The notes under the pieces: generated by a model
What the model was told of the DNA's origin: nothing
What the model saw: the letters and a program-made list of their open reading frames with translations, nothing else
Database searches by the model: none
Shown here: positions 1 to 64,000 of the stretch, piece by piece
Layout: the number at the start of each line of letters is the position of its first letter
Numbering within the stretch: the stretch's first letter is position 1
Position numbers and translations under genes: made by a program
DNA from: Phycisphaerales bacterium
Lineage (GTDB): Bacteria > Planctomycetota > Phycisphaerae > UBA1845
Length of the DNA stretch: 64,000 nucleotides
Direction of reading: 5' to 3'
Assembly (NCBI GenBank): GCA_020353195.1
Contig: CP070691.1
Location: forward strand, 3,498,362-3,562,361

Positions 1-13
1 ACTCGCCTGCAAC

Positions 14-1450
14 TTGCTGCTGATTCTCGGCTTGTCGGTCGCCACGGTCACAGGTCCGGCGGGCTCCGCAACCGCCCAAGTGCCGGTGACCGAGTTGAAT
101 CGCCTGCTGGGAAAGCTCCCCGAGCCTAACGCGATCTGCAGCGCAGCCGTGGTCGATTTGCAGACGGGCCGGCGGGTTTTCGGGCTGAATACGGATCGGC
201 CGATGATCCCCGCCAGCAACGTTAAGCTCTTCGCCCTGGCGGCGGCCGTCGAGGTGCTGGGACCCGACTTTCAGTTCCGAACAGTGTTGGCGACGCGCGG
301 TAGCGATCTCGTGGTGATCGGCGACGGCGACCCGTCGCTGGGCGACCCGGTCAGCAGCAAGGAGGACGGGCGCGAGATCACGGCGGTGATCGATGAATGG
401 GCCGCCGTCCTGAAAGAGAGAGGGCTCTCGAACGTCAAAGGCGACCTGATCATCGACGAATCCATCTTCGACGACCGGTGGGTCCATCCCGAGTGGCCCG
501 CCGAGGATATTCGCCGACGATATGCCGCACCGGTGGGCGCCTTGAACTTCAACGAGAACTGCATCGAGGTCACGGTTTGGCCGGCCCGGCGCGCGGGCCA
601 GCCGGTGCAGTGGAGTGCCCGCCCGCGGACGTCGCTGATCGACGTCAAGAACCGATGCAAGTCCGGAGGCAGAAACCGCCCGACCATCGATCGCCCCAGC
701 CCCACCTTTCAATACGTCCTGGGCGGCAGTTGCACGAAACGCAGCACGCTGCAATCGGTTCCGGTGCCCGATCCCGGCTTGTTCTTCGCCGACGTGCTTC
801 GCCTGCGTCTGGCTGATCAGGGCGTCACGATCGCCGGTCGGGTACGGCGGGAGCGGGTTCGCGACGCAAGCGAGCAGCTGCCCGCGGATTGCGAGATCCT
901 GGCCGTGCACACCACGCCGCTGCTCCGAGTGGCCGCCCGGGCTGGCAAGGACAGCCAGAACCTCTTCGCCGAGTGCCTGCTGAAGCGGGCCGGCTACGAG
1001 TTCGCCAAGACCCGCGGCACTGCCGATCCGATCGGAAGCTGGGAGACCGGACGGGCCTCCGTCCAGGCCCTGATGTCCCGCGCGGGCATCGATCCCGACG
1101 CCGTGGTCATCTCCGACGGGTCGGGGCTGAGTCGAGCGAACCGGGCGTCGGTCTCCGATTTCGTGAAGCTGCTGGCGTACATGCAGCGTCATCGTGGCTG
1201 GGATGTGTTCGGGCGGAGCCTGTCTGTAGCCGGACGGGACGGGCTGCTCCGCAAGCGGATGAATGGCGTTCCGGGGCTGGTCTGTGCCAAGACGGGTTAC
1301 ATGCAAGGTGTCCGCACGCTCAGCGGGTACGTGGAAACGCCTGACGGGCGCCTGTATTGCTTCTCCGTGCTTTTCAACAACATCAAGAAGGCCACCCGCC
1401 CGTTCAGTAAGATCCAGGATCAATTCTGCCGGATTCTCGCCTCCGGATGA
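14..1450 (+). CDS. D-alanyl-D-alanine carboxypeptidase/endopeptidase, PBP4 (peptidase S13) family
   Basis: Has the SxxK motif (PASNVK), the KTG motif (CAKTGYM) and a signal-like N-terminus, and the length fits PBP4. The frame stays open to the window edge, so the true 5' end may lie outside the window. Confidence 0.8.
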   Translation: MLLILGLSVATVTGPAGSATAQVPVTELNRLLGKLPEPNAICSAAVVDLQTGRRVFGLNTDRPMIPASNVKLFALAAAVEVLGPDFQFRTVLATRGSDLVVIGDGDPSLGDPVSSKEDGREITAVIDEWAAVLKERGLSNVKGDLIIDESIFDDRWVHPEWPAEDIRRRYAAPVGALNFNENCIEVTVWPARRAGQPVQWSARPRTSLIDVKNRCKSGGRNRPTIDRPSPTFQYVLGGSCTKRSTLQSVPVPDPGLFFADVLRLRLADQGVTIAGRVRRERVRDASEQLPADCEILAVHTTPLLRVAARAGKDSQNLFAECLLKRAGYEFAKTRGTADPIGSWETGRASVQALMSRAGIDPDAVVISDGSGLSRANRASVSDFVKLLAYMQRHRGWDVFGRSLSVAGRDGLLRKRMNGVPGLVCAKTGYMQGVRTLSGYVETPDGRLYCFSVLFNNIKKATRPFSKIQDQFCRILASG

Positions 1451-1563
1451 GCGGGACTGCAAGACGCCGATCACCCCCACGGTGTGGTGGCGGCAATGCA
1501 GGTTTCGGCATCCGAGGGCGGTATCGGGAGCACTCGGTTGCCTGCCGCTCCGGCGGCTTGCCA

Positions 1564-2181
1564 TCATGGGCGCGACATCTCGGCGAGGATGCTCCGGGCG
1601 CGGACCAGATAGGCTGCTATCGAAACGGCGGTGACCACCACCGTAAGCCAGACGAAAGCGGGCATGATCCACGCGACGCCGGGCGACCCCAGAACGGAAT
1701 CCTGGTGAGCCAAGAAGAAAAGAATCACAGGGACCGTGATGCTCTGGACCATCATCTTCGCCTTGCCGAACACATTGGCTCCGAATGCGTCGCCCTGCGA
1801 TTCGGAGAATCCGCGTAGCCCGGTGACCAGCAGTTCGCGGCCTACGATCAACACGACCATCCATACCCGCACCCCGGACACGTTGCGTCCGCTTTCCAGT
1901 TCAACGAATGCCGGTCCGCAGAAGAAGACGAACGCTCCGCACACCAGGACCTTGTCCACGAAGGGGTCCAGCACCCGCCCGAACGACGTCACCTGATTCT
2001 GTCGGCGGGCCAGATACCCGTCCAACGCGTCCGTCAGTGCGGCCACGATGAACAGCGTCGCGCAGACATCGAGCAGGCGCGGACCGGACTCGCCGTGTGA
2101 GTACTGACCCAACAGAACGAAGAAGATGATGGCCAGGATCAACCTGGCAATCGTGATCTGGTTGGGGAGGTTAATGGCCAT
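1564..2181 (-). CDS. pgsA: CDP-diacylglycerol--glycerol-3-phosphate 3-phosphatidyltransferase (CDP-alcohol phosphatidyltransferase family)
   Basis: Carries the CDP-alcohol motif DALDGYLARRQNQVTSFGRVLDPFVDKV and is a multi-TM protein. The start was moved to the internal ATG (MAINLPNQITIARL, CAT at 2179-2181), typical of PgsA N-termini. Confidence 0.85.
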   Translation of the reverse strand: MAINLPNQITIARLILAIIFFVLLGQYSHGESGPRLLDVCATLFIVAALTDALDGYLARRQNQVTSFGRVLDPFVDKVLVCGAFVFFCGPAFVELESGRNVSGVRVWMVVLIVGRELLVTGLRGFSESQGDAFGANVFGKAKMMVQSITVPVILFFLAHQDSVLGSPGVAWIMPAFVWLTVVVTAVSIAAYLVRARSILAEMSRP

Positions 2182-2276
2182 TGCATGCCTGCAAACGGCT
2201 CCAAGAGAGGTGCGGGACGCGCTTGCCAGCCGGTCCTGCTGGCCGGAAAAGCCGTCCGGCGATCTCACAGCGGGTT

Positions 2277-3635
2277 CTACGCGACAGGCAGCTTACCGTC
2301 CACGGGACGGGCCAGCAAATCGTAACCCCGGCGCCCCGTGCAGCGGACCGTGACAAACTCGCCGGCCCCGGCACGGCAGTCCGTCACAAACGTGACACTG
2401 TCAACCTCCGGCGTCTGCCCGGCATGGCGGGAGGGCTGGAGCCCGTCGACGGGCGGCCCCTCGATCAGCACCTCGAATTCCCGACCCACCCGGGCGTCCG
2501 CGAGCGAAAAGGCGACTTCCTGCTGAACCGTCATCAAGCGGTCAACCCGCTCCTGTTTCACAGGGTCGGGCACATGACCTTTCATTCGCCCGGCCGGCGT
2601 GTCCGGTTCGGGTGAGAACGGGAACACGCCCAGCGCGTCGAAGCGGAAGTCGCGAACGAACCGCTCGAGCTCGTCGAACTCGTCATCAGTCTCGCCGGGG
2701 AACCCCGCGATCAGCGTGGTGCGAATGCACACTCCGGGAATCCGTCGGCGGATCCGTTCCAGCAGGTCTTCGGTCGCCGCCCGATCAACCTTCCGGGCCA
2801 TGGCTTTGAGAATGCGATCGTTGATGTGCTGCAGAGGCAGGTCGACGTACTTGACGACTTTCGTACAGTCGGCGACGGCGTCGATCACGGCGTCGGTGAG
2901 GCCCGACGGATAGGCATAGAGCAGTCGAAACCACCGGACCTTGTCAACGCGGTTTAACTCACGGAGCAGACCCGCCAACCCCGGACCGTAGTCGAGGTCC
3001 GCGCCATACGCGGTGGTGTCCTGCCCGATGAGGTTGATCTCCACGGCCCCGTCGCTGACCAGCTCGCGGGCTTCGGCGAGCACGACGGACGGCGGCTTGC
3101 AGTGCATGGCCCCGCGGATCGACGGGATCGTGCAGAACGTGCATGTGCGGTCACACCCCTCGCTGATCCGCAGGTACGCATAGTGCGCAGGTGTGATCCG
3201 CAAGCGGGCGGTATCCACATTGACGAACGGGTGATAGTCGCCGAGGTACGTGTCGACGCCCCCCGGGCCGCCGGCAGGTCCGGCGAGGACGGCGCGCGCG
3301 ACGTCGTCGCGGTTGTGCACGCCGACCAGAGCGTCGATCCCCCGCACCTGTTCCAGCAGCGCGGTCCCGTCCCGCTGGACGAGGCAGCCTGCCACCACGA
3401 CGCGCCGACACCGACCCTTGCGCTTGAGCTTGACGACCTCCCGGATCGCGTCGACGGCTTCGTCGCGCGCCGCCGCCAGAAAGCCACACGTATTCACGAC
3501 GATCGCGTCCGCGTCGCCGGCGTCATCCGTGATCAGGCAACCGGCTTCGGCCAACTGGCCGAGCATCTTCTCCGAGTCCACCACGTTCTTGACGCAGCCC
3601 AGCGAGACCAGCGCCACATGTGTCCGGCGGCTCAT
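2277..3635 (-). CDS. rimO: Ribosomal protein S12 methylthiotransferase RimO (radical SAM, MiaB family)
   Basis: N-terminal UPF0004 region (VALVSLGCVKNVVDSE), radical-SAM CxxxCxxC (CDRTCTFC) and a C-terminal TRAM-like region. The start is ambiguous between 3635 and 3668. Confidence 0.9.
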   Translation of the reverse strand: MSRRTHVALVSLGCVKNVVDSEKMLGQLAEAGCLITDDAGDADAIVVNTCGFLAAARDEAVDAIREVVKLKRKGRCRRVVVAGCLVQRDGTALLEQVRGIDALVGVHNRDDVARAVLAGPAGGPGGVDTYLGDYHPFVNVDTARLRITPAHYAYLRISEGCDRTCTFCTIPSIRGAMHCKPPSVVLAEARELVSDGAVEINLIGQDTTAYGADLDYGPGLAGLLRELNRVDKVRWFRLLYAYPSGLTDAVIDAVADCTKVVKYVDLPLQHINDRILKAMARKVDRAATEDLLERIRRRIPGVCIRTTLIAGFPGETDDEFDELERFVRDFRFDALGVFPFSPEPDTPAGRMKGHVPDPVKQERVDRLMTVQQEVAFSLADARVGREFEVLIEGPPVDGLQPSRHAGQTPEVDSVTFVTDCRAGAGEFVTVRCTGRRGYDLLARPVDGKLPVA

Positions 3636-3746
3636 GATTCGTAATGCCTCGGCCGTCGGGAGCGGCACTTCAGCCGGTCCGTTGAGGGCCCGCGAAACTC
3701 GCCCCGCAGTTTCGGCACGAAGGCCCTTGGCCCCGATTCTCCGGGC

Positions 3747-3775
3747 TTGCCCAGCCCCGGCGCGTGCGCTAAAAT
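3747..3775 (+). promoter_or_regulatory. Candidate sigma70-type promoter for groES (TTGCCC-N17-TAAAAT)
   Basis: Hexamers read directly from the sequence, with the -10 about 60 nt upstream of the groES ATG. There is no experimental support and sigma70 consensus is assumed to apply. Confidence 0.35.
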
Positions 3776-3836
3776 AGGGACGGACAGGCTATTGTAAACC
3801 GTTTGCCGGCACCGGGCCAGGCGTTTACGGGGATCT

Positions 3837-4163
3837 TTGATGGCAGGCAAGGCGGATACCAGCCGATCGAGGTTAGAAACGGTCGAGCCCTTGGGCAAGC
3901 GGGTCCTGATCCGCAAGGACGAGGACAAGAAGAAGACCAAGGGCGGGATCGAACTGCCCGACTCCATCGAGATTCCCACCATTACCGGGCGCGTGGTGGC
4001 GGTGTCGGCCCAGGTGGAGAACGACAGCGACTTCCCCATTCGCCAGTACGACAGGATCCTGTTCAATCCCAAGCACGCCATTCCCGTCGATTTCGAGGCC
4101 GACAACCAGCTCTTCGTCGTCCCCATCGAAGACGTGGTGGCCGTGTTCCGCAAATCCCGTTGA
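3837..4163 (+). CDS. groES: Co-chaperonin GroES (Cpn10), orphan copy
   Basis: LEPLGKRVLIRK...KTKGGIELPDS (mobile loop)...ITGRVVAVS...YDRILF aligns with canonical GroES over its full length. No groEL follows it. Confidence 0.85.
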   Translation: MMAGKADTSRSRLETVEPLGKRVLIRKDEDKKKTKGGIELPDSIEIPTITGRVVAVSAQVENDSDFPIRQYDRILFNPKHAIPVDFEADNQLFVVPIEDVVAVFRKSR

Positions 4164-4716
4164 ACGCTGCCGTTTCGAAGCTGCGCCACAGCCGCACGAG
4201 GGGCTCGCGCTGCAGGCCGCCAACTGTCATCGTTTCGCTGCACGGCGGACAGGCAACCCGTGCCAGTAAGACTTCACAACCCGCCCCACAGCGTGGATTT
4301 CCTTTAGAAGCCTCTTCAGGTAGCCGCGTGCTTCTGGTATACTGGTATTCTGTGGATGTTCCCCGGTCCGCAGGTGGGCGATGGAGGCTGGCGTGACGGA
4401 GGGGCAGCCTTTCTGTTGGGTGCTGGGATGGGTCCAGCCAACTCGAGTCCATACCCGTAACGGCGCCGGTCCTTTCTACGTTTGGTTGCGCCGTTTGGGA
4501 GTGCCGGTCATGGAGCTTCGCAGACTTCCGGTCTCCGCGATCGTACGTCTTTGTGGTATGCGGTCCGCCGGCGCGCGGCCCCGGATGGCGAGGAACTTGT
4601 CCGGCCGGGTCAGGGCCAGGAGCGAGCACAGACTGTGCACAGGTCAGTGAAACAGGAAAACAGCGGAGATGTCTCCGTTCTTCGCGTGTCTCGGGAATGC
4701 AGAAAGGAGTGAACAG

Positions 4717-7700
4717 ATGCTACAAGCCCAACGAGACAATGCAGAGTCTTCGGCAATGTTTGCGCTAACGGCTGCACTGGTGGTGCTGCTCGTGGCGCCT
4801 GTACTGTATGCCCTGTATCCCTCAACGGCGGCATTCCCGGCGGCTCTGGAGGACCCTGTGGTTGATGGCGCCTTCACGACGCCGATGGAATACGCAGCCG
4901 CGAACCGGGTTCTGGACGACCTCGGCGTGGGGCATTTCTACCGCCAGCATCGGGAGAACTGGACGGTCAACGGAATCACATACACGGATACGGTAACGTT
5001 CTTCGATCTCCACTTCTTCTTTCACTCGGCCTACGGCCAGCTCGACCTCTACGACATGAACAGTTGGGATTTGCAGTGGGGGGACACGCGGATTCAAGTC
5101 TGGGTGTTCCTGGCCGGCGACCATCCCGATCCGGACGACTGGACTTGGCTGGATCCTTCCGAGATCGGATCGGGCACCTACCCCGCCGGTTACAACGACG
5201 ACGGGGGCTTCCTGGTACGGCTGAACGGCGACCCCTCGACGGACCGCATCTGGAACGTAGGCGACCCCCAGCCGGGTGATCCGAGCTGGGACTTCGCGGA
5301 CTACTACGGCGTGTTCATCCAGGGCGGATTCAACAACTCCGCGTTCACACAGGGGTACAGCGGCGTCACCGGCAACCGGGAGATCTACGAGTTCTCGCTC
5401 ACGATGAACCAGATACCCGGCACCGGGCCGACCGGAGACGACGGCGGCATTCCTGGCGTTCCCCAGTTCAGCGGCCCGGATGAGGACAACCCGATCCCAC
5501 CGGGTATCTGCGATCCGATCTGGGAAGCCGTATGGGACTGGGAGAAGGTCAAGGACTGGAAACCGGAGATGGGGGGCTTCGGCACGTTCGGCGGCACCGG
5601 CTATATTCCGGTGATCGTCGACTGGGTCATCATGGGCTGGGATGACTCGATGCACCAGGGCGAAGTGCCGCCCGACGAGGACTCGTTCGCCACACCGGGT
5701 GACGGCGGGACCTTCGTCATCTTCGGGCCCACTCCAGCCCTGCCTCCGCTTCCTGCCGACTTCTTCGGCCCCGGATCCGACCCGTTTGAGGGGCACGTCA
5801 CGTTCGAAGGCGATCCGTTCGATCCCGACTCCCTGGGCGACACGTCCACGCAGGTGCAGCGCGCGGGCCATCCGGTCTTCCCGCCGGACCCGCCGGGAGC
5901 CATGGGGACCGTCGAGATCGAGATCGTTGAGCTATCGCTCGTCTCGGTCGCGCCGATCATCGTGACGTACTTCGGCGGGGGTGCCCCGGAGCAGTGGGAC
6001 GTAGCCGTATCGCTTTCGGAGGTGCCCGGCCCTGTGGGCGGGAGCCTGACGGCGCTCAAGACCCATCCCAACGGTGGGACGTACGACGCCCATTACTACG
6101 TTCAGTTGGCGTTCACGTTCACGAGAGTCTCTGACGGAACCGAGCGAAACCTGGATACCGGCGCGGTCGGACTCCCACCACACTACTTCGAGATCGTGGG
6201 TGCACCGTTCGTGCATTCGCTCGCCCCGTTCCTCAATTGGATCATCGCGCCCTCGGACGGGATCTTCGTACCCGGCGTGGACGAGCCTGTGCCGGGCGAT
6301 CCGTTGTCTCAGACACCGGTTGCGACGGTAGCGTGGGACCCGGCGGTAGCGGCTTCCCACATACTGGTCCCGGCCGAGCGGCCGCTGCTGACGATTAACG
6401 AGCTGGAGTACGACCAGCCTGGCTTCGACGACCGCGAGTTCATCGAGTTGTTCAACCCGGGAACCACGCCGATGAGCATGGACGGCTGGTCGCTCGAGTT
6501 TTTCAACGGAGCCGACGCGGGCAACCTCTATCGGACCGTGGATCTCTCCGTGACCCCTCCCCTTGGCGCGCGTGACTATCTCGTTGTCGGCACCCCTCTT
6601 GTCCCCAACGTGGACATCCCGGAGTGGACGGACAACGGGATCCAGAACGGCGGCACGTCGCCCGACGGTATCGCTCTGCTGTGGAACGGGGTCGTGGTGG
6701 AGGCCTTGTCCTACGAGGGAAGCGGCACCAACGGTTTCGTAGCCCAGGGCGGCAATGCGGGTGGGACTTTCCTCCCGCTGCTGTACCTCGAGGACGCGAC
6801 GTCGAACTCCCTGCAGAAGATCCCTGACGGCGGGACCTGGACCGAGACCCCGAACCAGACGCCGGGCGAAGCGAACTTCCTCGGGTTGGCCCCCGTCGGG
6901 GCCTGCTGCCTGGAGGACGGAACCTGTGCGGCAGACGTCGCCGAATACGCGTGCGTCGACATGAACGGTGTGTGGCGGGGTGAAGGGTCCATGTGCCTGG
7001 ACCTCGATGCGTTTGTCGCCTGTCTGGCCGGCCCGGTGGACCCGATCCCGACCGGTTGTATCGCCTGGGATCAGGACGACAGCGGCCACATCGACCTTGG
7101 TGACTTCGCGCTGATACAACAGCACATCTGTATCGAGGCGCCCGATCCTACCGGAGCCTGCTGCACGCCCTACGACGTCTGCGACGAGCTCACGCTGAGT
7201 GAGTGCAACTCGAACGGCGGCGGGTTCCGCGGCGAGGGGACGGTCTGCAGCCCGAACCCGTGCGAGTGTGTGAGCATCGACGCGCTCCCGGACATCCCGC
7301 CCTATCCTGACGACTATCCGATTCCGGGAGTCTGCGTCACCGGCGCCATCGTCAACAACGACTACGACCTGGTCAACTCCCCCGACGTGAAGAACTTCCA
7401 CATCCAGGATCCCGTTGGCGTTGCCGGCTTGACCGTGTTCGGGGACAACGCCGAGATCAATTCGCTGCTGGCCATCGGCTCGGCCGGTGACGAGATCAAA
7501 ATCTGGGGCACCCTGGAGCTCTACTTCGATACACCGGAGCTCGTGGGGCCGTTTGAGATGACGTACCTGAGTTCGCCCGGCGTGCCGTCGCCGCTGCCGC
7601 TGTTCATTGCGGATCTGATGGCCGGCTACCCGACGAACAAGGGGTACCTCAGTACGCTGATCATCCTGCAGAACGTCGAGTTCGACCCGATTGTCTGGGG

Positions 7701-7908
7701 CACGCCCTTCGCGTACGGCAACTACACCGTTCACGACGTGGCGAACCCCGCCGACACGTTGACGTGCCGCATCGCCAACAGCGAGCCGGGGGTGCTGCCG
7801 ATCATTGGCACGCCGGTCCCCGCCGGTCCCGTCAACATCATCGGTATCTGCGCGATGTACTCCCACAGCTACCAGGTGCAGCCTCGTGTGCCCGGGGATA
7901 TCCTGTAA
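4717..7908 (+). CDS. Large secreted protein with lamin-tail domain (LTD), Cys-rich GACC modules, a dockerin/EF-hand-like motif and an OB-like C-terminal region
   Basis: Strong SD (AAAGGAG) 7 nt before the ATG at 4717, and a signal-like N-terminus (FALTAALVVLLVAPVLYA). LTD signature LTINELEYDQPGFDDREFIELFNPG...GWSLEF. Two GACCxxxxxC...RGEG..C modules and a DQDDSGHIDLGDFALIQ motif. Confidence 0.8.
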   Translation: MLQAQRDNAESSAMFALTAALVVLLVAPVLYALYPSTAAFPAALEDPVVDGAFTTPMEYAAANRVLDDLGVGHFYRQHRENWTVNGITYTDTVTFFDLHFFFHSAYGQLDLYDMNSWDLQWGDTRIQVWVFLAGDHPDPDDWTWLDPSEIGSGTYPAGYNDDGGFLVRLNGDPSTDRIWNVGDPQPGDPSWDFADYYGVFIQGGFNNSAFTQGYSGVTGNREIYEFSLTMNQIPGTGPTGDDGGIPGVPQFSGPDEDNPIPPGICDPIWEAVWDWEKVKDWKPEMGGFGTFGGTGYIPVIVDWVIMGWDDSMHQGEVPPDEDSFATPGDGGTFVIFGPTPALPPLPADFFGPGSDPFEGHVTFEGDPFDPDSLGDTSTQVQRAGHPVFPPDPPGAMGTVEIEIVELSLVSVAPIIVTYFGGGAPEQWDVAVSLSEVPGPVGGSLTALKTHPNGGTYDAHYYVQLAFTFTRVSDGTERNLDTGAVGLPPHYFEIVGAPFVHSLAPFLNWIIAPSDGIFVPGVDEPVPGDPLSQTPVATVAWDPAVAASHILVPAERPLLTINELEYDQPGFDDREFIELFNPGTTPMSMDGWSLEFFNGADAGNLYRTVDLSVTPPLGARDYLVVGTPLVPNVDIPEWTDNGIQNGGTSPDGIALLWNGVVVEALSYEGSGTNGFVAQGGNAGGTFLPLLYLEDATSNSLQKIPDGGTWTETPNQTPGEANFLGLAPVGACCLEDGTCAADVAEYACVDMNGVWRGEGSMCLDLDAFVACLAGPVDPIPTGCIAWDQDDSGHIDLGDFALIQQHICIEAPDPTGACCTPYDVCDELTLSECNSNGGGFRGEGTVCSPNPCECVSIDALPDIPPYPDDYPIPGVCVTGAIVNNDYDLVNSPDVKNFHIQDPVGVAGLTVFGDNAEINSLLAIGSAGDEIKIWGTLELYFDTPELVGPFEMTYLSSPGVPSPLPLFIADLMAGYPTNKGYLSTLIILQNVEFDPIVWGTPFAYGNYTVHDVANPADTLTCRIANSEPGVLPIIGTPVPAGPVNIIGICAMYSHSYQVQPRVPGDIL

Positions 7909-7950
7909 CTTGGGAGCAGCTACGGTAAGCATTGTGTCTTGACCGAATCG

Positions 7951-7987
7951 GCCCGCCCGCGGAGACCACCGCGGGCGGGCTTTGTTT
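7951..7987 (+). terminator. Rho-independent terminator (12-bp GC stem, 6-nt loop, TTTGTTT tail)
   Basis: GCCCGCCCGCGG-AGACCA-CCGCGGGCGGGC is a perfect inverted repeat followed by TTTGTTT, 43 nt after the stop of the LTD gene. Confidence 0.65.
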
Positions 7988-8077
7988 CCGTCAGCGCGCT
8001 GTCGGTCGAAATTCACGGGCCGATGGGTCGATGACCAAGCCAGCGTTGCATCCCACGCGACCAACGGGATCGTTCGG

Positions 8078-9145
8078 TCAGACAATGAGCATTGCGTCAC
8101 CGTAGCTGTAGAACCGGTATCCCTCGTGTATGGCGTGTTGGTAGGCGCGTCGCGTCGCCTCGACGCCGGCAAACGCCATCACCAGCGCCAGCAACGTGCT
8201 TCGCGGCAGATGAAAATTCGTGAGCAGCACGTCGGTGGCTTTGAACCGGAAAGGGGGGTAGCAGAAGAGGTCGGTCCAGCCATTGCCCGCGCGCAGGTCG
8301 CCGTTGTCCTCGGCGCAGCTTTCGAGCAATCGGACCGAGCTGGTGCCGACGGCGACGATGCGGCCGCCGCCGCGCCGTCGCTCGTTCAGCGTGACGGCGA
8401 CTTCGTGCGGCAGGACGTACCATTCCGCGTGCATCCGGTGATCGTCGAGCCGTTTGGCCTTGATCGGGGTGAACGTGCCGGGCCCAACGTGAAGCGTGGT
8501 CTGCACGATCGCGATGTCGGCTGACTCGATCGTCTTCAGCATCGCTTCGGTGAAGTGCAGGCCCGCGGTGGGGGCGGCCACCGCGCCGGCCCGCCGGGCA
8601 TAGACGGTCTGGTATCGCCGGCGATCGACAGGTTCACGCTCATCGCTGGGCGACCCCCGGCGAATGTAGGGCGGCAGCGGGGTGAGCCCGACACGCTCCA
8701 GAAGAGACTCGGCGGGCTCGACGGGCTGCACGCAGACCCGCCATCGGCCGCCACCCAACCGTTCGGTCAGCTCGAACATCGCCGGCGGTTCGCCCGCCGC
8801 GGACGGGCCGAGCGCGAGCGTTTCGCCCGCGCGCAGTCGGCCCCGCCCCCGGAGCATCACCTCCCACTGCCCGACGGTCGTTTCCTGCAGAAACAGCCCG
8901 TCGATGCGTCCACCGGAGCGGCGCCAGGCGACGATCTTCGCCGGAACGACTCTCGTGTCGTTGAGCACCAGCGTATCGCCCGCATGCAGCAGCGATGGCA
9001 GGTCCGAGAACCGCCGATCGGACAATCGATCCCTGGCTCGCTCGATCACCAGCAGCCGAGAGCTGCCGCGCTGCTGCGTGGGGTGCTGAGCGATCAGATG
9101 CCCGGGAAGGTCGTACTCGAGATCGGTAACACCAAACGTGCACAT
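8078..9145 (-). CDS. queA: S-adenosylmethionine:tRNA ribosyltransferase-isomerase QueA
   Basis: VTDLEYDLPGHLIAQHP at the N-terminus, plus LPPYI, TTLHVGPGTF, VGTSSVRLLES and a C-terminal FRFYSYGDAMLI. The start was set at the internal ATG (MCTFGVTDLEY) by comparison with E. coli QueA (MRVTDFSFELP). Confidence 0.9.
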   Translation of the reverse strand: MCTFGVTDLEYDLPGHLIAQHPTQQRGSSRLLVIERARDRLSDRRFSDLPSLLHAGDTLVLNDTRVVPAKIVAWRRSGGRIDGLFLQETTVGQWEVMLRGRGRLRAGETLALGPSAAGEPPAMFELTERLGGGRWRVCVQPVEPAESLLERVGLTPLPPYIRRGSPSDEREPVDRRRYQTVYARRAGAVAAPTAGLHFTEAMLKTIESADIAIVQTTLHVGPGTFTPIKAKRLDDHRMHAEWYVLPHEVAVTLNERRRGGGRIVAVGTSSVRLLESCAEDNGDLRAGNGWTDLFCYPPFRFKATDVLLTNFHLPRSTLLALVMAFAGVEATRRAYQHAIHEGYRFYSYGDAMLIV

Positions 9146-9491
9146 GATGGCGCTATGATCGCATGGAGCGCGTCGGGTGAAAAGGACGCAACCTCGACGG
9201 GCCGTGTTGAGATCAGCCAACGTGCCAACATCACCGGACCGGGCTCTCCAGTGCCCGATATTCGGACCATTGCGCGTTACCGGTTGTTGGGGGGCGGGTT
9301 AGGCGGAATGTCAGACGTCTTGGCCAGTGGCGGGGATTCCGGCACCGGCCTTGCAGTAAGATGCGCATGCAGCCAACCGACGCGCCCCATTGGGGTCGTC
9401 CACGTGCTGGCGCGAGCGTCTGCGGGCGCGTGAAGCGCGACGATGGCGCGTTCGGGGTAACGTCGAGCCCGTGTCCAACGGGGGGAAGGGA

Positions 9492-9845
9492 ATGCGCATC
9501 CTGCCGATCGGACTGCAAACCAGCCGGCTCCTGCTGGCCCAGTGGAGTCTGCTGTACACGCCCCGCGTTCTTCAGTGGGGCATCGCCCAGTCGCTGCTGG
9601 TCGCCCGGCTGCGCCATCGCGCCGGTTACCTGTTCGGCCCCGTCTTATCGCCCGGGCCTTGCCGGTTGCCGACGGTCCTTCCATACGCCGTGCTCCCGCC
9701 GGCGGATGTGGACGAGATCGAGCCGCTCGACCTGGTGTGGCCGTCGGAGCGCGACGTCGACGACGCCGAGGTGATCATCGTGGTGGAGTCGCCGACGCCG
9801 GTGCTGGTTCCTCTTCCGGGGTCGATCATTGACCTGCTGAGTTGA
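9492..9845 (+). CDS. Hypothetical protein (117 aa, acidic C-terminal half)
   Basis: ATG preceded by GGGGGAAGGGA, with consistently GC-rich third codon positions. No recognisable domain. It is the only plausible ORF in the roughly 840-bp queA/acyltransferase gap. Confidence 0.4.
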   Translation: MRILPIGLQTSRLLLAQWSLLYTPRVLQWGIAQSLLVARLRHRAGYLFGPVLSPGPCRLPTVLPYAVLPPADVDEIEPLDLVWPSERDVDDAEVIIVVESPTPVLVPLPGSIIDLLS

Positions 9846-9988
9846 GACGCGGCCCGGCCCGCCGAAGCCGGAGACGGTCCGTTTCGACAACTTGCACCGC
9901 GGGTTGCCGTGTTCAGGGTCGTGGCCGGGGTCGCCGGCGGGTCACCTGGCTCGTGCATGGGCCTGGGGAAACGGATACAATCCCCGGT

Positions 9989-10957
9989 ATGCGAAAGGAT
10001 CGCGGCGTCATTGCCCGGCTGCAGTACGCGGGTCTGCGGCTGTTCACCTCGATCTTGTACATGTTCCCCATCGAATGGAACCTGCGGACCGCCCGTCTGA
10101 TCGGGCGGATCTGGTGGCATGCCATCCCCAGGCATCGCGAGCGCGCTCGGTCTCACCTTCGGCTCGCATATGGGGACGGTCTCTCCGACCGCGAGGTCGA
10201 CCGCGTCGCGCTGCGTTCGATGCAGCATCTGGTGATGATGGTGTTCGAGGCGGCGTTCGCCCCGCGCCTCATCGACGAATGGACTTGGTCGCGGTACGTC
10301 AAGCCCGTCGGGATTCAGGCGGCGCTGGAGGTCCTGCTGCAGGGCAAGGGCGCACTGCTGCTGACTGGTCATTTCGGGAACTGGGAGTTGGCCGGCTACC
10401 TGCTGGCGACGTACGGATTCGACGTGGTGGCGGTCATGCGCCCCCTGGACAACCTGTACATCAACCGGTTCGTGGTGAACACCCGTCGGCGGCGCGGGCT
10501 TCGATTGTTGGATAAGAAGGGGGCCTCGGCTCAGGCCGAGGACGTGATTCGCAGTGGGGCGGCCCTGGGATTCATCGCCGACCAGAACGCGGGCAGGAAG
10601 GGCCTGTTCGTCGACTTCTTTGGCCGCAAAGCCTCGACCTACAAGTCGATTGGATTGCTGGCGATGGCGACACAGGTGCCGATCATCATCGGCTACGCGC
10701 GCCGGACGGGCGATTCATTCTTCTACGAAGTGGGAGTCCAGCGGATCATCTATCCTCACGAATGGCGCGACCGGGACGATCCGCTGCGATGGATTACGCA
10801 GGAGTATACGGCGGCCATCGAGGCGTTCGTGCGGGATTGTCCCGAGCAGTACCTGTGGATTCACCGGCGGTGGCGGTCGCGGCCGAAGGAAGAACTGACC
10901 GCCGCCATGCGCCCATCCCGGCCGCTTGCGGTTGACGCTGGCGCGGGGCCGACCTAG
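9989..10957 (+). CDS. Lysophospholipid / lipid A biosynthesis acyltransferase (LpxL/HtrB family)
   Basis: Hx4E catalytic motif in LLLTGHFGNWELAG, an N-terminal TM segment and a typical length. The start was moved to the ATG at 9989 (MRKDRGVIARLQ). Confidence 0.75.
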   Translation: MRKDRGVIARLQYAGLRLFTSILYMFPIEWNLRTARLIGRIWWHAIPRHRERARSHLRLAYGDGLSDREVDRVALRSMQHLVMMVFEAAFAPRLIDEWTWSRYVKPVGIQAALEVLLQGKGALLLTGHFGNWELAGYLLATYGFDVVAVMRPLDNLYINRFVVNTRRRRGLRLLDKKGASAQAEDVIRSGAALGFIADQNAGRKGLFVDFFGRKASTYKSIGLLAMATQVPIIIGYARRTGDSFFYEVGVQRIIYPHEWRDRDDPLRWITQEYTAAIEAFVRDCPEQYLWIHRRWRSRPKEELTAAMRPSRPLAVDAGAGPT

Positions 10958-11012
10958 AATCCGCCCCGCAAGGCGAACCGTAAACCAGAACCCTGATAGA
11001 AAGGCAGTCGCG

Positions 11013-11345
11013 ATGGCTGGTGCCGATGCGGTCACGATCACCGAATCCAACTTCGAAGAGGTCGTTTTGAAGGCGAAGTGTCCGGTGCTTGTAGACTTCT
11101 GGGCGGAGTGGTGTGCACCGTGCAAGGCGTTGGCCCCGGCGATCAAAGAGCTGGCGGCGGAGTACGCCGGCAAGGCTGTCATCGGCAAGGTGAACGTTGA
11201 CGAGAACGCGTCGCTCACCAGCCAGTGTGGTGTCAGCGCGTTCCCCACGTTGTTGATTTACCGCGACGGCGAGGTCAAGGAGCGGATCGTCGGGCTGAGG
11301 GCCAAGAAGGAGCTCGCCGTTTCGATCGACCGCGTGCTTGAGTAA
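11013..11345 (+). CDS. trxA: Thioredoxin
   Basis: VLVDFWAEWCAPCK active site (WCAPC variant of WCGPC), about 110 aa, thioredoxin-fold pattern FPTLLIYRDGE. Confidence 0.9.
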   Translation: MAGADAVTITESNFEEVVLKAKCPVLVDFWAEWCAPCKALAPAIKELAAEYAGKAVIGKVNVDENASLTSQCGVSAFPTLLIYRDGEVKERIVGLRAKKELAVSIDRVLE

Positions 11346-11430
11346 GAGGTCGCGAAAGCAACGGGAACCCCTCCGGCGATTGACGTACGCGGGCCGCTCA
11401 GTGCCAGGAGAAACTCCCGCCCGTTGTCGC

Positions 11431-12402
11431 TCAGCCGACTTCCCGGGTTTGGAACAGGGCTACGCCGATCAGCAGCGCCGCCGCCACATACAGACCGCAG
11501 TACGCCGCCGTCATCCACACGTAGCTCCCTGGAACGATGATCTCGTCCGAATGAAGGGCCTGGGTCACCCCGATGAGGCTCAAGTTCGGTACGATTCTGT
11601 ACACTGCGGCTGCAACCGCCGAGTCCTCCGCGTGGCGCCCGAACGCGTAATCCGAGATGAGTCCGATCGCCAGAACCGCGGCGCAAGTCAGCAGCGTGCT
11701 GATCTGCCCCAGCCGCGTGGACGCCGCCAGTGCCACCGCCGCCAGCAGCAGGACGCCGCACAGCACGAGGCACGCCGCAGCGATCGGTTGGCCCGCGATC
11801 ATCCCGTCCCAGAACGTCTGGACCTTGAACTCCTCGTCGAAGCAGGCGATGAGGCCCACGGCCACGGTGAAGACCGGGACCGCCCAGCCGACGGCCGTTG
11901 ACGCGAACTCCATGTCATAGAAGTAGTTACAGAAGCCCGCCCCCAGAAGGACCAGCAGCAGACCCCCAAACCCGAACGCGATGACCGGCCAATCCCAGGG
12001 ATCGGCGGAGGTCTGCAGCACCGCGTGCCGCTGCGTCATCACGAACACCATGAAGCTGATGTAGAACGCGACGACCAAGGCCGCCAGCAGCCCCAGATAC
12101 TTGCCGCCCAGGAACGTGGTGCGGCTGACGGGCTTGCTGATAACCGTCAGGGCGGTCTTGTTCTCGATCTCCCGGCTCAGGACGCCGGCGGCGCTGAAGG
12201 AGGCCAAGAACATTCCGCTCAGCAGCAGCGTAGAAAGCCCCAGGTCCATCAGGAGTTTGTCGTCGTCGTCGAGCGTGAAGGCGGCCAGGCCCACGTTCAT
12301 GATCATCAGAAACGCGGTCACCCCCAGGATGACGAGGTAGATGGGCTGGCGAACGGTCTCGATGAATGAGTTGGCTGCGATGCCGAACAGCTTCCCGAAC
12401 AT
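11431..12402 (-). CDS. ABC-2 type transporter permease (NosY/COG1277-like)
   Basis: Six predicted TM segments. The N-terminus FIETVRQPIY and the motif SREIENKTALTVISKPVSRTTFLGGKYLG are typical of ABC-2 permeases. It is paralogous to the 18308-19726 product. The start is at CAT 12400-12402 (MFGKLFG). Confidence 0.65.
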   Translation of the reverse strand: MFGKLFGIAANSFIETVRQPIYLVILGVTAFLMIMNVGLAAFTLDDDDKLLMDLGLSTLLLSGMFLASFSAAGVLSREIENKTALTVISKPVSRTTFLGGKYLGLLAALVVAFYISFMVFVMTQRHAVLQTSADPWDWPVIAFGFGGLLLVLLGAGFCNYFYDMEFASTAVGWAVPVFTVAVGLIACFDEEFKVQTFWDGMIAGQPIAAACLVLCGVLLLAAVALAASTRLGQISTLLTCAAVLAIGLISDYAFGRHAEDSAVAAAVYRIVPNLSLIGVTQALHSDEIIVPGSYVWMTAAYCGLYVAAALLIGVALFQTREVG

Positions 12403-12611
12403 GACGAGCCACCGCAAATGCTTGTCAGGCACCGGGTAACCGCCGGCCCGTGCCTGCGATTCCCGTGCTTGGCATCCCGGGTCGGATATTGTATTCTGCT
12501 GCCCCGACCCGGCAATAGAGACGCCGGTTGATGATCCGGGACCGCTGACGGAGAGACGAAGAGCCGGTCCACCTTGTTCGCAGGGAAACCTTGGCCATTT
12601 CGGAGTCGTCA

Positions 12612-14729
12612 ATGAGAGACCTGGTCGGACCCGACCGGCGAGGCCAGTTAGCCTCGACGGTGGGGCTCGTCATTCAGTTGGCCGGCGTTGCGGTGCTGCT
12701 GGCGCTGGGGATCTGGAGCGGAGCCCAGTCTGTCCTGGTCGGCGGCCGCCATATGCTTGGCGGCGTGTTGATCTGGGTGGTGTTGATCCTGGTCTTCACC
12801 CAGCGGAAGCGGGCGGACCTGAAGGACCGCGAGATCGAAGAGCTCAAGCGTGCCCGCGAGGCTGATCCGTCGCTGAGGATATTCGAGCTGGAAGAAGGCT
12901 CGGTCGAACGCCGCCGTCTGGCCTGGATGTACCGGTGGCTGTTTCTGATCACCACCGTTGTGCTGGCGGCATACCACGTCGTGGCGAGCCTGTTCATCAG
13001 GTGGGCGTGGGACCTCGGCACACCGCTGGAAGACGACGTCTGGACCTCGGTCTCGGCGCCGGGGCCGGTGATGGCGCTGGTGGCCGGCGTGGGGTTCGTG
13101 TGTTTCCTGTACTCCCGATATGCGGCCGGCATGGCGAGGCAGAAGGAGTGGGGGTTGCTGCGGGCCGGCGCGAGCTACCTGGCGGGCAACGCCCTGGCCT
13201 GCCTGGCCGTCGTGGTGTCGGTCGGGCTTCAGTCCTACGACGTTCGCTACGGCGAGCCGATCGTCGCTCATGGCATTCGCATTCTGATGCTGCTGATCGG
13301 CGTGGAATTCCTGATCGCCCTGGTGCTGAACTTCTATCGCCCGCGGATTCCGGGAGAGGAGCCCCGCCCCGCGTTCGACAGCCGCTTGCTGGAGATGATC
13401 AGTGAGCCGGGAGGTGTGGCCCGTTCGATCGCCGACGCGGTGAACTATCAGTTCGGATTCGAGGTCACCAAGACGTGGTTTGCCCAGTTGCTGCGGCGGG
13501 CGTTTTTCCCGCTGGCGGTCCTGGGACTTCTGGCGCTGCTGTTGTTGTCGTCGGTGGTGATCGTCGACGCCGGTGAGATGGCGTTCGTCGAGCATTTCGG
13601 GCGGCTCAAGCAGCCGATCGATCAGCCCTGGGCCCCGGGCCTGCATTTCAAATGGCCCTGGCCCATCGACCGCGTCTATCGCGCCCCGGTTCGCCGGCTG
13701 CAGCAGACGATGGTCGGGGGTACGCCAAGGAAGTCACCCTACGACGAGCAGGGCAAGCTCAAGCCGGTGTTGTGGGCCGAGGAACACGACTTCACCTACG
13801 AGATGATGACGGTGGTCGCCTCGCCGCCGCAGACCGACTATGACAGACTGCCGGGCGCCGGGGACACGGACGAGGGTGAGGGCGAAGGCGAAAGCAGGGC
13901 CGTGGCCGTCAGCCTGATGAACATCTCCGTGCCCATCGAGTACCGGATCAAGAACCTGTACGACTACTTGTATCGCTACGAGGAGGCCAGCAAGGTTCTG
14001 GAGGTCATCGCCTTTCGGGAGTTGTCGGACTACGCCGCCAGCGTGGACGCCGACAGGATCATGTCGGCCGGACGGGCCGAATTCGCCACGAAGTTCCGCC
14101 AGCAGGTTCAAGAAGAGGCGGATCGGCTCGAGCTCGGCATCGAGATCACGTTTCTGGCGTTGCAGGACGCCCACCCGCCGGCGCGGGGGGACGTCGCCAA
14201 GTCTTTTCAGGAAGTGATCACCGCCGACATGGGCAAGAACACGGCGATCGAGACCGCGCGAGGCGAAGCGCGGGAGATGCTGACGTTGGTGGCCGGAAAC
14301 GTGAACCGCGCCGAGGAACTCGTCACCGCGGCGCGCAGGCGCAACGAACTGGCCGAGACCCCCGGCGCGACGCAGGAGGAGAAGGCGCTCGCAGCGCGGC
14401 GGGTGAACGATCTGCTGCAGGGAAACGCTGCCGAGGGCGTGCCGCGCATGAGCGGGGAGGCGGCGCAGATCATCGCCGAGGCCCAGGCGCGGCGGACCCA
14501 GGCGCTCAGCGAGGCCGAGTCCAAGGCCCGGCTGTTCGAGGCGGAGGTAGTGGCCTACGAGGCGGCGGACCAGGTGTACAAGGTGCGAAAGTACCTCGAG
14601 ATGCTCAAGGAGAGTCTGGACAAGATGCGCAAGTTCGTTTTGACCGCCGATGCCAGCGAGATGAACTTGATCGTGATTTTCGAAACGGAGAAGAAGAGCG
14701 TGATCGACATCGCGGAAGAGACGGAGTGA
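12612..14729 (+). CDS. Polytopic membrane protein fused to an SPFH/band-7 (HflK-like) domain and a long coiled-coil tail
   Basis: About 330 aa N-terminal region with multiple hydrophobic helices, then a VVIVDAGEMAFVEHFGRLKQ...PGLHFKWPWPIDRV SPFH core, then QDAHPP...AFQEV and a Glu/Ala-rich helical tail. GGAG lies 8 nt before the ATG at 12612. Confidence 0.8.
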   Translation: MRDLVGPDRRGQLASTVGLVIQLAGVAVLLALGIWSGAQSVLVGGRHMLGGVLIWVVLILVFTQRKRADLKDREIEELKRAREADPSLRIFELEEGSVERRRLAWMYRWLFLITTVVLAAYHVVASLFIRWAWDLGTPLEDDVWTSVSAPGPVMALVAGVGFVCFLYSRYAAGMARQKEWGLLRAGASYLAGNALACLAVVVSVGLQSYDVRYGEPIVAHGIRILMLLIGVEFLIALVLNFYRPRIPGEEPRPAFDSRLLEMISEPGGVARSIADAVNYQFGFEVTKTWFAQLLRRAFFPLAVLGLLALLLLSSVVIVDAGEMAFVEHFGRLKQPIDQPWAPGLHFKWPWPIDRVYRAPVRRLQQTMVGGTPRKSPYDEQGKLKPVLWAEEHDFTYEMMTVVASPPQTDYDRLPGAGDTDEGEGEGESRAVAVSLMNISVPIEYRIKNLYDYLYRYEEASKVLEVIAFRELSDYAASVDADRIMSAGRAEFATKFRQQVQEEADRLELGIEITFLALQDAHPPARGDVAKSFQEVITADMGKNTAIETARGEAREMLTLVAGNVNRAEELVTAARRRNELAETPGATQEEKALAARRVNDLLQGNAAEGVPRMSGEAAQIIAEAQARRTQALSEAESKARLFEAEVVAYEAADQVYKVRKYLEMLKESLDKMRKFVLTADASEMNLIVIFETEKKSVIDIAEETE

Positions 14730-14770
14730 TTCGGCACGTATCCGGCGCCGGGAATAGGAGAGACTCAGGC

Positions 14771-15775
14771 ATGTCCAGTCGTTTGCCCAGCATACTCGCG
14801 GCGGTCGTTCTCGTTGCCGTGCTCGGGTTCTACATGTGTTTCTTCGAGGTGCGGACCACGGAGGTGGCGATCGTCAAGACGTTCGGCGAGGTGAGATCGG
14901 ACGCGATCACGGAGCCGGGGTTGAAGTGGAAGTGGCCCTGGCCCGTGCAGGAGGTCGTCAAGTACGACACGCGTATCCGCATCCTGGAAGATACCGTCGA
15001 GGAGACGCCGACCATCGACAGCAGGAACGTCACCATCACCACGTTTACGGGCTGGGTGGTCTCCGATCCGCACAAGTTCCATACGGCTTACCCCAATCCG
15101 AAGGAAGGCGAGCAGGCCCTGCGCACCAAGATCCGTGCGCATAAGAAGGCCGTCATCGGCCGGCATCGCTTCTCCGAATTCGTCTCCACGCAAGCAGAGG
15201 AGCGCAAGCTGGACGACATCGAGAACGAGATGATGCAGCTCGTTGCCGACGAGGCGCGCCAGGGATTCGGTGTGGACATCAAGGTCTTCGGGATCAAGAA
15301 GCTGGGACTGCCCACCGAAGTGACCTCCCAGATCTTCGAGAAGATGAAAGCGGAACAGAAGACCAAGGCCATCAACTTCGAGGCCGAGGGCAAGGCCAAG
15401 GCCCAGGACATCCTCGCCGAGGCCAGATCCAAGAAGGAGGACGTCCTGGCCGAAGCCCAGCGCAAGGTTGACGAGATCGAGAGCGACGGACGTCGTCGCG
15501 TGGGTGAAATCTACAGAAACTTCGAGGCGCATCCCGAGCTGCAGATCTTTCTGGATAAGCTGCGGGCCATCGAAGAGATCCTCAGGGAGCGGACAACGGT
15601 GTTCTTCGACACGAATCAGGTCCCGATTGACCTGTTTGACGACGAGAAACGCCTCCAGCCGCGGGAGCTGCGGCTGGACTTGGAGGCGGCGGCGGCCGAG
15701 CCCGTGCTCCAAAGTTCAGACGGACAATCCGGACCCGAGACGGAATCCGGTGCGACTCCGGAGCGGATGCCATGA
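14771..15775 (+). CDS. SPFH/band-7 protein, HflC-like
   Basis: Single N-terminal TM, then VRTTEVAIVKTFGEV...PGLKWKWPWPVQEV, followed by a Lys/Glu-rich coiled coil. AGGAGAG precedes the ATG at 14771. The alternative GTG at 14726 would overlap the upstream stop. Confidence 0.8.
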   Translation: MSSRLPSILAAVVLVAVLGFYMCFFEVRTTEVAIVKTFGEVRSDAITEPGLKWKWPWPVQEVVKYDTRIRILEDTVEETPTIDSRNVTITTFTGWVVSDPHKFHTAYPNPKEGEQALRTKIRAHKKAVIGRHRFSEFVSTQAEERKLDDIENEMMQLVADEARQGFGVDIKVFGIKKLGLPTEVTSQIFEKMKAEQKTKAINFEAEGKAKAQDILAEARSKKEDVLAEAQRKVDEIESDGRRRVGEIYRNFEAHPELQIFLDKLRAIEEILRERTTVFFDTNQVPIDLFDDEKRLQPRELRLDLEAAAAEPVLQSSDGQSGPETESGATPERMP

Positions 15776-17061
15776 CCGGTTCTTGCCATTGCCACCCCCC
15801 GAAGACGCCCGGGCCGGACGAGGTCCCGCTCGATGCGGCGAGCCAGTCGCTGGCCGACGCCCTGCGGGCCAGCTTCCGCATTCTCAAAGCGATCATGTTC
15901 CTGCTGGTGATCGTGTTCCTGTGCTCGGGGATCGGGATCGTCGACAACAGCGAGGAGGCGGTCGTACTGCAGTTCGGCAAGCTGAAGCTCAAGGACGGCC
16001 GACCCTACCCCCCGGGGATCCTCTGGGCGCTTCCCTATCCGGTGGACGAACCGCTGAAGGTGCCCACCAAGCAGCGAAACAAGCTGAGGATCATGAGTCA
16101 TTGGTTTCACATCCGGGAGGCCGATGAAGCCAAACCGCTCAGGGAACTGTCCGTGCTGTACCGGGGAAAGCTGGATCCGGCCAAGGATGGGGCGCTGTTG
16201 ACCGCCGACGAGGGATTGGTCCACGTGAAGTGGACGTTGTTCTACCGGATCCACGATCTCGAACAGTTCGTGTGCAACGTTGCCGACACCGTGGGGGATG
16301 ACGTCGATACGCTGGTTACGTCGCTGTTGGAAAGCGCTGCAATACGGGTAGTGGCCGGCTACTCCGCTGCGGAGGTTGACCGGACGAAGACGGCCGACAT
16401 GGCCGCGAGGGTCAGGAGTGAGGTGAACGCCGCGCTCGATCGATTGGGAGCGGGCATCCGGGTCGAATCGTTGGAGCCGGAGACCACGGTTCCCATGGAC
16501 ACGATCGACGCGTTCGCCGAGGTGACCAGGAAAGAGAACGAGAAGGCGACGCGCATCCAGGAGGCGCGCAAGCAGGCCAACGAGATCCTGACCAGCACCG
16601 CCGGCGACGCCCACGAATACTTGACTGAGACGATCGAGGCCCTCAAGCAGGCCCGGGCGGAGGGCGACGCGTCTCAAGTGGCCGCTCTCCAGGCCGAGGT
16701 CGATGAGGCCCTCGAGGTGCGAGCCTCCGGCCAGGCCGGCAGCATGATATCCCAGGCGAAGGCGTACTACACGAAGGCGGTACAGAAGATCGAGGGCGAC
16801 GTGGAAGGCTACCGGGCTGTCCTGGACGAATACTCGCGCAGCCCGAAGCTGTTGATCAACCGCTTGTGGCAGGAAGCGCGCACAAGGCTTCTCGCCGCCG
16901 AGGGGGTAACGAAAATCGGCATTCCCCTGGGCGTCAAGGAGATTCGCGTCCAGCTCGGCCCCGATCCCCAGCAACGAGAACTCGACGAGATCGAGAGGCT
17001 GAAGAAGGAGAAGGATGCGAGAAGCGGGCCCGGTTCTCCTGGTGCGACTGGACGAAAATGA
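15772..17061 (+). CDS. SPFH/band-7 protein, HflK-like
   Basis: TM segment (IMFLLVIVFLCSGIGIV), then EEAVVLQFGKLK...PGILWALPYPVDE, and a long helical C-terminus. Its ATG overlaps the upstream stop (ATGA at 15772-15775). Confidence 0.8.
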   Translation: MTGSCHCHPPKTPGPDEVPLDAASQSLADALRASFRILKAIMFLLVIVFLCSGIGIVDNSEEAVVLQFGKLKLKDGRPYPPGILWALPYPVDEPLKVPTKQRNKLRIMSHWFHIREADEAKPLRELSVLYRGKLDPAKDGALLTADEGLVHVKWTLFYRIHDLEQFVCNVADTVGDDVDTLVTSLLESAAIRVVAGYSAAEVDRTKTADMAARVRSEVNAALDRLGAGIRVESLEPETTVPMDTIDAFAEVTRKENEKATRIQEARKQANEILTSTAGDAHEYLTETIEALKQARAEGDASQVAALQAEVDEALEVRASGQAGSMISQAKAYYTKAVQKIEGDVEGYRAVLDEYSRSPKLLINRLWQEARTRLLAAEGVTKIGIPLGVKEIRVQLGPDPQQRELDEIERLKKEKDARSGPGSPGATGRK

Positions 17062-17097
17062 CGCCGCAGCCTCGACGGCGGCGATGGCAGACCCCAG

Positions 17098-18315
17098 ATG
17101 ATCCGTCAAGGCCATATGACCGGCAAGAACATCCCCGTCCTGCAAACCGTCGGCCTGACCAAGGTGTTCAAGGACTTCTGGCGGCGCGACAAAGTCGAAG
17201 CCGTCAAGAATCTCAACCTGGAGATCTACCGGGGTGAGGTTTTCGGCCTGTTGGGGCCCAACGGGTCGGGCAAGAGCACCGCGATCAAGATGCTGCTCGG
17301 ACTGCTCTATCCCACGCGCGGGCAGATCGCGGTTTTCGGTCGGGCTCCAACCGACGTGGCGATCAAGGCCCGAATCGGGTTCCTGCCCGAGGAGTCCTAT
17401 CTGTACCGCTTCCTCAACGCGCGCGAGACGCTCGACTACTACGGGCGTCTGTTCCATCTGCCGGCACGAGTCCGTCGGGAACGCATCGAGAAACTGCTCG
17501 ACATGGTCGGGCTCAGGCATGAAGCCCGACGCCGGCTTGGGGAGTACTCGAAAGGAATGGCGCGGCGGATCGGCCTCGCCCAGGCGCTGATCAACGACCC
17601 GGATTTCCTGATCCTGGACGAGCCGACGGCGGGGATGGATCCGATCGGCACCCGCCAGATCAAGGACCTGATCCGTCAGCTCGGCGACCGCGGCAAAACC
17701 ATCCTGCTGTCGAGCCATCTACTCGCCGACGTCGAGGACGTGTGCGACCGCGTCGTGATTCTCTACGGCGGGCATCAGCGGGCGGCGGGGCGGGTCCGCG
17801 AGCTGCTCAGCCAGGAAGACCGAACGCAAATCATCACCCAGAAGCTCGGCCCCCAGACCATCGAGCGAATCCGTGACCTCATCCGGCGGGATGAAGCCAA
17901 GGACGTGTTGGACGTCAGCTCGCCGGCGCAGAAGCTGGAGACCATCTTCCTGCAGATCGTCGAAGAGGCCCAGGCCGCCAACATCGCGACCTCCGGTGCC
18001 CGGGCTGCCGGGGCCACGCCCGATTTCCTGGGCACCGGCGATGCCGGCGAGGACGTGGTGACCGAACTGATCGAAGCCGCACAGACGCCGCCGACACCCG
18101 AACCGGAGGAGCCCGCCCCGGTGGTGCCCGCCAAGGCCGCACCGGCCGACGACGTGATCGAGGAACTGGTTGCGGAAGCGGCGCCGACGGACCCCGCCCT
18201 GACGGGATCGCCGGACGAGGAACCGGATGCGACGCCACGCAAGCAGGTCGGGGCGGACCGCGGCGTGATCGATTCGCTGCTGACTGACGACAAGGAAACG
18301 AACAGCAGTGACTAG
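17098..18315 (+). CDS. ABC transporter ATP-binding protein with low-complexity Pro/Ala/Glu C-terminal extension
   Basis: Walker A GLLGPNGSGKST, signature YSKGMARR, Walker B FLILDEPTAGMDP and H-loop LLSSHLL. An alternative ATG exists at 17116. Confidence 0.9.
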   Translation: MIRQGHMTGKNIPVLQTVGLTKVFKDFWRRDKVEAVKNLNLEIYRGEVFGLLGPNGSGKSTAIKMLLGLLYPTRGQIAVFGRAPTDVAIKARIGFLPEESYLYRFLNARETLDYYGRLFHLPARVRRERIEKLLDMVGLRHEARRRLGEYSKGMARRIGLAQALINDPDFLILDEPTAGMDPIGTRQIKDLIRQLGDRGKTILLSSHLLADVEDVCDRVVILYGGHQRAAGRVRELLSQEDRTQIITQKLGPQTIERIRDLIRRDEAKDVLDVSSPAQKLETIFLQIVEEAQAANIATSGARAAGATPDFLGTGDAGEDVVTELIEAAQTPPTPEPEEPAPVVPAKAAPADDVIEELVAEAAPTDPALTGSPDEEPDATPRKQVGADRGVIDSLLTDDKETNSSD

Positions 18316-19726
18316 CATCTGGGCCGTCGCCCGACACATGATCGCCGAGGCGATCCGGATGAAGATCGCCTTGTTCTTCATCTGCCTGCTGGCCCTGTTG
18401 ATTTTCGGGTTGCCGTTCGTGGCCCGTGGAGACGGTACGGTGAGCGGGGCGGTGCAGGCGTTCATGACCTACGCCCTGACCGCGGTCTCGTTTCTGCTGG
18501 CGCTTCTGACCCTGTTCATGTCCCGATCCCTGTCCGACGAACTGGTGAACCGGCAGATTCTGATCCTGATGGCCAAGCCCTTGCCGCGCTGGCAGTTCAT
18601 GTTCGGCAAGTGGTTGGGAATCGTGGTGTTCGACGTGGTCCTGCTGGTGATCGCCGGCGCGGGCATCTGTGGGATGGTGCGCTACATCGCCGCGTCGGAG
18701 CCGGCGCGCGACGAGCTGGATCGTCAGAAGCTCGACGGTGAGGTGTTGACCGCCCGGCACCGCGTGGAGGCCGAGGTGCCCGGCGACATGTTCAAGCGCG
18801 TCGCCGAAACGGAGTTTGAACGCCGCCGGGAGGAGGGGCTGTACGCCGACATCACGGACCTGAACCCCGACCGGGTCAAGGAGGATCTGCGGCGCCAGGT
18901 GGAGGCGGACTGGCGCAGCATCGTGCCGCTCACCTACCGCGTGCTGCAGTTTGACAACGTCCTGTGCGACCGCAGAGCCGACCGCACGATCCAGATCCGC
19001 TACAAGGCCGTCGCCACGCGGTCCCCGCCGGACGAGATCATCCGTTCGCGGTGGGTGATCGGCGATCCGGAGAAGGTGGCCCCCGTCGTCGTGCTCCGCC
19101 GCGACGTGCACGACCGGTTCCACACCTTCTCCGTTCGCGCCGACGCGGTCGCCGAGGACCGGACCCTGACCATCCGTCTGGACAACGTCAATCCCTACGC
19201 CGACGATCCGGCGTATCCCCGCGAGCCGCCGAACACCGTGTACTCGCTCCCCGTGATCCGCCTGGACGAGAAGGCCGGCGTCGAGGTGCTCTTCGCGGTC
19301 GGGACGTTCGAGGGCAACGTGGTCCGCGTGCTGGCGCTGATCCTGTTCAAGCTCATGTTTCTGGCCGCCTTGGGCCTGTTGGCGACGTCCGTATTTTCAT
19401 TCCCGGTCGCCTGCATGGTGTCGTTGACGGTGTACGTGCTTGCGGGGGCCCGCGGGTTCATCGCCGAAGCCCTCCTGTACCTCGGAGACGAAGGGGCGGT
19501 GCAGGTGTTTCAGATAGTGTTCGGCCTGGTGCTGCGGGTGGTGCTGTTCGTGATTCCGGATTTCCCGCGCTATGATGCGGTCGATGTCCTGGTCGACGGG
19601 CGGAACGTGACCCTGCTCTGGGTACTTCAGGGATTTGGGCGACTGGCTGTCATCCAGACCGGTGTTCTTCTGCTGTTGGCGTGTCTGTTGTTCCATCGCC
19701 GCGAGGTGTCGGAGGTTTCGATCTGA
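18308..19726 (+). CDS. ABC-2 type permease paralog with a large (about 200 aa) extracytoplasmic loop
   Basis: Three N-terminal and three C-terminal TM segments. The motif SDELVNRQILILMAKPLPRWQFMFGKWLG is paralogous to the 11431-12402 product. Its GTG start overlaps the ATPase stop. Confidence 0.6.
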   Translation: MTSIWAVARHMIAEAIRMKIALFFICLLALLIFGLPFVARGDGTVSGAVQAFMTYALTAVSFLLALLTLFMSRSLSDELVNRQILILMAKPLPRWQFMFGKWLGIVVFDVVLLVIAGAGICGMVRYIAASEPARDELDRQKLDGEVLTARHRVEAEVPGDMFKRVAETEFERRREEGLYADITDLNPDRVKEDLRRQVEADWRSIVPLTYRVLQFDNVLCDRRADRTIQIRYKAVATRSPPDEIIRSRWVIGDPEKVAPVVVLRRDVHDRFHTFSVRADAVAEDRTLTIRLDNVNPYADDPAYPREPPNTVYSLPVIRLDEKAGVEVLFAVGTFEGNVVRVLALILFKLMFLAALGLLATSVFSFPVACMVSLTVYVLAGARGFIAEALLYLGDEGAVQVFQIVFGLVLRVVLFVIPDFPRYDAVDVLVDGRNVTLLWVLQGFGRLAVIQTGVLLLLACLLFHRREVSEVSI

Positions 19727-19850
19727 TTGAAATCGCGAGAAGCCCGTGGCGAATCACGGAGCGGAATCCTTACCGCAGCCGATGCGGAGGCATGAAGCAG
19801 AGTGTGAAGGGAGCGGGGGCTTCGGAGTGCCCCGCCGCAGGCAGCAGGCA

Positions 19851-21872
19851 ATGAGAGACGCGAAATCCGACATCCAGGTGCCGGAACCCGCCGTGTCGCC
19901 GGGCGATCGGGTCGAAGTCCCGGAGTACCTCGCCCAGCGGGAGCGGGCGCAGCGCCGGGACCGCCTGATTCAACTGGCGGCCGTGGTCCTTGCCCTGGCG
20001 GCGGTGGTGGCCGCCGGCTCGCTGCTGACCCCGCTGAACGCGATCCGCCGGGAGCGGCAACTGGTGATCGATCCGCAGACCGTGGGCACCCTTCCCCCGG
20101 ACATATCGCTCATGACCCAGACGGGGACGCTGCGGGCGCTGGCCATCGTCGTCGGGTTCGTCCGGGCGGAAGATCTCAAGGAGAAGGGGCGCTTCTTCGA
20201 GTTGATGCAGCTCTCGACCTGGCTGTGCAAGCTCGCCCCTCAGTTTGCGAGCGTCTGGGGGTTCGCCGCGTGGAACCAGTCCTACAACATCTCCGTGTGT
20301 GAATACACGGCCGAAGGACGTTGGCGCTGGGTGCTCAACGGGATCAAGCTGCTTCGGGACCACGGCCTTGTCTACAATCCCAAGTCGATCGGGCTGTACA
20401 AGGAGCTGGGCTTCATCTTCTGGCACAAGGTCGGCGACATCTCCGACGACCATCACTGGAACTACAAGAAGGAGCTGGCCGTGCAGATGGAGCGCGTCCT
20501 TGGTGCCAAGCCTGTGGCACTGACCGAGGACGAGGAGCTCGACCACTTCCGCCCTGTCGCCGCCGCTCCCCGGGATGTCGAAGGCCTCGTCGCCGGCGAT
20601 GCCCGGGTCGCCGACTTCGTGAACCGCCTCCGGGCGGTGGGCCTGGTTCCCGGCGCGTCGCTGCTGGAGTTTGTCGCCCGTTACCAGCGCCCGGAGGCGA
20701 ATGTCACCGCGCTGCGAAAGGAGGTCGACGATGAGTCCCGGGGGATCATCCAGCAACGCCTTGATGTCCTGAACGACGAATCGACTGCCGACGCCCGGGA
20801 TCGCCTGCTGGCCGCCCTCCGCGCGCGCGAGCTGCGGACCCAGTTCAAGATGGACCCCAAGTGGATGATGACCCTGATGGATAAATACGGGCCCATCGAC
20901 TGGCGGACCCCCTTCGCTCATGCCCTTTACTGGTCGAGCTACGGTGACAAGGTCACCAAAGGGCAGCTCAACCTCGACGCCGCCGACTCGATGAACACCG
21001 CCCGGTTCATCTTCTTCGCCCTCAACAACATGGTCCAGCGGGGCCGCTATATCGTTGAGCCTGACTGGGACAAGCCGAACGAGTCCTTCCTCAACGCCCT
21101 GCCGGATCTGCGGTTCATCGATCACCTGCACGAAGCCTACCTGGAAATCGGCGAGGAGCAGGACGGTAACGATCCCGAGTTCCGGCCCGGGACGTCCGGA
21201 CCCCGCTACTGGGTCGGGCACGTCAACTTCCTGACGAACGCGATCCGGCAGCTCTATTTCGAGGGCGACGCCAGGTCCGTCGCCAAGGCGAAACGCTACT
21301 TCCGATACCTGCGCGAGCACGACGTCGACCTGATCACCGGCAAGACGAAGCCACAGTACATGCAGTCGGTCGGGAGGTTCGTGTGGAGCACGCTGGACGA
21401 CGCGTTCGATTCGTCACGCGGGGCGACGCAAATCATCGGCGCCTTCGTCAACCGTTCACTCAAGGAGATCAGCCTGGGCAACGTCGAGGGATCGCGGGCG
21501 TTCATGGAGAAGGCTCACGAAGCCTACGAGGAGTACATGAAAGATCCGAGAACCGACCCGAACGACCGTCGACAATTCGAACCTCTGTCGCGCATCTATC
21601 GGGATCAGGTCGGCCTGTTCATGCGTTCGCCCGGCAACTCCACCTACCAGAAGATCCACCTCTGGAGCAGCCTCGACGTGAAGGTCAGACAGGACGTCTA
21701 TGACGATCTGCTGCCCTTTTTCACCGTGCTCTGCGAGGCCCATGATCCGCCCCTGGACGTGGACAAGGCGTTCCGGATCCCACCCGGCATGGACGACGCC
21801 CGTGACCGCGAACCGAAAGCCCGCGACCGCAAACGCGACGCCTCGGAAGGGGTCAGGGACTTCAGTCCATAA
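19851..21872 (+). CDS. Membrane-anchored protein of unknown function (about 670 aa, mostly helical)
   Basis: Single TM (LIQLAAVVLALAAVVAAGSLL) and coding-like codon usage throughout, with no domain I can name. The start is uncertain (19746 GTG, 19782 or 19851 ATG). Confidence 0.6.
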   Translation: MRDAKSDIQVPEPAVSPGDRVEVPEYLAQRERAQRRDRLIQLAAVVLALAAVVAAGSLLTPLNAIRRERQLVIDPQTVGTLPPDISLMTQTGTLRALAIVVGFVRAEDLKEKGRFFELMQLSTWLCKLAPQFASVWGFAAWNQSYNISVCEYTAEGRWRWVLNGIKLLRDHGLVYNPKSIGLYKELGFIFWHKVGDISDDHHWNYKKELAVQMERVLGAKPVALTEDEELDHFRPVAAAPRDVEGLVAGDARVADFVNRLRAVGLVPGASLLEFVARYQRPEANVTALRKEVDDESRGIIQQRLDVLNDESTADARDRLLAALRARELRTQFKMDPKWMMTLMDKYGPIDWRTPFAHALYWSSYGDKVTKGQLNLDAADSMNTARFIFFALNNMVQRGRYIVEPDWDKPNESFLNALPDLRFIDHLHEAYLEIGEEQDGNDPEFRPGTSGPRYWVGHVNFLTNAIRQLYFEGDARSVAKAKRYFRYLREHDVDLITGKTKPQYMQSVGRFVWSTLDDAFDSSRGATQIIGAFVNRSLKEISLGNVEGSRAFMEKAHEAYEEYMKDPRTDPNDRRQFEPLSRIYRDQVGLFMRSPGNSTYQKIHLWSSLDVKVRQDVYDDLLPFFTVLCEAHDPPLDVDKAFRIPPGMDDARDREPKARDRKRDASEGVRDFSP

Positions 21873-21996
21873 CACCGCGGGCCGGCACGGTTGCCGATAC
21901 GCGATCATACGGCCATAATCCGATTCCACTCGCGCGGGCCGGACCCGTCCGCATGGCGTACGTTCGCCCGCGTGACGGTGGCCTTGGAATCCAGCC

Positions 21997-23010
21997 GTGA
22001 AAGCGATGCTGCTCAAGAAACCGAGCCCGGTCGGCTCTCGACCGCTCAACCTTGACGAGGTCGACGATCCCGAACCGGGGCCGGGGCAGTTGCGGATCAA
22101 GGTGCACGTCTGCGGCGTCTGCCACACGGATCTGCACACCGTTGAGGGCGAGTTGGGTGAGCTGAGCCTGCCGGTCGTCCCCGGGCATCAGGTGGTCGGG
22201 ACGGTGGATGCGACCGGTGGCAGGGTCAAAGGCGTCAAGGTGGGCGATCGTGTGGGCGTGGCCTGGCTGTACAGAACCTGCGGCGCGTGCGACTTCTGCG
22301 CGCGGGGCGACGAGAACCTGTGCCCGGACGCCCGGTTCACCGGATACCACGTCAACGGCGGTTACGCCGAGTTTCTGACCGTTGATCACGAGTTCGCCTA
22401 CCGGCTGCCCCGTGGAATCAGTGACGAGAATATGGCACCGCTGCTGTGCGGCGGGATCATAGGATACCGGGCGCTGCGCCTGTCGGAGGTCAGACCCGGG
22501 GGTCGACTGGGGTTGTACGGCTTCGGCGCTTCCGCCCACATTGCGATGCAGATCGCGACCCATTGGAAGTGCCGGGTGTACGCCTTCTCGCGCGGCGAGT
22601 CGCGGCGGGTCCTGGCGGCCGATCTCGGCGCCGTCTGGACCGGTCGGCCGGACGAACCGCCGCCCGAGAAGCTCGATGCCGGCGTCGTCTTCGCGCCCGC
22701 AGGCCACATCGTTCCGCAGGCGTTGGAGCACCTGGACCGGGGGGGAACGCTGTCGCTGGCCGGCATCTACATGACCGAAATCCCTCCGCTCGACTATGAA
22801 CGGCACCTGTATTACGAGCGCACGCTGCGGAGCGTCACCGCCGCCACCCGCCGCGACGGGCGGGAGCTGGTCAAGCTCGCCGCCAAGGTCCCGATTCAAA
22901 CCACTGTCCAGGCGTATCCACTGCACGAGGCCAACCGCGCCCTTGACGACCTCAAGGAAGGGCGCGTCAACGGGGCGGCGGTTCTGAACGTGGCCGACGA
23001 CCCTGCGTGA
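21997..23010 (+). CDS. Zinc-dependent alcohol dehydrogenase (MDR family)
   Basis: Catalytic Zn ligands in GVCHTDLH and GHQVVGTV, a structural Zn cluster CGACDFCARGDENLC and a Rossmann segment GLYGFGASAH. Confidence 0.9.
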   Translation: MKAMLLKKPSPVGSRPLNLDEVDDPEPGPGQLRIKVHVCGVCHTDLHTVEGELGELSLPVVPGHQVVGTVDATGGRVKGVKVGDRVGVAWLYRTCGACDFCARGDENLCPDARFTGYHVNGGYAEFLTVDHEFAYRLPRGISDENMAPLLCGGIIGYRALRLSEVRPGGRLGLYGFGASAHIAMQIATHWKCRVYAFSRGESRRVLAADLGAVWTGRPDEPPPEKLDAGVVFAPAGHIVPQALEHLDRGGTLSLAGIYMTEIPPLDYERHLYYERTLRSVTAATRRDGRELVKLAAKVPIQTTVQAYPLHEANRALDDLKEGRVNGAAVLNVADDPA

Positions 23011-23059
23011 GTGTCACTTGAGGTTGGATATCACACCGGCGGTCAGACGGACGTCGGCG

Positions 23060-23530
23060 TCAGTAGATGAAGATCGGAATGCCCAGCAGGCACTCGGATT
23101 CGTGATCCACCAGAGACTGCTCGTCCGCGACGCAATCATCATGCATCTCGGCGATGCCCTCGACGTAGCGCTCACAGAGTTCTTCACGCAAGTCGGGGTT
23201 GAGCTGAGAAGCCTGTCTCCAGCAGAATGACGGCCAATAGAAACGCTCGCAGATGTACGAAAGCGTGTCCAGGTCACCTTGATGCTCTTCCAGCAGCTGG
23301 ATCAGCGGAGCGGGATCGAGATGGACTCCTTCCGGATCAGAATACTGACGGGCGGCGGCAATCTCCTCGTCAAGACTCGAAAGGTCACTCTCCTGCCCCA
23401 TGGCGACCGCGCCGGTCGCCTGCTGCTCCGACGCCGGTCTCGGCGTATTCGACATGAACGGCAGGCCGTCACAACCTGCGACGCAACCGATCACGCCCAG
23501 CAAGGCGATTCTGCCCGACACCATGTTCAT
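23060..23530 (-). CDS. Small putative lipoprotein, unknown function
   Basis: Signal plus lipobox-like LLGVIGCVAGC, an acidic Cys-containing mature part, and visibly lower GC than its neighbours. Confidence 0.5.
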   Translation of the reverse strand: MNMVSGRIALLGVIGCVAGCDGLPFMSNTPRPASEQQATGAVAMGQESDLSSLDEEIAAARQYSDPEGVHLDPAPLIQLLEEHQGDLDTLSYICERFYWPSFCWRQASQLNPDLREELCERYVEGIAEMHDDCVADEQSLVDHESECLLGIPIFIY

Positions 23531-23964
23531 GAGGCTGCTTCCATCCAATGACCAACCCGGTCGGCGCCTCCTGTACCTCGGGAAAGCCGGGCGGATCGGT
23601 GTCCGGGTGGCCGTCGGCGCGTCTGCCCCGTGTGCTCCTGCTCAGTCCCGTCGCGGAAGCTGCCGTCTCCGCGGCCATCATATTATTCCACAATTGGGCG
23701 CGATTTTCACGGGTCTGCCGGCCGCGCGAACGCGCCCGGCGGGCAGCCCGGGCCGTCACGGCTGGTCTGGCGTTCCCCGCGTGCCGGGCTTCGGGTTCCA
23801 ATTGTGGCGCTGGGGCATAGAATTGTGCGCCGGTTCCGGTGGGTGCGAGTGCGCCTGGCGGTGATTATCGGTTCCTGCCGCGTTCGGCCGGGGTGCCGGC
23901 GGGCTTGCGGCGGGACGGAGCCGGATCGGGGATGTGATGGCGAGGCAACTCAGGAGCACGGACC

Positions 23965-24804
23965 ATGCCATCTGATCAACTCGTGCTGTCGGTACTGGCG
24001 GCGGTTTTCCTGGGGGCGGCGAGCAATGCCGCCGTCCACCGGGCCAAGTACCCCCACGATCGATCGTCGCTGGCCCTTCAGTTTATGACCGTCGTGGCAT
24101 TGCTTCTCAATGTGAGCGTCCTCGGGATGCGGGCGCTGGCGGTCGAGGACATACGGCACGTGCTGGTTCACCGGTTCGACGTGACCTTAGTCTTCGCGGT
24201 GACGCTGACGGCGGTGGCGATCTACGCGCAGCATTTCAGCCCGATCCGCGGGCTGGACGGGTTCCTGTTGCCGGTGGCGACGCTGTTTCAAGTTTTCGCT
24301 TTCGTGCAGATGGGTGTGGACGAGCCGCTGCTTCAATACAACACGGCTTCGTGGTTTATCGTGCATCAGCTTTCGCTGCTTGCCGCCGGGACGTTTCTCG
24401 TTTGCGGCGGGGCCGGGGGCGCGGTCTATCTGGCCCTGTTACGCGCGCTGCGGCGCAAGCGACCGTCCCCGCTGTTCGGTCACCTGGCCCCGCTGGAAAC
24501 GTGGGAGCGCTTCGGCCGGTGGAACCTCGTGGTCGGTTTCATTCTGCTGACGTTCGGGATTCTGACCGGCATGTGCGAGGCGGCACAGTCCGTTCAGGCA
24601 GCCCAGGCCACGCGCGCCGACTGGACGACCGACAAGTTCATCGTTGCAAGCTTCGTGGTGTGGGCGCTGTATGCCCTGGGTATTGCCGCCTCGGTGTTCG
24701 TTCCCCGGTTCCGGGGACGACGGGCGGCCCAGTTGGCTCTGGGCACCGGCGCCTTGCTCGTGTTCATCGTGCTTGTCGTGGAACAGGTATCGAAAGTGCA
24801 CTGA
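23965..24804 (+). CDS. Cytochrome c assembly (CcsA/HemX-like) family membrane protein
   Basis: About 8 TM segments. The LAPLETWERFGRWNLVVGFILLTFGILTG segment resembles the CcsA/HemX family but lacks the Trp-rich WWD motif. Its stop abuts the hemA start. Confidence 0.65.
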   Translation: MPSDQLVLSVLAAVFLGAASNAAVHRAKYPHDRSSLALQFMTVVALLLNVSVLGMRALAVEDIRHVLVHRFDVTLVFAVTLTAVAIYAQHFSPIRGLDGFLLPVATLFQVFAFVQMGVDEPLLQYNTASWFIVHQLSLLAAGTFLVCGGAGGAVYLALLRALRRKRPSPLFGHLAPLETWERFGRWNLVVGFILLTFGILTGMCEAAQSVQAAQATRADWTTDKFIVASFVVWALYALGIAASVFVPRFRGRRAAQLALGTGALLVFIVLVVEQVSKVH

Positions 24805-26079
24805 ATGCGAACGTTCGTGATCGGATGCAACCATCGAACGGCTCCGCTCGAGGTCCGGGAGAAACTCGCCTTCGACGACAGCCGGTGTGCCGCCGCCCTG
24901 GGCGCGTTTCAGCGGGCCTATCCGGACGCCGAAACCGTCATCCTGTCCACCTGCAACCGAACCGAAGTGTATCTGGTCCGCCCCCTTCAGGCGCCTCCGC
25001 GACTGCACGAGGCCATCGAGTTTCTGGCCCGTCAGCAGAAGCTCGATTCCCGCGACTTCGCCTCGTCGCTGTATTACTACGAAGACAGCGAAGCGATCCG
25101 CCATCTGTTCCGCGTGGTTTCGTCGCTTGATTCGATGGTCATCGGGGAGTCGCAGATTCTCGGGCAGGCCAAGCACGCCTTCGCCCTGGCCCGCGGGCAA
25201 GGGGTGGTCAAATCCGCCATGGATGCCCTATTTCAGCATGCCTTCAACGTAGCCAAGCAGGTCCACTCGCAGACGGAGATATCCGCTGGACACGTCAGCG
25301 TGGGAAGTGTGGCCCTCGATTTCGCCCACCAGATCTTCACCCGCTTCGACGACAAGGTCGTGATGATGATCGGGGCGGGTGAGATGGGCGAGCTGACGCT
25401 CAAGCATCTGATTGACCACCATCCCCGGCGCGTCCTCGTGACGAATCGTACCGCTGCCCGTGCCGAGGACGTGGCCCGGCGCCTCGGCGTGCAAGCCAGA
25501 CCGTTCGAACGCCTGCTCGATCTGCTCGTCGAAGCGGACATCGTGCTTACGTCGACCGGGTCCCCGGAACCCATCGTGACCGCCGAGCTGTGCGCCGCGC
25601 TGCCGCAACGCCGCAAGTACCGCTCACTGCTCATGATCGACCTGGCCGTGCCCCGTGACATCGAGGAGGCCGTCGGCCGGCTGGACAACGTCTTCGTCTA
25701 CGACATCGATGACCTACAGCGGATTACCGAGAAGCACTGGGCTCAGCGCCGGTCCAACGTGCTCGAGGGCGAGCAGATCATTCAGGATCGAGTGGCCGAA
25801 TTCCTGCTCGAACGGGCCCGGCGCGACGTCGGGCCCGTCGTCACCGACCTGCGACGGCATTTCGAGCAAATCGCGCGGGGCGAACTGAAGTGGGTAACGC
25901 CGAAGCTCAAGGCGGTGTCGCAGAGGGACCGGGAGCTGATCGAACAAATGCTTAACCGGGTGATCAACAAGGTCCTGCACCGCCCGGTCAAAGCGTTGAA
26001 TGAGAAGGGCCAGGAAGGACGCAGCCGCGTCTACGCCGAGACCATCCGTCGCCTGTTCGGTTTGGAGCCCGACGAGTGA
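24805..26079 (+). CDS. hemA: Glutamyl-tRNA reductase
   Basis: STCNRTEVY active-site motif, ESQILGQ, NADPH-binding MMIGAGEMGE and full-length colinearity with HemA. Confidence 0.93.
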   Translation: MRTFVIGCNHRTAPLEVREKLAFDDSRCAAALGAFQRAYPDAETVILSTCNRTEVYLVRPLQAPPRLHEAIEFLARQQKLDSRDFASSLYYYEDSEAIRHLFRVVSSLDSMVIGESQILGQAKHAFALARGQGVVKSAMDALFQHAFNVAKQVHSQTEISAGHVSVGSVALDFAHQIFTRFDDKVVMMIGAGEMGELTLKHLIDHHPRRVLVTNRTAARAEDVARRLGVQARPFERLLDLLVEADIVLTSTGSPEPIVTAELCAALPQRRKYRSLLMIDLAVPRDIEEAVGRLDNVFVYDIDDLQRITEKHWAQRRSNVLEGEQIIQDRVAEFLLERARRDVGPVVTDLRRHFEQIARGELKWVTPKLKAVSQRDRELIEQMLNRVINKVLHRPVKALNEKGQEGRSRVYAETIRRLFGLEPDE

Positions 26080-26205
26080 CGGTCCGACCATATGCGAACG
26101 TCTGGAGCCGCAGCCCGTGCCGCCGGGGGCGTGCAGGATCACGTGCCGGCATGCGAGGCGACGGCGTGACGCGGCGGCTGGGACATCGATCGATCGCAAG
26201 GAGCG

Positions 26206-26988
26206 ATGACTGTGCGGTGGAGCATTCGCCGTGGACTGGTGCCGGGGCTGGCGGCCGCGGCGGCCCTGACCTGCGGGTGCGGGCCATCCCTTCGGCCCGT
26301 TGACCCTGCGAAACAGGTCCTGCAGGACCGGGGCCGTACCGCCCGCCAATCGTCCCGGCAGGCCGACGTCGTCGTACGTGCGGTGACCGTTCCGTGGAAG
26401 GCAAGCCAACCGACCGTCGCATTCCACCTCACCGTAACGAACAGATCGGGTTCCAGCTTGCTGTTTGACCTTGCCCGCGTGACGCTTGAGGATTCCGTGG
26501 GTCGCCTGCGCCATCCGATACCGCCGGAGAAGCTGGTCAGATCGCTCGCCAGGGCGCCGGTGGCTTCAGCGCCCAGGCCGATCGTGCTGCGGCGCCCCGT
26601 GCGCTATCGGGATCAAGGGCGGGCGCGCGCGGACCGGCGGTACAGCCCGTGCAATGGGTATCCGCAACCCCGCTACGCCCGTCGCGACCTGCTCAGCCCG
26701 CATCGCTCTTACCACGCATGGGGCCTGAGGACCACGTGCAAACCTGATCCATGCTTCGCGCGCCGCCGGGCCGCGGCGTTTCTCGCCCGGTTGCTCACAT
26801 CGCGGACACTGGCTGACGACGAGACCATCTCGGGTTATCTCGTCTTCTCCCATCTGCTCGAAACCGATGTCCAACTGGTGTTGTCGATCCCGGTCGTTGA
26901 GACTGCGCGCACCCGGCCGAGGGAAAAGCCGCCGGGCGCACGCGACGGGCATGAAACCTCGCTGCGCTTCAAGTTCGAGTTCGAGTGA
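26206..26988 (+). CDS. Putative lipoprotein, unknown function
   Basis: Signal with AALTCGC lipobox-like Cys. The Arg-rich middle region lowers confidence that the whole ORF is translated as drawn. Confidence 0.45.
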   Translation: MTVRWSIRRGLVPGLAAAAALTCGCGPSLRPVDPAKQVLQDRGRTARQSSRQADVVVRAVTVPWKASQPTVAFHLTVTNRSGSSLLFDLARVTLEDSVGRLRHPIPPEKLVRSLARAPVASAPRPIVLRRPVRYRDQGRARADRRYSPCNGYPQPRYARRDLLSPHRSYHAWGLRTTCKPDPCFARRRAAAFLARLLTSRTLADDETISGYLVFSHLLETDVQLVLSIPVVETARTRPREKPPGARDGHETSLRFKFEFE

Positions 26989-27027
26989 TTCGGGCCGATA
27001 CAGTCCGGACGAAACCGGCCGCGACCG

Positions 27028-28212
27028 TCAGCGAGCCGCCCGGTGGCGGTCGATGGAGCTTGGCAGCGGTCCGTCCAGGGCGGCCAGCAGTTCCGCGGTG
27101 ATCGTGTCGGCTACCAACAGCCCTTGCCGCGTGAGCGCGATCCGGTCCGGCGAAACTTGCAGCAACCCCTGCTCAGCGAACCGTCTCAATGTCTCAGTGC
27201 AAGCAGCGACGATGTCGACGCCGCAGCGCCGCCGCAGCGCCGACGGGTCCAGCCCCTCGATCAGCCGTAGCCCCAGCATCGTCATCTCGCCCGCCAGTGC
27301 CGTCCCCGCGAGTGTTTCGGACTCGGCTTCCGCTCGTCCTGCCCCGTCGACGCTGCGGATGTATTCTGTGATGTCGGCCACGTTGCGATACCGTCGCCCG
27401 TCGAGATAGCCGGCAGCCGACGGCCCCACGCCGATGTAGGGTTTGCCCTGCCAGTAGAGCATGTTGTGCTCGCACCGACCGCCCTCACGCGCGAAGTTGC
27501 TGATCTCGTAGTGCTCGAAGCCTGCCGCCGACAGCTGGTCGATTGCCTGCAGGTACATCTGAGCCTCCAACCGTTCGTCGCATGGTGTGACCGTGCCGCC
27601 GTCCATCAGCTCGGCCAACCGCGTTCCGGGCTCGTACGTCAGGCCGTAGCAGGAAACGTGGTCGACCCCGAGATCGACAGCTCGGCTCAGCGAGTCGCGC
27701 CAGCTTGCAGGCGTCTGCCCGGGAATCCCGAAAAGCAAGTCCAAGCTTACGCGTTGAATTCCGTTTCTCCGGATGATCTCGACGGCGCCCGCAGTCGCCG
27801 CTGCCTGATGGATGCGCCCCAGGATCCGCAACTCGCGATCCTGGAAGGATTGTGCCCCGAGCGAGACCCGGTTCACCCCGTGCCGGGCAAGGATCGCAAC
27901 CTTGGACGCAGTCAGGCTCTCCGGGTTCGCTTCGACGCTGAATTCACGCAGGCGGGCATCGGCCGCCCCCGCGGCGGTGCGAAGCAGATTGCCCAGATCA
28001 CCTTCTCCAAGGACGGTCGGAGTGCCCCCGCCGACGTAGATCGTGTCGGCCCGCCGGCGCGATTCCGACACACGGGACCGCAACTCCTCGATCACCCGGG
28101 CTATCAGGCCGGTCATGGCCGCGCCCCCCCCGGGCACCACTGACAAGAAGTCACAATAACCGCATTTGGCAGCGCAGAAAGGGACGTGGACGTACAGGCC
28201 GCAACTTCCCAT
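27028..28212 (-). CDS. hemW: Radical SAM heme chaperone HemW / oxygen-independent coproporphyrinogen oxidase-like protein
   Basis: GLYVHVPFCAAKCGYCDF (CxxxCxxC) at the N-terminus and a HemN_C-like tail. The start was chosen at ATG 28210-28212 because AAGGGAG lies 6 nt upstream. Confidence 0.85.
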   Translation of the reverse strand: MGSCGLYVHVPFCAAKCGYCDFLSVVPGGGAAMTGLIARVIEELRSRVSESRRRADTIYVGGGTPTVLGEGDLGNLLRTAAGAADARLREFSVEANPESLTASKVAILARHGVNRVSLGAQSFQDRELRILGRIHQAAATAGAVEIIRRNGIQRVSLDLLFGIPGQTPASWRDSLSRAVDLGVDHVSCYGLTYEPGTRLAELMDGGTVTPCDERLEAQMYLQAIDQLSAAGFEHYEISNFAREGGRCEHNMLYWQGKPYIGVGPSAAGYLDGRRYRNVADITEYIRSVDGAGRAEAESETLAGTALAGEMTMLGLRLIEGLDPSALRRRCGVDIVAACTETLRRFAEQGLLQVSPDRIALTRQGLLVADTITAELLAALDGPLPSSIDRHRAAR

Positions 28213-28403
28213 TGTCATCTCCCTTCGGTATGCTAGAATACACACAGATGGGAGGCGACGGCAACGTAGGGCCAGGGGCCTACCATGCTCCTCGGGGTGG
28301 CCCGGTAGGCGCCCGCGGCACCGGCGGCCGTCACGTCCGAGGCGCCGTTCGCTGCTCGGCACGTCGATTGGACTAGGTCTTGTACTGAAGGTGGCACAGC
28401 CGT

Positions 28404-28904
28404 ATGGAAGTCACGCTTGTCATGTTTCGCGAAACCGGAGACCGGCGCGATTTCGCCCTTTCCGGCGACACGGTGATTATCGGGCGGCAAGAGGCCTGCG
28501 GAATCCGTATTCCGTTGCCCGAGGTGTCCAGAAAGCACGTTGCCATCACCCAATCCGGCGCTAAGGTGATCGCCAAGGATCTCGGCAGCGCCAACGGCAC
28601 CTACGTGAACAACACGCGAGTGACGGAAACCACGCTTGAGCCGGGCGACCATCTGGTCGTCGGCCCGGTGGTCTTCACCGTGCAGATCAACGGTCAACCC
28701 GTGGACATCCGTCCCGTCAGAACCAGACTCCGGCGCCGCCAGGCTGCCCGACCGGATGTCGCCGCCTCGGCCCGCGATGCGAAGGCGGCCTCCGACATCC
28801 TCGGGCTGGAGGAGGGCGACGACGACCCCATCAGCGCCCTGGAGGCGCTGGCTTCGAGTGCCGATCAAACGGCCATCGATCCGTACGAGGAGGAGGAAGA
28901 GTAA
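28404..28904 (+). CDS. FHA domain-containing protein
   Basis: VIIGRQEACGIRIPLPEVSRKHVAI...GSANGTYVNNTRV matches the FHA core (G-R...S-x-x-H...N-G) and is followed by an acidic tail. Confidence 0.8.
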   Translation: MEVTLVMFRETGDRRDFALSGDTVIIGRQEACGIRIPLPEVSRKHVAITQSGAKVIAKDLGSANGTYVNNTRVTETTLEPGDHLVVGPVVFTVQINGQPVDIRPVRTRLRRRQAARPDVAASARDAKAASDILGLEEGDDDPISALEALASSADQTAIDPYEEEEE

Positions 28905-29041
28905 CCCGTGACGGTTCGATCCACGGGCATCGGCGCCGCGGCGCCGGTCCGGCATTGGCGGGGCGGGAATCCCTGATGTAAGCTGAACCGGTCGTCACCT
29001 GTGGGCGCGGAACTGCTCCGGCAGCAAGCGGCCGGGCGTCC

Positions 29042-29632
29042 ATGGTCGACGCCGGGCGGCTCACGTTCGGGCAGAGAGGTGAGCAGGTGGACAATCCAGC
29101 TGCGATGGACCGAGGTGCGAAACGGCGGATGGCAGAGCGCGGACGACGCGGTCGCGCGAACCTGTTCGGCGCCGGTTTGCTCAGTCTCGCCGGGGTGGTC
29201 GTTCTCTTCGGCGCAACGATCTGGCAGCGGAACAATGCTCAGGTGGCGGCCATCGAGTCGCGTCTGCAGAAGGAATTTGTCGCGCCGCTGCAAGTCGCAA
29301 TCACGCAGTCCCGGAATGTCCTGCCTCTGGAATTCCCCGCCCGAAATGCCGCCGACCGGGCCCAGGGCCACCAGTATCATTACCCCACCTCCGAGGACGT
29401 GTGGGCCCTGCGCCGGGCCACTGAGCCGGTCATCGTCGGATATGCTGGACGATTAACCCTGTTCATCCGTCCGGACGGCTACTTCGTTGTCGAATTCCAC
29501 AAAGGCCGCTTGCGTATCGAGTGGCTGTGCGAGTCCGACTTCTTCAAGCGGATCACGGCCCAGCAACAGTGGATCAAGAACAAACGGGCGACCCTGGATG
29601 CCGGGCGCCACCGAACCCCTGAGCTACCCTGA
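29042..29632 (+). CDS. Hypothetical membrane-anchored protein
   Basis: One TM (LFGAGLLSLAGVVVLFGATIW) and no recognisable domain. The start is uncertain. Confidence 0.45.
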   Translation: MVDAGRLTFGQRGEQVDNPAAMDRGAKRRMAERGRRGRANLFGAGLLSLAGVVVLFGATIWQRNNAQVAAIESRLQKEFVAPLQVAITQSRNVLPLEFPARNAADRAQGHQYHYPTSEDVWALRRATEPVIVGYAGRLTLFIRPDGYFVVEFHKGRLRIEWLCESDFFKRITAQQQWIKNKRATLDAGRHRTPELP

Positions 29633-29945
29633 CAACCCCGGCTGACCGGCGCCTCTGGCGCACGACAGGAAACCGGCCGTCGACTCAACGGGTCGGCTCG
29701 GCCCCTATGGCGCGCGACCAGAGAGCGGGTCGGACAGCCGTGCCCCGGTATCCCCGGGCCGGGCTTCGACCTCCACTCCTCGGACACACGGTGGAGCCAG
29801 GCGTGCCGTCGGCGATGATCGTCGGCGAGTCCCGATGGCCACGCGCCGCCGAACGAGCGGTTAGCGGCGGCGTGCCCTTGTCGACCGACTCCCCGGGCGG
29901 CACAATGGCCGCCTGTGATCAGACGGCCCTTTTGGAGGTGATGGC

Positions 29946-32045
29946 GTGATACGATTGAAGCTCCGTTATGTTCTGGCGGTGTGCGTAGCGGTTTCCACCA
30001 TCGCGTATGCCGGGGCGATCCCCCCCGTGCGCGACCACGACATCGAGCCCGACGACTACTTCACCATTGGCACCATCAGCGGCTGCGCGATGTCGCCGGA
30101 CGGCAAGCAGGTCGCCTACTCCGAAATGAGGTGGGAGCCGCCGGCTGAGAGACGCAATCGTGACCTTTGGGTCGTACAGTGTGACTCGCACGCCCGTCGG
30201 CGCCTCACGTTCGATCCCGCTTCGGATCGGTCACCGGTTTGGAGCCCTGACGGGCAGTACATCTACTTCATCGCCAACCGCGAACGCCCCGGCGACCAGA
30301 AGCCCCCTTACGACGGCAAGACCCAGGTCTGGCGCACACCGCCGACCGGCGGCGATCCCCAGCCGGTGACCCGCGTTGAAGACGGCATCAAGCTGTTCGA
30401 ACTCTCGAAGGACGGACGGACCCTGTATTACACCCGCTCGGACGAGCACGTCGACGACGAATGGAAAGAACTCCGCAAGGAGTACGAGGATCTCGAGTAC
30501 GGCCACGGCGTGACCGACTTCTCGCAGGTCTGGAAGCTCGATCTGGAGAGCTGGAGGGCGGAGAAGGTCGTCGATGAAAAGCGCGTGATTCGCGCACTGG
30601 CCGTCTCCGACGACGAACGCGCCGTCGCCATGATCACGACCCCGGACGACACGCTGATCACGAACGAGGGCTTCTCGCGGGTGGATGTCTTTGACGTAGA
30701 CGCCAGGGAAGTGGCGATCGTCACCCGCGACGGCTGGCGCGCCGATCACCCATCGCCGTACGGCTGGCTCGAGGGGCTGACCTGGGCCCCGGACGGTGAG
30801 GCGTTGGCCTTCACCGTTTCCTTCGACGGCTACGCGACCGAACTCTATGTCGCCGAACGCCCCGGGGCTGACGTTTCGCTGCGAAGGCTCGACCGGTTCG
30901 GCGAGGTTGACGCGAGCGAAGGCCGCCTGCGCTGGCGAGGGCAGTCCCGCGAACTGTGCTTCCTCGGTGAGTGGAAGGCCCGAAAGCGAGTCTATGGCAT
31001 CCCCGAGGTGCGCGACGGCAAGCAGGGCAAGCCCCGCACCCTGACGCCCGGCGACATCGTTGTCGATTCGTTCAGTTTCGACGAGTCGGGCAACCGCCTC
31101 GCCGCCGTCTTGAGCACTCTCACCCATCCGCCCGACCTCTACACGGCCGAGATCAAAGGCGGTGAGCCAGGCCCGATCGAGCGAGTCACCAACGTGAACC
31201 CCCAGGTCGACGCGTGGAAGCTGCCGCAGATCCGGATCGTGAACTGGACTGGCGCCGGCGGCGTCGAGTGTGAGGGCATCCTCGAACTGCCTCCCGAGTA
31301 CAAACTCGACGACGGGCCTCTGCCCATGATCGTCGAGATCCACGGGGGCCCGACCGCGGCTACCTACTATCGGTTCCGCATGTGGATCTACGGCCGGGCC
31401 TTGATGCCCGCCAGGGGCTACGCACTGTTCAGCCCGAACTACCGGGGCTCGACCGGATACGGCAGCCAGTTCACCAGCGACCTCGTCGGCCGCGAGAACG
31501 ACATCGAGGTCGAGGACATTCTCAAAGGCGTCGATGCGCTGGTTGACCAGGGCATCGCCGATCCGGACCGCCTCGGGGTCATGGGCTGGAGCAACGGCGG
31601 GTTCCTGACCAACTGCCTCATCGCCCGCACCGACCGCTTCAAAGCCGCCAGCAGCGGGGCGAGTGTGTTGGACATGATCATCCAGTGGGGCAGTGAAGAC
31701 ACCCCGGGCCACGTCGTCAACTTCATGCAGGGGCTGGTCTGGGACAAGCCTGACGCGTATCGGAAGGCCTCGCCGATCTACAATCTTCACCGGGTCCGCA
31801 CCCCGACCCTGATCCACGTCGGCGGCAGCGACGCCCGATGCCCCCGCGCCCACAGCGAGGCGCTGTACCGCGCCCTGAAGCATTATCTCGACGTTCCCGT
31901 GGAGCTGGTCGTCTACCCCGGCGAAGGCCACGGCCTGCGCAAGTACGAGAACCGAAAGGCCAAGATGGAATGGGACTTAGCCTGGTTCGACAAGTACCTG
32001 CTCGGCAAGACAGAAGAGAAACCCGGACAATCAGAAGCAGACTGA
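29946..32045 (+). CDS. Prolyl oligopeptidase family (S9) serine peptidase, acylaminoacyl-peptidase/DPP-like
   Basis: Signal peptide and an N-terminal beta-propeller-like region. Catalytic GWSNGG, with downstream Asp (GGSDARCP) and His (GEGHGL). GGAGG precedes the GTG start. Confidence 0.9.
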   Translation: MIRLKLRYVLAVCVAVSTIAYAGAIPPVRDHDIEPDDYFTIGTISGCAMSPDGKQVAYSEMRWEPPAERRNRDLWVVQCDSHARRRLTFDPASDRSPVWSPDGQYIYFIANRERPGDQKPPYDGKTQVWRTPPTGGDPQPVTRVEDGIKLFELSKDGRTLYYTRSDEHVDDEWKELRKEYEDLEYGHGVTDFSQVWKLDLESWRAEKVVDEKRVIRALAVSDDERAVAMITTPDDTLITNEGFSRVDVFDVDAREVAIVTRDGWRADHPSPYGWLEGLTWAPDGEALAFTVSFDGYATELYVAERPGADVSLRRLDRFGEVDASEGRLRWRGQSRELCFLGEWKARKRVYGIPEVRDGKQGKPRTLTPGDIVVDSFSFDESGNRLAAVLSTLTHPPDLYTAEIKGGEPGPIERVTNVNPQVDAWKLPQIRIVNWTGAGGVECEGILELPPEYKLDDGPLPMIVEIHGGPTAATYYRFRMWIYGRALMPARGYALFSPNYRGSTGYGSQFTSDLVGRENDIEVEDILKGVDALVDQGIADPDRLGVMGWSNGGFLTNCLIARTDRFKAASSGASVLDMIIQWGSEDTPGHVVNFMQGLVWDKPDAYRKASPIYNLHRVRTPTLIHVGGSDARCPRAHSEALYRALKHYLDVPVELVVYPGEGHGLRKYENRKAKMEWDLAWFDKYLLGKTEEKPGQSEAD

Positions 32046-32109
32046 CGGGCGGCGAGCCGCTGATAAACTCGGCCGATCACGGGTCAGGGGTTTCATAGGC
32101 AATGTCCCG

Positions 32110-33180
32110 ATGAAATGCGACAGACCGCTCAAGACGATTGAATGGATCGGCGGCGTTGACGGGTGCGTGCGGATGATCGACCAGACGCGCCTGCCGGGCG
32201 AGCTGGTCCACGTCGAGATCCGCGATGTGGAAGCCATGTGCGAGGCGATCAAGACGATGCGGGTGCGGGGGGCGCCGGCCATCGGGATCGCAGCGGCCAT
32301 GGGTGCGGTCATCGGCGTGCAGACGGCGCGAGATTCCGACGCCGCCGCGTTCCGCGAGCGCTTTGCCGACGTGTGCGACTACCTTGCGGCGTCCCGCCCG
32401 ACAGCCGTCAATCTGTTCTGGGCGCTGGACCGGCTGCGACGGGTGGTGGACTCGCTGCCGGGCGCCGACGTGCCGGCGCTCCGTCGGGCTTTGCTTGACG
32501 AGGCCAAGGGAATCCGCGACGAGGACGCCGCCATGTGCCGGGCCATCGGGCAGGCCGGGGCCGCGCTCATCACAACCGGAGCCGGCGTCCTGACCCATTG
32601 CAACGCGGGAGGATTGGCGACTGCAGAGTACGGGACCGCATTGGCCGTCTGCTACGCCGCCCATGATGCCGGGCGGGAATTCCGCGTCTATGCCGGCGAA
32701 ACGCGCCCCCTGCTTCAGGGCTCGCGGCTGACGGCGTGGGAGCTTGACCAGGGCGGCATCGACGTGACGGTGATCTGCGACAGTATGGCCGGCGTGCTGA
32801 TGAAGCAGGGCAAGGTTGACCTGGTGATCACCGGAGCCGACCGGATCGCCGCGAACGGCGACGTCGCCAACAAGATCGGCACTTACAGCGTCGCCGTCCT
32901 GGCCCGGGCTCACCGGATTCCGTTCTATGTTGCGGCCCCCAGTTCGACGTTCGACCTGTCGACTCCGGACGGAAGCTGCATTCCGATCGAGGAGCGGGCC
33001 CCGGACGAGATTCGGCGGGGGTTCGGGCCGCTCACAGCCCCGGTCGACGCCAAATGCTATTGCCCGGCCTTCGACGTGACGCCGGCGGACCTGATCCGGG
33101 GGATTATCACCGAAAACGGCATCATCACCCCCGTTTGCGCCGACGCCATAGCCGCCATGCTGATCGACGATTCGGCTTGA
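32110..33180 (+). CDS. mtnA: S-methyl-5-thioribose-1-phosphate isomerase
   Basis: Contains RGAPAIG, SRPTAVNL, THCNAGGLAT and GADRIAANGDVANKIGTY, and is colinear with MtnA/eIF-2B family isomerases. Confidence 0.9.
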   Translation: MKCDRPLKTIEWIGGVDGCVRMIDQTRLPGELVHVEIRDVEAMCEAIKTMRVRGAPAIGIAAAMGAVIGVQTARDSDAAAFRERFADVCDYLAASRPTAVNLFWALDRLRRVVDSLPGADVPALRRALLDEAKGIRDEDAAMCRAIGQAGAALITTGAGVLTHCNAGGLATAEYGTALAVCYAAHDAGREFRVYAGETRPLLQGSRLTAWELDQGGIDVTVICDSMAGVLMKQGKVDLVITGADRIAANGDVANKIGTYSVAVLARAHRIPFYVAAPSSTFDLSTPDGSCIPIEERAPDEIRRGFGPLTAPVDAKCYCPAFDVTPADLIRGIITENGIITPVCADAIAAMLIDDSA

Positions 33181-33424
33181 GAATCCCGCTTGCAGGGACA
33201 CCGCCAACGGTCGATAATAGGGTAGCTACCCCGACTCCGAGAGTGCCCAGGCGCACGGCTAAGCGGGTTCTCGGGGGAAGGGCTGCTGGCGCGATGCTTG
33301 CGGCCCGTCGGCGGTCGCCTTATACTCCAGGCTGGGGTGGTCAGACGTTGGTGTGCTCGCCACGGCTTCGGGCGGCGCAGTTGGCGTTGGCGCGGTTGAC
33401 GCCACCCGGTTAAGGAAGTGGAAC

Positions 33425-33706
33425 ATGCGGTCAAAGAGATCTTGGATTCCAATGGTGCTCGTTTTGGTCGGGGCTGCAGGCATCCTGTTTGCCAGTGGAT
33501 CAGGGTTGGCGTGCACGTCGCTGTTCGGAGAGCAGGCGATGGGCACCGCCGACTTGTGCTTCATATTCGACTGCCAGAACGGGGCGCTGGGTGGGGCAAT
33601 CGATTTCTGCTCGGACAGCCTGTTCGAGAGCCCGCTGTTCACGGACTGCCCGGAGGCTGTGCCAGAGGAAGACGGGGGCGGCGGGGGCGGAGGCGGCGGC
33701 TTCTAG
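33425..33706 (+). CDS. Small secreted Cys-containing protein ending in a poly-Gly tract (93 aa)
   Basis: AAGGAAG RBS and a signal-like MRSKRSWIPMVLVLVGAAGILFASGSGLAC. It is paralogous to the next ORF and has the C-terminus EEDGGGGGGGGGF. Confidence 0.5.
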   Translation: MRSKRSWIPMVLVLVGAAGILFASGSGLACTSLFGEQAMGTADLCFIFDCQNGALGGAIDFCSDSLFESPLFTDCPEAVPEEDGGGGGGGGGF

Positions 33707-33780
33707 CGGATGCCCCGACAGCCGGTGTGGCGCTGCCTGATCCGGTCGTCGCACGCGGTTCGCGTATCAGGAGAGTATCC

Positions 33781-34080
33781 ATGAGAGGATTGACCGGGAA
33801 AAGGAGTCTGCGCATTATCGCTTCGATCGCCGCGTTGATGAGCGGGGGCATGGTGCTCGGGCTGCTGCCTTCGTGCGAGACCGTGCTGACTACCTTCAAT
33901 CCCTGTGGATCGATTTTCGCGTTCTGCGATCCGGTGGATGTCAACCGGCTCTTCGCCGAAGTTCCGGACTTTGGGCACGATCCGAGCTGCACCATTCCGT
34001 ACTATGGGGTTGACGGGGAGTCCCCCGGGGATTGCGCGACACAGCCCGTCTATCCGGACGAGTCGGGACCCAGGCCATAG
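33781..34080 (+). CDS. Small secreted/lipoprotein-like Cys-containing protein (99 aa), paralog of 33425-33706
   Basis: Internal ATG of track ORF 33418-34080, with signal MRGLTGKRSLRIIASIAALMSGGMVLGLLPSC. It shares the pattern G-x-I-x-F-C-[SD]...LF-x-E-x-P-x-F...D-x-x-C with the upstream ORF. Confidence 0.5.
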   Translation: MRGLTGKRSLRIIASIAALMSGGMVLGLLPSCETVLTTFNPCGSIFAFCDPVDVNRLFAEVPDFGHDPSCTIPYYGVDGESPGDCATQPVYPDESGPRP

Positions 34081-34237
34081 GGCGTCCGGCGCGTTGGCGG
34101 TTGGTGAATGACCGGAGGCGCGGGAGTGCGGCGCGATTGACCGAACCGGGGGGATCAGGGGTCGTTTCCGGCGCGGGGGCGGCGTCAAAGTCGGTCTTCA
34201 AAACGTTGACAATCAGGGTTCATCAGGAGTTGTGTTC

Positions 34238-34399
34238 ATGTCCAAGTCCCGAGCGGTCCGCATCCTGGCTCTTATCGCCACCGGTGGCGTTGTCCTGCAG
34301 GCCGGAGGGTGCGCGACAACAATGGCCCCGCTGCTGCTAAGCCTGCTCGAGTCAATCCTGCTTAGCACGCTGACCGGTGGTACGCTGGGCGGTCTGTGA
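34238..34399 (+). CDS. Tiny putative lipoprotein (53 aa), absent from the ORF track
   Basis: My own translation is MSKSRAVRILALIATGGVVLQAGGCATTMAPLLLSLLESILLSTLTGGTLGGL*. It has a signal plus a Cys at position 25, a hydrophobic mature peptide and GC-rich third positions. Confidence 0.35.
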   Translation: MSKSRAVRILALIATGGVVLQAGGCATTMAPLLLSLLESILLSTLTGGTLGGL

Positions 34400-34609
34400 T
34401 CTTCGGGGTCGTCACCGTTCTTTGAGTGCTGCGCATACCGGGGTTTCGTGCAGGCGATGCCTCGCGGGCCGACCAGCTTGCGAATCCACCGTTTGAAGTC
34501 CTCGTGTCCTCAGCGTTTCGGGGTCGACAAAGATAGGCGCAGGGCCCGACGCGACCTGACCGGCGTCGCAGGCCGAACCCAGGCGGCCCGTCGACCCGCA
34601 AGACCCCCT

Positions 34610-34879
34610 TTAACGGTGCCCGCGCTCGAACACCATCATCCTCTCCCGCTGTCCGACGAGATCGGTCCTGAAGGTCCAGCCTTGCGAAGCCATCTTGTTG
34701 AGGTATTCTTCCACGTGCCGATGATAGGGTTTGGCGGCGTCGTCACTGGGCCAGGGCGTAACCTGGTAGGTCGGAGGCGGGTCTGGCGGCGGCTGTGGCT
34801 TGGGTTGGATCGCTTGGGAGAAGTACGCCCCCAGAGCAAGGACCGCTGCGGCGGCCGCTACCGTTCGGATCGTCTTCAT
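34610..34879 (-). CDS. Small secreted protein with Pro-rich linker (89 aa)
   Basis: GGAG lies 9 nt before the internal ATG (MKTIRTVAAAAAVLALGAYF). A PQPPPDPPP linker is followed by a compact C-terminal domain. No function is assignable. Confidence 0.5.
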   Translation of the reverse strand: MKTIRTVAAAAAVLALGAYFSQAIQPKPQPPPDPPPTYQVTPWPSDDAAKPYHRHVEEYLNKMASQGWTFRTDLVGQRERMMVFERGHR

Positions 34880-35091
34880 CGCCGGTCTCCATGTTTCGGG
34901 TCGGATTCGGATGCAGGCGCATGCGCTTCGCAATATAGGCTCTGCGATCGCCCCGCACAACGAAGCATGAACGGCCGCCCCGCCACCGCACCGCCGCCAA
35001 AAGCAGGAGCCCGCCTCCCAGCGGTGCTGACCCGGAGGCGTCGGCGGCACGGATACGGAACACCGTGAGTGTTGCGATGGGAGACTGCAAC

Positions 35092-36003
35092 ATGTTCATA
35101 CGTCGGATCACATCGGTCGCCCTGGCAGTGGCAACCCTGCCGATGTCGGCCCGCGCACTGGAGCCGAAGACGGCTGCGTTCAAGACCAAGGATGACGTCG
35201 AGATTACGGGGGACTACTACCCGGCCGCCGGGCAGACCCCGTCGCCGGTGGTCATCCTGTTGCACATGTACCGCTCGAACCGGGCCGCCTGGAAGCCCCT
35301 GGTGCCGCACTTGCACGAGGCGGGTTTCGCGGTGCTTGCGATCGACTTGCGAGGCCACGGCGATAGCGTCAAACCCCGCGCCCAGAGGCTCGTGACACGC
35401 GCCATGGACCGCGACCCCGTTCTGTTCAATGCCATGCACAACGACGTCTACGGCGCCTACGACTTCCTTACCCGCCAGCCCGGCTGCGATATGTCCCGGC
35501 TCGCACTGGTCGGGGCGAGCGTGGGAGGAAGCGTGGCCCTGGACTATGCCCGCCAGGACCGTTCAGTGGACGTCGTCGTGTGGATGTCACCCGGAGAGGC
35601 GTACCTGGGCGTCGATTCGCGCGCACATGCGAAAGAGTTCGCCAAGCACGGGAAACGCGGGCTCCTGCTGATGGCCGCGCCGGGAGAGCGCCGGGATTGC
35701 GACATCCTGAGCGAGATTCACCCCGACGCCACCGTGCATATCACCGAGCCGGGCCGAAAGGACGGCGACAAGGTCCACGGGACGCACATGTTCGGGCAGG
35801 TGGAAGACGTCGAACGGCGGATCGTCAACTTCCTCGTCGCGCACGTCGGCGAGCCGCCGACCAAGCCGGTCGCCGGCGACCTCAACGGCGAGACGTTCTG
35901 GCCGGTCGGCAGTGACGGGGACAAGAAGCTCGCCCCGCAGACCCGACGCGTCTTCTCGTCCGCGGACGAAGCGAAGTCCCGCGGCTACAAGCCCTCGAAC
36001 TGA
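35092..36003 (+). CDS. Secreted alpha/beta hydrolase (dienelactone hydrolase/S9-like fold)
   Basis: Signal peptide, VVILLHMYRSNRAAW...AIDLRGHGDS, and a nucleophile elbow LVGASVGGS. GGGAG lies 8 nt before the ATG at 35092. Confidence 0.75.
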   Translation: MFIRRITSVALAVATLPMSARALEPKTAAFKTKDDVEITGDYYPAAGQTPSPVVILLHMYRSNRAAWKPLVPHLHEAGFAVLAIDLRGHGDSVKPRAQRLVTRAMDRDPVLFNAMHNDVYGAYDFLTRQPGCDMSRLALVGASVGGSVALDYARQDRSVDVVVWMSPGEAYLGVDSRAHAKEFAKHGKRGLLLMAAPGERRDCDILSEIHPDATVHITEPGRKDGDKVHGTHMFGQVEDVERRIVNFLVAHVGEPPTKPVAGDLNGETFWPVGSDGDKKLAPQTRRVFSSADEAKSRGYKPSN

Positions 36004-36057
36004 GCCCCTCGACCCGTGCCCCGCGTCCGCCGCGCCGCACCGATGCGCAGCAGATGC

Positions 36058-36837
36058 CTACCGGTCGGTGGCGTCCGGCCGGTCAGCCCGATCGGCAAAG
36101 TCTTCGATCTGCTGGGCCATCCCCATTAGGATCCGGGCCTCCTTCACCGTCATGCCCGCTCGCGACAGAACGGCCCGAAGCGGGAACAACAGGTGCTCGG
36201 GGTTCTCGGAATGCAGGTACCCGATCTTGAGTAACGCCCGGCGGTATTTGCCCATCAGGCGACTGATCGTCGCGGCGTCAGCCTGAGGCGCCGGCGGCGG
36301 AGGGGCCGGTTCGGACCTGGTTTGCGCGCGCCGCGCTGCGCGGAACAACTCGTATCCGGTGATCATCACCGCCTGAGCCAGGTTCAGGCTCGGATAGGCA
36401 TCGCAGCTCGGAATGCGGAACACCGCGTCGCAGGTCAGCAGCTCGTCGTTGGCCAACCCGTTATCTTCGCTGCCGAACAGGATCGCAACTACGCCGTGCC
36501 AAGCTCGTGACACTGCCTGTTCGGCCAGCCGCTCCGGGCTGACTTGCATCTGCCGGCGGTACAGCCCGCCGCGGCAACTGGTCCCCACGGCGTAGACGAC
36601 GCCGTCGAGCCCGTCGGTGAGCGTCCTGACGATCCGGGCGGAACGCAGGACCGGCTCGGCCCGGGCCCCGGCTTTGCGCGCCTCCGCTGACAGCGGGTCG
36701 CATTGCGGGGCGACCAGTACGAGCCGGTGAAGTCCGGTGTTGGCCATCGCCCGGGCCGCCGCGCCGATGTTGCCCGCGAATTTCGGCCGGACCAGCACGA
36801 TGCGGATGTTGCCCAGTGGGTCGTCCATCAGCGCCAT
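36058..36837 (-). CDS. SpoU/TrmH-class RNA 2'-O-methyltransferase, TrmJ-like
   Basis: IRIVLVRPKFAGNIGAAARAMANTG N-terminal motif and the SPOUT knot motifs LFGSEDNGL and IPS...SLNLAQAV. The start was moved to CAT 36835-36837. Confidence 0.85.
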   Translation of the reverse strand: MALMDDPLGNIRIVLVRPKFAGNIGAAARAMANTGLHRLVLVAPQCDPLSAEARKAGARAEPVLRSARIVRTLTDGLDGVVYAVGTSCRGGLYRRQMQVSPERLAEQAVSRAWHGVVAILFGSEDNGLANDELLTCDAVFRIPSCDAYPSLNLAQAVMITGYELFRAARRAQTRSEPAPPPPAPQADAATISRLMGKYRRALLKIGYLHSENPEHLLFPLRAVLSRAGMTVKEARILMGMAQQIEDFADRADRPDATDR

Positions 36838-37169
36838 CCTACCACTGAGGCCACAGCAGCAAAACGCGGCGCATCGGCGAAGCGGTGGGGCGACGAAGTG
36901 TCCCGCGAACGCGGGGACGGCCCCGGGCGTAGCAGGGGCGGTAACCACGAGCGACGGACAGGCGCGAGGCAGCCGCCCCGCAAACACCCGTGGCTCGGAA
37001 GATATCACACCTCGCCCCCAGCCCGGCGATGCCCCGCTGCCTGATTCCGGGAGCCGCGCTGAACGTTGATTCGCCTGCTGGTCCGCTGTATTCTGTCACC
37101 CGTTCCAAGGCGCGGAGCGACGAAGCCGTGGCGGCTTGGCCGTCGGCGCCGCAGGCAGGAGTTCGAGCC

Positions 37170-38084
37170 ATGAGGACGATTCTCGCTTCCCTTATCATCG
37201 CCCTGGGATTGAGCATGCTGGCAGTCGCGGATGAGCCGAAGCCTCCCCCCAAGCAGCCTGAATCACCCTCGACGGCGCCGGCGTCACCGGAGGGGGCGGA
37301 GAAGGAGGTCCCTCCGAAGGTCACTGAGCAAGAGAAGGAGGTCCCCGTGAAGCCAGCGCCGAAGGATAAGCCCACCGGCAAGCCGCGCGTGGCCATGGAA
37401 ACCACGCTGGGAACCATCGTCCTTGAACTCGACGCGGACAAGGCGCCGATCACCGTCGCCAACTTCCTGCGGTACGTTGAGGACGGTTTCTATGAGGGGA
37501 CGATTTTCCATCGTGTGATGCCCGGCTTCATGATTCAGGGCGGCGGGTACACGCCCGAACTCGACGAGAAGACCGAAGGCCTGCACGAGCCCATCAAGAA
37601 CGAAGCCCGCAACGGGCTTCGCAATGTTCGCGGGACGATTGCGGCGGCCAGGTTGCCGACCCCGGATTCCGCAACATCGCAGTTCTACATCAACGTCGTG
37701 GATAACTCGAGCCGCCTCGACTACCCCAGCAGGGACGGGCACGGGTACGCCGTGTTCGGGAAGGTCGTCCAGGGAATGGACGTCGTGGAGGCGATTCGCA
37801 ACACCAAGACTCAAGAGCATCCCAAGTACCCCAGCGAGGATGGGGCGGTCGTGCCGGTCACGCCGATTGTGGTCAAGACCGTCCGGCTGCTCGACGCTGA
37901 GAAAGGGCCCAAGAAGCCGGTAACCAGACCGGCCGCGACGGACAAGAAACCCGTACCCCCCAAAGACACGCCTGCGAAGCCCGTTACACCCCCTCCGCCC
38001 CCGCCGCCGGATGAAAGCCCGGAGGCGGACAAGGAGGCCGAACAGGCGGAAAAGGCCGAGAAGCCAGAGGCGGGACAGGAGTAG
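37170..38084 (+). CDS. Secreted cyclophilin-type peptidyl-prolyl cis-trans isomerase with Pro/Lys/Glu-rich N- and C-terminal extensions
   Basis: Signal MRTILASLIIALGLSMLAVA and cyclophilin core FHRVMPGFMIQGG...SQFYIN...VFGKVVQGMDVV. Confidence 0.9.
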   Translation: MRTILASLIIALGLSMLAVADEPKPPPKQPESPSTAPASPEGAEKEVPPKVTEQEKEVPVKPAPKDKPTGKPRVAMETTLGTIVLELDADKAPITVANFLRYVEDGFYEGTIFHRVMPGFMIQGGGYTPELDEKTEGLHEPIKNEARNGLRNVRGTIAAARLPTPDSATSQFYINVVDNSSRLDYPSRDGHGYAVFGKVVQGMDVVEAIRNTKTQEHPKYPSEDGAVVPVTPIVVKTVRLLDAEKGPKKPVTRPAATDKKPVPPKDTPAKPVTPPPPPPPDESPEADKEAEQAEKAEKPEAGQE

Positions 38085-38196
38085 CACCCGCTGGCACCGG
38101 CATCATTTGACGATCGCGTATGGACACCGCTTTCCGGTCCGCCGGGTTGCCGAAGCGTGCGTTGACCGCGCCTGCGCCTTGGGATAACACTTCCGT

Positions 38197-41100
38197 ATGG
38201 CCATCCGGTTCGTCATCGGTCGCGCGGGGACGGGCAAGACGTCACATTGCCTGGCCTCCGTGCGACGTCACCTCCGGGAGTCGCCCGTCGACGGCGAACG
38301 CCTGATCCTGCTCGTGCCCGAGCAGGCCAGCCTGCAAACCGAGCGAGCGCTGATCGACCATCCCGACGTCGGTGCCACCGTTCGGGCCCAGGTGCTCAGC
38401 TTCCGGCGACTGGCGCTTCGCGTCCTGCAGGAGACCGGTGCCCGGCGACGACAGGCCCTGTCCGACACGGGGCGCACCATGGTGCTGCGCCATCTGCTCG
38501 GCGAGCTCGGCGATCGGCTCAGGCTCTACCGCAATGCCGACCGCTACCCCGGGCTGATCGGCCAACTCGCCCGCACGATTGTGGAACTGATTGACGAAGC
38601 GGTGGCGCCGACTGACCTGGACCCGCCGGCGGCTGCTGACGCCGACGACCCCCTGCTGCGCCACAAGATCGACGACGTTCGCCTGGTGTACGCCGCCTAC
38701 ATGGAGTACCTGGCGACGGACAAGCTCGACGCGTCGCAGCAGCTCGAGCTGGCTCGCGAACAGGTCCCCCGCTGCGAGACGCTGACTGGTGCCCGTCTCT
38801 GGGTGGATGGCTTCGCGGGATTCACGGGGCAGCAGGTGCTCATGCTGGTCGCACTGGCGCGGGTGGCCCGCAGCATCGAGATCACCGCCATGATCGATCC
38901 CGACTACGCGATGCGGGCCGGGGACGCCGCGCGAGTGGAGCCGACGGACCTGTTCGGAAAAGTCCAGCGGACCTTTCTGGACCTGCGGCAGGCGTTTGCC
39001 GAAGCGGCGATTGCGGTCGAGCCGCCGCTGGGGCTGTCGCCCGATCCGCCCCCGCGGTTTGCCGGCACCCCGGCATTGGCCCGGGTCGAGCGGCTGCTGT
39101 TTTCCGAACGGCAAGCGAGTGCTTCGGGAGCTGATCTCGGACCGGTGTTCGAGCCGGTCAACGATACTTGCGGGACCGGACAGCACGTGTCGCGCAGCTC
39201 CGAACCGGGTTTCGGCCACAGTGACGCGTCGTGCCCCGTGACGCTGGTCCGCGCGTCGGATCGGCGGGCGGAAGCCGATTACGTCGCGTCGTTGATCTGT
39301 CAGCTGATCCAGGACGGCGCCGGCAGGCTGCGGTATCGCGACGTGGCGGTCATCCTGCGCGACCTCGATCCGTATCATGACCTGCTGTCGGCGGCACTGT
39401 CGGAACGCGCGATTCCGTTCTTCATCGACCGCCGCCGACCGACGTCGCACCATCCGGTGGTCGAGCTGCTGCGCGGTCTGACGGGGCTGGTCGATCGCCC
39501 GTTTTCGCTGGAGGCGGTGCGGCTGCTTCTCAAGACCGGCCTGACCGGTCTGGACGATACCGACGCCGATGAGCTGGAAAACTACGTGCTGGCCTGCGGG
39601 ATCGAGGGAGCGGCCGTCTGGCGACAGGAGGGCGATTGGACGCTGCCCTCGTCGTCGCCGTTGGACCGGCGCGGCCGTGAGGTCTCGTGCCAGGAGCAAA
39701 GGCGGCTGGCTCGGATCGACCGCTCGCGCCGCCGCTTCATCGAACGGTTCCGTGCGTGGTATGACGCGGCTCAGGGGCACCGCCGGACCGGCCGGGAATG
39801 GGCGCACCTGATGAAGACGGCGCTCGACGATCTCCACGTGGCGGACCGCCTGGCGGAATGGGCTTGCCGCGCGGAAGACGACGGCGACCTTGATCTGGCC
39901 GAGCAGCACCGGCAGATCGCCCGCGACATCACCGCTTTCCTCGACGATCTGTGCGTCGCCCTCGGCGATGAACGGATGGACGTCCAACGCCTGGGCGAGG
40001 TGCTGAATGCGGGTCTGTCGCAGCTGACATTAGGGCTGGCGCCGCCGATGCTCGACCAGGTCCTGGTCGGGTCCGTGGAGCGCAGCCGCCACCCCGACAT
40101 CCGCGTCGCGATCATCATGGGTTTCAATGAGGGCCTGTTCCCCCATTCGGGAGCCGAGGGTTCGATCTTCAACGATGACGACCGCGATTGGCTGACCCGC
40201 CAGGGCGTTCGCATCGGAATCACGCGCCGCCAGCGAGTGCTCGACGAATCGCTGTTGGCGTATACCGCATTGACCCGGGCAAGCGACGCGGTGTGGGTCA
40301 CGTTCGCCGCGGCCGACGAGGACGGCAAGGCCTTGCGGGAGTCGCCCTACGTCGCCGCCTTGGCAAGGGCCTGCCCCGAGCTGGAAAGCCACCGCGTGGA
40401 CGACGGGTATCGAAGCCGTGATACCTGGAACATTCGGGTCTCGCGGGATCTGGCCGCTCGTCTGGCCCATGAGTTCCGCAACCGCCCGCCGCTGGCGGCC
40501 GACGACGACAGGCGGCGCCGCGGGCTGTGGAACGACCTCTACGAGGCGTCACGACAGGCGGAAGGTCTCCACGGAGTGCTGCAACGTTCGCTCGCGTCGC
40601 TGACGTACACGAACGTCTCCAAGATCACCGAAGCATCAGCAAGCCGCCTGGTCTCCGAACCGTTCACTGCCAGCGTTTCGAGGTTGGAGACGTTTGCCGC
40701 CTGCCCGTTCCAGCACTTCGCGCGGTACGGGCTCGGACTGGAAGAGCGCAAGCTGGCCGCGCTGGCCGACGTGGACGTGGGCACGATTCATCACGCGATT
40801 CTGGAGCGTTTTGTCCGGCAGGTGGTCCAGTCGCAGGGCTCCCTGGCGGAGATGGACGATGCGCAGATGCGCTCCCTGCTTGATGCGAGCTGCGACGCGG
40901 TGACGGACTCGGTCGCGTCACCGGGTGTCGGGTTCAACGCCCGCGATCAGTACATGCTGAAACGAAGCGCCGCCGACCTGGACCGCATGCTCCATGTCCA
41001 GCGCCGCGCCGCCCGGGCCGGCCGGTTTCGACCGCGAGCGGCGGAAGTGCCGTTCGGCTTCGACACCGACGAAAGTCTGCCCCCGCTGGCAATCAAGACT

Positions 41101-41796
41101 CCGGCGGGCCGGACCGTTCTGCTCCGCGGGTTCATCGATCGGGTCGACCTGGCGGAGCTGGCCGACGAAATGCTCGGCGTGGTGATCGACTACAAGCGGA
41201 CGCGGGACAAGCGGCTCGACCTGTCCGCCGTCTACCACGGATTGTCGTTGCAACTCGTCGCGTACCTGTTGGTGCTGGCAGGGCGGGGGGAGAGCCTGGG
41301 CGGCCGGCCCGTCCAGCCGGTGGGCGCGTTCTACGTCACCCTGATTGATACCTACGAGAAAGTGGGGCATCCGAGTGACGCGCGCCCGGCACAAGACGCC
41401 GCCGTTCGGGCCTTCGGCCCTCGGGGTCTGCTGAACGCCGATCGCATTGAACCGCTGGATACCGCGTTTGCGAGCACCGGCCGGTCCGCGGTTTACAGGG
41501 TCGGCCGCACGAAAGACGGCAGGCTGGGCTGGGTGGATACGAGCGACGGGGCCGATGGCGATCAGTTCGACTCGGTGCTCGCCCACGTGCGCCGGCGCCT
41601 GGGTGAGTTGGCCGATCGGATCGCAGAAGGTGACGTCACTGTGTCACCATATCGTCTGGGTGGTTTCTCACCGTGTTCCTGGTGCCGTTTCTCGGCCGCC
41701 TGCCGGTTCGAGTTTGGAACGTCGAGTGTCCGGTATCTGGAGAAGCTGAAGCGTTCAGAGGTGTTCAGACGAATCGTAGACCCGACGAGCGCATGA
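38197..41796 (+). CDS. addB: ATP-dependent helicase/deoxyribonuclease subunit B (AddB/RexB)
   Basis: N-terminus MAIRFVIGRAGTGKT...LILLVPEQASLQTE typical of AddB. C-terminal PD-(D/E)XK nuclease with Fe-S cysteines (CPFQHF ... CSWCRFSAAC, i.e. Cx2Cx5C). It sits directly upstream of addA. Confidence 0.9.
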   Translation: MAIRFVIGRAGTGKTSHCLASVRRHLRESPVDGERLILLVPEQASLQTERALIDHPDVGATVRAQVLSFRRLALRVLQETGARRRQALSDTGRTMVLRHLLGELGDRLRLYRNADRYPGLIGQLARTIVELIDEAVAPTDLDPPAAADADDPLLRHKIDDVRLVYAAYMEYLATDKLDASQQLELAREQVPRCETLTGARLWVDGFAGFTGQQVLMLVALARVARSIEITAMIDPDYAMRAGDAARVEPTDLFGKVQRTFLDLRQAFAEAAIAVEPPLGLSPDPPPRFAGTPALARVERLLFSERQASASGADLGPVFEPVNDTCGTGQHVSRSSEPGFGHSDASCPVTLVRASDRRAEADYVASLICQLIQDGAGRLRYRDVAVILRDLDPYHDLLSAALSERAIPFFIDRRRPTSHHPVVELLRGLTGLVDRPFSLEAVRLLLKTGLTGLDDTDADELENYVLACGIEGAAVWRQEGDWTLPSSSPLDRRGREVSCQEQRRLARIDRSRRRFIERFRAWYDAAQGHRRTGREWAHLMKTALDDLHVADRLAEWACRAEDDGDLDLAEQHRQIARDITAFLDDLCVALGDERMDVQRLGEVLNAGLSQLTLGLAPPMLDQVLVGSVERSRHPDIRVAIIMGFNEGLFPHSGAEGSIFNDDDRDWLTRQGVRIGITRRQRVLDESLLAYTALTRASDAVWVTFAAADEDGKALRESPYVAALARACPELESHRVDDGYRSRDTWNIRVSRDLAARLAHEFRNRPPLAADDDRRRRGLWNDLYEASRQAEGLHGVLQRSLASLTYTNVSKITEASASRLVSEPFTASVSRLETFAACPFQHFARYGLGLEERKLAALADVDVGTIHHAILERFVRQVVQSQGSLAEMDDAQMRSLLDASCDAVTDSVASPGVGFNARDQYMLKRSAADLDRMLHVQRRAARAGRFRPRAAEVPFGFDTDESLPPLAIKTPAGRTVLLRGFIDRVDLAELADEMLGVVIDYKRTRDKRLDLSAVYHGLSLQLVAYLLVLAGRGESLGGRPVQPVGAFYVTLIDTYEKVGHPSDARPAQDAAVRAFGPRGLLNADRIEPLDTAFASTGRSAVYRVGRTKDGRLGWVDTSDGADGDQFDSVLAHVRRRLGELADRIAEGDVTVSPYRLGGFSPCSWCRFSAACRFEFGTSSVRYLEKLKRSEVFRRIVDPTSA

Positions 41797-41811
41797 CCGG
41801 AGTGGCTCCCC

Positions 41812-44800
41812 GTGGGGAAGTGCAAGTTCACAGACGAACAGAAGCAGGCGATCGAGGCGATCGACCGCAGCGTGCTCGTGACGGCGGCGGCCGGATCGGG
41901 CAAGACGGCGGTGCTGACCGGGCGCTGCGCGTATCTGGTCTGTGACGCGCCGCCGGCCCAACGCTGCGGCGTCGATCAACTGCTCGTCGTCACGTTCACC
42001 GAGGCGGCTGCGTCCGAAATGCGGTCGCGTATCCACGACGCGATTCGCGAACGACTGGCTGATCGACCGCACGACCTCAAGCTCCGGGCGCAACTGGGCC
42101 TGCTCGACACCGCCGCCATATCGACGCTGCACGCGTTCTGCCTGTGGGTCGTCCGACGATGGTTCAACCTTGCAGGCCTCGATGCCTCCGCCGTCGTGCT
42201 CGACGCGGACGAGGCCCGGCTCATGCGGGCCGAGGCGATCGAGGCCCTGTTCACCGATCTGTACGATGATCAGGAAAGAGCGCAAGAGTCGGTTTCGGAT
42301 CGAAACAACCCCGCCCCCGGATTGAAAAGCCCGCGCCGCGATTCCTTGGGCGCCCGGTTCCGCCGTCTCGTGGACGTCTACGGCCTGGGCCGGGACGGCG
42401 AGCTGGCGAGCCTCGTGCTCGGCCTGGCGGCGTTCGTCGACAGCCTGCCCGACCCCGAGGCCGAGGCCTGGCTTGACGACGCGGTACGACACGTGGGCGA
42501 CTCGGCCGGCCGCACGATCGAGGACGTGCCCCCACGCCTTCTTGAGGAACTGACGGCACAGCAAACCGAGTGCCAAGCTCTGGCCCGGTTCGTTATCGAG
42601 CAGTTCGGGCCCGGCGCGTTCTACGGCCGGGTGATCGAGAGATACGCTCGCCAGCTGGGGGACTGGCAAGCGGCGCTGGCCGGTGGGGCGTCGTTCGACG
42701 ATGTGCAACACGAAATCGACGAGTATCACAAGAACGGGTTTGATCTGAAGGGCTCCCCGAGGATGGGCAGCGATGCGCCATCCGAGCACAGAGCCCTGCG
42801 CGACCGGGCGCGCGACTGCTGCTACGAGGTCCGGGACACGCTGTTCAAGAAGCGGTTGCGCGACCGGTTCGGTCGGTTCAGCAGCGCGGAACTTCTCGAG
42901 GGTCTGCGGTCGATCGCGCCGCACGTCGAGACGGTCGTCGCCCTGGTGCGCGGGTTCGGCGAGCGCTACGCGCAGGCCAAGCGGGCCGCCGGCGTGCTCG
43001 ATTTTGCGGATCTGGAGCGGTTCGCCTATCGGCTGCTGTCGCGCCCGCAGCGCGAAGTGGCGTCAGTACTGCGACGGCGCTTCGCCCACGTGCTCGTGGA
43101 CGAGTTTCAAGACATCAATCCGCTGCAAGAGGCGATTCTGCGACTCGTCAGCCGCGAGCAAGACCCTGACCGCGCCGACAACCTCTTCGCCGTCGGGGAC
43201 GTCAAGCAGAGCATCTACGGCTTTCGCCTTGCGGAACCGCGGGTTCTGCGGCAACGAGAGAACGAGTTCGACAAGCCCGAATCGCGCGGGCTATGCATAA
43301 GGCTCCAGCGCAACTATCGCAGCCGGCGGACGATTCTCGACGGCGTCAACCTGCTGTTTCGCCCCCTGATGCGACGCGAGATCGGGGACATCGAGTACAA
43401 CTCCCAGGCCGAGCTGCGCGTCGGACGCAAACCCGCCGACCGCAAACGCGGCGAGCCGATCGAACTGCACCTTCTCGAACGTCGCCCCTCCGCTGAGAAC
43501 GAGCCGGACGAGTCGGCGCAGCGCTACGTCGATCTGTCCGATCCGGCCCAGTGGACGGCCGTCGAGCGCGAGGCGTTTCTCATCGGAACGATGATCCGCG
43601 ACCTGGTCTCGCCCGCCGGCGAAGCTCGCGGCGGGGCGGCGTTCTGCCACGCTGACATCGCGATTCTCCTCCGCACCGCCGCCCACACCGCGGGCCCGAT
43701 GGTGGAGATGCTGTCGCGCATGGGCATCTCCGCGTATGCCGACGCCCGTGGCGCCCTGTTCGGCGCGTTGGAGATTCAAGACGTCCTGTCGCTCCTGCAG
43801 GTCCTCGACAATCAGCAGCAGGACATTCCACTGGCGGCGCTGCTGCGCGCGGGCGTGCTCGGTGAGCGGTTCGATGAGGACGATCTCGTATCTATCCGAT
43901 CTGTCAATCGAGCGGTCCCGTTTCATGAGACCGTGCGGCTCTACCCGCACGACGGAGATGACCCCGAGCTTCGCAGCCGCATGGAGGCGTTCCTTCGCCG
44001 CCTGGCTCGCTACCGGTCCGACATCCGTCAGCGTCCGCTGGCCGACGTGCTGTGGCGCGTGTATCAGGAAACGGGATACCTGGCGTATGTCGGCGGCCTG
44101 GGCGGCGGTGCGCAGCGCCGGGCGAATCTGCTCCGCCTGCATCAGCGGGCGCGTCAGTTCGGCACGTTTCAAAGGCAGGGCCTGCACCGGTTTCTCCGCT
44201 TCATCGACTCGCTGAAAGACGAGAAGCAGGATTTCGGCGTTGCTCCGGCCGTCGGTGAATCCGACAATGTCGTCAGGGTCATGACCGTTCATCACAGCAA
44301 AGGACTGCAATTCCCGGTCGTCTTTGTGGCGGGATTGGGAAAACAGTTCAACCTCCAGGACGCTCGCGGACGCCTGATCTATGATCGCGGGACCGGCATC
44401 GGCCTGCGCGTGGTCGATCGCGAGCGGATGATCGAATACCCGTCGGCGATTCATCAGCTTGTGGCCCAGAACATCGAGACCACTACGCGCGCGGAAGAAC
44501 TACGACTGCTGTACGTTGCCATGACCCGGGCCGAAGAAAAGCTCGTGCTGGTCGGATCGACGGATCTGGCAGCGGTCCAACGCGTGCGACAGTACCGGCA
44601 GGGCGGTGCCCAGATCACGCCGTTGCGGGTGGCGTCGGCGGGCACGGCACTCGACTGGGTTGTTCCGGTGCTGGCCGCCGGACCGACCGGTAAGGTGGCC
44701 TGGGCCGACGATCGCGACGCCGGCCGGATAGACGGTCTCCTCTACCGTGTGATGATGCACGGTGACCCGGAGATCGGGAACTGGCACCTGGAGGATTCCG

Positions 44801-45621
44801 GCACGGGTTCGGAAACCGCCGTGCTGACCGCGGCCGCTTCATTGGAACCGCTGCCCGCCGCCGAGCCGACCGGTGAATGCGCTGAACGGGCTGACGCGAT
44901 AGTCGCGCGACTCGATCACGCGTATCCGCATCTGGCTGATTCGTCCGTGCGGGCGGTGATGGCCGCCAGCGAACTGAAGCGGCCTTTCGATGCGCTCGCC
45001 GATCCGGACGAGCAGCCCCGCGAGCGTGTGCGAGAGTTGCCCGCATTCGACGTCCCCAGCCTGGACGCCGTCGATCGCCGGGCGGTATCGGGTGCGCAGC
45101 GCGGCACGGCTACGCACCTGCTGCTGCAGCACCTGCGATTCGACAAAGCCGACGACGTGTCCGACGTTCGAACCCAGGCTCGCCGCCTGGTCGACGAGGG
45201 CCTGTTGACCGCCGAAGAGGCCGACGCCATCGACATCGATGCGATCGTATGGTTCCTGTCCACACCGCTGGGGCGACGCGTCCGCCGGGCCGGCGCCGCG
45301 TTCCGCCGCGAGGAGATGTTCCTCTCAGCCGAACCGGCCGAGATGTTCGACCGGACCGTGGGCGGCGGCAGCGACGTGCCGGTGGTCGTGCGCGGAATCG
45401 TGGATGGGGTCCTGACCGACGGCGATTCACTGGAACTGCTCGATTACAAGACGGACCGCATAACCGCTGAACAGGTGCCCGAGCGGGCCGAAAGCTATGC
45501 CATGCAGATGCGGCTCTACGCCCGGGCGATCGCCCGCTGTCGGCGCCGCCCGGTGCGGCACGGTTGGCTGGTGTTCCTGCACCCGCGAGTTGTCATCGAA
45601 GCGGTCGAAAAAAGGAGATAA
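41812..45621 (+). CDS. addA: ATP-dependent helicase/nuclease subunit A (AddA, UvrD/Rep superfamily 1)
   Basis: FTDEQKQAI, Walker A AAAGSGKT, VDEFQD, VGDVKQSIYGFR, VMTVHHSKGLQFPVV and a C-terminal RecB-type nuclease (IVDGV...LLDYKTD). GTG start 15 nt after the addB stop. Confidence 0.9.
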   Translation: MGKCKFTDEQKQAIEAIDRSVLVTAAAGSGKTAVLTGRCAYLVCDAPPAQRCGVDQLLVVTFTEAAASEMRSRIHDAIRERLADRPHDLKLRAQLGLLDTAAISTLHAFCLWVVRRWFNLAGLDASAVVLDADEARLMRAEAIEALFTDLYDDQERAQESVSDRNNPAPGLKSPRRDSLGARFRRLVDVYGLGRDGELASLVLGLAAFVDSLPDPEAEAWLDDAVRHVGDSAGRTIEDVPPRLLEELTAQQTECQALARFVIEQFGPGAFYGRVIERYARQLGDWQAALAGGASFDDVQHEIDEYHKNGFDLKGSPRMGSDAPSEHRALRDRARDCCYEVRDTLFKKRLRDRFGRFSSAELLEGLRSIAPHVETVVALVRGFGERYAQAKRAAGVLDFADLERFAYRLLSRPQREVASVLRRRFAHVLVDEFQDINPLQEAILRLVSREQDPDRADNLFAVGDVKQSIYGFRLAEPRVLRQRENEFDKPESRGLCIRLQRNYRSRRTILDGVNLLFRPLMRREIGDIEYNSQAELRVGRKPADRKRGEPIELHLLERRPSAENEPDESAQRYVDLSDPAQWTAVEREAFLIGTMIRDLVSPAGEARGGAAFCHADIAILLRTAAHTAGPMVEMLSRMGISAYADARGALFGALEIQDVLSLLQVLDNQQQDIPLAALLRAGVLGERFDEDDLVSIRSVNRAVPFHETVRLYPHDGDDPELRSRMEAFLRRLARYRSDIRQRPLADVLWRVYQETGYLAYVGGLGGGAQRRANLLRLHQRARQFGTFQRQGLHRFLRFIDSLKDEKQDFGVAPAVGESDNVVRVMTVHHSKGLQFPVVFVAGLGKQFNLQDARGRLIYDRGTGIGLRVVDRERMIEYPSAIHQLVAQNIETTTRAEELRLLYVAMTRAEEKLVLVGSTDLAAVQRVRQYRQGGAQITPLRVASAGTALDWVVPVLAAGPTGKVAWADDRDAGRIDGLLYRVMMHGDPEIGNWHLEDSGTGSETAVLTAAASLEPLPAAEPTGECAERADAIVARLDHAYPHLADSSVRAVMAASELKRPFDALADPDEQPRERVRELPAFDVPSLDAVDRRAVSGAQRGTATHLLLQHLRFDKADDVSDVRTQARRLVDEGLLTAEEADAIDIDAIVWFLSTPLGRRVRRAGAAFRREEMFLSAEPAEMFDRTVGGGSDVPVVVRGIVDGVLTDGDSLELLDYKTDRITAEQVPERAESYAMQMRLYARAIARCRRRPVRHGWLVFLHPRVVIEAVEKRR

Positions 45622-45664
45622 GTCCAATCATCTGTACAGAGACACCGGCAGGAGGATATCGAAG

Positions 45665-47536
45665 ATGGTTCACACGCTCTTGACGATTGCCGTAACATGG
45701 GTCTCTTGTCTCGCCCAACCCGGCACGCTCGACGACGTGCTGGCCGACGTCTCGCCCGAAGTCGCGAAGTGGGCGTCCGTGGTCGTCGTGACGAACGACG
45801 GTGCCTCGCCCGGCTTCGAATGGCATCATTACCGCAACAGCGCCGAAGCCGTGAACTTCTGGCCGGCCAGCGTCATCAAAGTCTACGCCGTCGTGGCCGC
45901 ACTGGAATACCTCAACGAGCTGGACGTCGGCCTGGACTGCACGCTCGTCTTCGATCGCAACACTGACGGCCGGTGGGTGCTGGACTCCGCGCGCACCATG
46001 CGCGAGATGATCAGCGAGGTGTTCCGCCGGTCGTCCAACGAAGATTACACGCTCCTGCTGCGTTTCGTCGGCGTCGACCGCATCAATACGTCGTTCCTGA
46101 TCCCGGAACGCGGCTTCCCGCACTCGGCGCTCATGCGCGGCTACGTGCGCGGACGGCCGTACGAATATGTCCGCGAAGAGCCCCAGCGGATCACCATCCA
46201 CACGCCAGGCGGCCAGACCAAGGTGGTTGAACACCAGTGGTCGGGCACGTCCTACGCCGAACAGCGCGGGGCGACCGTGATCAGCAAGACGACCGGCAAC
46301 TGCACGTCGACGCGCGAGATGGCCGAATGCTTGCGACGCATCATGTTCCACGAGCAACTGCCTCCGCGCGAACGGTATCGCCTCACGGATGAGCAGCTTC
46401 AGCTCATTCGAGACGGGGTAGATGGGCTCACCGGCCTGGACAACCGGCTCGCCGGGCCGTACGTCTGGAACGGCGTCAAGACCGTGTTCCCCGACGCCCG
46501 GTATTTCCACAAAGCGGGTCTCATCAGCAACTACAGTCTGGATCTCTCGCATGTCGACGACGAAGTGTCCGGCACGCGTTTCATCCTGGCGGTGGCCGCC
46601 GAGACCGGCAAGACGGCCACCGTGACCGAGATGGCCCGGCGCATCGCTCTCTGGATCCGCGACCGGAGGTGCCGAAGTGCCGAGCCCCCACCCTTGCCCC
46701 CGACCGTCGAGCCCAAAGCCACGCTCGTCGAGGTGTACGCCGATGACCGGTTCTTCGAGGGCCCTGTCTGGGACCCGCACACGGGCAAGCTCTATTTCAC
46801 GGCGTTTGGCAAGGACAACCAGCAGGTCCTGCGACTCGAGTCGCCCGGCAGCGCAACGGTCTGGCTGGACGGGACGGAAGGCATCAACGGCATGTACCTG
46901 GCCGCCGACGGGGGCCTGCTTTGCGCTCAGGCGTATGGCCATCGCGTGCTGGGCTACCCAATCGGCGCCGACGGACCGGCACGGGAAACGATCCTCGCAA
47001 CCGACACAAGCTGGAACCAGCCGAACGACATCTGTCAGGCCCCTTCGGGCGACATCTACTTCACCGACCCGGATTTCAAGGAGCGCAAGACGAGCGCCGT
47101 GTACCGGCTGGCGCCGGATGGTGACGTGTCCAAGGTCATCGACGACATGGCCGTGCCAAACGGGTTGATCACATCCAACGACGGCAAGACGCTCTACGTC
47201 GCTGACAGCTACCGGAAGCATTGGCGCGCCTACCCGATTCACGCCGACGGATCCGTCGGCAAGGGCCGCATCTTCTTCGAACCCGACGTACCTGATCGGA
47301 GCGACCCGGATGGAATGACCGTCGACGCGGATCACAATCTGTACTTCACGGGGCGTGGCGGCGTGTGGGTGGTTCACGCCGATGGCGCCTGTCTCGGCCT
47401 GATCCCTGTGGCCGAGTTCTGCTCCAACGTGACGTTCGGAGGTGCGGACGGCAAGACCCTGTACCTGACGTGTAAGGGCAAGGTCTACAGTCTGGCCATG
47501 CGGAGCCGCGGCGGTCAGTTCCCGAGCACAGAGTAA
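45665..47536 (+). CDS. Fusion protein: N-terminal class A beta-lactamase-fold serine hydrolase plus C-terminal SMP-30/gluconolactonase/LRE-like beta-propeller
   Basis: GGAGGA RBS and signal MVHTLLTIAVTWVSCLA. The N-terminal domain has SxxK (PASVIKVY), SNE and K-A-G (HKAGLISN) motifs. The C-terminal domain has FFEGPVWD...LYFT...PNDI...IYFTDP...PNGL...LYVAD...PDGMTVD...LYLT, typical of SMP-30 lactonases. Confidence 0.8.
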   Translation: MVHTLLTIAVTWVSCLAQPGTLDDVLADVSPEVAKWASVVVVTNDGASPGFEWHHYRNSAEAVNFWPASVIKVYAVVAALEYLNELDVGLDCTLVFDRNTDGRWVLDSARTMREMISEVFRRSSNEDYTLLLRFVGVDRINTSFLIPERGFPHSALMRGYVRGRPYEYVREEPQRITIHTPGGQTKVVEHQWSGTSYAEQRGATVISKTTGNCTSTREMAECLRRIMFHEQLPPRERYRLTDEQLQLIRDGVDGLTGLDNRLAGPYVWNGVKTVFPDARYFHKAGLISNYSLDLSHVDDEVSGTRFILAVAAETGKTATVTEMARRIALWIRDRRCRSAEPPPLPPTVEPKATLVEVYADDRFFEGPVWDPHTGKLYFTAFGKDNQQVLRLESPGSATVWLDGTEGINGMYLAADGGLLCAQAYGHRVLGYPIGADGPARETILATDTSWNQPNDICQAPSGDIYFTDPDFKERKTSAVYRLAPDGDVSKVIDDMAVPNGLITSNDGKTLYVADSYRKHWRAYPIHADGSVGKGRIFFEPDVPDRSDPDGMTVDADHNLYFTGRGGVWVVHADGACLGLIPVAEFCSNVTFGGADGKTLYLTCKGKVYSLAMRSRGGQFPSTE

Positions 47537-47640
47537 GCTTGCCGGGCAGAGACGCCTGTTAGCAAGTCACCCGCCGGTTGACTGGGCCGGGAGCAACGCC
47601 CACCAAGCAGACTGGTCGGCGCCGGGTGACTCGCGGTCCC

Positions 47641-49176
47641 TCAGCGCTGATCAGCTTCAAGCTCCTCGTACCCGTGCTGACGCGTCCACCACTCCTCGAG
47701 GAACTCGAGATCGTATCGTTCCACCTCGCGACGGACCATCGCCATCAGGTCACCGACCTCGAATGTTTCATCCGGCTGCCCGATCAAGCCCAGTTCACGC
47801 CCCGCCACCTTGATGGTCAGGATCGTCCGCCCGTTGGCGCCGTGGGTGCCGCGGACCGTCAGTTGATCGCCGGACAACAGGAACTTGGCTCCGAGCCGCG
47901 CGTACTCGACGCGATCGGGCAGAACGGGCGACGCGTCGATACCGAACATCTGCTCGAGGGCGTAGCGAATCAGCTCCTTGTCTATGGTCCCCGGCCCGTC
48001 GGCCGGCGGGATGGCGATGAAGTCCACGTCGGCGCTGCGGAGCTTGTCGTCGACGACCAGAAGCGAGTGGATGCGGAGGCTCAGCTGACCGGTGATCTCT
48101 CCGTAGCCCAGGGCGCGGGTGACCGCGTCAAGCGACAGGTCGTCAGCCTGACCCGACCCGCTAAACCGTGTCACGTGCCCGTCCTCGTACTTGAACTGCC
48201 CAACGTCCAGAGACAGCCTCCCCTGAAGCTCCGGCGCGTTGAGCATGGGAATGACGTCGCCGATCCGCACGCCGTCGAGCCGGCCTCGAAAACTGAGCGA
48301 CTGCAGCCGGCGCCCCACAAATGACGCCTCATCGAGTGCCACAGAAACGACACCACTGAACGGACCGCCGATCACCCGCCGGGTCAGCTCCTCCAGGGCA
48401 CCGTCCGCAACGTACCCGCTGACGTTCAGCCGTTGCTGCTGCTCGCCTTCGCGATACACGATGCGCCCCGCGAACGTCCCCGCCGACACGGCGCCGCCGA
48501 GCAACCTCTCCAGTCCCAGGGCGTTGAGAGGGATGCGAGGCACCTCGAGCACGACTTCGTCAAAGCGCAGCCCCGCGCCGGGGAAGAACTGGGCGTGGAT
48601 ATGAATGGGCTCGGTCGTGGCATAATCGTTCAGCCGACGCGAGTCGAGAGCAGCCCGGCCCCGGCCGTCACCGTCAAAGAGAATGACACCGGCCGCATCC
48701 TTGGCGGACAAATGAAAATCCACGTGGTCCCAGCGGAAGTCGATGTCGTCAAGATGGACTTCGGTCAGCCGCAGGGCGGCGAAATCGTGGCCCAGCCCCG
48801 ACCGGAGAATCGAGTCGTAGTCGGCACGGCTCCAGCCGCCGGTGCCCACTAGCAGCCACCCGTTATGAATCTCCAGGGCGTGGTCGGTCCCCGACCCTCG
48901 ACGGATCTCCCGCCAGACCGCACGCTCGCAGGCGAACACCTGCAACCGCTGCCTCGGCAGCCAGGTGCGGATGTCGTGAAACTGGCTGCTGCAAAACGAC
49001 AGCGGCGTGATCCGCCCGATCTCGACAGGCATGTTCAGGACCGCCGAAAGGTCGTCCTGCGCGGCTCGCCGATACGCGCCACTTCGCAGGTGCAGCCCGT
49101 ACCCGATGGTGCCCCACAAGGACCCCACCACCAACGATACAGCCAGTACCAGCAATACGATCCGGTGTCGGAGCAT
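47641..49176 (-). CDS. N-terminally anchored protein of unknown function (possibly AsmA-like)
   Basis: Single N-terminal TM (IVLLVLAVSLVVGSLWG) followed by about 480 aa that look beta-rich and repetitive. The AsmA-like call is only an impression from architecture. Confidence 0.5.
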   Translation of the reverse strand: MLRHRIVLLVLAVSLVVGSLWGTIGYGLHLRSGAYRRAAQDDLSAVLNMPVEIGRITPLSFCSSQFHDIRTWLPRQRLQVFACERAVWREIRRGSGTDHALEIHNGWLLVGTGGWSRADYDSILRSGLGHDFAALRLTEVHLDDIDFRWDHVDFHLSAKDAAGVILFDGDGRGRAALDSRRLNDYATTEPIHIHAQFFPGAGLRFDEVVLEVPRIPLNALGLERLLGGAVSAGTFAGRIVYREGEQQQRLNVSGYVADGALEELTRRVIGGPFSGVVSVALDEASFVGRRLQSLSFRGRLDGVRIGDVIPMLNAPELQGRLSLDVGQFKYEDGHVTRFSGSGQADDLSLDAVTRALGYGEITGQLSLRIHSLLVVDDKLRSADVDFIAIPPADGPGTIDKELIRYALEQMFGIDASPVLPDRVEYARLGAKFLLSGDQLTVRGTHGANGRTILTIKVAGRELGLIGQPDETFEVGDLMAMVRREVERYDLEFLEEWWTRQHGYEELEADQR

Positions 49177-49427
49177 GGTACAATCAGCCGCGGATGCTCA
49201 GTGACCAATGGCGAAACGGCGGCGGTCAGCCGCGGCTCGTTGCCCGCCATCGACGACCGAGAACTCACCTTTCAATCAGTCTCCGGCTTTGCAGCCATGG
49301 CGTCGCGCTGCCGCCTGCACGGGCAAGCTCCGGTCCCCACCCTCGCAGACCTCTCCCGTCGGGATAAGCGCTCTGCCCGGGGTCTTGTGCCGACCGCGTC
49401 GCTAGCCCACACCGCCCACGAACCATG

Positions 49428-50609
49428 TTACACGCGATCATCCCCCAGACTGCGGGCGGCGCTCAGATAATGGTCGTAGGCCGCGCGAACTTCGCCCAGC
49501 GTGTCACCGCCGAACTTGTCCATGAACGCCCGCGCAATCTCGAACGCCACCACGTTCTCCGCCACGACACTGGCGGCCGGCACCGCACAGATGTCGCTCC
49601 GCTCATAGTCTGCCCGGGCCGACTGCTTGCTGATCAGGTCGACGCTGTCCCGCCCCTGCAGAAGCGTGCTGATCGGTTTCATGGCCCCGCGGATGATGAT
49701 CGGCTGCCCGCTGGACATGCCGCCCTCGAGGCCACCGGCGTGATTCGACCGCCGCGTGAACCCCAGGCAGCCCGTGCCCCGCATTGACGGGGCGTAGTCG
49801 ATCTCGTCGTGCACCCGGCTGCCCCGCCCCCGGGCCGCCTCGAACCCCAGCCCGATCTCGACACCTTTGAAAGCCTGGATCGACCCGACGGCCTGCATCA
49901 ACCGCCCGTCGAGCTTGTCCTGCCAACGGGCGCAACTGCCCACACCGGGGCACAGCCCGTGCACCTGCACCTCTACCGTACCGCCCAACGTGTCGCGATC
50001 GCGATTCGCCTGTTGGATGGCGTCGATCATCGGCTCCACCGCGGCCGGATCGACACAGTAGACGTCGTTGGCGTCACGCGCCGCCCGAAGCGACTGCGGA
50101 GTCGCCTCCGGATCGACCGTCCCCTCCACGGCGCCGATGCGCCGCACGAAGCCGACGATCTCGATCCCGAACCCGTCGAGCAGGCACCGCACCAACGCCC
50201 CCGCCGCCACCCGGGCAGCCGTCTCCCGGGCTGAGGCGCGCTCCAGAGTCGTCCGGCAATCGGTGGTCAACCATTTCAGGCTGCCCGCCAGGTCGGCGTG
50301 CCCCGGACGCGGGCAGCGGATCTCCGGTGCCTGATCGATGCGAAAGTCCTTGTTGGCGATATGAATCGCGATCGGCGAGCCGATGGTCGTATTCTGCCGC
50401 ACGCCGGACAGCAGGGTCACCTCGTCCTTCTCGATCTTCTGGCGCCCGCCCCGCCCGTACCCGCCTTGGCGCCGCCGCATCTCGGCGTTGATTCGATCCA
50501 CGTCGATCGGCACGTCAGCCGGCATCCCTTCGACCAGGGCGATGAGCGCCCGCCCGTGCGATTCTCCGGCAGTTCGATAGTCCAGCTTGGACATGGCGTC
50601 TGTCATCAT
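49428..50609 (-). CDS. aroC: Chorismate synthase
   Basis: Contains YRTAGESHG, RRQGGYGRGGRQKIE and RPGHADL, and is fully colinear with AroC. The start is ambiguous among three nearby ATGs (50609, 50606, 50594). Confidence 0.92.
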   Translation of the reverse strand: MMTDAMSKLDYRTAGESHGRALIALVEGMPADVPIDVDRINAEMRRRQGGYGRGGRQKIEKDEVTLLSGVRQNTTIGSPIAIHIANKDFRIDQAPEIRCPRPGHADLAGSLKWLTTDCRTTLERASARETAARVAAGALVRCLLDGFGIEIVGFVRRIGAVEGTVDPEATPQSLRAARDANDVYCVDPAAVEPMIDAIQQANRDRDTLGGTVEVQVHGLCPGVGSCARWQDKLDGRLMQAVGSIQAFKGVEIGLGFEAARGRGSRVHDEIDYAPSMRGTGCLGFTRRSNHAGGLEGGMSSGQPIIIRGAMKPISTLLQGRDSVDLISKQSARADYERSDICAVPAASVVAENVVAFEIARAFMDKFGGDTLGEVRAAYDHYLSAARSLGDDRV

Positions 50610-50897
50610 ACGCAACCGGGTCCCAGATGCCAAACCCGGAACGTCGCCACGGGACCGCGATGCCTGACGCGCGGCCAAGCCTCACGCGTGCAAGCGACCG
50701 CGCAGCCGTTCGTGCGGCGACGAACTCCCGGCTCCTTTGCCCACCGAAAGCCGCTGCCCCCCCGGAGCCGGCCTTGCGATCCGCTCCACGTGCCAGTAAG
50801 GTGGCTCAACTGCGGGCTCGGGCGGGGCTTTCACAGGTGCCGCGCCGATCTGATGAAAACCGTTCCGCAGGGTTCCCTTGAGAAAGCGGGGTAGGCC

Positions 50898-51839
50898 ATG
50901 CCGGATCTTCACATCCGCACGTTCTCTGGCACGGACTTGCCGCCCGTCGTAGCTCTTTGGAATCGGGCCCTGACGCGGGACCCGATCAACACGGGTCGTT
51001 TCGTGGCCTGGCTCTTTGGCGATCCCGACTACCGGCCCGAGGCGGATTCCGGTTTCTTCGTGGCGGTCGGTGGTGGCGAGCTGCTGGGTTTCCTTCGGGC
51101 GATCGTGAGACACTGGCCTAACGACCGCCTGGGCCTGGAGCCGGACGACGGCTGGATTGCGGTGATGGCCGTGGATCCCGCCCACCAGAAAGCCCGCATC
51201 GGTACGGCGCTGCTCGACGCGGGCCTGGCATACCTTCGAAACGCCGGCCGACGGCGCGTCTGGGTGTGCGGGAACACGGGCTCGGCCCCCGGCTACATCT
51301 TCCCCGGGGTCGACAAGGACGCCTATCCGGGCGCGATGGCCCTCTTGAAAAAGTCCGGCTTCGTCGTCGATCACGAACCCGTGGCCATGGCGCGTGAGGT
51401 CGTCGACTTTGACGTGAACGAGTTCCGCCGGCGGGCCTGGGCGACGGGGGCGGATGTTGAGGTGTCCGCCCTCACGCCGGATCGGGTCCAGGATTTCCTG
51501 GTGTTCATGGCCGATGCGTTCCCCGGGGATTGGAACATCGCCGCCAGAGCGAAGATAAAAGGCGGACCTCTCGACGAAGTGCTGATCGCGACATTGGCGG
51601 GCCGGATCGTCGGGTACTGCCAGTGGGAGGGCGAACACTTCGGCCCCTTTGGCGTCGCCGCCGAGGCGCGCAACCGACGCATCGGCGCGAAGCTCTTCAC
51701 TGAAGCGGTCCGGCGTATCCGCGAGGCCGACGGGCGTACGGTGTGGTTCAACTGGGCGGACGAGGACGCCGCCCGCTTCTACCGCTCCTTCGGACTCCAC
51801 GACACCCGGCGCTTCGCGATCATGCGGAAGGATCTCTAG
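50898..51839 (+). CDS. Tandem double-GNAT N-acetyltransferase (MshD-like architecture)
   Basis: Two acetyl-CoA motif-A-like segments (VDPAHQKARIGTALL and AAEARNRRIGAKLF) in a protein of about 313 aa. Confidence 0.75.
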   Translation: MPDLHIRTFSGTDLPPVVALWNRALTRDPINTGRFVAWLFGDPDYRPEADSGFFVAVGGGELLGFLRAIVRHWPNDRLGLEPDDGWIAVMAVDPAHQKARIGTALLDAGLAYLRNAGRRRVWVCGNTGSAPGYIFPGVDKDAYPGAMALLKKSGFVVDHEPVAMAREVVDFDVNEFRRRAWATGADVEVSALTPDRVQDFLVFMADAFPGDWNIAARAKIKGGPLDEVLIATLAGRIVGYCQWEGEHFGPFGVAAEARNRRIGAKLFTEAVRRIREADGRTVWFNWADEDAARFYRSFGLHDTRRFAIMRKDL

Positions 51840-51881
51840 TCGACCGGACCGCGGAGTCCGGGGCGACCCCGGAGAGAAACC

Positions 51882-52613
51882 TTGAGCACTGACAAGAAAC
51901 ACATCCTCGTGATCGGCGCACACGTCGGAGACGCAGAGATTACGGCCGGACTGCTGTTGGCCAAATATGCCGAGGCCGGACACCGGGCCACCGTGCTGCA
52001 TCTGACCGCCGGCGAGAAGGGCAACCCGGCCATGGACGCCGCCGAGTACCGCCAGCAGCGCGTGAAGGAGGCACAGGCGGCCGCAAGAAGACTCGGTGCC
52101 GAGGATTGCATCATCCTCGATCATCCCGATGGAGAGCTACACGCCGACGAAACGACGTTCCACGAGATGTGCGACCTGGTGCGCCAGCTCCGACCCGACA
52201 TCGTGCTGACGCACTGGCGCGGCTCATTCCACCGGGATCATCGGGCGGCGTACGCGATCACGATGGAGGGCTGCTTCATCGCCGCCCTGCCGGGCATCCA
52301 GCGGCCGCAGCCGGCGCATCTTGTCCGTGGGCTCTACTACGTCGAGAACTGGGAGGACATGGAAGACTATCACCCCGACCTGTGGGTCGACACCACCGAT
52401 GTCTTTGACGTGTGGACCGAAGCCTGCCGTGAGCATCAGCTGCTGCGCGGCGAGATCTCGTTCGACTACCTCCATTTCTACACGGGCCTTGCCGCCAAGC
52501 GGGGGGCCGAAGTGGGCGTCAAATACGCCGTGACGGTCAGCCTTCCACCGATTTCGCGCAAGCGCAAAGTCGATTTCCTGCCAACCGATACCGAGCCCGT
52601 GCTGATTTTCTGA
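51882..52613 (+). CDS. PIG-L/LmbE family deacetylase
   Basis: ILVIGAHVGDAEI is a variant of the AHPDDE motif. It also has HWRGSFHRDH (HxDH) and a typical LmbE length. TTG start. Confidence 0.75.
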   Translation: MSTDKKHILVIGAHVGDAEITAGLLLAKYAEAGHRATVLHLTAGEKGNPAMDAAEYRQQRVKEAQAAARRLGAEDCIILDHPDGELHADETTFHEMCDLVRQLRPDIVLTHWRGSFHRDHRAAYAITMEGCFIAALPGIQRPQPAHLVRGLYYVENWEDMEDYHPDLWVDTTDVFDVWTEACREHQLLRGEISFDYLHFYTGLAAKRGAEVGVKYAVTVSLPPISRKRKVDFLPTDTEPVLIF

Positions 52614-52660
52614 TCCCGTTTGCGCGACGGGAGCCCGGCGCCGATTGGAATCCGGGCAAC

Positions 52661-53530
52661 CTACAACCGATGCTCGCCTGCCTGCTTCAGCATCTCGTCA
52701 ACCCGCACGTACCGGTAACCGCGGCGCGCAAGCTCGTCGATCAGCGTCCCGAGAAGCAGGTACGTCTTGTCCTCGCGGAGCGATCCCAGATGCAGAAGGA
52801 GCAGAAAGCCGTTCAGACCGTGCGGGTCTTTGCGGTCGTATGCGAGGATGTCCGACAAAATGCGCCGGGATGACACGAAACCGGCGTGCCCTTCGGGTAT
52901 CCAGTCACGGTTGGACCCGCTGCCCGGCGTGAAGTTGAAGAGCACGATCCCCATGTCTCTCGCCCATCGAACTTGCGCCTCGTTGAACCACTCGTAGGGT
53001 GGAATGAAGTAAGTGGGCCCCGTGCCGTCAAGAGCCCCGAAGCCTCTCAACGCTTCGATGTTCTTCTGTAAGTCGCTCCGGAAGAAGCTCTCGGTCACCA
53101 GAGTACGCGACCGATCCTCCCATGAACAATACAGCGGGTGCGAGTCGGAATGCGGTCCCAGATAGTGCCCCTCGGCCACCATTCGGCGAAGGAACGGATG
53201 GTGCTCCTCGTTCGCCACGTAATGTCCGGTCACGAAAAACGAAGCCTTGATCCCCGCCCGCTTCAACGTATCCAGAATGTGCTCACTGCCGTCGCCGTGC
53301 TCCCCGCCCGTGAAGATCAGTGCAATTCTCTTCTCTGCGACATCCCCTCGAACAACCGCTCCCTGGTCGAGCGTCCACGGGCACGGTGGCCGGACACCGG
53401 CTGGGCGCCCGAGCCGGTTCGACACGCACCCCGTCAACAGCGCGATTGCGCACATGACAAGCGAAAGCGCCACCGCGGTCGCTCTTGTGAAACGTCGCGT
53501 CCAGCCTCGCCGATCCGTCTGCCTGTCCAT
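52661..53530 (-). CDS. Polysaccharide deacetylase (CE4/NodB-homology) lipoprotein
   Basis: Lipobox LLTGC after the internal ATG, then IALIFTGGEHGDGSEHILDTLKRAGIKASFFVTG and an HSDSH (HSxxH) motif. The first NodB motif deviates from TFDDG. Confidence 0.7.
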   Translation of the reverse strand: MDRQTDRRGWTRRFTRATAVALSLVMCAIALLTGCVSNRLGRPAGVRPPCPWTLDQGAVVRGDVAEKRIALIFTGGEHGDGSEHILDTLKRAGIKASFFVTGHYVANEEHHPFLRRMVAEGHYLGPHSDSHPLYCSWEDRSRTLVTESFFRSDLQKNIEALRGFGALDGTGPTYFIPPYEWFNEAQVRWARDMGIVLFNFTPGSGSNRDWIPEGHAGFVSSRRILSDILAYDRKDPHGLNGFLLLLHLGSLREDKTYLLLGTLIDELARRGYRYVRVDEMLKQAGEHRL

Positions 53531-53886
53531 GCTTCCACCGCCCGGACGGGACGGACCGCAGCGAGACGCGGGCCGGATGCCAACTCCAGTCCGAAACCAA
53601 CGCCCTAGAAACCCGAGCGTCTGGATCCGCCGCGTTTCCCCGTCAGGTTCGAGGTTATCCGCGGACATCATACCCGTTCGTGGCTGCTCCGCCATCGACG
53701 ATTGCCTCGCAGCGGCCGACTCGGCGACGCCCGCGCCAGTCGAGGCGTCCGCAGACCGGGCCGGCCCACAAACCCACGGGGCCTCGAACCCGGGTCGCCT
53801 CACAGAGTCCGCGGTGTCGCGTTCTGGCCCCCCCGGGGCAGGATCGGCAACGGACCAGCCCCTGAAAATACGCTCCCTCAAGGTGT

Positions 53887-53915
53887 TTGACGCCGGGCCG
53901 GAGATCTGTCATACT
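53887..53915 (+). promoter_or_regulatory. Candidate sigma70-type promoter (TTGACG-N17-CATACT) for the 54022 lipoprotein gene
   Basis: Hexamers read directly from the sequence, about 105 nt upstream of the ATG. AAGGAGG RBS at about 54008-54014. Confidence 0.3.
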
Positions 53916-54021
53916 TTCGCCCTTGTTCGGGCCGGGTGTCTATCCCAAAGCGTTGCAGTTCCGTTCTGCATGCGCGGGAATCCTAATCCGGCACTCAAAA
54001 CTCAAACTGAAGGAGGCTCTG

Positions 54022-55611
54022 ATGATGAAGACAATCGCCAGTGTATTGACTCTCGTTGCGCTCGGGCTGTTCATTGCCGCCGGGCCTGGATGTGCCACGG
54101 GCACAGGTGGTGGTGGCGGCGGCGGAGGTGGTCAGGTGCCGGACTGTACGGCCGACGCCGACTGCACCGCGGGCGAGGTCTGCCAGAATGGCGAATGCGT
54201 CGACGCGCCGGATGACAGTCCGGACGGTGATGGAGACGGTGATGTGGACGGCGACGGTGATCAGGATGGCGACGGTGATGTGGATGACGACGGCGCCGGT
54301 GATGGCGAGGCCCTCGTCAAGACTCACATCATCATGGATGACAACACCCTGATCATGGGGCCCAAGGCGGGCGACGATCTCATCGTCTGGGGCGACTCGG
54401 AGACGGTCTACTACGTCGTCCCGTCCGAAACCGACAGCGACGCTGCGGCCGGTACCGAGGTGCCCGAGGGAGCGAGGTTCGCCTGGACGCACTTCGCGAT
54501 AGCCGGCAAGAAGATCGCCCTGGTCACCAGTCTCGGCGAGGTGCGAATCTTCGACACGGCCACCGGAGAATCCCGAAGCTTCCCGGCCAGCGAAATCCTG
54601 CTGAAGAACACGCAGATGAACGATGATACACTGCCGGGCCTGACCCAAGCGTCCGGCGACTATTTCGCAACGCTCAACGACACCAGCCAGGTTGCCGACG
54701 GCAATGCCGTCAAGGTCATCAACGTGGCCGGCGCCGATCCGGACGCCTGGGAAGTGATCTCCTTCACGATTCCCGAGAGTGAGGTCACCGCAGTGGATCA
54801 GGTAGCCGTGGATGCCGACAGCGGCAGGGTCGCGGCGACGGACGACTACGGCCGTATGTGGGTGTGGAGCATCAACGACCCCGCGGCTGACCCGCAGATG
54901 ATCGACATGGGTCTGGCCACCGATCTGTGCTGTGTCAACTCCAACGTGCAGATGCAGTTCGACGGCGGGCTCATCCTCTTCCAGCAAGACCCTACCGACT
55001 TTCCCGTAGGTATCGGCACGACCCGTGCGGCCCTGCTCGACGTCGACGACGAGTCTGTCACCGTCTTCGACAACAATCCCACCGTGCCCGGCGCCACCCT
55101 CGCGATGGCAGGCGGCAGCTTCGCCTATGCCCAGGTGCGTGAGGACCTCGACATACAGAGCGGCGCGGGCACCAGCTACCGCAGCGCGATCGGCCGAGCG
55201 GCTGATGCCCCTGTCTCGACGCTGGCCAGCCAGTTCGACACCTACGATCTGCGGCCCTCGAACTTCAGCTTCGATCCCATCACGCAGGAAGAGTGCTTCG
55301 ATGACCCCAAGCTGATCGGCTACGGAACGACAAAGTGCGTCACGCCGGATGGAGGCCGGTGGTTCCTGGCCGGCCGCGGACCGATCGACGACAATCTGGA
55401 CTACCTCCAAATGAGCACTGGTGGCGAATTCGAGGATTTCGCGGATCCCGAAGGCAACACGGCATCGGGCAGCGTGATGGCCACCGATGTCACCTGCTCG
55501 CACAACATCGTGGCCTTCCGCGCGCTGCGGCAGGAGGACGACGGGTTGGGCTGCAGCACCCGAGACGAGTGGGTCGTGGGCTTCATCGTCCTCGACCGTT
55601 TGGACGATTAG
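54022..55611 (+). CDS. Lipoprotein with poly-Gly linker, small Cys-knot module, Asp/Gly repeat and a probable beta-propeller body
   Basis: AAGGAGG RBS and lipobox AAGPGC, then G9, DCTADADCTAGEVCQNGECVD and a (DG)n repeat, followed by about 480 aa of beta-rich sequence. Confidence 0.65.
   Translation: MMKTIASVLTLVALGLFIAAGPGCATGTGGGGGGGGGQVPDCTADADCTAGEVCQNGECVDAPDDSPDGDGDGDVDGDGDQDGDGDVDDDGAGDGEALVKTHIIMDDNTLIMGPKAGDDLIVWGDSETVYYVVPSETDSDAAAGTEVPEGARFAWTHFAIAGKKIALVTSLGEVRIFDTATGESRSFPASEILLKNTQMNDDTLPGLTQASGDYFATLNDTSQVADGNAVKVINVAGADPDAWEVISFTIPESEVTAVDQVAVDADSGRVAATDDYGRMWVWSINDPAADPQMIDMGLATDLCCVNSNVQMQFDGGLILFQQDPTDFPVGIGTTRAALLDVDDESVTVFDNNPTVPGATLAMAGGSFAYAQVREDLDIQSGAGTSYRSAIGRAADAPVSTLASQFDTYDLRPSNFSFDPITQEECFDDPKLIGYGTTKCVTPDGGRWFLAGRGPIDDNLDYLQMSTGGEFEDFADPEGNTASGSVMATDVTCSHNIVAFRALRQEDDGLGCSTRDEWVVGFIVLDRLDD
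54211..54306 (+). repeat. Imperfect GAC-GGN tandem repeat encoding DDSPDGDGDGDVDGDGDQDGDGDVDDDGAGDG
   Basis: Read directly from the sequence inside CDS 54022-55611. Confidence 0.8.
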
Positions 55612-55689
55612 TCGGCGTCAGTTGAAAATCGAATCTCCGCGGACAGCGCCCGGCCGAGACCAACGCAGCGGCAGGCCGGGGCGGCGTGC

Positions 55690-57066
55690 CTATCGCGACC
55701 TCGCGTAAATGTAGCGTTCGAGCGCATAGACATCGCCGTGGCGGGAGAACCGCAGGACACGAATATACTTGGCTTCGTCGGGCTTGACGCCTTCCAGCTC
55801 TAGACCCGCGGCGTCCAGATCGCGCACGCGCAAACGCCCCAACTGCACCAGCAGGTCGCCCGGGCGCACGCCCGATCGATCGGCCGGGCTGTGGCGATCC
55901 ACCGACGTCACCAGCAGCCCGCTGTTCTGGGAAATGCCCAGGCGGCGCGCGATGCCGCCGTCCAGCGGTTCCACCTTCATGCCGTAGAGCTGATACGCCA
56001 ACGCGGCCCCGTCGGGCCTGGGAATCTCACGCAGGCCCAATGTCACGGTCCGCGTGTCCTCGCCCCGCCGCGCAGCGAGCCGTATCCGGTCCCCGGGTCC
56101 CCGCCCGAGCATCGCGATGTGGAAGTCGACGGCCTCGTGGATCGGCGTATCGTCGACTTTCACCAGCACGTCACCCACTTTCAGGCCCGCCTTTTGGGCG
56201 GGACTGCCCTCACGAAGTCTGGTGATGCACGCCACCGCCGCCCCACCAACCCTCATACCCACCTCCACGCGGTACCGCTTCTCGATATCCAGCATCTCCG
56301 GCAGCACCTCGCGGAGCTGGTCCACCGGAATCGCAAACCCGATGTTCTGGGCGTCGCCGCGAATGGCGGTGTTGATCCCGATCAACTCGCCGCGGATGTT
56401 CAGCAGCGGACCGCCCGAGTTGCCCGGGTTGATGCTGGCGTCGGTCTGGATCAGATCGGGGTATACCACCTGGTCCGAGAACCTCACGTCACGATTCAAC
56501 GCACTGATGATCCCCGTCGTCACTGTATGACCTAACCCCACAGGGTTGCCAATGGCAATCGCCGTCTCGCCGATCATCAGATCGTCGCTACGCCCCCACG
56601 TGATCGGCTGCAGCGTCTGCCCAGGCTTCGGGTCGATCTTGATCACCGCCAGGTCGCGCTCGACATCGCTGGCCACAAGCTCGGCTGCGTACTCGTCACC
56701 GTTGTGGAGCGTCACGGTGTGCTCGGTTGCCCTGGCCACGACGTGGGCGTTAGTGACGATGTACCCGCCTTTGTGAATGACGAACCCGCTGCCCAGGCTC
56801 GTCGATTCCGTCGGAAACAAGAAGAGCTCGTCGAACAACCCGAATCCCAGCGGCGACCGCACCGATCGAATGAACCGGGCCGTCGACGAAATGTTCACGA
56901 TCGACTCACGCGTCGTCTCGAACACCTCCACGACCGGCGTGCGACGAGCGGCCCGATGATCATCGGGACTCTCCGGGACCCCCCTCGCCGGGGACGCCGC
57001 CCCCGTAGACAACACCGTGCCCGCGACAGCCAACATCACGATTCTCGTTCTCATCATCATCGCCAC
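55690..57066 (-). CDS. Periplasmic serine endoprotease, HtrA/DegP family, two PDZ domains
   Basis: Signal peptide and a catalytic triad context of TNAHVV, D...AVIK and GNSGGPLLN, with two PDZ-like segments in the C-terminal half. Confidence 0.92.
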
Positions 57067-57304
57067 ATCCGATCGCGTACCTGATCCACAGAACCCCGCC
57101 GCCCCGCCGGCAAACGGCGGTTATATGCTCACCCAGGCGGGCCGGAATCGCAACCGGCACCCGCCCGCCCCCGCACGAACACCCACGGGAATGAACGACC
57201 GCGCCACCCGCAACGAGCAGGTACCACGAGGCAGAGAATCGTTGCACCGCCGATCCGACGCGCCGGCCTGTCTCGTCCGGAGCAAAGCTGCTACACTCTT
57301 TACG

Positions 57305-57769
57305 ATGCATGACGACGAGCGGTTCATGCGGGCCGCCCTTGATCAGGCGGCCAGTGCCGACGAAGCCGACGAGGTGCCCGTCGGTGCAGTGATCGTCCAC
57401 GACGGGCGGATCATCGCCCGCGGGCACAACCAGCGAGAGACTCTGCGCGACGCCACCGCCCACGCGGAAATGGTCGCCATCACCGCCGCCGGTAACCACA
57501 TCGGACACTGGCGCCTGACCGGCTGCACCCTCTATGTCACACTCGAACCCTGCCCCATGTGCGCAGGCGCTATTGTGCTGGCCCGCCTGGACCGCCTGGT
57601 GTTCGGCGCCGAAGATCCCAAGGGCGGTGCCTGCGGATCGCTCTACACCATCACGAACGACCCCCGCAGCAACCACCAGGTCCCGGTGACCCAAGGCGTT
57701 CTCGAAGACCAGTGCGCAGCCCTTCTGCAGCAGTTCTTCGCTCGCCAGCGGGCGCTCGGGAAGAAGTGA
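57305..57769 (+). CDS. tadA: tRNA-specific adenosine deaminase
   Basis: HAEMVAI and PCPMCAGA zinc-binding motifs, about 154 aa starting at the internal ATG ([15 protein letters not shown]). Confidence 0.9.
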
Positions 57770-57844
57770 GGCGCTTCCGGCGGACCACAGGACCGATGCC
57801 ATTCGCGCCCGCGCGGACGGTCATCTGACAACTGATGCACCGTA

Positions 57845-58078
57845 TCAGGGTTGGGCAACCTCACCGGGAGCCGGCACACTCGGGGCCGACGGGGCACGCT
57901 CCTGTGGCCAACGGTTAACCGTCAGCAGTACCAGCAGCGACGGAATGAGAATGAGAAACACCAGTATCAGGATCGCGATGATCTTCGCCAACGGGCCGCG
58001 CCTCGGCTGGTATGTCCCGGTGAACTCGGCTTCGCTGTCCGGATCGTCCAGGGGCGGGTTGGGTTCGGAAGGAGGCAT
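57845..58078 (-). CDS. Small single-pass membrane protein (77 aa)
   Basis: Central hydrophobic helix IIAILILVFLILIPSLLVLLTV flanked by Pro-rich termini. No homology recognised. Confidence 0.4.
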   Translation of the reverse strand: MPPSEPNPPLDDPDSEAEFTGTYQPRRGPLAKIIAILILVFLILIPSLLVLLTVNRWPQERAPSAPSVPAPGEVAQP

Positions 58079-58278
58079 CGCACCACCCTCAAGGTACCCG
58101 CCATCGCCGGGACGGTCAAAGCCGACCGACCGCTATCCCGTCCCGACGAGCGCCCCCGGCAAGACGTGACGCGGCGCCGCGTGGTTTCTCATGTCCGACG
58201 GTTGCGGTTGCCCGCAGAGATTGATAGGCTGACACTCTGTACCACGGGTGAGCCGATGGGCTCGCGGACAGACCATCC

Positions 58279-58734
58279 ATGAAGCTGACCGAGATCCTTC
58301 CCAGAGACTGCATTCGCGTCGTCTTGCAGGCCAAGGACAAGACTCAGGCCATCACCGAGCTTGTGGAACTGTTGGCCGAGGGAAACCACGTCACGAACCG
58401 GGATGAAGTGCTCCGGGCGGTCCTGGACCGCGAAGCCACACGCCCCACCGCCGTGGGCCACGGATTGGCTGTCCCCCATGGGAAATGCGCGGGAAGCCCC
58501 AAGCTGGTGATGGCCATCGGCCGACCGGCAGAGCCGATCGATTTCGGCAGCAAGGACGGTGAGCCGATCAACCTGATCGTTCTGGTCTGCAGTCCGGCCG
58601 ACCAAACCGGCCCGCACATCCAGGCGCTGGCGCGGATCGCACGCCTGATCCTGATCGAGAAATTCCGCAACGCCATCAATCAAGCCCAAACCGCTGACGA
58701 GATCTTCGAGATCATCGCTCGTCACGAAACCTAA
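58279..58734 (+). CDS. ptsN: PTS EIIA type-2 / nitrogen regulatory protein PtsN-like
   Basis: N-terminus MKLTEILPRDCI, phosphorylatable His context TAVGHGLAVPHGK, and about 150 aa. Confidence 0.85.
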   Translation: MKLTEILPRDCIRVVLQAKDKTQAITELVELLAEGNHVTNRDEVLRAVLDREATRPTAVGHGLAVPHGKCAGSPKLVMAIGRPAEPIDFGSKDGEPINLIVLVCSPADQTGPHIQALARIARLILIEKFRNAINQAQTADEIFEIIARHET

Positions 58735-59074
58735 GACCCGCGCGACCGCACACCTTACTGCCGCGAGCGCGTCACCAACCTTCCAGGAGGCTTCGTCGCC
58801 GCCTCGGCGCAGGCATCGATGCCGGGAATCTCGAGCCCGCCGCCCGCCGCTTCCTTAGCCATTTGCGGGGTTTGACGTTAGGAGCTTCCAGAGACGAAAT
58901 ACTCGCCGGCTGACCCTCAACATATGGAAAAATCACAGGCGGATACTCCTCCATATTGTGTTTCGCTGGGGAGTTTTCCCTATAAGGCGAACACTGTGGT
59001 TTTCTAAAATGGGCGTGCGTAACTCCCTGTGCAGCAATGGCTTATAAAGTAGGCTGATTTTTCTGCAATATCCG

Positions 59075-59103
59075 TTTGACCTGGCTGCCATCTTGGGCTA
59101 TTC
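59075..59103 (+). promoter_or_regulatory. Candidate sigma70-type promoter for nrdJ (TTGACC-N17-TATTCA)
   Basis: Hexamers read directly from an AT-richer stretch, about 250 nt upstream of the nrdJ ATG. Confidence 0.3.
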
Positions 59104-59112
59104 ATTAACTTG

Positions 59113-59128
59113 CCCACAAGATGTGGTG
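59113..59128. promoter_or_regulatory. NrdR-box-like 16-mer CCACAAGATGTGGTGT
   Basis: 12 of 16 matches, by my hand count, to the published NrdR-box consensus acaCwAtATaTwGtgt. It lies just downstream of the candidate -10. No convincing second box at the usual phasing, and no nrdR in the window. Confidence 0.25.
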
Positions 59129-59355
59129 TGTTTCAGTTCGATCCACCCAGTTGCACAAGTGCAGGTTGGTTGAAGCATGGCTGGACTCGTGGTGGGGATA
59201 ATTTGCGCGGCGCAGCGACCCCGCGAGTGTCGCAGACCGTGCGCGCGAGCGCGGCGCGATTGACGAACTTGACGAAGCTAGCGCGGCCCGGGTTGCAGAC
59301 ACCGGGTCGCTGAACCGATCGGCGCGGTTTTGGTTACCGGTGGAAGGCGTGGACG

Positions 59356-62013
59356 ATGTCAGTGGTTTCATCAGTTGATCAGGCATGCGCGGAGCTCGAC
59401 GACCAAGCGGGATCCGAGACGTGCTTGACGCCCAACGCGGTCCGGGTCTTGCAGGCCCGCTACCTCAAGAAGGACGAGGCCGGGCAGTGCGTCGAGGAGC
59501 CGCGTGATTTGTTCCGGCGGGTCGCCGCCGCCGTTGCCGACGCGGAGATGCTCCACGACGACGACGCGGCCAACCGCAGCGAGTGGGAGAACCGCTTCTA
59601 TGATCTGATGGCGAGCTGCCGCTTCATGCCCAACAGCCCGACCCTGATGAACGCCGGGCGCGACATGGGCATGCTCAGCGCGTGCTTCGTTCTTCCCGTG
59701 GGCGACAGCATTGATGAGATTTTCGATTCCATCAAACACACGGCTCTGATACAGAAAGCCGGCGGTGGAACCGGTTTCGCGTTTGACCGTCTGCGCCCCA
59801 CCGGTGACTACATCCGCAGTTCCGGGGGAACGACCAGCGGCCCCATCAGTTTCTGGCGGGCGTTCAGCGAAGCCACCAACGCCATTCAGCAAGGCGCCTT
59901 CCGCCGCGGCGCGAACATGGGGATGATGTACATCCATCACCCGGACATCCTCAAGTTCCTCCACGCCAAACAGGATGTGACGCAGTTCACGAACTACAAC
60001 ATCTCCGTGAAGGTCACTGACGAATGGATGGAGGCGTTTCGCCGTGATCCTGACGGCGTACATCTCGTCAAGAACCCGCGGACCTCTGAGACGTACTGCA
60101 TTCCCCGCGACGTGGACGTGATGACGTATCCCATCCAGTCCCTGGTGCCGGCGCCCCACGCGCAAACCGACTCCGGCGAGTTCTACACCCGCCGCGACAT
60201 CTGGGACATCCTCATCCGCAACGCCTGGCAAACCGGTGAGCCCGGCGTCGTGTTCATCGACCGGATCAACGAGCACAACCCCACCCCGCACGTGGGGCGG
60301 ATCGAGGCCACCAACCCCTGCGGAGAGCAGCCACTGTTGGACTACGAGGCCTGCAACCTCGGCAGCGTCAACGTCGGCCGCTTCATCACGAATCCGGGTA
60401 CACCCGAAGCGGATGTAGACTGGGACGCCCTGGGCAATACCGTCGATGAGTGCGTTCGGTTCCTCGACAACGTCATCGATATCAACAGGTACCCGTTGAA
60501 GCAGATCGACGCGGCCTGCAAAGCCAACCGCAAGATCGGGTTGGGCGTTATGGGATTTGCCGACGCCTTGTACATGCTTGGCGCCGGATACAACACCGAT
60601 GCCGGTATCGACTGGGGCCGACGGCTCATGCAGTTCATCAACGAGCGGGCCCACACGTACAGTTCGGCACTGGCCCAAAGCCGAGGCAACTTCCCCAACT
60701 GGCAGGGCAGCACGTGGGATACGGTCCACCACCGCCCCATGCGCAATGCATGCTGCACGACGGTGGCGCCGACCGGCACCATAAGCATCATCGCCGGCTG
60801 CTCCTGCGGAATCGAACCTCTGTTCGCCCTGGTGTTCAAGCGGAACGTGCTGCGAGAACAGGGCCGCAAGGTCGCACCCATGACGGAGGTGAATCCGATC
60901 TTCGAACGGGTGATGCGGGAGCAGGGGCGCTACGCGGAAGACCTGATGGAGCGCATCGCGAGAGACGGCTCCATCGCCCAAATGGACGAACTGCCCGAGC
61001 CGACGCGGCGCGTGTTCACGACCGCCCACGACATCACGCCGGAATGGCACGTGCGGATGCAGGCGGCCTTCCAGGAGCACTGCGATGCGGCCATCTCCAA
61101 AACGATCAACTTCCCGACCGACGCGACGCCGCAGAGCGTCGACACGATCTATCAAATGAGCTATGACCTGCGCTGCAAAGGCGTCACCGTGTATCGCGAC
61201 GGCTGCCGGGAGGCCCAGCCCATGTGCCTGGAGGAGACGCAAGGGCACGGCCAAGACGACGGGCAAGACGCACCCACACCTGTCTCTGAGCAAGCCCACC
61301 GCGTGCCGAAGGACCTTCCAGAGGTGACCAGCAGTCTGCGACTGCGGCAGATGACGCCGTTCGGCAACATGCACGTCCACATCACCGTCGACCCGGGAAC
61401 GCAGCGGGAGCTGGAGGTCTTCGCGCAACTCGGCAAGGGCGGTGACCTGGCGTGCAGCGACCTCGAGGCGATCTGCCGCATGGTGAGCCTCTGGTTGCGG
61501 TCCGGCGGACGCCTCCAGGACGTCATCCAGCAGCTGGAGGGGATCGGGTCGAGCCTCCAAGTGTCCACCAAGGACGGTCGGATTATGAGCCTGCCCGACG
61601 GATTGGCCCGTTCGCTGATCAAGTACTCGTGGGCGAAGAGCCGATTCGGGCTGCAGGACCTGCTGCTCGGCAATTACTCGATCGACGATCTGGGCGGCGC
61701 GTTGCGCGGCGAGGCCCTGATGCCGAATACGTCAAAGGGCGGCAACGGGCACGGCAAAGGCAAGGGTAACGGCGACGGCAGCGGTGACGGCGGCGGTGAC
61801 GGAAATGGCGACGGAAACGGAAAAGGAAACGGGTCCAAAACTGGCAGCGCCCGTCGTGGTGAGGCGGGCTTGGCCACTACGGCAGCACCGCTGCTGGGCA
61901 GGCGCCTGAACCAGGAGGAGCTGTTCAAGACCGTCTGCCCGGTCTGCGGCGACAAGATCCGACATGCCGAAGGGTGCCAAGGGTGCGAAAGTTGTGGCTG
62001 GGCCCGGTGTTAG
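59356..62013 (+). CDS. nrdJ: Adenosylcobalamin-dependent ribonucleoside-diphosphate/triphosphate reductase (class II RNR)
   Basis: LQARYL, PNSPTLMNAG, ACFVLP, active-site NPCGEQPL, TVAPTGTIS and KTINFP, with a C-terminal CxxC...CxxCxxC tail. Confidence 0.93.
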   Translation: MSVVSSVDQACAELDDQAGSETCLTPNAVRVLQARYLKKDEAGQCVEEPRDLFRRVAAAVADAEMLHDDDAANRSEWENRFYDLMASCRFMPNSPTLMNAGRDMGMLSACFVLPVGDSIDEIFDSIKHTALIQKAGGGTGFAFDRLRPTGDYIRSSGGTTSGPISFWRAFSEATNAIQQGAFRRGANMGMMYIHHPDILKFLHAKQDVTQFTNYNISVKVTDEWMEAFRRDPDGVHLVKNPRTSETYCIPRDVDVMTYPIQSLVPAPHAQTDSGEFYTRRDIWDILIRNAWQTGEPGVVFIDRINEHNPTPHVGRIEATNPCGEQPLLDYEACNLGSVNVGRFITNPGTPEADVDWDALGNTVDECVRFLDNVIDINRYPLKQIDAACKANRKIGLGVMGFADALYMLGAGYNTDAGIDWGRRLMQFINERAHTYSSALAQSRGNFPNWQGSTWDTVHHRPMRNACCTTVAPTGTISIIAGCSCGIEPLFALVFKRNVLREQGRKVAPMTEVNPIFERVMREQGRYAEDLMERIARDGSIAQMDELPEPTRRVFTTAHDITPEWHVRMQAAFQEHCDAAISKTINFPTDATPQSVDTIYQMSYDLRCKGVTVYRDGCREAQPMCLEETQGHGQDDGQDAPTPVSEQAHRVPKDLPEVTSSLRLRQMTPFGNMHVHITVDPGTQRELEVFAQLGKGGDLACSDLEAICRMVSLWLRSGGRLQDVIQQLEGIGSSLQVSTKDGRIMSLPDGLARSLIKYSWAKSRFGLQDLLLGNYSIDDLGGALRGEALMPNTSKGGNGHGKGKGNGDGSGDGGGDGNGDGNGKGNGSKTGSARRGEAGLATTAAPLLGRRLNQEELFKTVCPVCGDKIRHAEGCQGCESCGWARC
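61734..61835 (+). repeat. Low-complexity GGN/GAC/AAN repeat encoding KGGNGHGKGKGNGDGSGDGGGDGNGDGNGKGNGS inside nrdJ
   Basis: Read directly. It lies between the RNR core and the Cys-rich C-terminal tail. Confidence 0.8.
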
Positions 62014-62135
62014 GACCGGGCCGACCAGCGGCGGAGTTGAAGAAATTTGTCCAATTCTTGCGGAATTCGGGTATCGGACGGCGTAAAATCCCCTGGAAGG
62101 GGTAAGAATCCCGGGCTGATACGCCGATAGTACTA

Positions 62136-62293
62136 TTGACAGCGGCGGAGGATACGGTAGGTTTCCAGCCCCTTGTCGCAGAGTTGAATCATCGGAGGGA
62201 ACGCGCGCGAGCGCTGGGTGGGACCGTTAGATCGGCTTCTTTCCCCTCCGGAAAGCACCGTTGACGCCTTCGGGCTCGCGGTGCTTTCTTTTT
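62136..62293 (+). ncRNA. Candidate small RNA or long nrdJ 3' UTR element, bounded by a promoter-like TTGACA-N16-TAGGTT and a strong intrinsic terminator
   Basis: -35 at 62136-62141 and -10 at 62158-62163. There is an internal GGAGGGAA / TTCCCCTCC pairing and a terminator at 62251-62293. I recognised no Rfam family. Confidence 0.3.
62251..62293 (+). terminator. Rho-independent terminator (10-bp stem GAAAGCACCG / CGGTGCTTTC, inner GCC-TTCG-GGC, TTTTT tail)
   Basis: A perfect 10-bp inverted repeat with a UUCG-capped inner helix, followed immediately by five T. About 240 nt downstream of the nrdJ stop. Confidence 0.6.
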
Positions 62294-62502
62294 ACCGCGC
62301 GCGACGCGACGCGCGTCCGACATCCGTCCACCGTGCTCCCCCCGCTCACAATAGTGGAATTACAGCTCCACTGAATACAGGGTCCGGTGGTCGCCAATCC
62401 GGCTGTCACCGGTCTGAAGGACGGGGACTGCTTGTCAGGCGCGGGACGGCCGGACTGCGTGCCGAATCCAAGCCGCTGTTGCGGGTCGGTCGGCCTCGCC
62501 CC

Positions 62503-62530
62503 TTGCCACCGGCGGCCGGCCGCGTATACT
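62503..62530 (+). promoter_or_regulatory. Candidate sigma70-type promoter of the rpsP operon (TTGCCA-N16-TATACT)
   Basis: Hexamers read directly, about 75 nt upstream of the rpsP GTG. GAGGAGG RBS lies 5 nt before the start. Confidence 0.35.
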
Positions 62531-62605
62531 GGCCGGATTATATGTTGTTGGGCCGGCAGCTCCTGCCCAACGCCGGCGGGTTTGTGATCTCGTGAGGAGG
62601 TACGT

Positions 62606-62857
62606 GTGGCCGTCAGGCTGAGACTGAAACGATTTGGGCGACGGCATCGTCCGTGCTATCGGGTCACGGCGATGGACAGCCGGAATGCCCGCGATGGCCG
62701 GGTGATCGAGGAGTTGGGATTGTATCAGCCGATCTCCCACGATCCCGAGAAGCAGGTTGTGCTCAACCGGGAACGCATCGAGTATTGGCTGAGCGTCGGC
62801 GCCCAACCGAGTGACACGGTCCGAAGCCTCTTGAAGCAGCAGGGGATCGGTAGCTAG
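62606..62857 (+). CDS. rpsP: 30S ribosomal protein S16
   Basis: MAVRLRLKRFGRRHRPCYRVTAMDSRNARDGR is the canonical S16 N-terminus. GTG start with a strong SD. Confidence 0.95.
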   Translation: MAVRLRLKRFGRRHRPCYRVTAMDSRNARDGRVIEELGLYQPISHDPEKQVVLNRERIEYWLSVGAQPSDTVRSLLKQQGIGS

Positions 62858-62938
62858 GAAGGCCGGGGCGATCGATGCGTTGGTCGGCGGCGCGGCGGTT
62901 CGGTCGCCGGGCTGGGATGTTTTGCGGGCCGGCAGCTT

Positions 62939-63634
62939 ATGCGCATCGACGTGCTGACCCTGTTTCCGGAAGTGTTCGGTCCGCTCGTCAGATCGAGCAT
63001 CATAGGCAGAGCCGTCGAATCCGGCACCGTTGAGATCGGGCTGACGAACTATCGCGATTTCGCCCACGATCGTCACCGTAGTGTGGACGATAGTCCGTTC
63101 GGGGGCGGCCCGGGAATGGTGATGATGTGTGGACCCGTGTTCGACGCCGTCGAGCACGTGTGCGCGGCACGGCAAGGAAGCCCCACGAGAATCCTGCTGA
63201 CTCCGCAGGGAGAACGTTTTACACAGACCGTCGCCCGCGACCTGGCATCGTTGGACTGGTTGGCCCTTCTCTGCGGGCATTACGAGGGCTTCGACGAGCG
63301 GATTCGCATCGGTCTGAATGCCAGAGAACTGTCGGTCGGCGATTACGTTCTCTCAGGCGGCGAACCGGCGGCGATGGTCGTGATGGACGCAGTCGTTCGC
63401 CTGTTGCCCGGCGCACTGGGGCACGAGCACTCGGCCGCGGACGACTCGTTCTCGGAGGGGCTGTTGGAGTATCCGCAGTACACGCGCCCCCGCGAGTACC
63501 GCGGGATGGCCGTGCCCGACGTCCTGCTCTCCGGCGATCACGCTAGGATCGCAGCCTGGCGACGGGAACAGGCGATCCGACGGACCCGTGCCCGCCGGCC
63601 TGACCTGTTGGCCGATAGCGCCGACTTCGAGTAG
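62939..63634 (+). CDS. trmD: tRNA (guanine37-N1)-methyltransferase
   Basis: [44 protein letters not shown] and YPQYTRP. Confidence 0.95.
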
Positions 63635-63746
63635 ACTTCGGTGGAACCCGAACCGGTTTGACCGAGATTGTACCGACAGCAAGCGTGGCAGCGGTCCCGC
63701 CGGAGACCCGGTGAGTGGACCTCCGACGCCGAGCGAGAGGGTAGCC

Positions 63747-64000
63747 ATGAGTTCAGAGTTGATCGACATCGCGGAGCAGGCCTGCCTCAAGAGCAGCGTG
63801 CCGGAGTTTCACATCGGGGACACGGTGGACGTGACCTGCCGGATCATCGAAGGCGGGCGGGAACGTATGCAGGTGTTTAACGGTACGGTCATTGCCCGAC
63901 GAGGCCGGGGGATCAATGAGACCTTCACCGTGCGCCGGATCGTGAACAATGAGGGGGTCGAGCGCGTGTTCATGCTCCACTCGCCGCTCGTCGCCGACAT
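63747..64000 (+). CDS. rplS: 50S ribosomal protein L19 (3' end beyond window)
   Basis: My own translation is MSSELIDIAEQACLKSSVPEFHIGDTVDVTCRIIEGGRERMQVFNGTVIARRGRGINETFTVRRIVNNEGVERVFMLHSPLVAD, colinear with E. coli L19. It is absent from the ORF track because no stop falls in the window. Confidence 0.9.
   Translation, partial: MSSELIDIAEQACLKSSVPEFHIGDTVDVTCRIIEGGRERMQVFNGTVIARRGRGINETFTVRRIVNNEGVERVFMLHSPLVAD

Follow-up and report, generated by a model that had tools for sequence, protein, structure and literature searches.

A conserved locus of Planctomycetota combines three HflK/HflC-like SPFH genes with ABC-2-type transporter genes and may encode a client-dedicated membrane scaffold

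SPFH proteins are present in every domain of life, and clients for the cages that they build have been identified in only a few cases: FtsH for HflK/C, m-AAA proteases for prohibitins, and ion channels for stomatin. In the genome of a Phycisphaerales bacterium (GCA_020353195.1, contig CP070691.1), three SPFH genes stand in a row with genes of an ABC-2-type transporter, raising the question of which membrane proteins they serve. We analyzed a stretch of 64,000 nucleotides of this contig (positions 3,498,362 to 3,562,361), hereafter called the window, to which all coordinates below refer.

The locus comprises a minus-strand permease gene, permA, and divergently from it SPFH1, SPFH2, SPFH3, an ABC ATPase gene, permB, and unk708. 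All seven ORFs were found where an earlier sequence-only reading of this DNA had placed them, and all had coding-type codon composition (GC3 of 0.82–0.88 and GC2 of 0.39–0.46). The junctions are as tight as that reading had described: SPFH2 and SPFH3 share an ATGA overlap (15772-15775), a 36-nt gap (17062-17097) separates SPFH3 from the ABC ATPase gene, and the latter overlaps permB by 8 nt (18308-18315). A GTGA overlap between SPFH1 and SPFH2 (14726-14729) was absent from its list. The permA ORF is open as far as a TTG at 12612, and the ATG at 12402 is its likely start because the homologues consist of 320–325 amino acid residues. With this ATG and a TTG at 12591 as the SPFH1 start, the divergent gap is 188 bp; the previously given 209 bp corresponds to an SPFH1 start at the ATG at 12612 rather than at the TTG. 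We conclude that the operon-like seven-gene membrane locus is real.

Two overlapping divergent sigma-70-like promoters were predicted between permA and SPFH1 (12469-12515), with -10 boxes that overlap in ATTGTATTCT. The plus-strand and minus-strand sites have TTGGCA and TTGCCG as -35 boxes, spacers of 17 and 16 nt, and TATTCT and TACAAT as -10 boxes, respectively, and this pair was the only promoter-like signal inside the cluster. The pattern TTGGCA-N13-17-ATTGTA was present in 54 of 83 related intergenic regions versus 0.005 in shuffles, with the N13 spacing in 53. The SPFH1 leader contains a two-part motif on the minus strand (12555-12580), CGAACA-N16-CGTC, whose family consensus is CGAACC-N16-CGTnnTA; it was found in 27 of 81 loci versus 0.29 in shuffles, and a spacing of 16 alone was enriched. 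This motif may be an ECF-sigma-type promoter directed towards permA.

The three consecutive SPFH/band-7 genes were confirmed by Band_7 (PF01145) matches in 12591-14729, 14726-15775, and 15772-17061, with E-values of 3e-14, 6e-25, and 5e-20, respectively, all above the cut-off, and the motifs previously quoted for them (PGLHFKWPWP, PGLKWKWPWP, and PGILWALPYP) are present in the translations. The C-terminal part of SPFH1 (13566-14729, plus strand) is HflK-like and predicted to be periplasmic, consisting of an SPFH domain, a coiled coil, and a C-terminal cap; its best PDB match was HflK residues 274-347. SPFH2 (14726-15775, plus strand, 349 amino acid residues) is HflC-like, with HflC chains as its best PDB matches (E = 3e-19). 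SPFH3 (15772-17061, plus strand, 429 residues) is HflK-like, with HflK as its best PDB match, and is paralogous over its full length to the C-terminal part of SPFH1 (26% identity over about 380 residues, E = 6e-19). SPFH2 and SPFH3 are each predicted to have a single transmembrane helix. The C-terminal segments of the trio aligned to HflK 260-347 and HflC 192-306. SPFH1 and SPFH3 scored 119.2 and 126.6 bits on TIGR01933 (hflK; cut-off, 159.4), and SPFH2 scored 119 bits on TIGR01932 (hflC; cut-off, 134.4), all below the respective cut-offs. A hydropathy and positive-inside estimate predicted for all three proteins the topology of HflK/C, with the N-terminus inside and the SPFH part outside. On sequence grounds, SPFH1 and SPFH3 are HflK-like and SPFH2 is HflC-like, and from this homology we infer that the trio would form a cage around a client.

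A relative of SPFH1 is encoded in 519 GTDB species representatives, and the operon has stayed intact in more than a hundred lineages of Planctomycetota. Among the 56 species-representative loci long enough to show all seven genes, 48 had exactly the gene order of the window, and 4 more differed solely in a longer permA gap. Protein identities in the conserved-order loci are as low as about 35%, and their flanking genes are not the same. The sequence-only reading had made its proposal depend on conservation beyond very close relatives, and the lowest SPFH1 identities at which the order was kept were 38% (genomes) and about 32% (metagenome loci). permA adjoins SPFH1 in nearly all related loci, and permA, SPFH1, and SPFH2 are the set kept in most distant loci examined. 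Ca. Uabimicrobium and a MAG of Ca. Brocadiae contain the trio as well. In distant lineages, the same order includes a heavy-metal P1B-type ATPase gene between SPFH3 and the ABC ATPase gene (21 of 22 full-length metagenome loci). Of 47 distant loci, 42 have this gene after SPFH3; its product scored 544 bits on TIGR01525 (cut-off, 346), and the CPC motif is present in most members.

This arrangement is far beyond chance. That the adjacency has no functional meaning, or that the cluster is a mobile stress or anti-phage island, is highly improbable and already contradicted by the conserved order, which recurs in about 70 independent loci with unrelated flanks; no gene that flanks the cluster in the window reappears in related loci. 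Several components with sub-threshold family matches only would fit such an origin, but PADLOC returned generic matches for the ABC ATPase only and none for the other six proteins, no plasmid matches were obtained for the cluster, and its G+C content does not depart from that of the rest of the window.

As the closest families and solved structures of the trio are HflK and HflC, the trio could be the HflK/HflC complex of this lineage, regulating an FtsH encoded elsewhere, with the transporters as FtsH substrates or as neighbors through inherited synteny. Source records name some homologues "protease modulator HflK", and two loci (L043 and L045) contain a homologue of ftsH on the opposite strand, 0.3–1 kb downstream from unk708. 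The sequence-only reading had stressed the lack of an FtsH or NfeD partner. No gene for FtsH, NfeD, or a P-type ATPase was indeed found anywhere in the 64-kb window, and no scanned ORF of the window matched NfeD in Pfam, but the absence of an FtsH neighbor is weak evidence because ftsH of E. coli, located between folP and rlmE, is not near hflKC either. An FtsH encoded elsewhere is thus a possible client of the trio. On the other hand, FtsH adjoins in only 2 of 167 related loci, and NfeD was detected in none of them by tblastn with E. coli YbbJ, a weak probe at such distance; the trio is accordingly not tied to either gene elsewhere, in line with the earlier reading. The trio also scores under the equivalog cut-offs, the solved HflK does not have the extra 325-residue membrane module of SPFH1, and the order with the transporters is held at 30–40% identity while the flanks change, which plain synteny rarely survives. 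We therefore regard a conventional FtsH-regulating complex as unlikely.

The SPFH1 module (residues 1-325; 12591-13565, plus strand) comprises six transmembrane helices with a cation diffusion facilitator (CDF)-like fold (residues about 14-249), a highly conserved cytoplasmic linker (YRPR...RPAFDSRLL..ISEPGG.ARSIADA.NYQFGFEV..TWF), and a seventh transmembrane helix (residues 307-325). The previous reading had overlooked this fusion, which is the rule across 867 clusters, the module being almost always fused. An AF2 model of the module had a pLDDT of 88.6, and its top 24 Foldseek matches were all CDF transporters, exclusively YiiP, ZnT, and SLC30A10 (probability 1.00, TM-score 0.34–0.46, best E-value 4.6e-3, all E-values >1e-3). 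Pfam Cation_efflux (PF01545) matched SPFH1 over nearly the whole profile with an E-value of 9.6e-4 and 19.4 bits, below the cut-off of 26.6, and was found at E < 0.01 in only 3 of 15 SPFH1 homologues. An hhalign comparison with FieF and ZitB was colinear, with a P-value of 1.2e-4 and a probability of only 28%. No CDF was found among PDB sequences with the SPFH1 family profile. The canonical tetrahedral metal site A of CDFs (D/H-xxx-D in TM2 and H/D-xxx-D in TM5) is not kept in SPFH1: in the hhalign alignment, the FieF ligands D45, D49, H153, and D157 correspond to H54, which is variable, a gap, Y196, and N200, respectively. The three tests, weak but concordant, suggest that the N-terminal domain of SPFH1 has a degenerate CDF-like six-helix fold.

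The ABC ATPase (17098-18315, plus strand, 405 residues) follows the trio on the same strand, as previously read. It is of the DrrA/NosF/ABCA type, with an ABC_tran (PF00005) match at E = 8e-32, intact Walker A, Walker B, signature motif, and H-loop, and both quoted motifs, GPNGSGKST and LILDEPTAG. The nucleotide-binding domain is near-invariant over 62 homologues and is followed by an acidic, low-complexity C-terminal tail of about 135 residues. Its closest solved structures were ABCA3/4/7/1 (E = 1e-56 to 1e-66), with NosF at 6e-51. It is thus no more distant from ABCA lipid transporters than from NosF. PermA (11431-12402, minus strand, 323 residues) is probably of the ABC-2 permease type, with about 6–8 predicted transmembrane segments, and PermB (18308-19726, plus strand, 472 residues) is probably an ABC-2-type permease, with a soluble insert of about 205 residues (residues about 122-326) after the third transmembrane helix, predicted to be periplasmic. 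PermA matched ABC2_membrane_2/5 with E-values of 2e-4 to 6e-4 (21 bits) and PermB matched ABC2_membrane_2 with an E-value of 1.9e-5 (24.5 bits), both under the Pfam cut-off of 27.2. Their reported paralogy was upheld as a distant one (BLASTP E = 2e-5 across the motif quoted for it).

The last gene, unk708 (19746-21872, plus strand), probably starts at a Met codon at about 19851, as its homologues consist of about 660 residues. Its description as an unknown membrane-anchored protein was borne out: one transmembrane helix (residues 77-95, N-terminus inside) precedes about 610 residues predicted to form a periplasmic all-alpha solenoid, and no PDB sequence match and no Pfam family were found. The predicted model was all-alpha (pLDDT 81.9, pTM 0.77) and gave no Foldseek match at E < 1e-3, only weak TPR-like matches. 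The motifs AAWNxxYNISV, RWxW, HK..D.H..YK, and GPxDWR are conserved across clades. Unk708 represents an orphan family of predicted membrane-anchored alpha-solenoids.

The relatedness of the ATPase to ABCA3/4/7/1 phospholipid transporters bears on the cargo. An ABCA-like ABC-2 exporter in an SPFH microdomain might handle a lipid or a glycolipid of the envelope; Unk708 would then accept it in the periplasm, and the P1B ATPase would be an unrelated passenger. SPFH proteins are classically associated with lipid microdomains, which would suit this cargo, as would the loss of the metal site from the CDF-like domain and the FabZ-like, ACP, and ketoacyl-synthase genes in the upstream synteny of the distant set. 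However, those fatty-acid genes are absent from the window's clade, similarity of nucleotide-binding domains does not predict the substrate, and NosF, an ATPase of copper-centre assembly, is nearly as close as ABCA. Moreover, the P1B ATPase gene lies within the operon in most distant loci (see above), which is not the position of a passenger. A lipid cargo thus appears rather doubtful.

The reading that we favor, with a probability of roughly 50%, is that the locus encodes one cytoplasmic-membrane module, in which an HflK/C-type periplasmic scaffold is dedicated to co-encoded transporters, possibly for transition-metal handling. SPFH1, SPFH3, and SPFH2 would form a periplasmic hetero-oligomeric ring or cage, which would corral the membrane machines encoded by the neighboring genes in place of or besides FtsH. 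In the window, these machines would be a type-V ABC system composed of the NosF/ABCA-like ATPase, PermA, and PermB, and Unk708 would work with this system from the periplasmic side. SPFH1 would anchor the scaffold through its CDF-like domain and conserved cytoplasmic linker, and may itself be a built-in client or adaptor. The sequence-only reading had proposed a cage dedicated to an ABC-2 exporter; the order with the ABC genes is indeed kept, but this formulation is too narrow, as the distant loci L086 and L087 contain permA, SPFH1, and SPFH2 without an ABC ATPase gene, Ca. Uabimicrobium (L085) has the trio and the ABC ATPase gene with no detectable permA, and the distant form includes the P1B ATPase. 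The central position of the P1B ATPase gene in this commoner distant operon and the metal-exporter fold of SPFH1 make transition-metal export or periplasmic handling the most likely theme. This theme is borrowed from relatives because the P1B ATPase has been lost or relocated in the clade of the window; no metal-related gene recurs in the flanks of related loci, and no metal riboswitch is present in the locus.

A bolder version, which we consider speculative and improbable, is a closed, periplasm-facing SPFH nano-compartment on the cytoplasmic membrane. It would enclose metal pumps (the CDF-derived SPFH1 domain and, in most lineages, the P1B ATPase), an ABC-2 mechanotransducer, and Unk708, and its chamber would pass exported metal to a periplasmic acceptor or cofactor. 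If true, this structure would represent a novel type of SPFH compartment, dedicated to particular clients and confined to Planctomycetota. As a natural test case amenable to genetics, the operon could show whether SPFH cages are compartments for specific clients and how those clients are recruited. It also defines two protein families that lack a Pfam match, one formed by the Unk708 solenoid and one by the N-terminal module of SPFH1, and may be a novel pathway by which Planctomycetota handle metals or their envelope.

No description of an operon combining an SPFH trio with an ABC-2 transporter was found in the literature, in agreement with the earlier statement that no system of this composition is known, and the locus resembles several known systems in part. 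In SPFH-NfeD operons, such as E. coli qmcA-ybbJ, archaeal stomatin PH1511/PH1510, and B. subtilis floA/floT, an SPFH gene is co-transcribed with a presumed membrane partner, whereas the partners of the trio are transporters. The N-terminal domain of SPFH1 has the same six-helix topology as the CDFs YiiP/FieF, ZitB, and ZnT, but the CDF C-terminal domain is missing and is replaced by the conserved linker, a further transmembrane helix, and the SPFH domain. NosDFY, an ABC-2-type mechanotransducer, serves to assemble the copper centre of N2O reductase; ABC2_membrane_2, which the permeases of the locus match weakly, is presumably the family of NosY, and to our knowledge no SPFH component has been described for NosDFY. 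The ABC ATPase resembles NosF (PDB 7O0Y), and NosDFY shares with the cluster a large periplasmic partner and, with relatives of the cluster, a metal context. However, the NosDFY partner NosD is a beta-helix, whereas Unk708 is predicted to be all-alpha with no beta-helix match, and the cluster has two different permeases.

In the E. coli HflK/HflC-FtsH complex (PDB 7VHP and 7WI3), HflK-like and HflC-like genes are likewise paired in one operon, and their products share with the trio an N-in transmembrane anchor, a periplasmic SPFH domain, a coiled coil, and a C-terminal segment. In contrast to the two E. coli proteins, the trio consists of three paralogues (K-C-K), its genes are hard-wired to transporter genes, and SPFH1 carries the seven-helix CDF-like module, which the solved HflK (419 residues) lacks. 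Dedicated SPFH clients have precedents: the flotillin-associated rhodopsin shows an SPFH protein serving a particular membrane protein encoded by an adjacent gene (PMC10308929), and a precedent for an ABC transporter client comes from FloA and the FhuC/Isd ABC system of S. aureus (PMC10147376). These cases involve flotillin-type proteins with single clients and no HflK/C-type trio, CDF-like fusion, P1B ATPase, or Unk708-like protein. Three SPFH paralogues in one operon, PaFlo5-PaFlo6-PaFlo7, have been reported for P. aeruginosa with limited phylogenetic conservation, and the main text of that report does not mention transporters or ABC genes (PMC13086221), whereas the cluster described here is phylum-wide.

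Seven real genes were found in the 11431–21872 region of the window, and all seven showed coding-type codon composition in the codon-position G+C test. The leftward gene permA (11431–12402, minus strand; 323 aa from the ATG that fits homologue lengths) is followed on the plus strand by three SPFH genes with Pfam Band_7 matches, SPFH1 (12591–14729; 712 aa), SPFH2 (14726–15775; 349 aa), and SPFH3 (15772–17061; 429 aa), by an ABC ATPase gene (17098–18315; 405 aa; Pfam ABC_tran), by permB (18308–19726; 472 aa), and by unk708 (19746–21872; 708 aa as an ORF), for which Pfam returned nothing. Both putative permeases, PermA and PermB, gave sub-threshold ABC2_membrane matches only. Because homologous proteins have a length of about 660 aa, the true start of unk708 is probably near 19851. 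Genes overlap at 14726–14729, 15772–15775, and 18308–18315, and a 36-nt gap lies at 17062–17097. The sequence-only reading had described a triple SPFH plus ABC-2 locus, and this observation was confirmed as a whole: the junctions it gave (15772–15775, 18308, and 17062–17097) were exact, every peptide motif it quoted was found in the cluster translations, and the motif on which it based the paralogy of permA and permB was common to both (BLASTP E 2e-5). Long antisense ORFs, such as 15616–17718, 17915–19123, and 19770–21320 (all minus strand), failed the codon-position G+C test and were rejected as high-GC artefacts.

The remainder of the 64-kb window consists of ordinary housekeeping genes. A 1079-aa protein encoded at 4669–7908 (plus strand) had only a sub-threshold match to the lamin-tail domain (LTD), and the large ORFs at 47641–49176 (minus strand) and 53887–55611 (plus strand) had no Pfam match. 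The AddB/AddA-type helicase-nuclease pair downstream (38197–45621, plus strand; 1199 and 1269 aa) is ordinary and unrelated to the cluster.

Among solved structures, the best match was HflK for SPFH1 and SPFH3 and HflC for SPFH2, with all three proteins scoring under the NCBIfam equivalog cut-offs. SPFH3 is paralogous over its full length to the C-terminal part of SPFH1 (26% identity, E 6e-19), and SPFH2 is further removed from both. Hydropathy and the positive-inside rule predicted a periplasmic location for all three SPFH domains, matching that of HflK/C. The three paralogues would build an HflK/C-like periplasmic ring or cage. The main alternative is that the trio serves an FtsH encoded elsewhere. 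The earlier reading had noted that the locus lacks an FtsH or NfeD partner, and neither gene is present anywhere in the 64-kb window; adjacency is unable to settle the question, because E. coli ftsH is not beside hflKC either. FtsH was nevertheless encoded near the cluster in just 2 of the 167 loci compared. In these two (L043, 20049–21464, and L045, 19328–20785, both minus strand), the homologue shares 54% identity with E. coli FtsH, and its gene lies about 0.3–1 kb downstream of unk708 in the opposite orientation.

To analyze the conservation of the gene order, the seven cluster proteins and six proteins from the flanks were mapped with tblastn onto the 80 best loci. The exact order, permA on the minus strand followed by SPFH1, SPFH2, SPFH3, the ABC ATPase gene, permB, and unk708, was kept in 48 of the 56 loci that were long enough, at identities to the window proteins from 80% down to 34%, and a further four deviated solely by a longer gap before permA. 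None of the flanking genes of the window (thioredoxin, lipid-A acyltransferase, queA, alcohol dehydrogenase, ccsA-like, and hemA) recurred in the related loci. The exceptions to the order were three MAG chromosomes of one accession series and one locus lacking unk708. One of these chromosomes, CP070744.1, has a break within SPFH3 that leaves the two halves of the cluster 2.2 Mb apart (L002 at 1.52 Mb and L084 at 3.69 Mb), through either a genuine rearrangement or an assembly error. A 93-aa N-terminal fragment of SPFH3 accompanies permA, SPFH1, and SPFH2, and the 321-aa remainder accompanies the ABC ATPase gene, permB, and unk708. Truncated clusters also occur in L074 and L076, which have accessions from this series. 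Full-length SPFH1 relatives numbered in the hundreds in Phycisphaerae and other Planctomycetota MAGs, and 519 genomes encoded an SPFH1 relative when a single genome was scanned for each GTDB species. Complete genomes with the cluster include OY776568.1, CP070827.1, and CP165719.1, and it is also present in a MAG that bears the species name Phycisphaera mikurensis (L065). A plasmid-borne or mobile element was rejected, as tblastn with the N-domain of SPFH1 matched none of 72,556 plasmids, and so was a defence system, for which PADLOC returned generic ATPase matches only.

Distant relatives were sought with P0356, a family member of 33% identity across the N-domain, and turned up in Sedimentisphaerales, in Candidatus Uabimicrobium, and in a MAG of Candidatus Brocadiae; a metagenome scan added 80 loci. 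The metagenome order was permA, SPFH1, SPFH2, SPFH3, P1B-ATPase, ABC ATPase, permB, and unk708, exact in 21 of the 22 full-length loci, and the P1B ATPase gene followed SPFH3 in 42 of the 47 loci with room for it. The encoded ATPase is of the heavy-metal P1B type (TIGR01525, 544 bits versus a cut-off of 346), about 620 aa long and without an N-terminal metal-binding domain, with DKTGT intact and usually CPC in TM4. In the clade of the window, no P1B ATPase gene lies between SPFH3 and the ABC ATPase gene, and no P-type ATPase gene of any kind was found within the 64-kb window; in the near relative L077, a P1B ATPase gene lies immediately outside permA. Two distant loci (L086 and L087) contain permA and SPFH genes and lack the ABC ATPase gene. 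The locus of Ca. Uabimicrobium sp. HlEnr_7 (CP165719.1) contains the trio with P1B and ABC ATPase genes, and homologues of permA, permB, and unk708 were undetected there within 10 kb. Downstream of its two ATPase genes lie another ABC ATPase gene and a gene for a permease of the ABC-3 family, which includes ZnuB-type metal importers; an RND pump precedes the SPFH genes, and the partner protein of the pump has a faint CzcB-family match. In E. coli K-12 (L169, 510000–518000), the SPFH–NfeD pair qmcA–ybbJ is flanked by cueR, with copA close by, on one side and by fetAB, which encode an iron ABC exporter, on the other. This setting parallels that of an SPFH gene next to genes for a P1B ATPase and an ABC exporter, and the likeness may be a coincidence.

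No metal-related genes recurred in the flanks. The recurrent neighbours were one unknown small protein in the near set of window-like loci and, upstream of permA in the distant metagenome set (L088–L167), a GNAT-domain protein (41 loci), a FabZ-like dehydratase (23), an acyl carrier protein (19), and a ketoacyl synthase (17). This recurrence is probably lineage synteny, although the neighbours in the distant set could hint at a lipid link.

Before its SPFH domain, SPFH1 carries an extra module of about 325 aa, in which a strongly conserved cytoplasmic linker joins six TM helices to a seventh. Its AlphaFold2 model was confident (pLDDT 88.6), and the 24 best Foldseek matches in the PDB were all cation diffusion facilitators (CDFs; YiiP, ZnT1/3/4/7/8, and SLC30A10), with a probability of 1.00 and E-values of only 4.6e-3 and weaker. 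A Pfam Cation_efflux match was sub-threshold and spanned nearly the whole profile, and the N-domain family aligned colinearly with E. coli FieF and ZitB (hhalign, P 1.2e-4, probability 28%). The link to CDFs comes from the fold and weak profile evidence only, because the profile of the N-domain matched no CDF among PDB sequences. The domain has not preserved the canonical CDF metal ligands. It does retain E239, a Glu that is invariant and embedded in the membrane, and three polar residues that are highly conserved (Q29, N200, and N243). We read the predicted module as a CDF-derived or CDF-like fold that has lost the classical transport site. Fusion of the module to SPFH is nearly universal: it defines 867 clusters at the 50% identity level, almost all with lengths of 620–850 aa.

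The ABC ATPase is close to the nucleotide-binding domains of the ABCA family and likewise to NosF. Its C-terminal tail (17900–18315; residues about 270–405) is acidic, disordered, Pro/Ala-rich, and of low complexity. The tail contains three D[VI][VI].EL[IV]-like motif copies (DVVTELIEAA, DVIEELVAEA, and GVIDSLLTDD), and in homologues its length is conserved and its sequence only in parts. In PermB, the third TM helix is followed by a soluble insert of about 205 aa. For Unk708, the prediction is an N-in protein whose single TM helix precedes an all-alpha solenoid in the periplasm (pLDDT 81.9). Searched by sequence against solved structures, PermB and Unk708 gave chance-level matches only; Foldseek found no significant structural neighbour of Unk708 beyond generic TPR-like matches (TM-score ≤0.17), and none of 30 family members compared had a Pfam family. 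Several Unk708 motifs are invariant even in distant clusters.

The permA–SPFH1 spacer contains a divergent sigma-70-like promoter pair at 12469–12515 with overlapping −10 boxes (ATTGTATTCT), the only such sites in the cluster. TTGGCA-N13-ATTGTA occurred in 54 of 83 related spacers versus 0.005 in shuffles. This conserved pair supports two jointly controlled transcription units, one running leftward and the other rightward, and RNA polymerase could probably bind just one of the overlapping promoters at any moment. A two-part motif, CGAACC-N16-CGTnnTA, lies on the minus strand in the SPFH1 leader (12555–12580). It was found in 27 of 81 loci versus 0.29 in shuffles, peaking at a spacing of 16 (0–4 loci for each other spacing tested). 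The motif resembles ECF-sigma promoters and is a candidate promoter of this kind directed towards permA, but it shares its position with the region where ribosomes would probably bind the SPFH1 message. No Rfam family or riboswitch reached the gathering score over the 64 kb, nor E≤1 in 12300–12700.

We infer the function and assembly of the cluster from comparative genomics alone, namely from gene families, operon layout, conservation, and predicted folds. The clients of the putative SPFH cage would be the co-encoded membrane machines, which the extra module of SPFH1 may anchor or recruit, and Unk708 and the insert of PermB would act in the periplasm. The earlier proposal of a cage dedicated to an ABC-2 exporter is partly supported and extended. 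A metal theme is suggested by the P1B ATPase in the commoner, distant operon form and by the CDF-like fold of SPFH1; it is weakened by the absence of the pump from the window, the degenerate CDF metal site, the resemblance of the ABC ATPase to ABCA lipid transporters, and flanks without metal genes.

The cluster offers SPFH biology conserved, genetically defined candidate clients and defines two undescribed protein modules: known superfamilies cover all components except Unk708 and, arguably, the N-terminal module of SPFH1. A full-text literature search of incomplete coverage found no paper reporting an operon that combines SPFH genes with ABC-2 or P-type ATPase genes; the earlier reading likewise knew of no described system of such composition. 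The closest known systems are HflK/C–FtsH, the SPFH–NfeD operons, NosDFY, and client-linked flotillins (such as the flotillin-associated rhodopsin and FloA with FhuC), none of which has the composition of this cluster.
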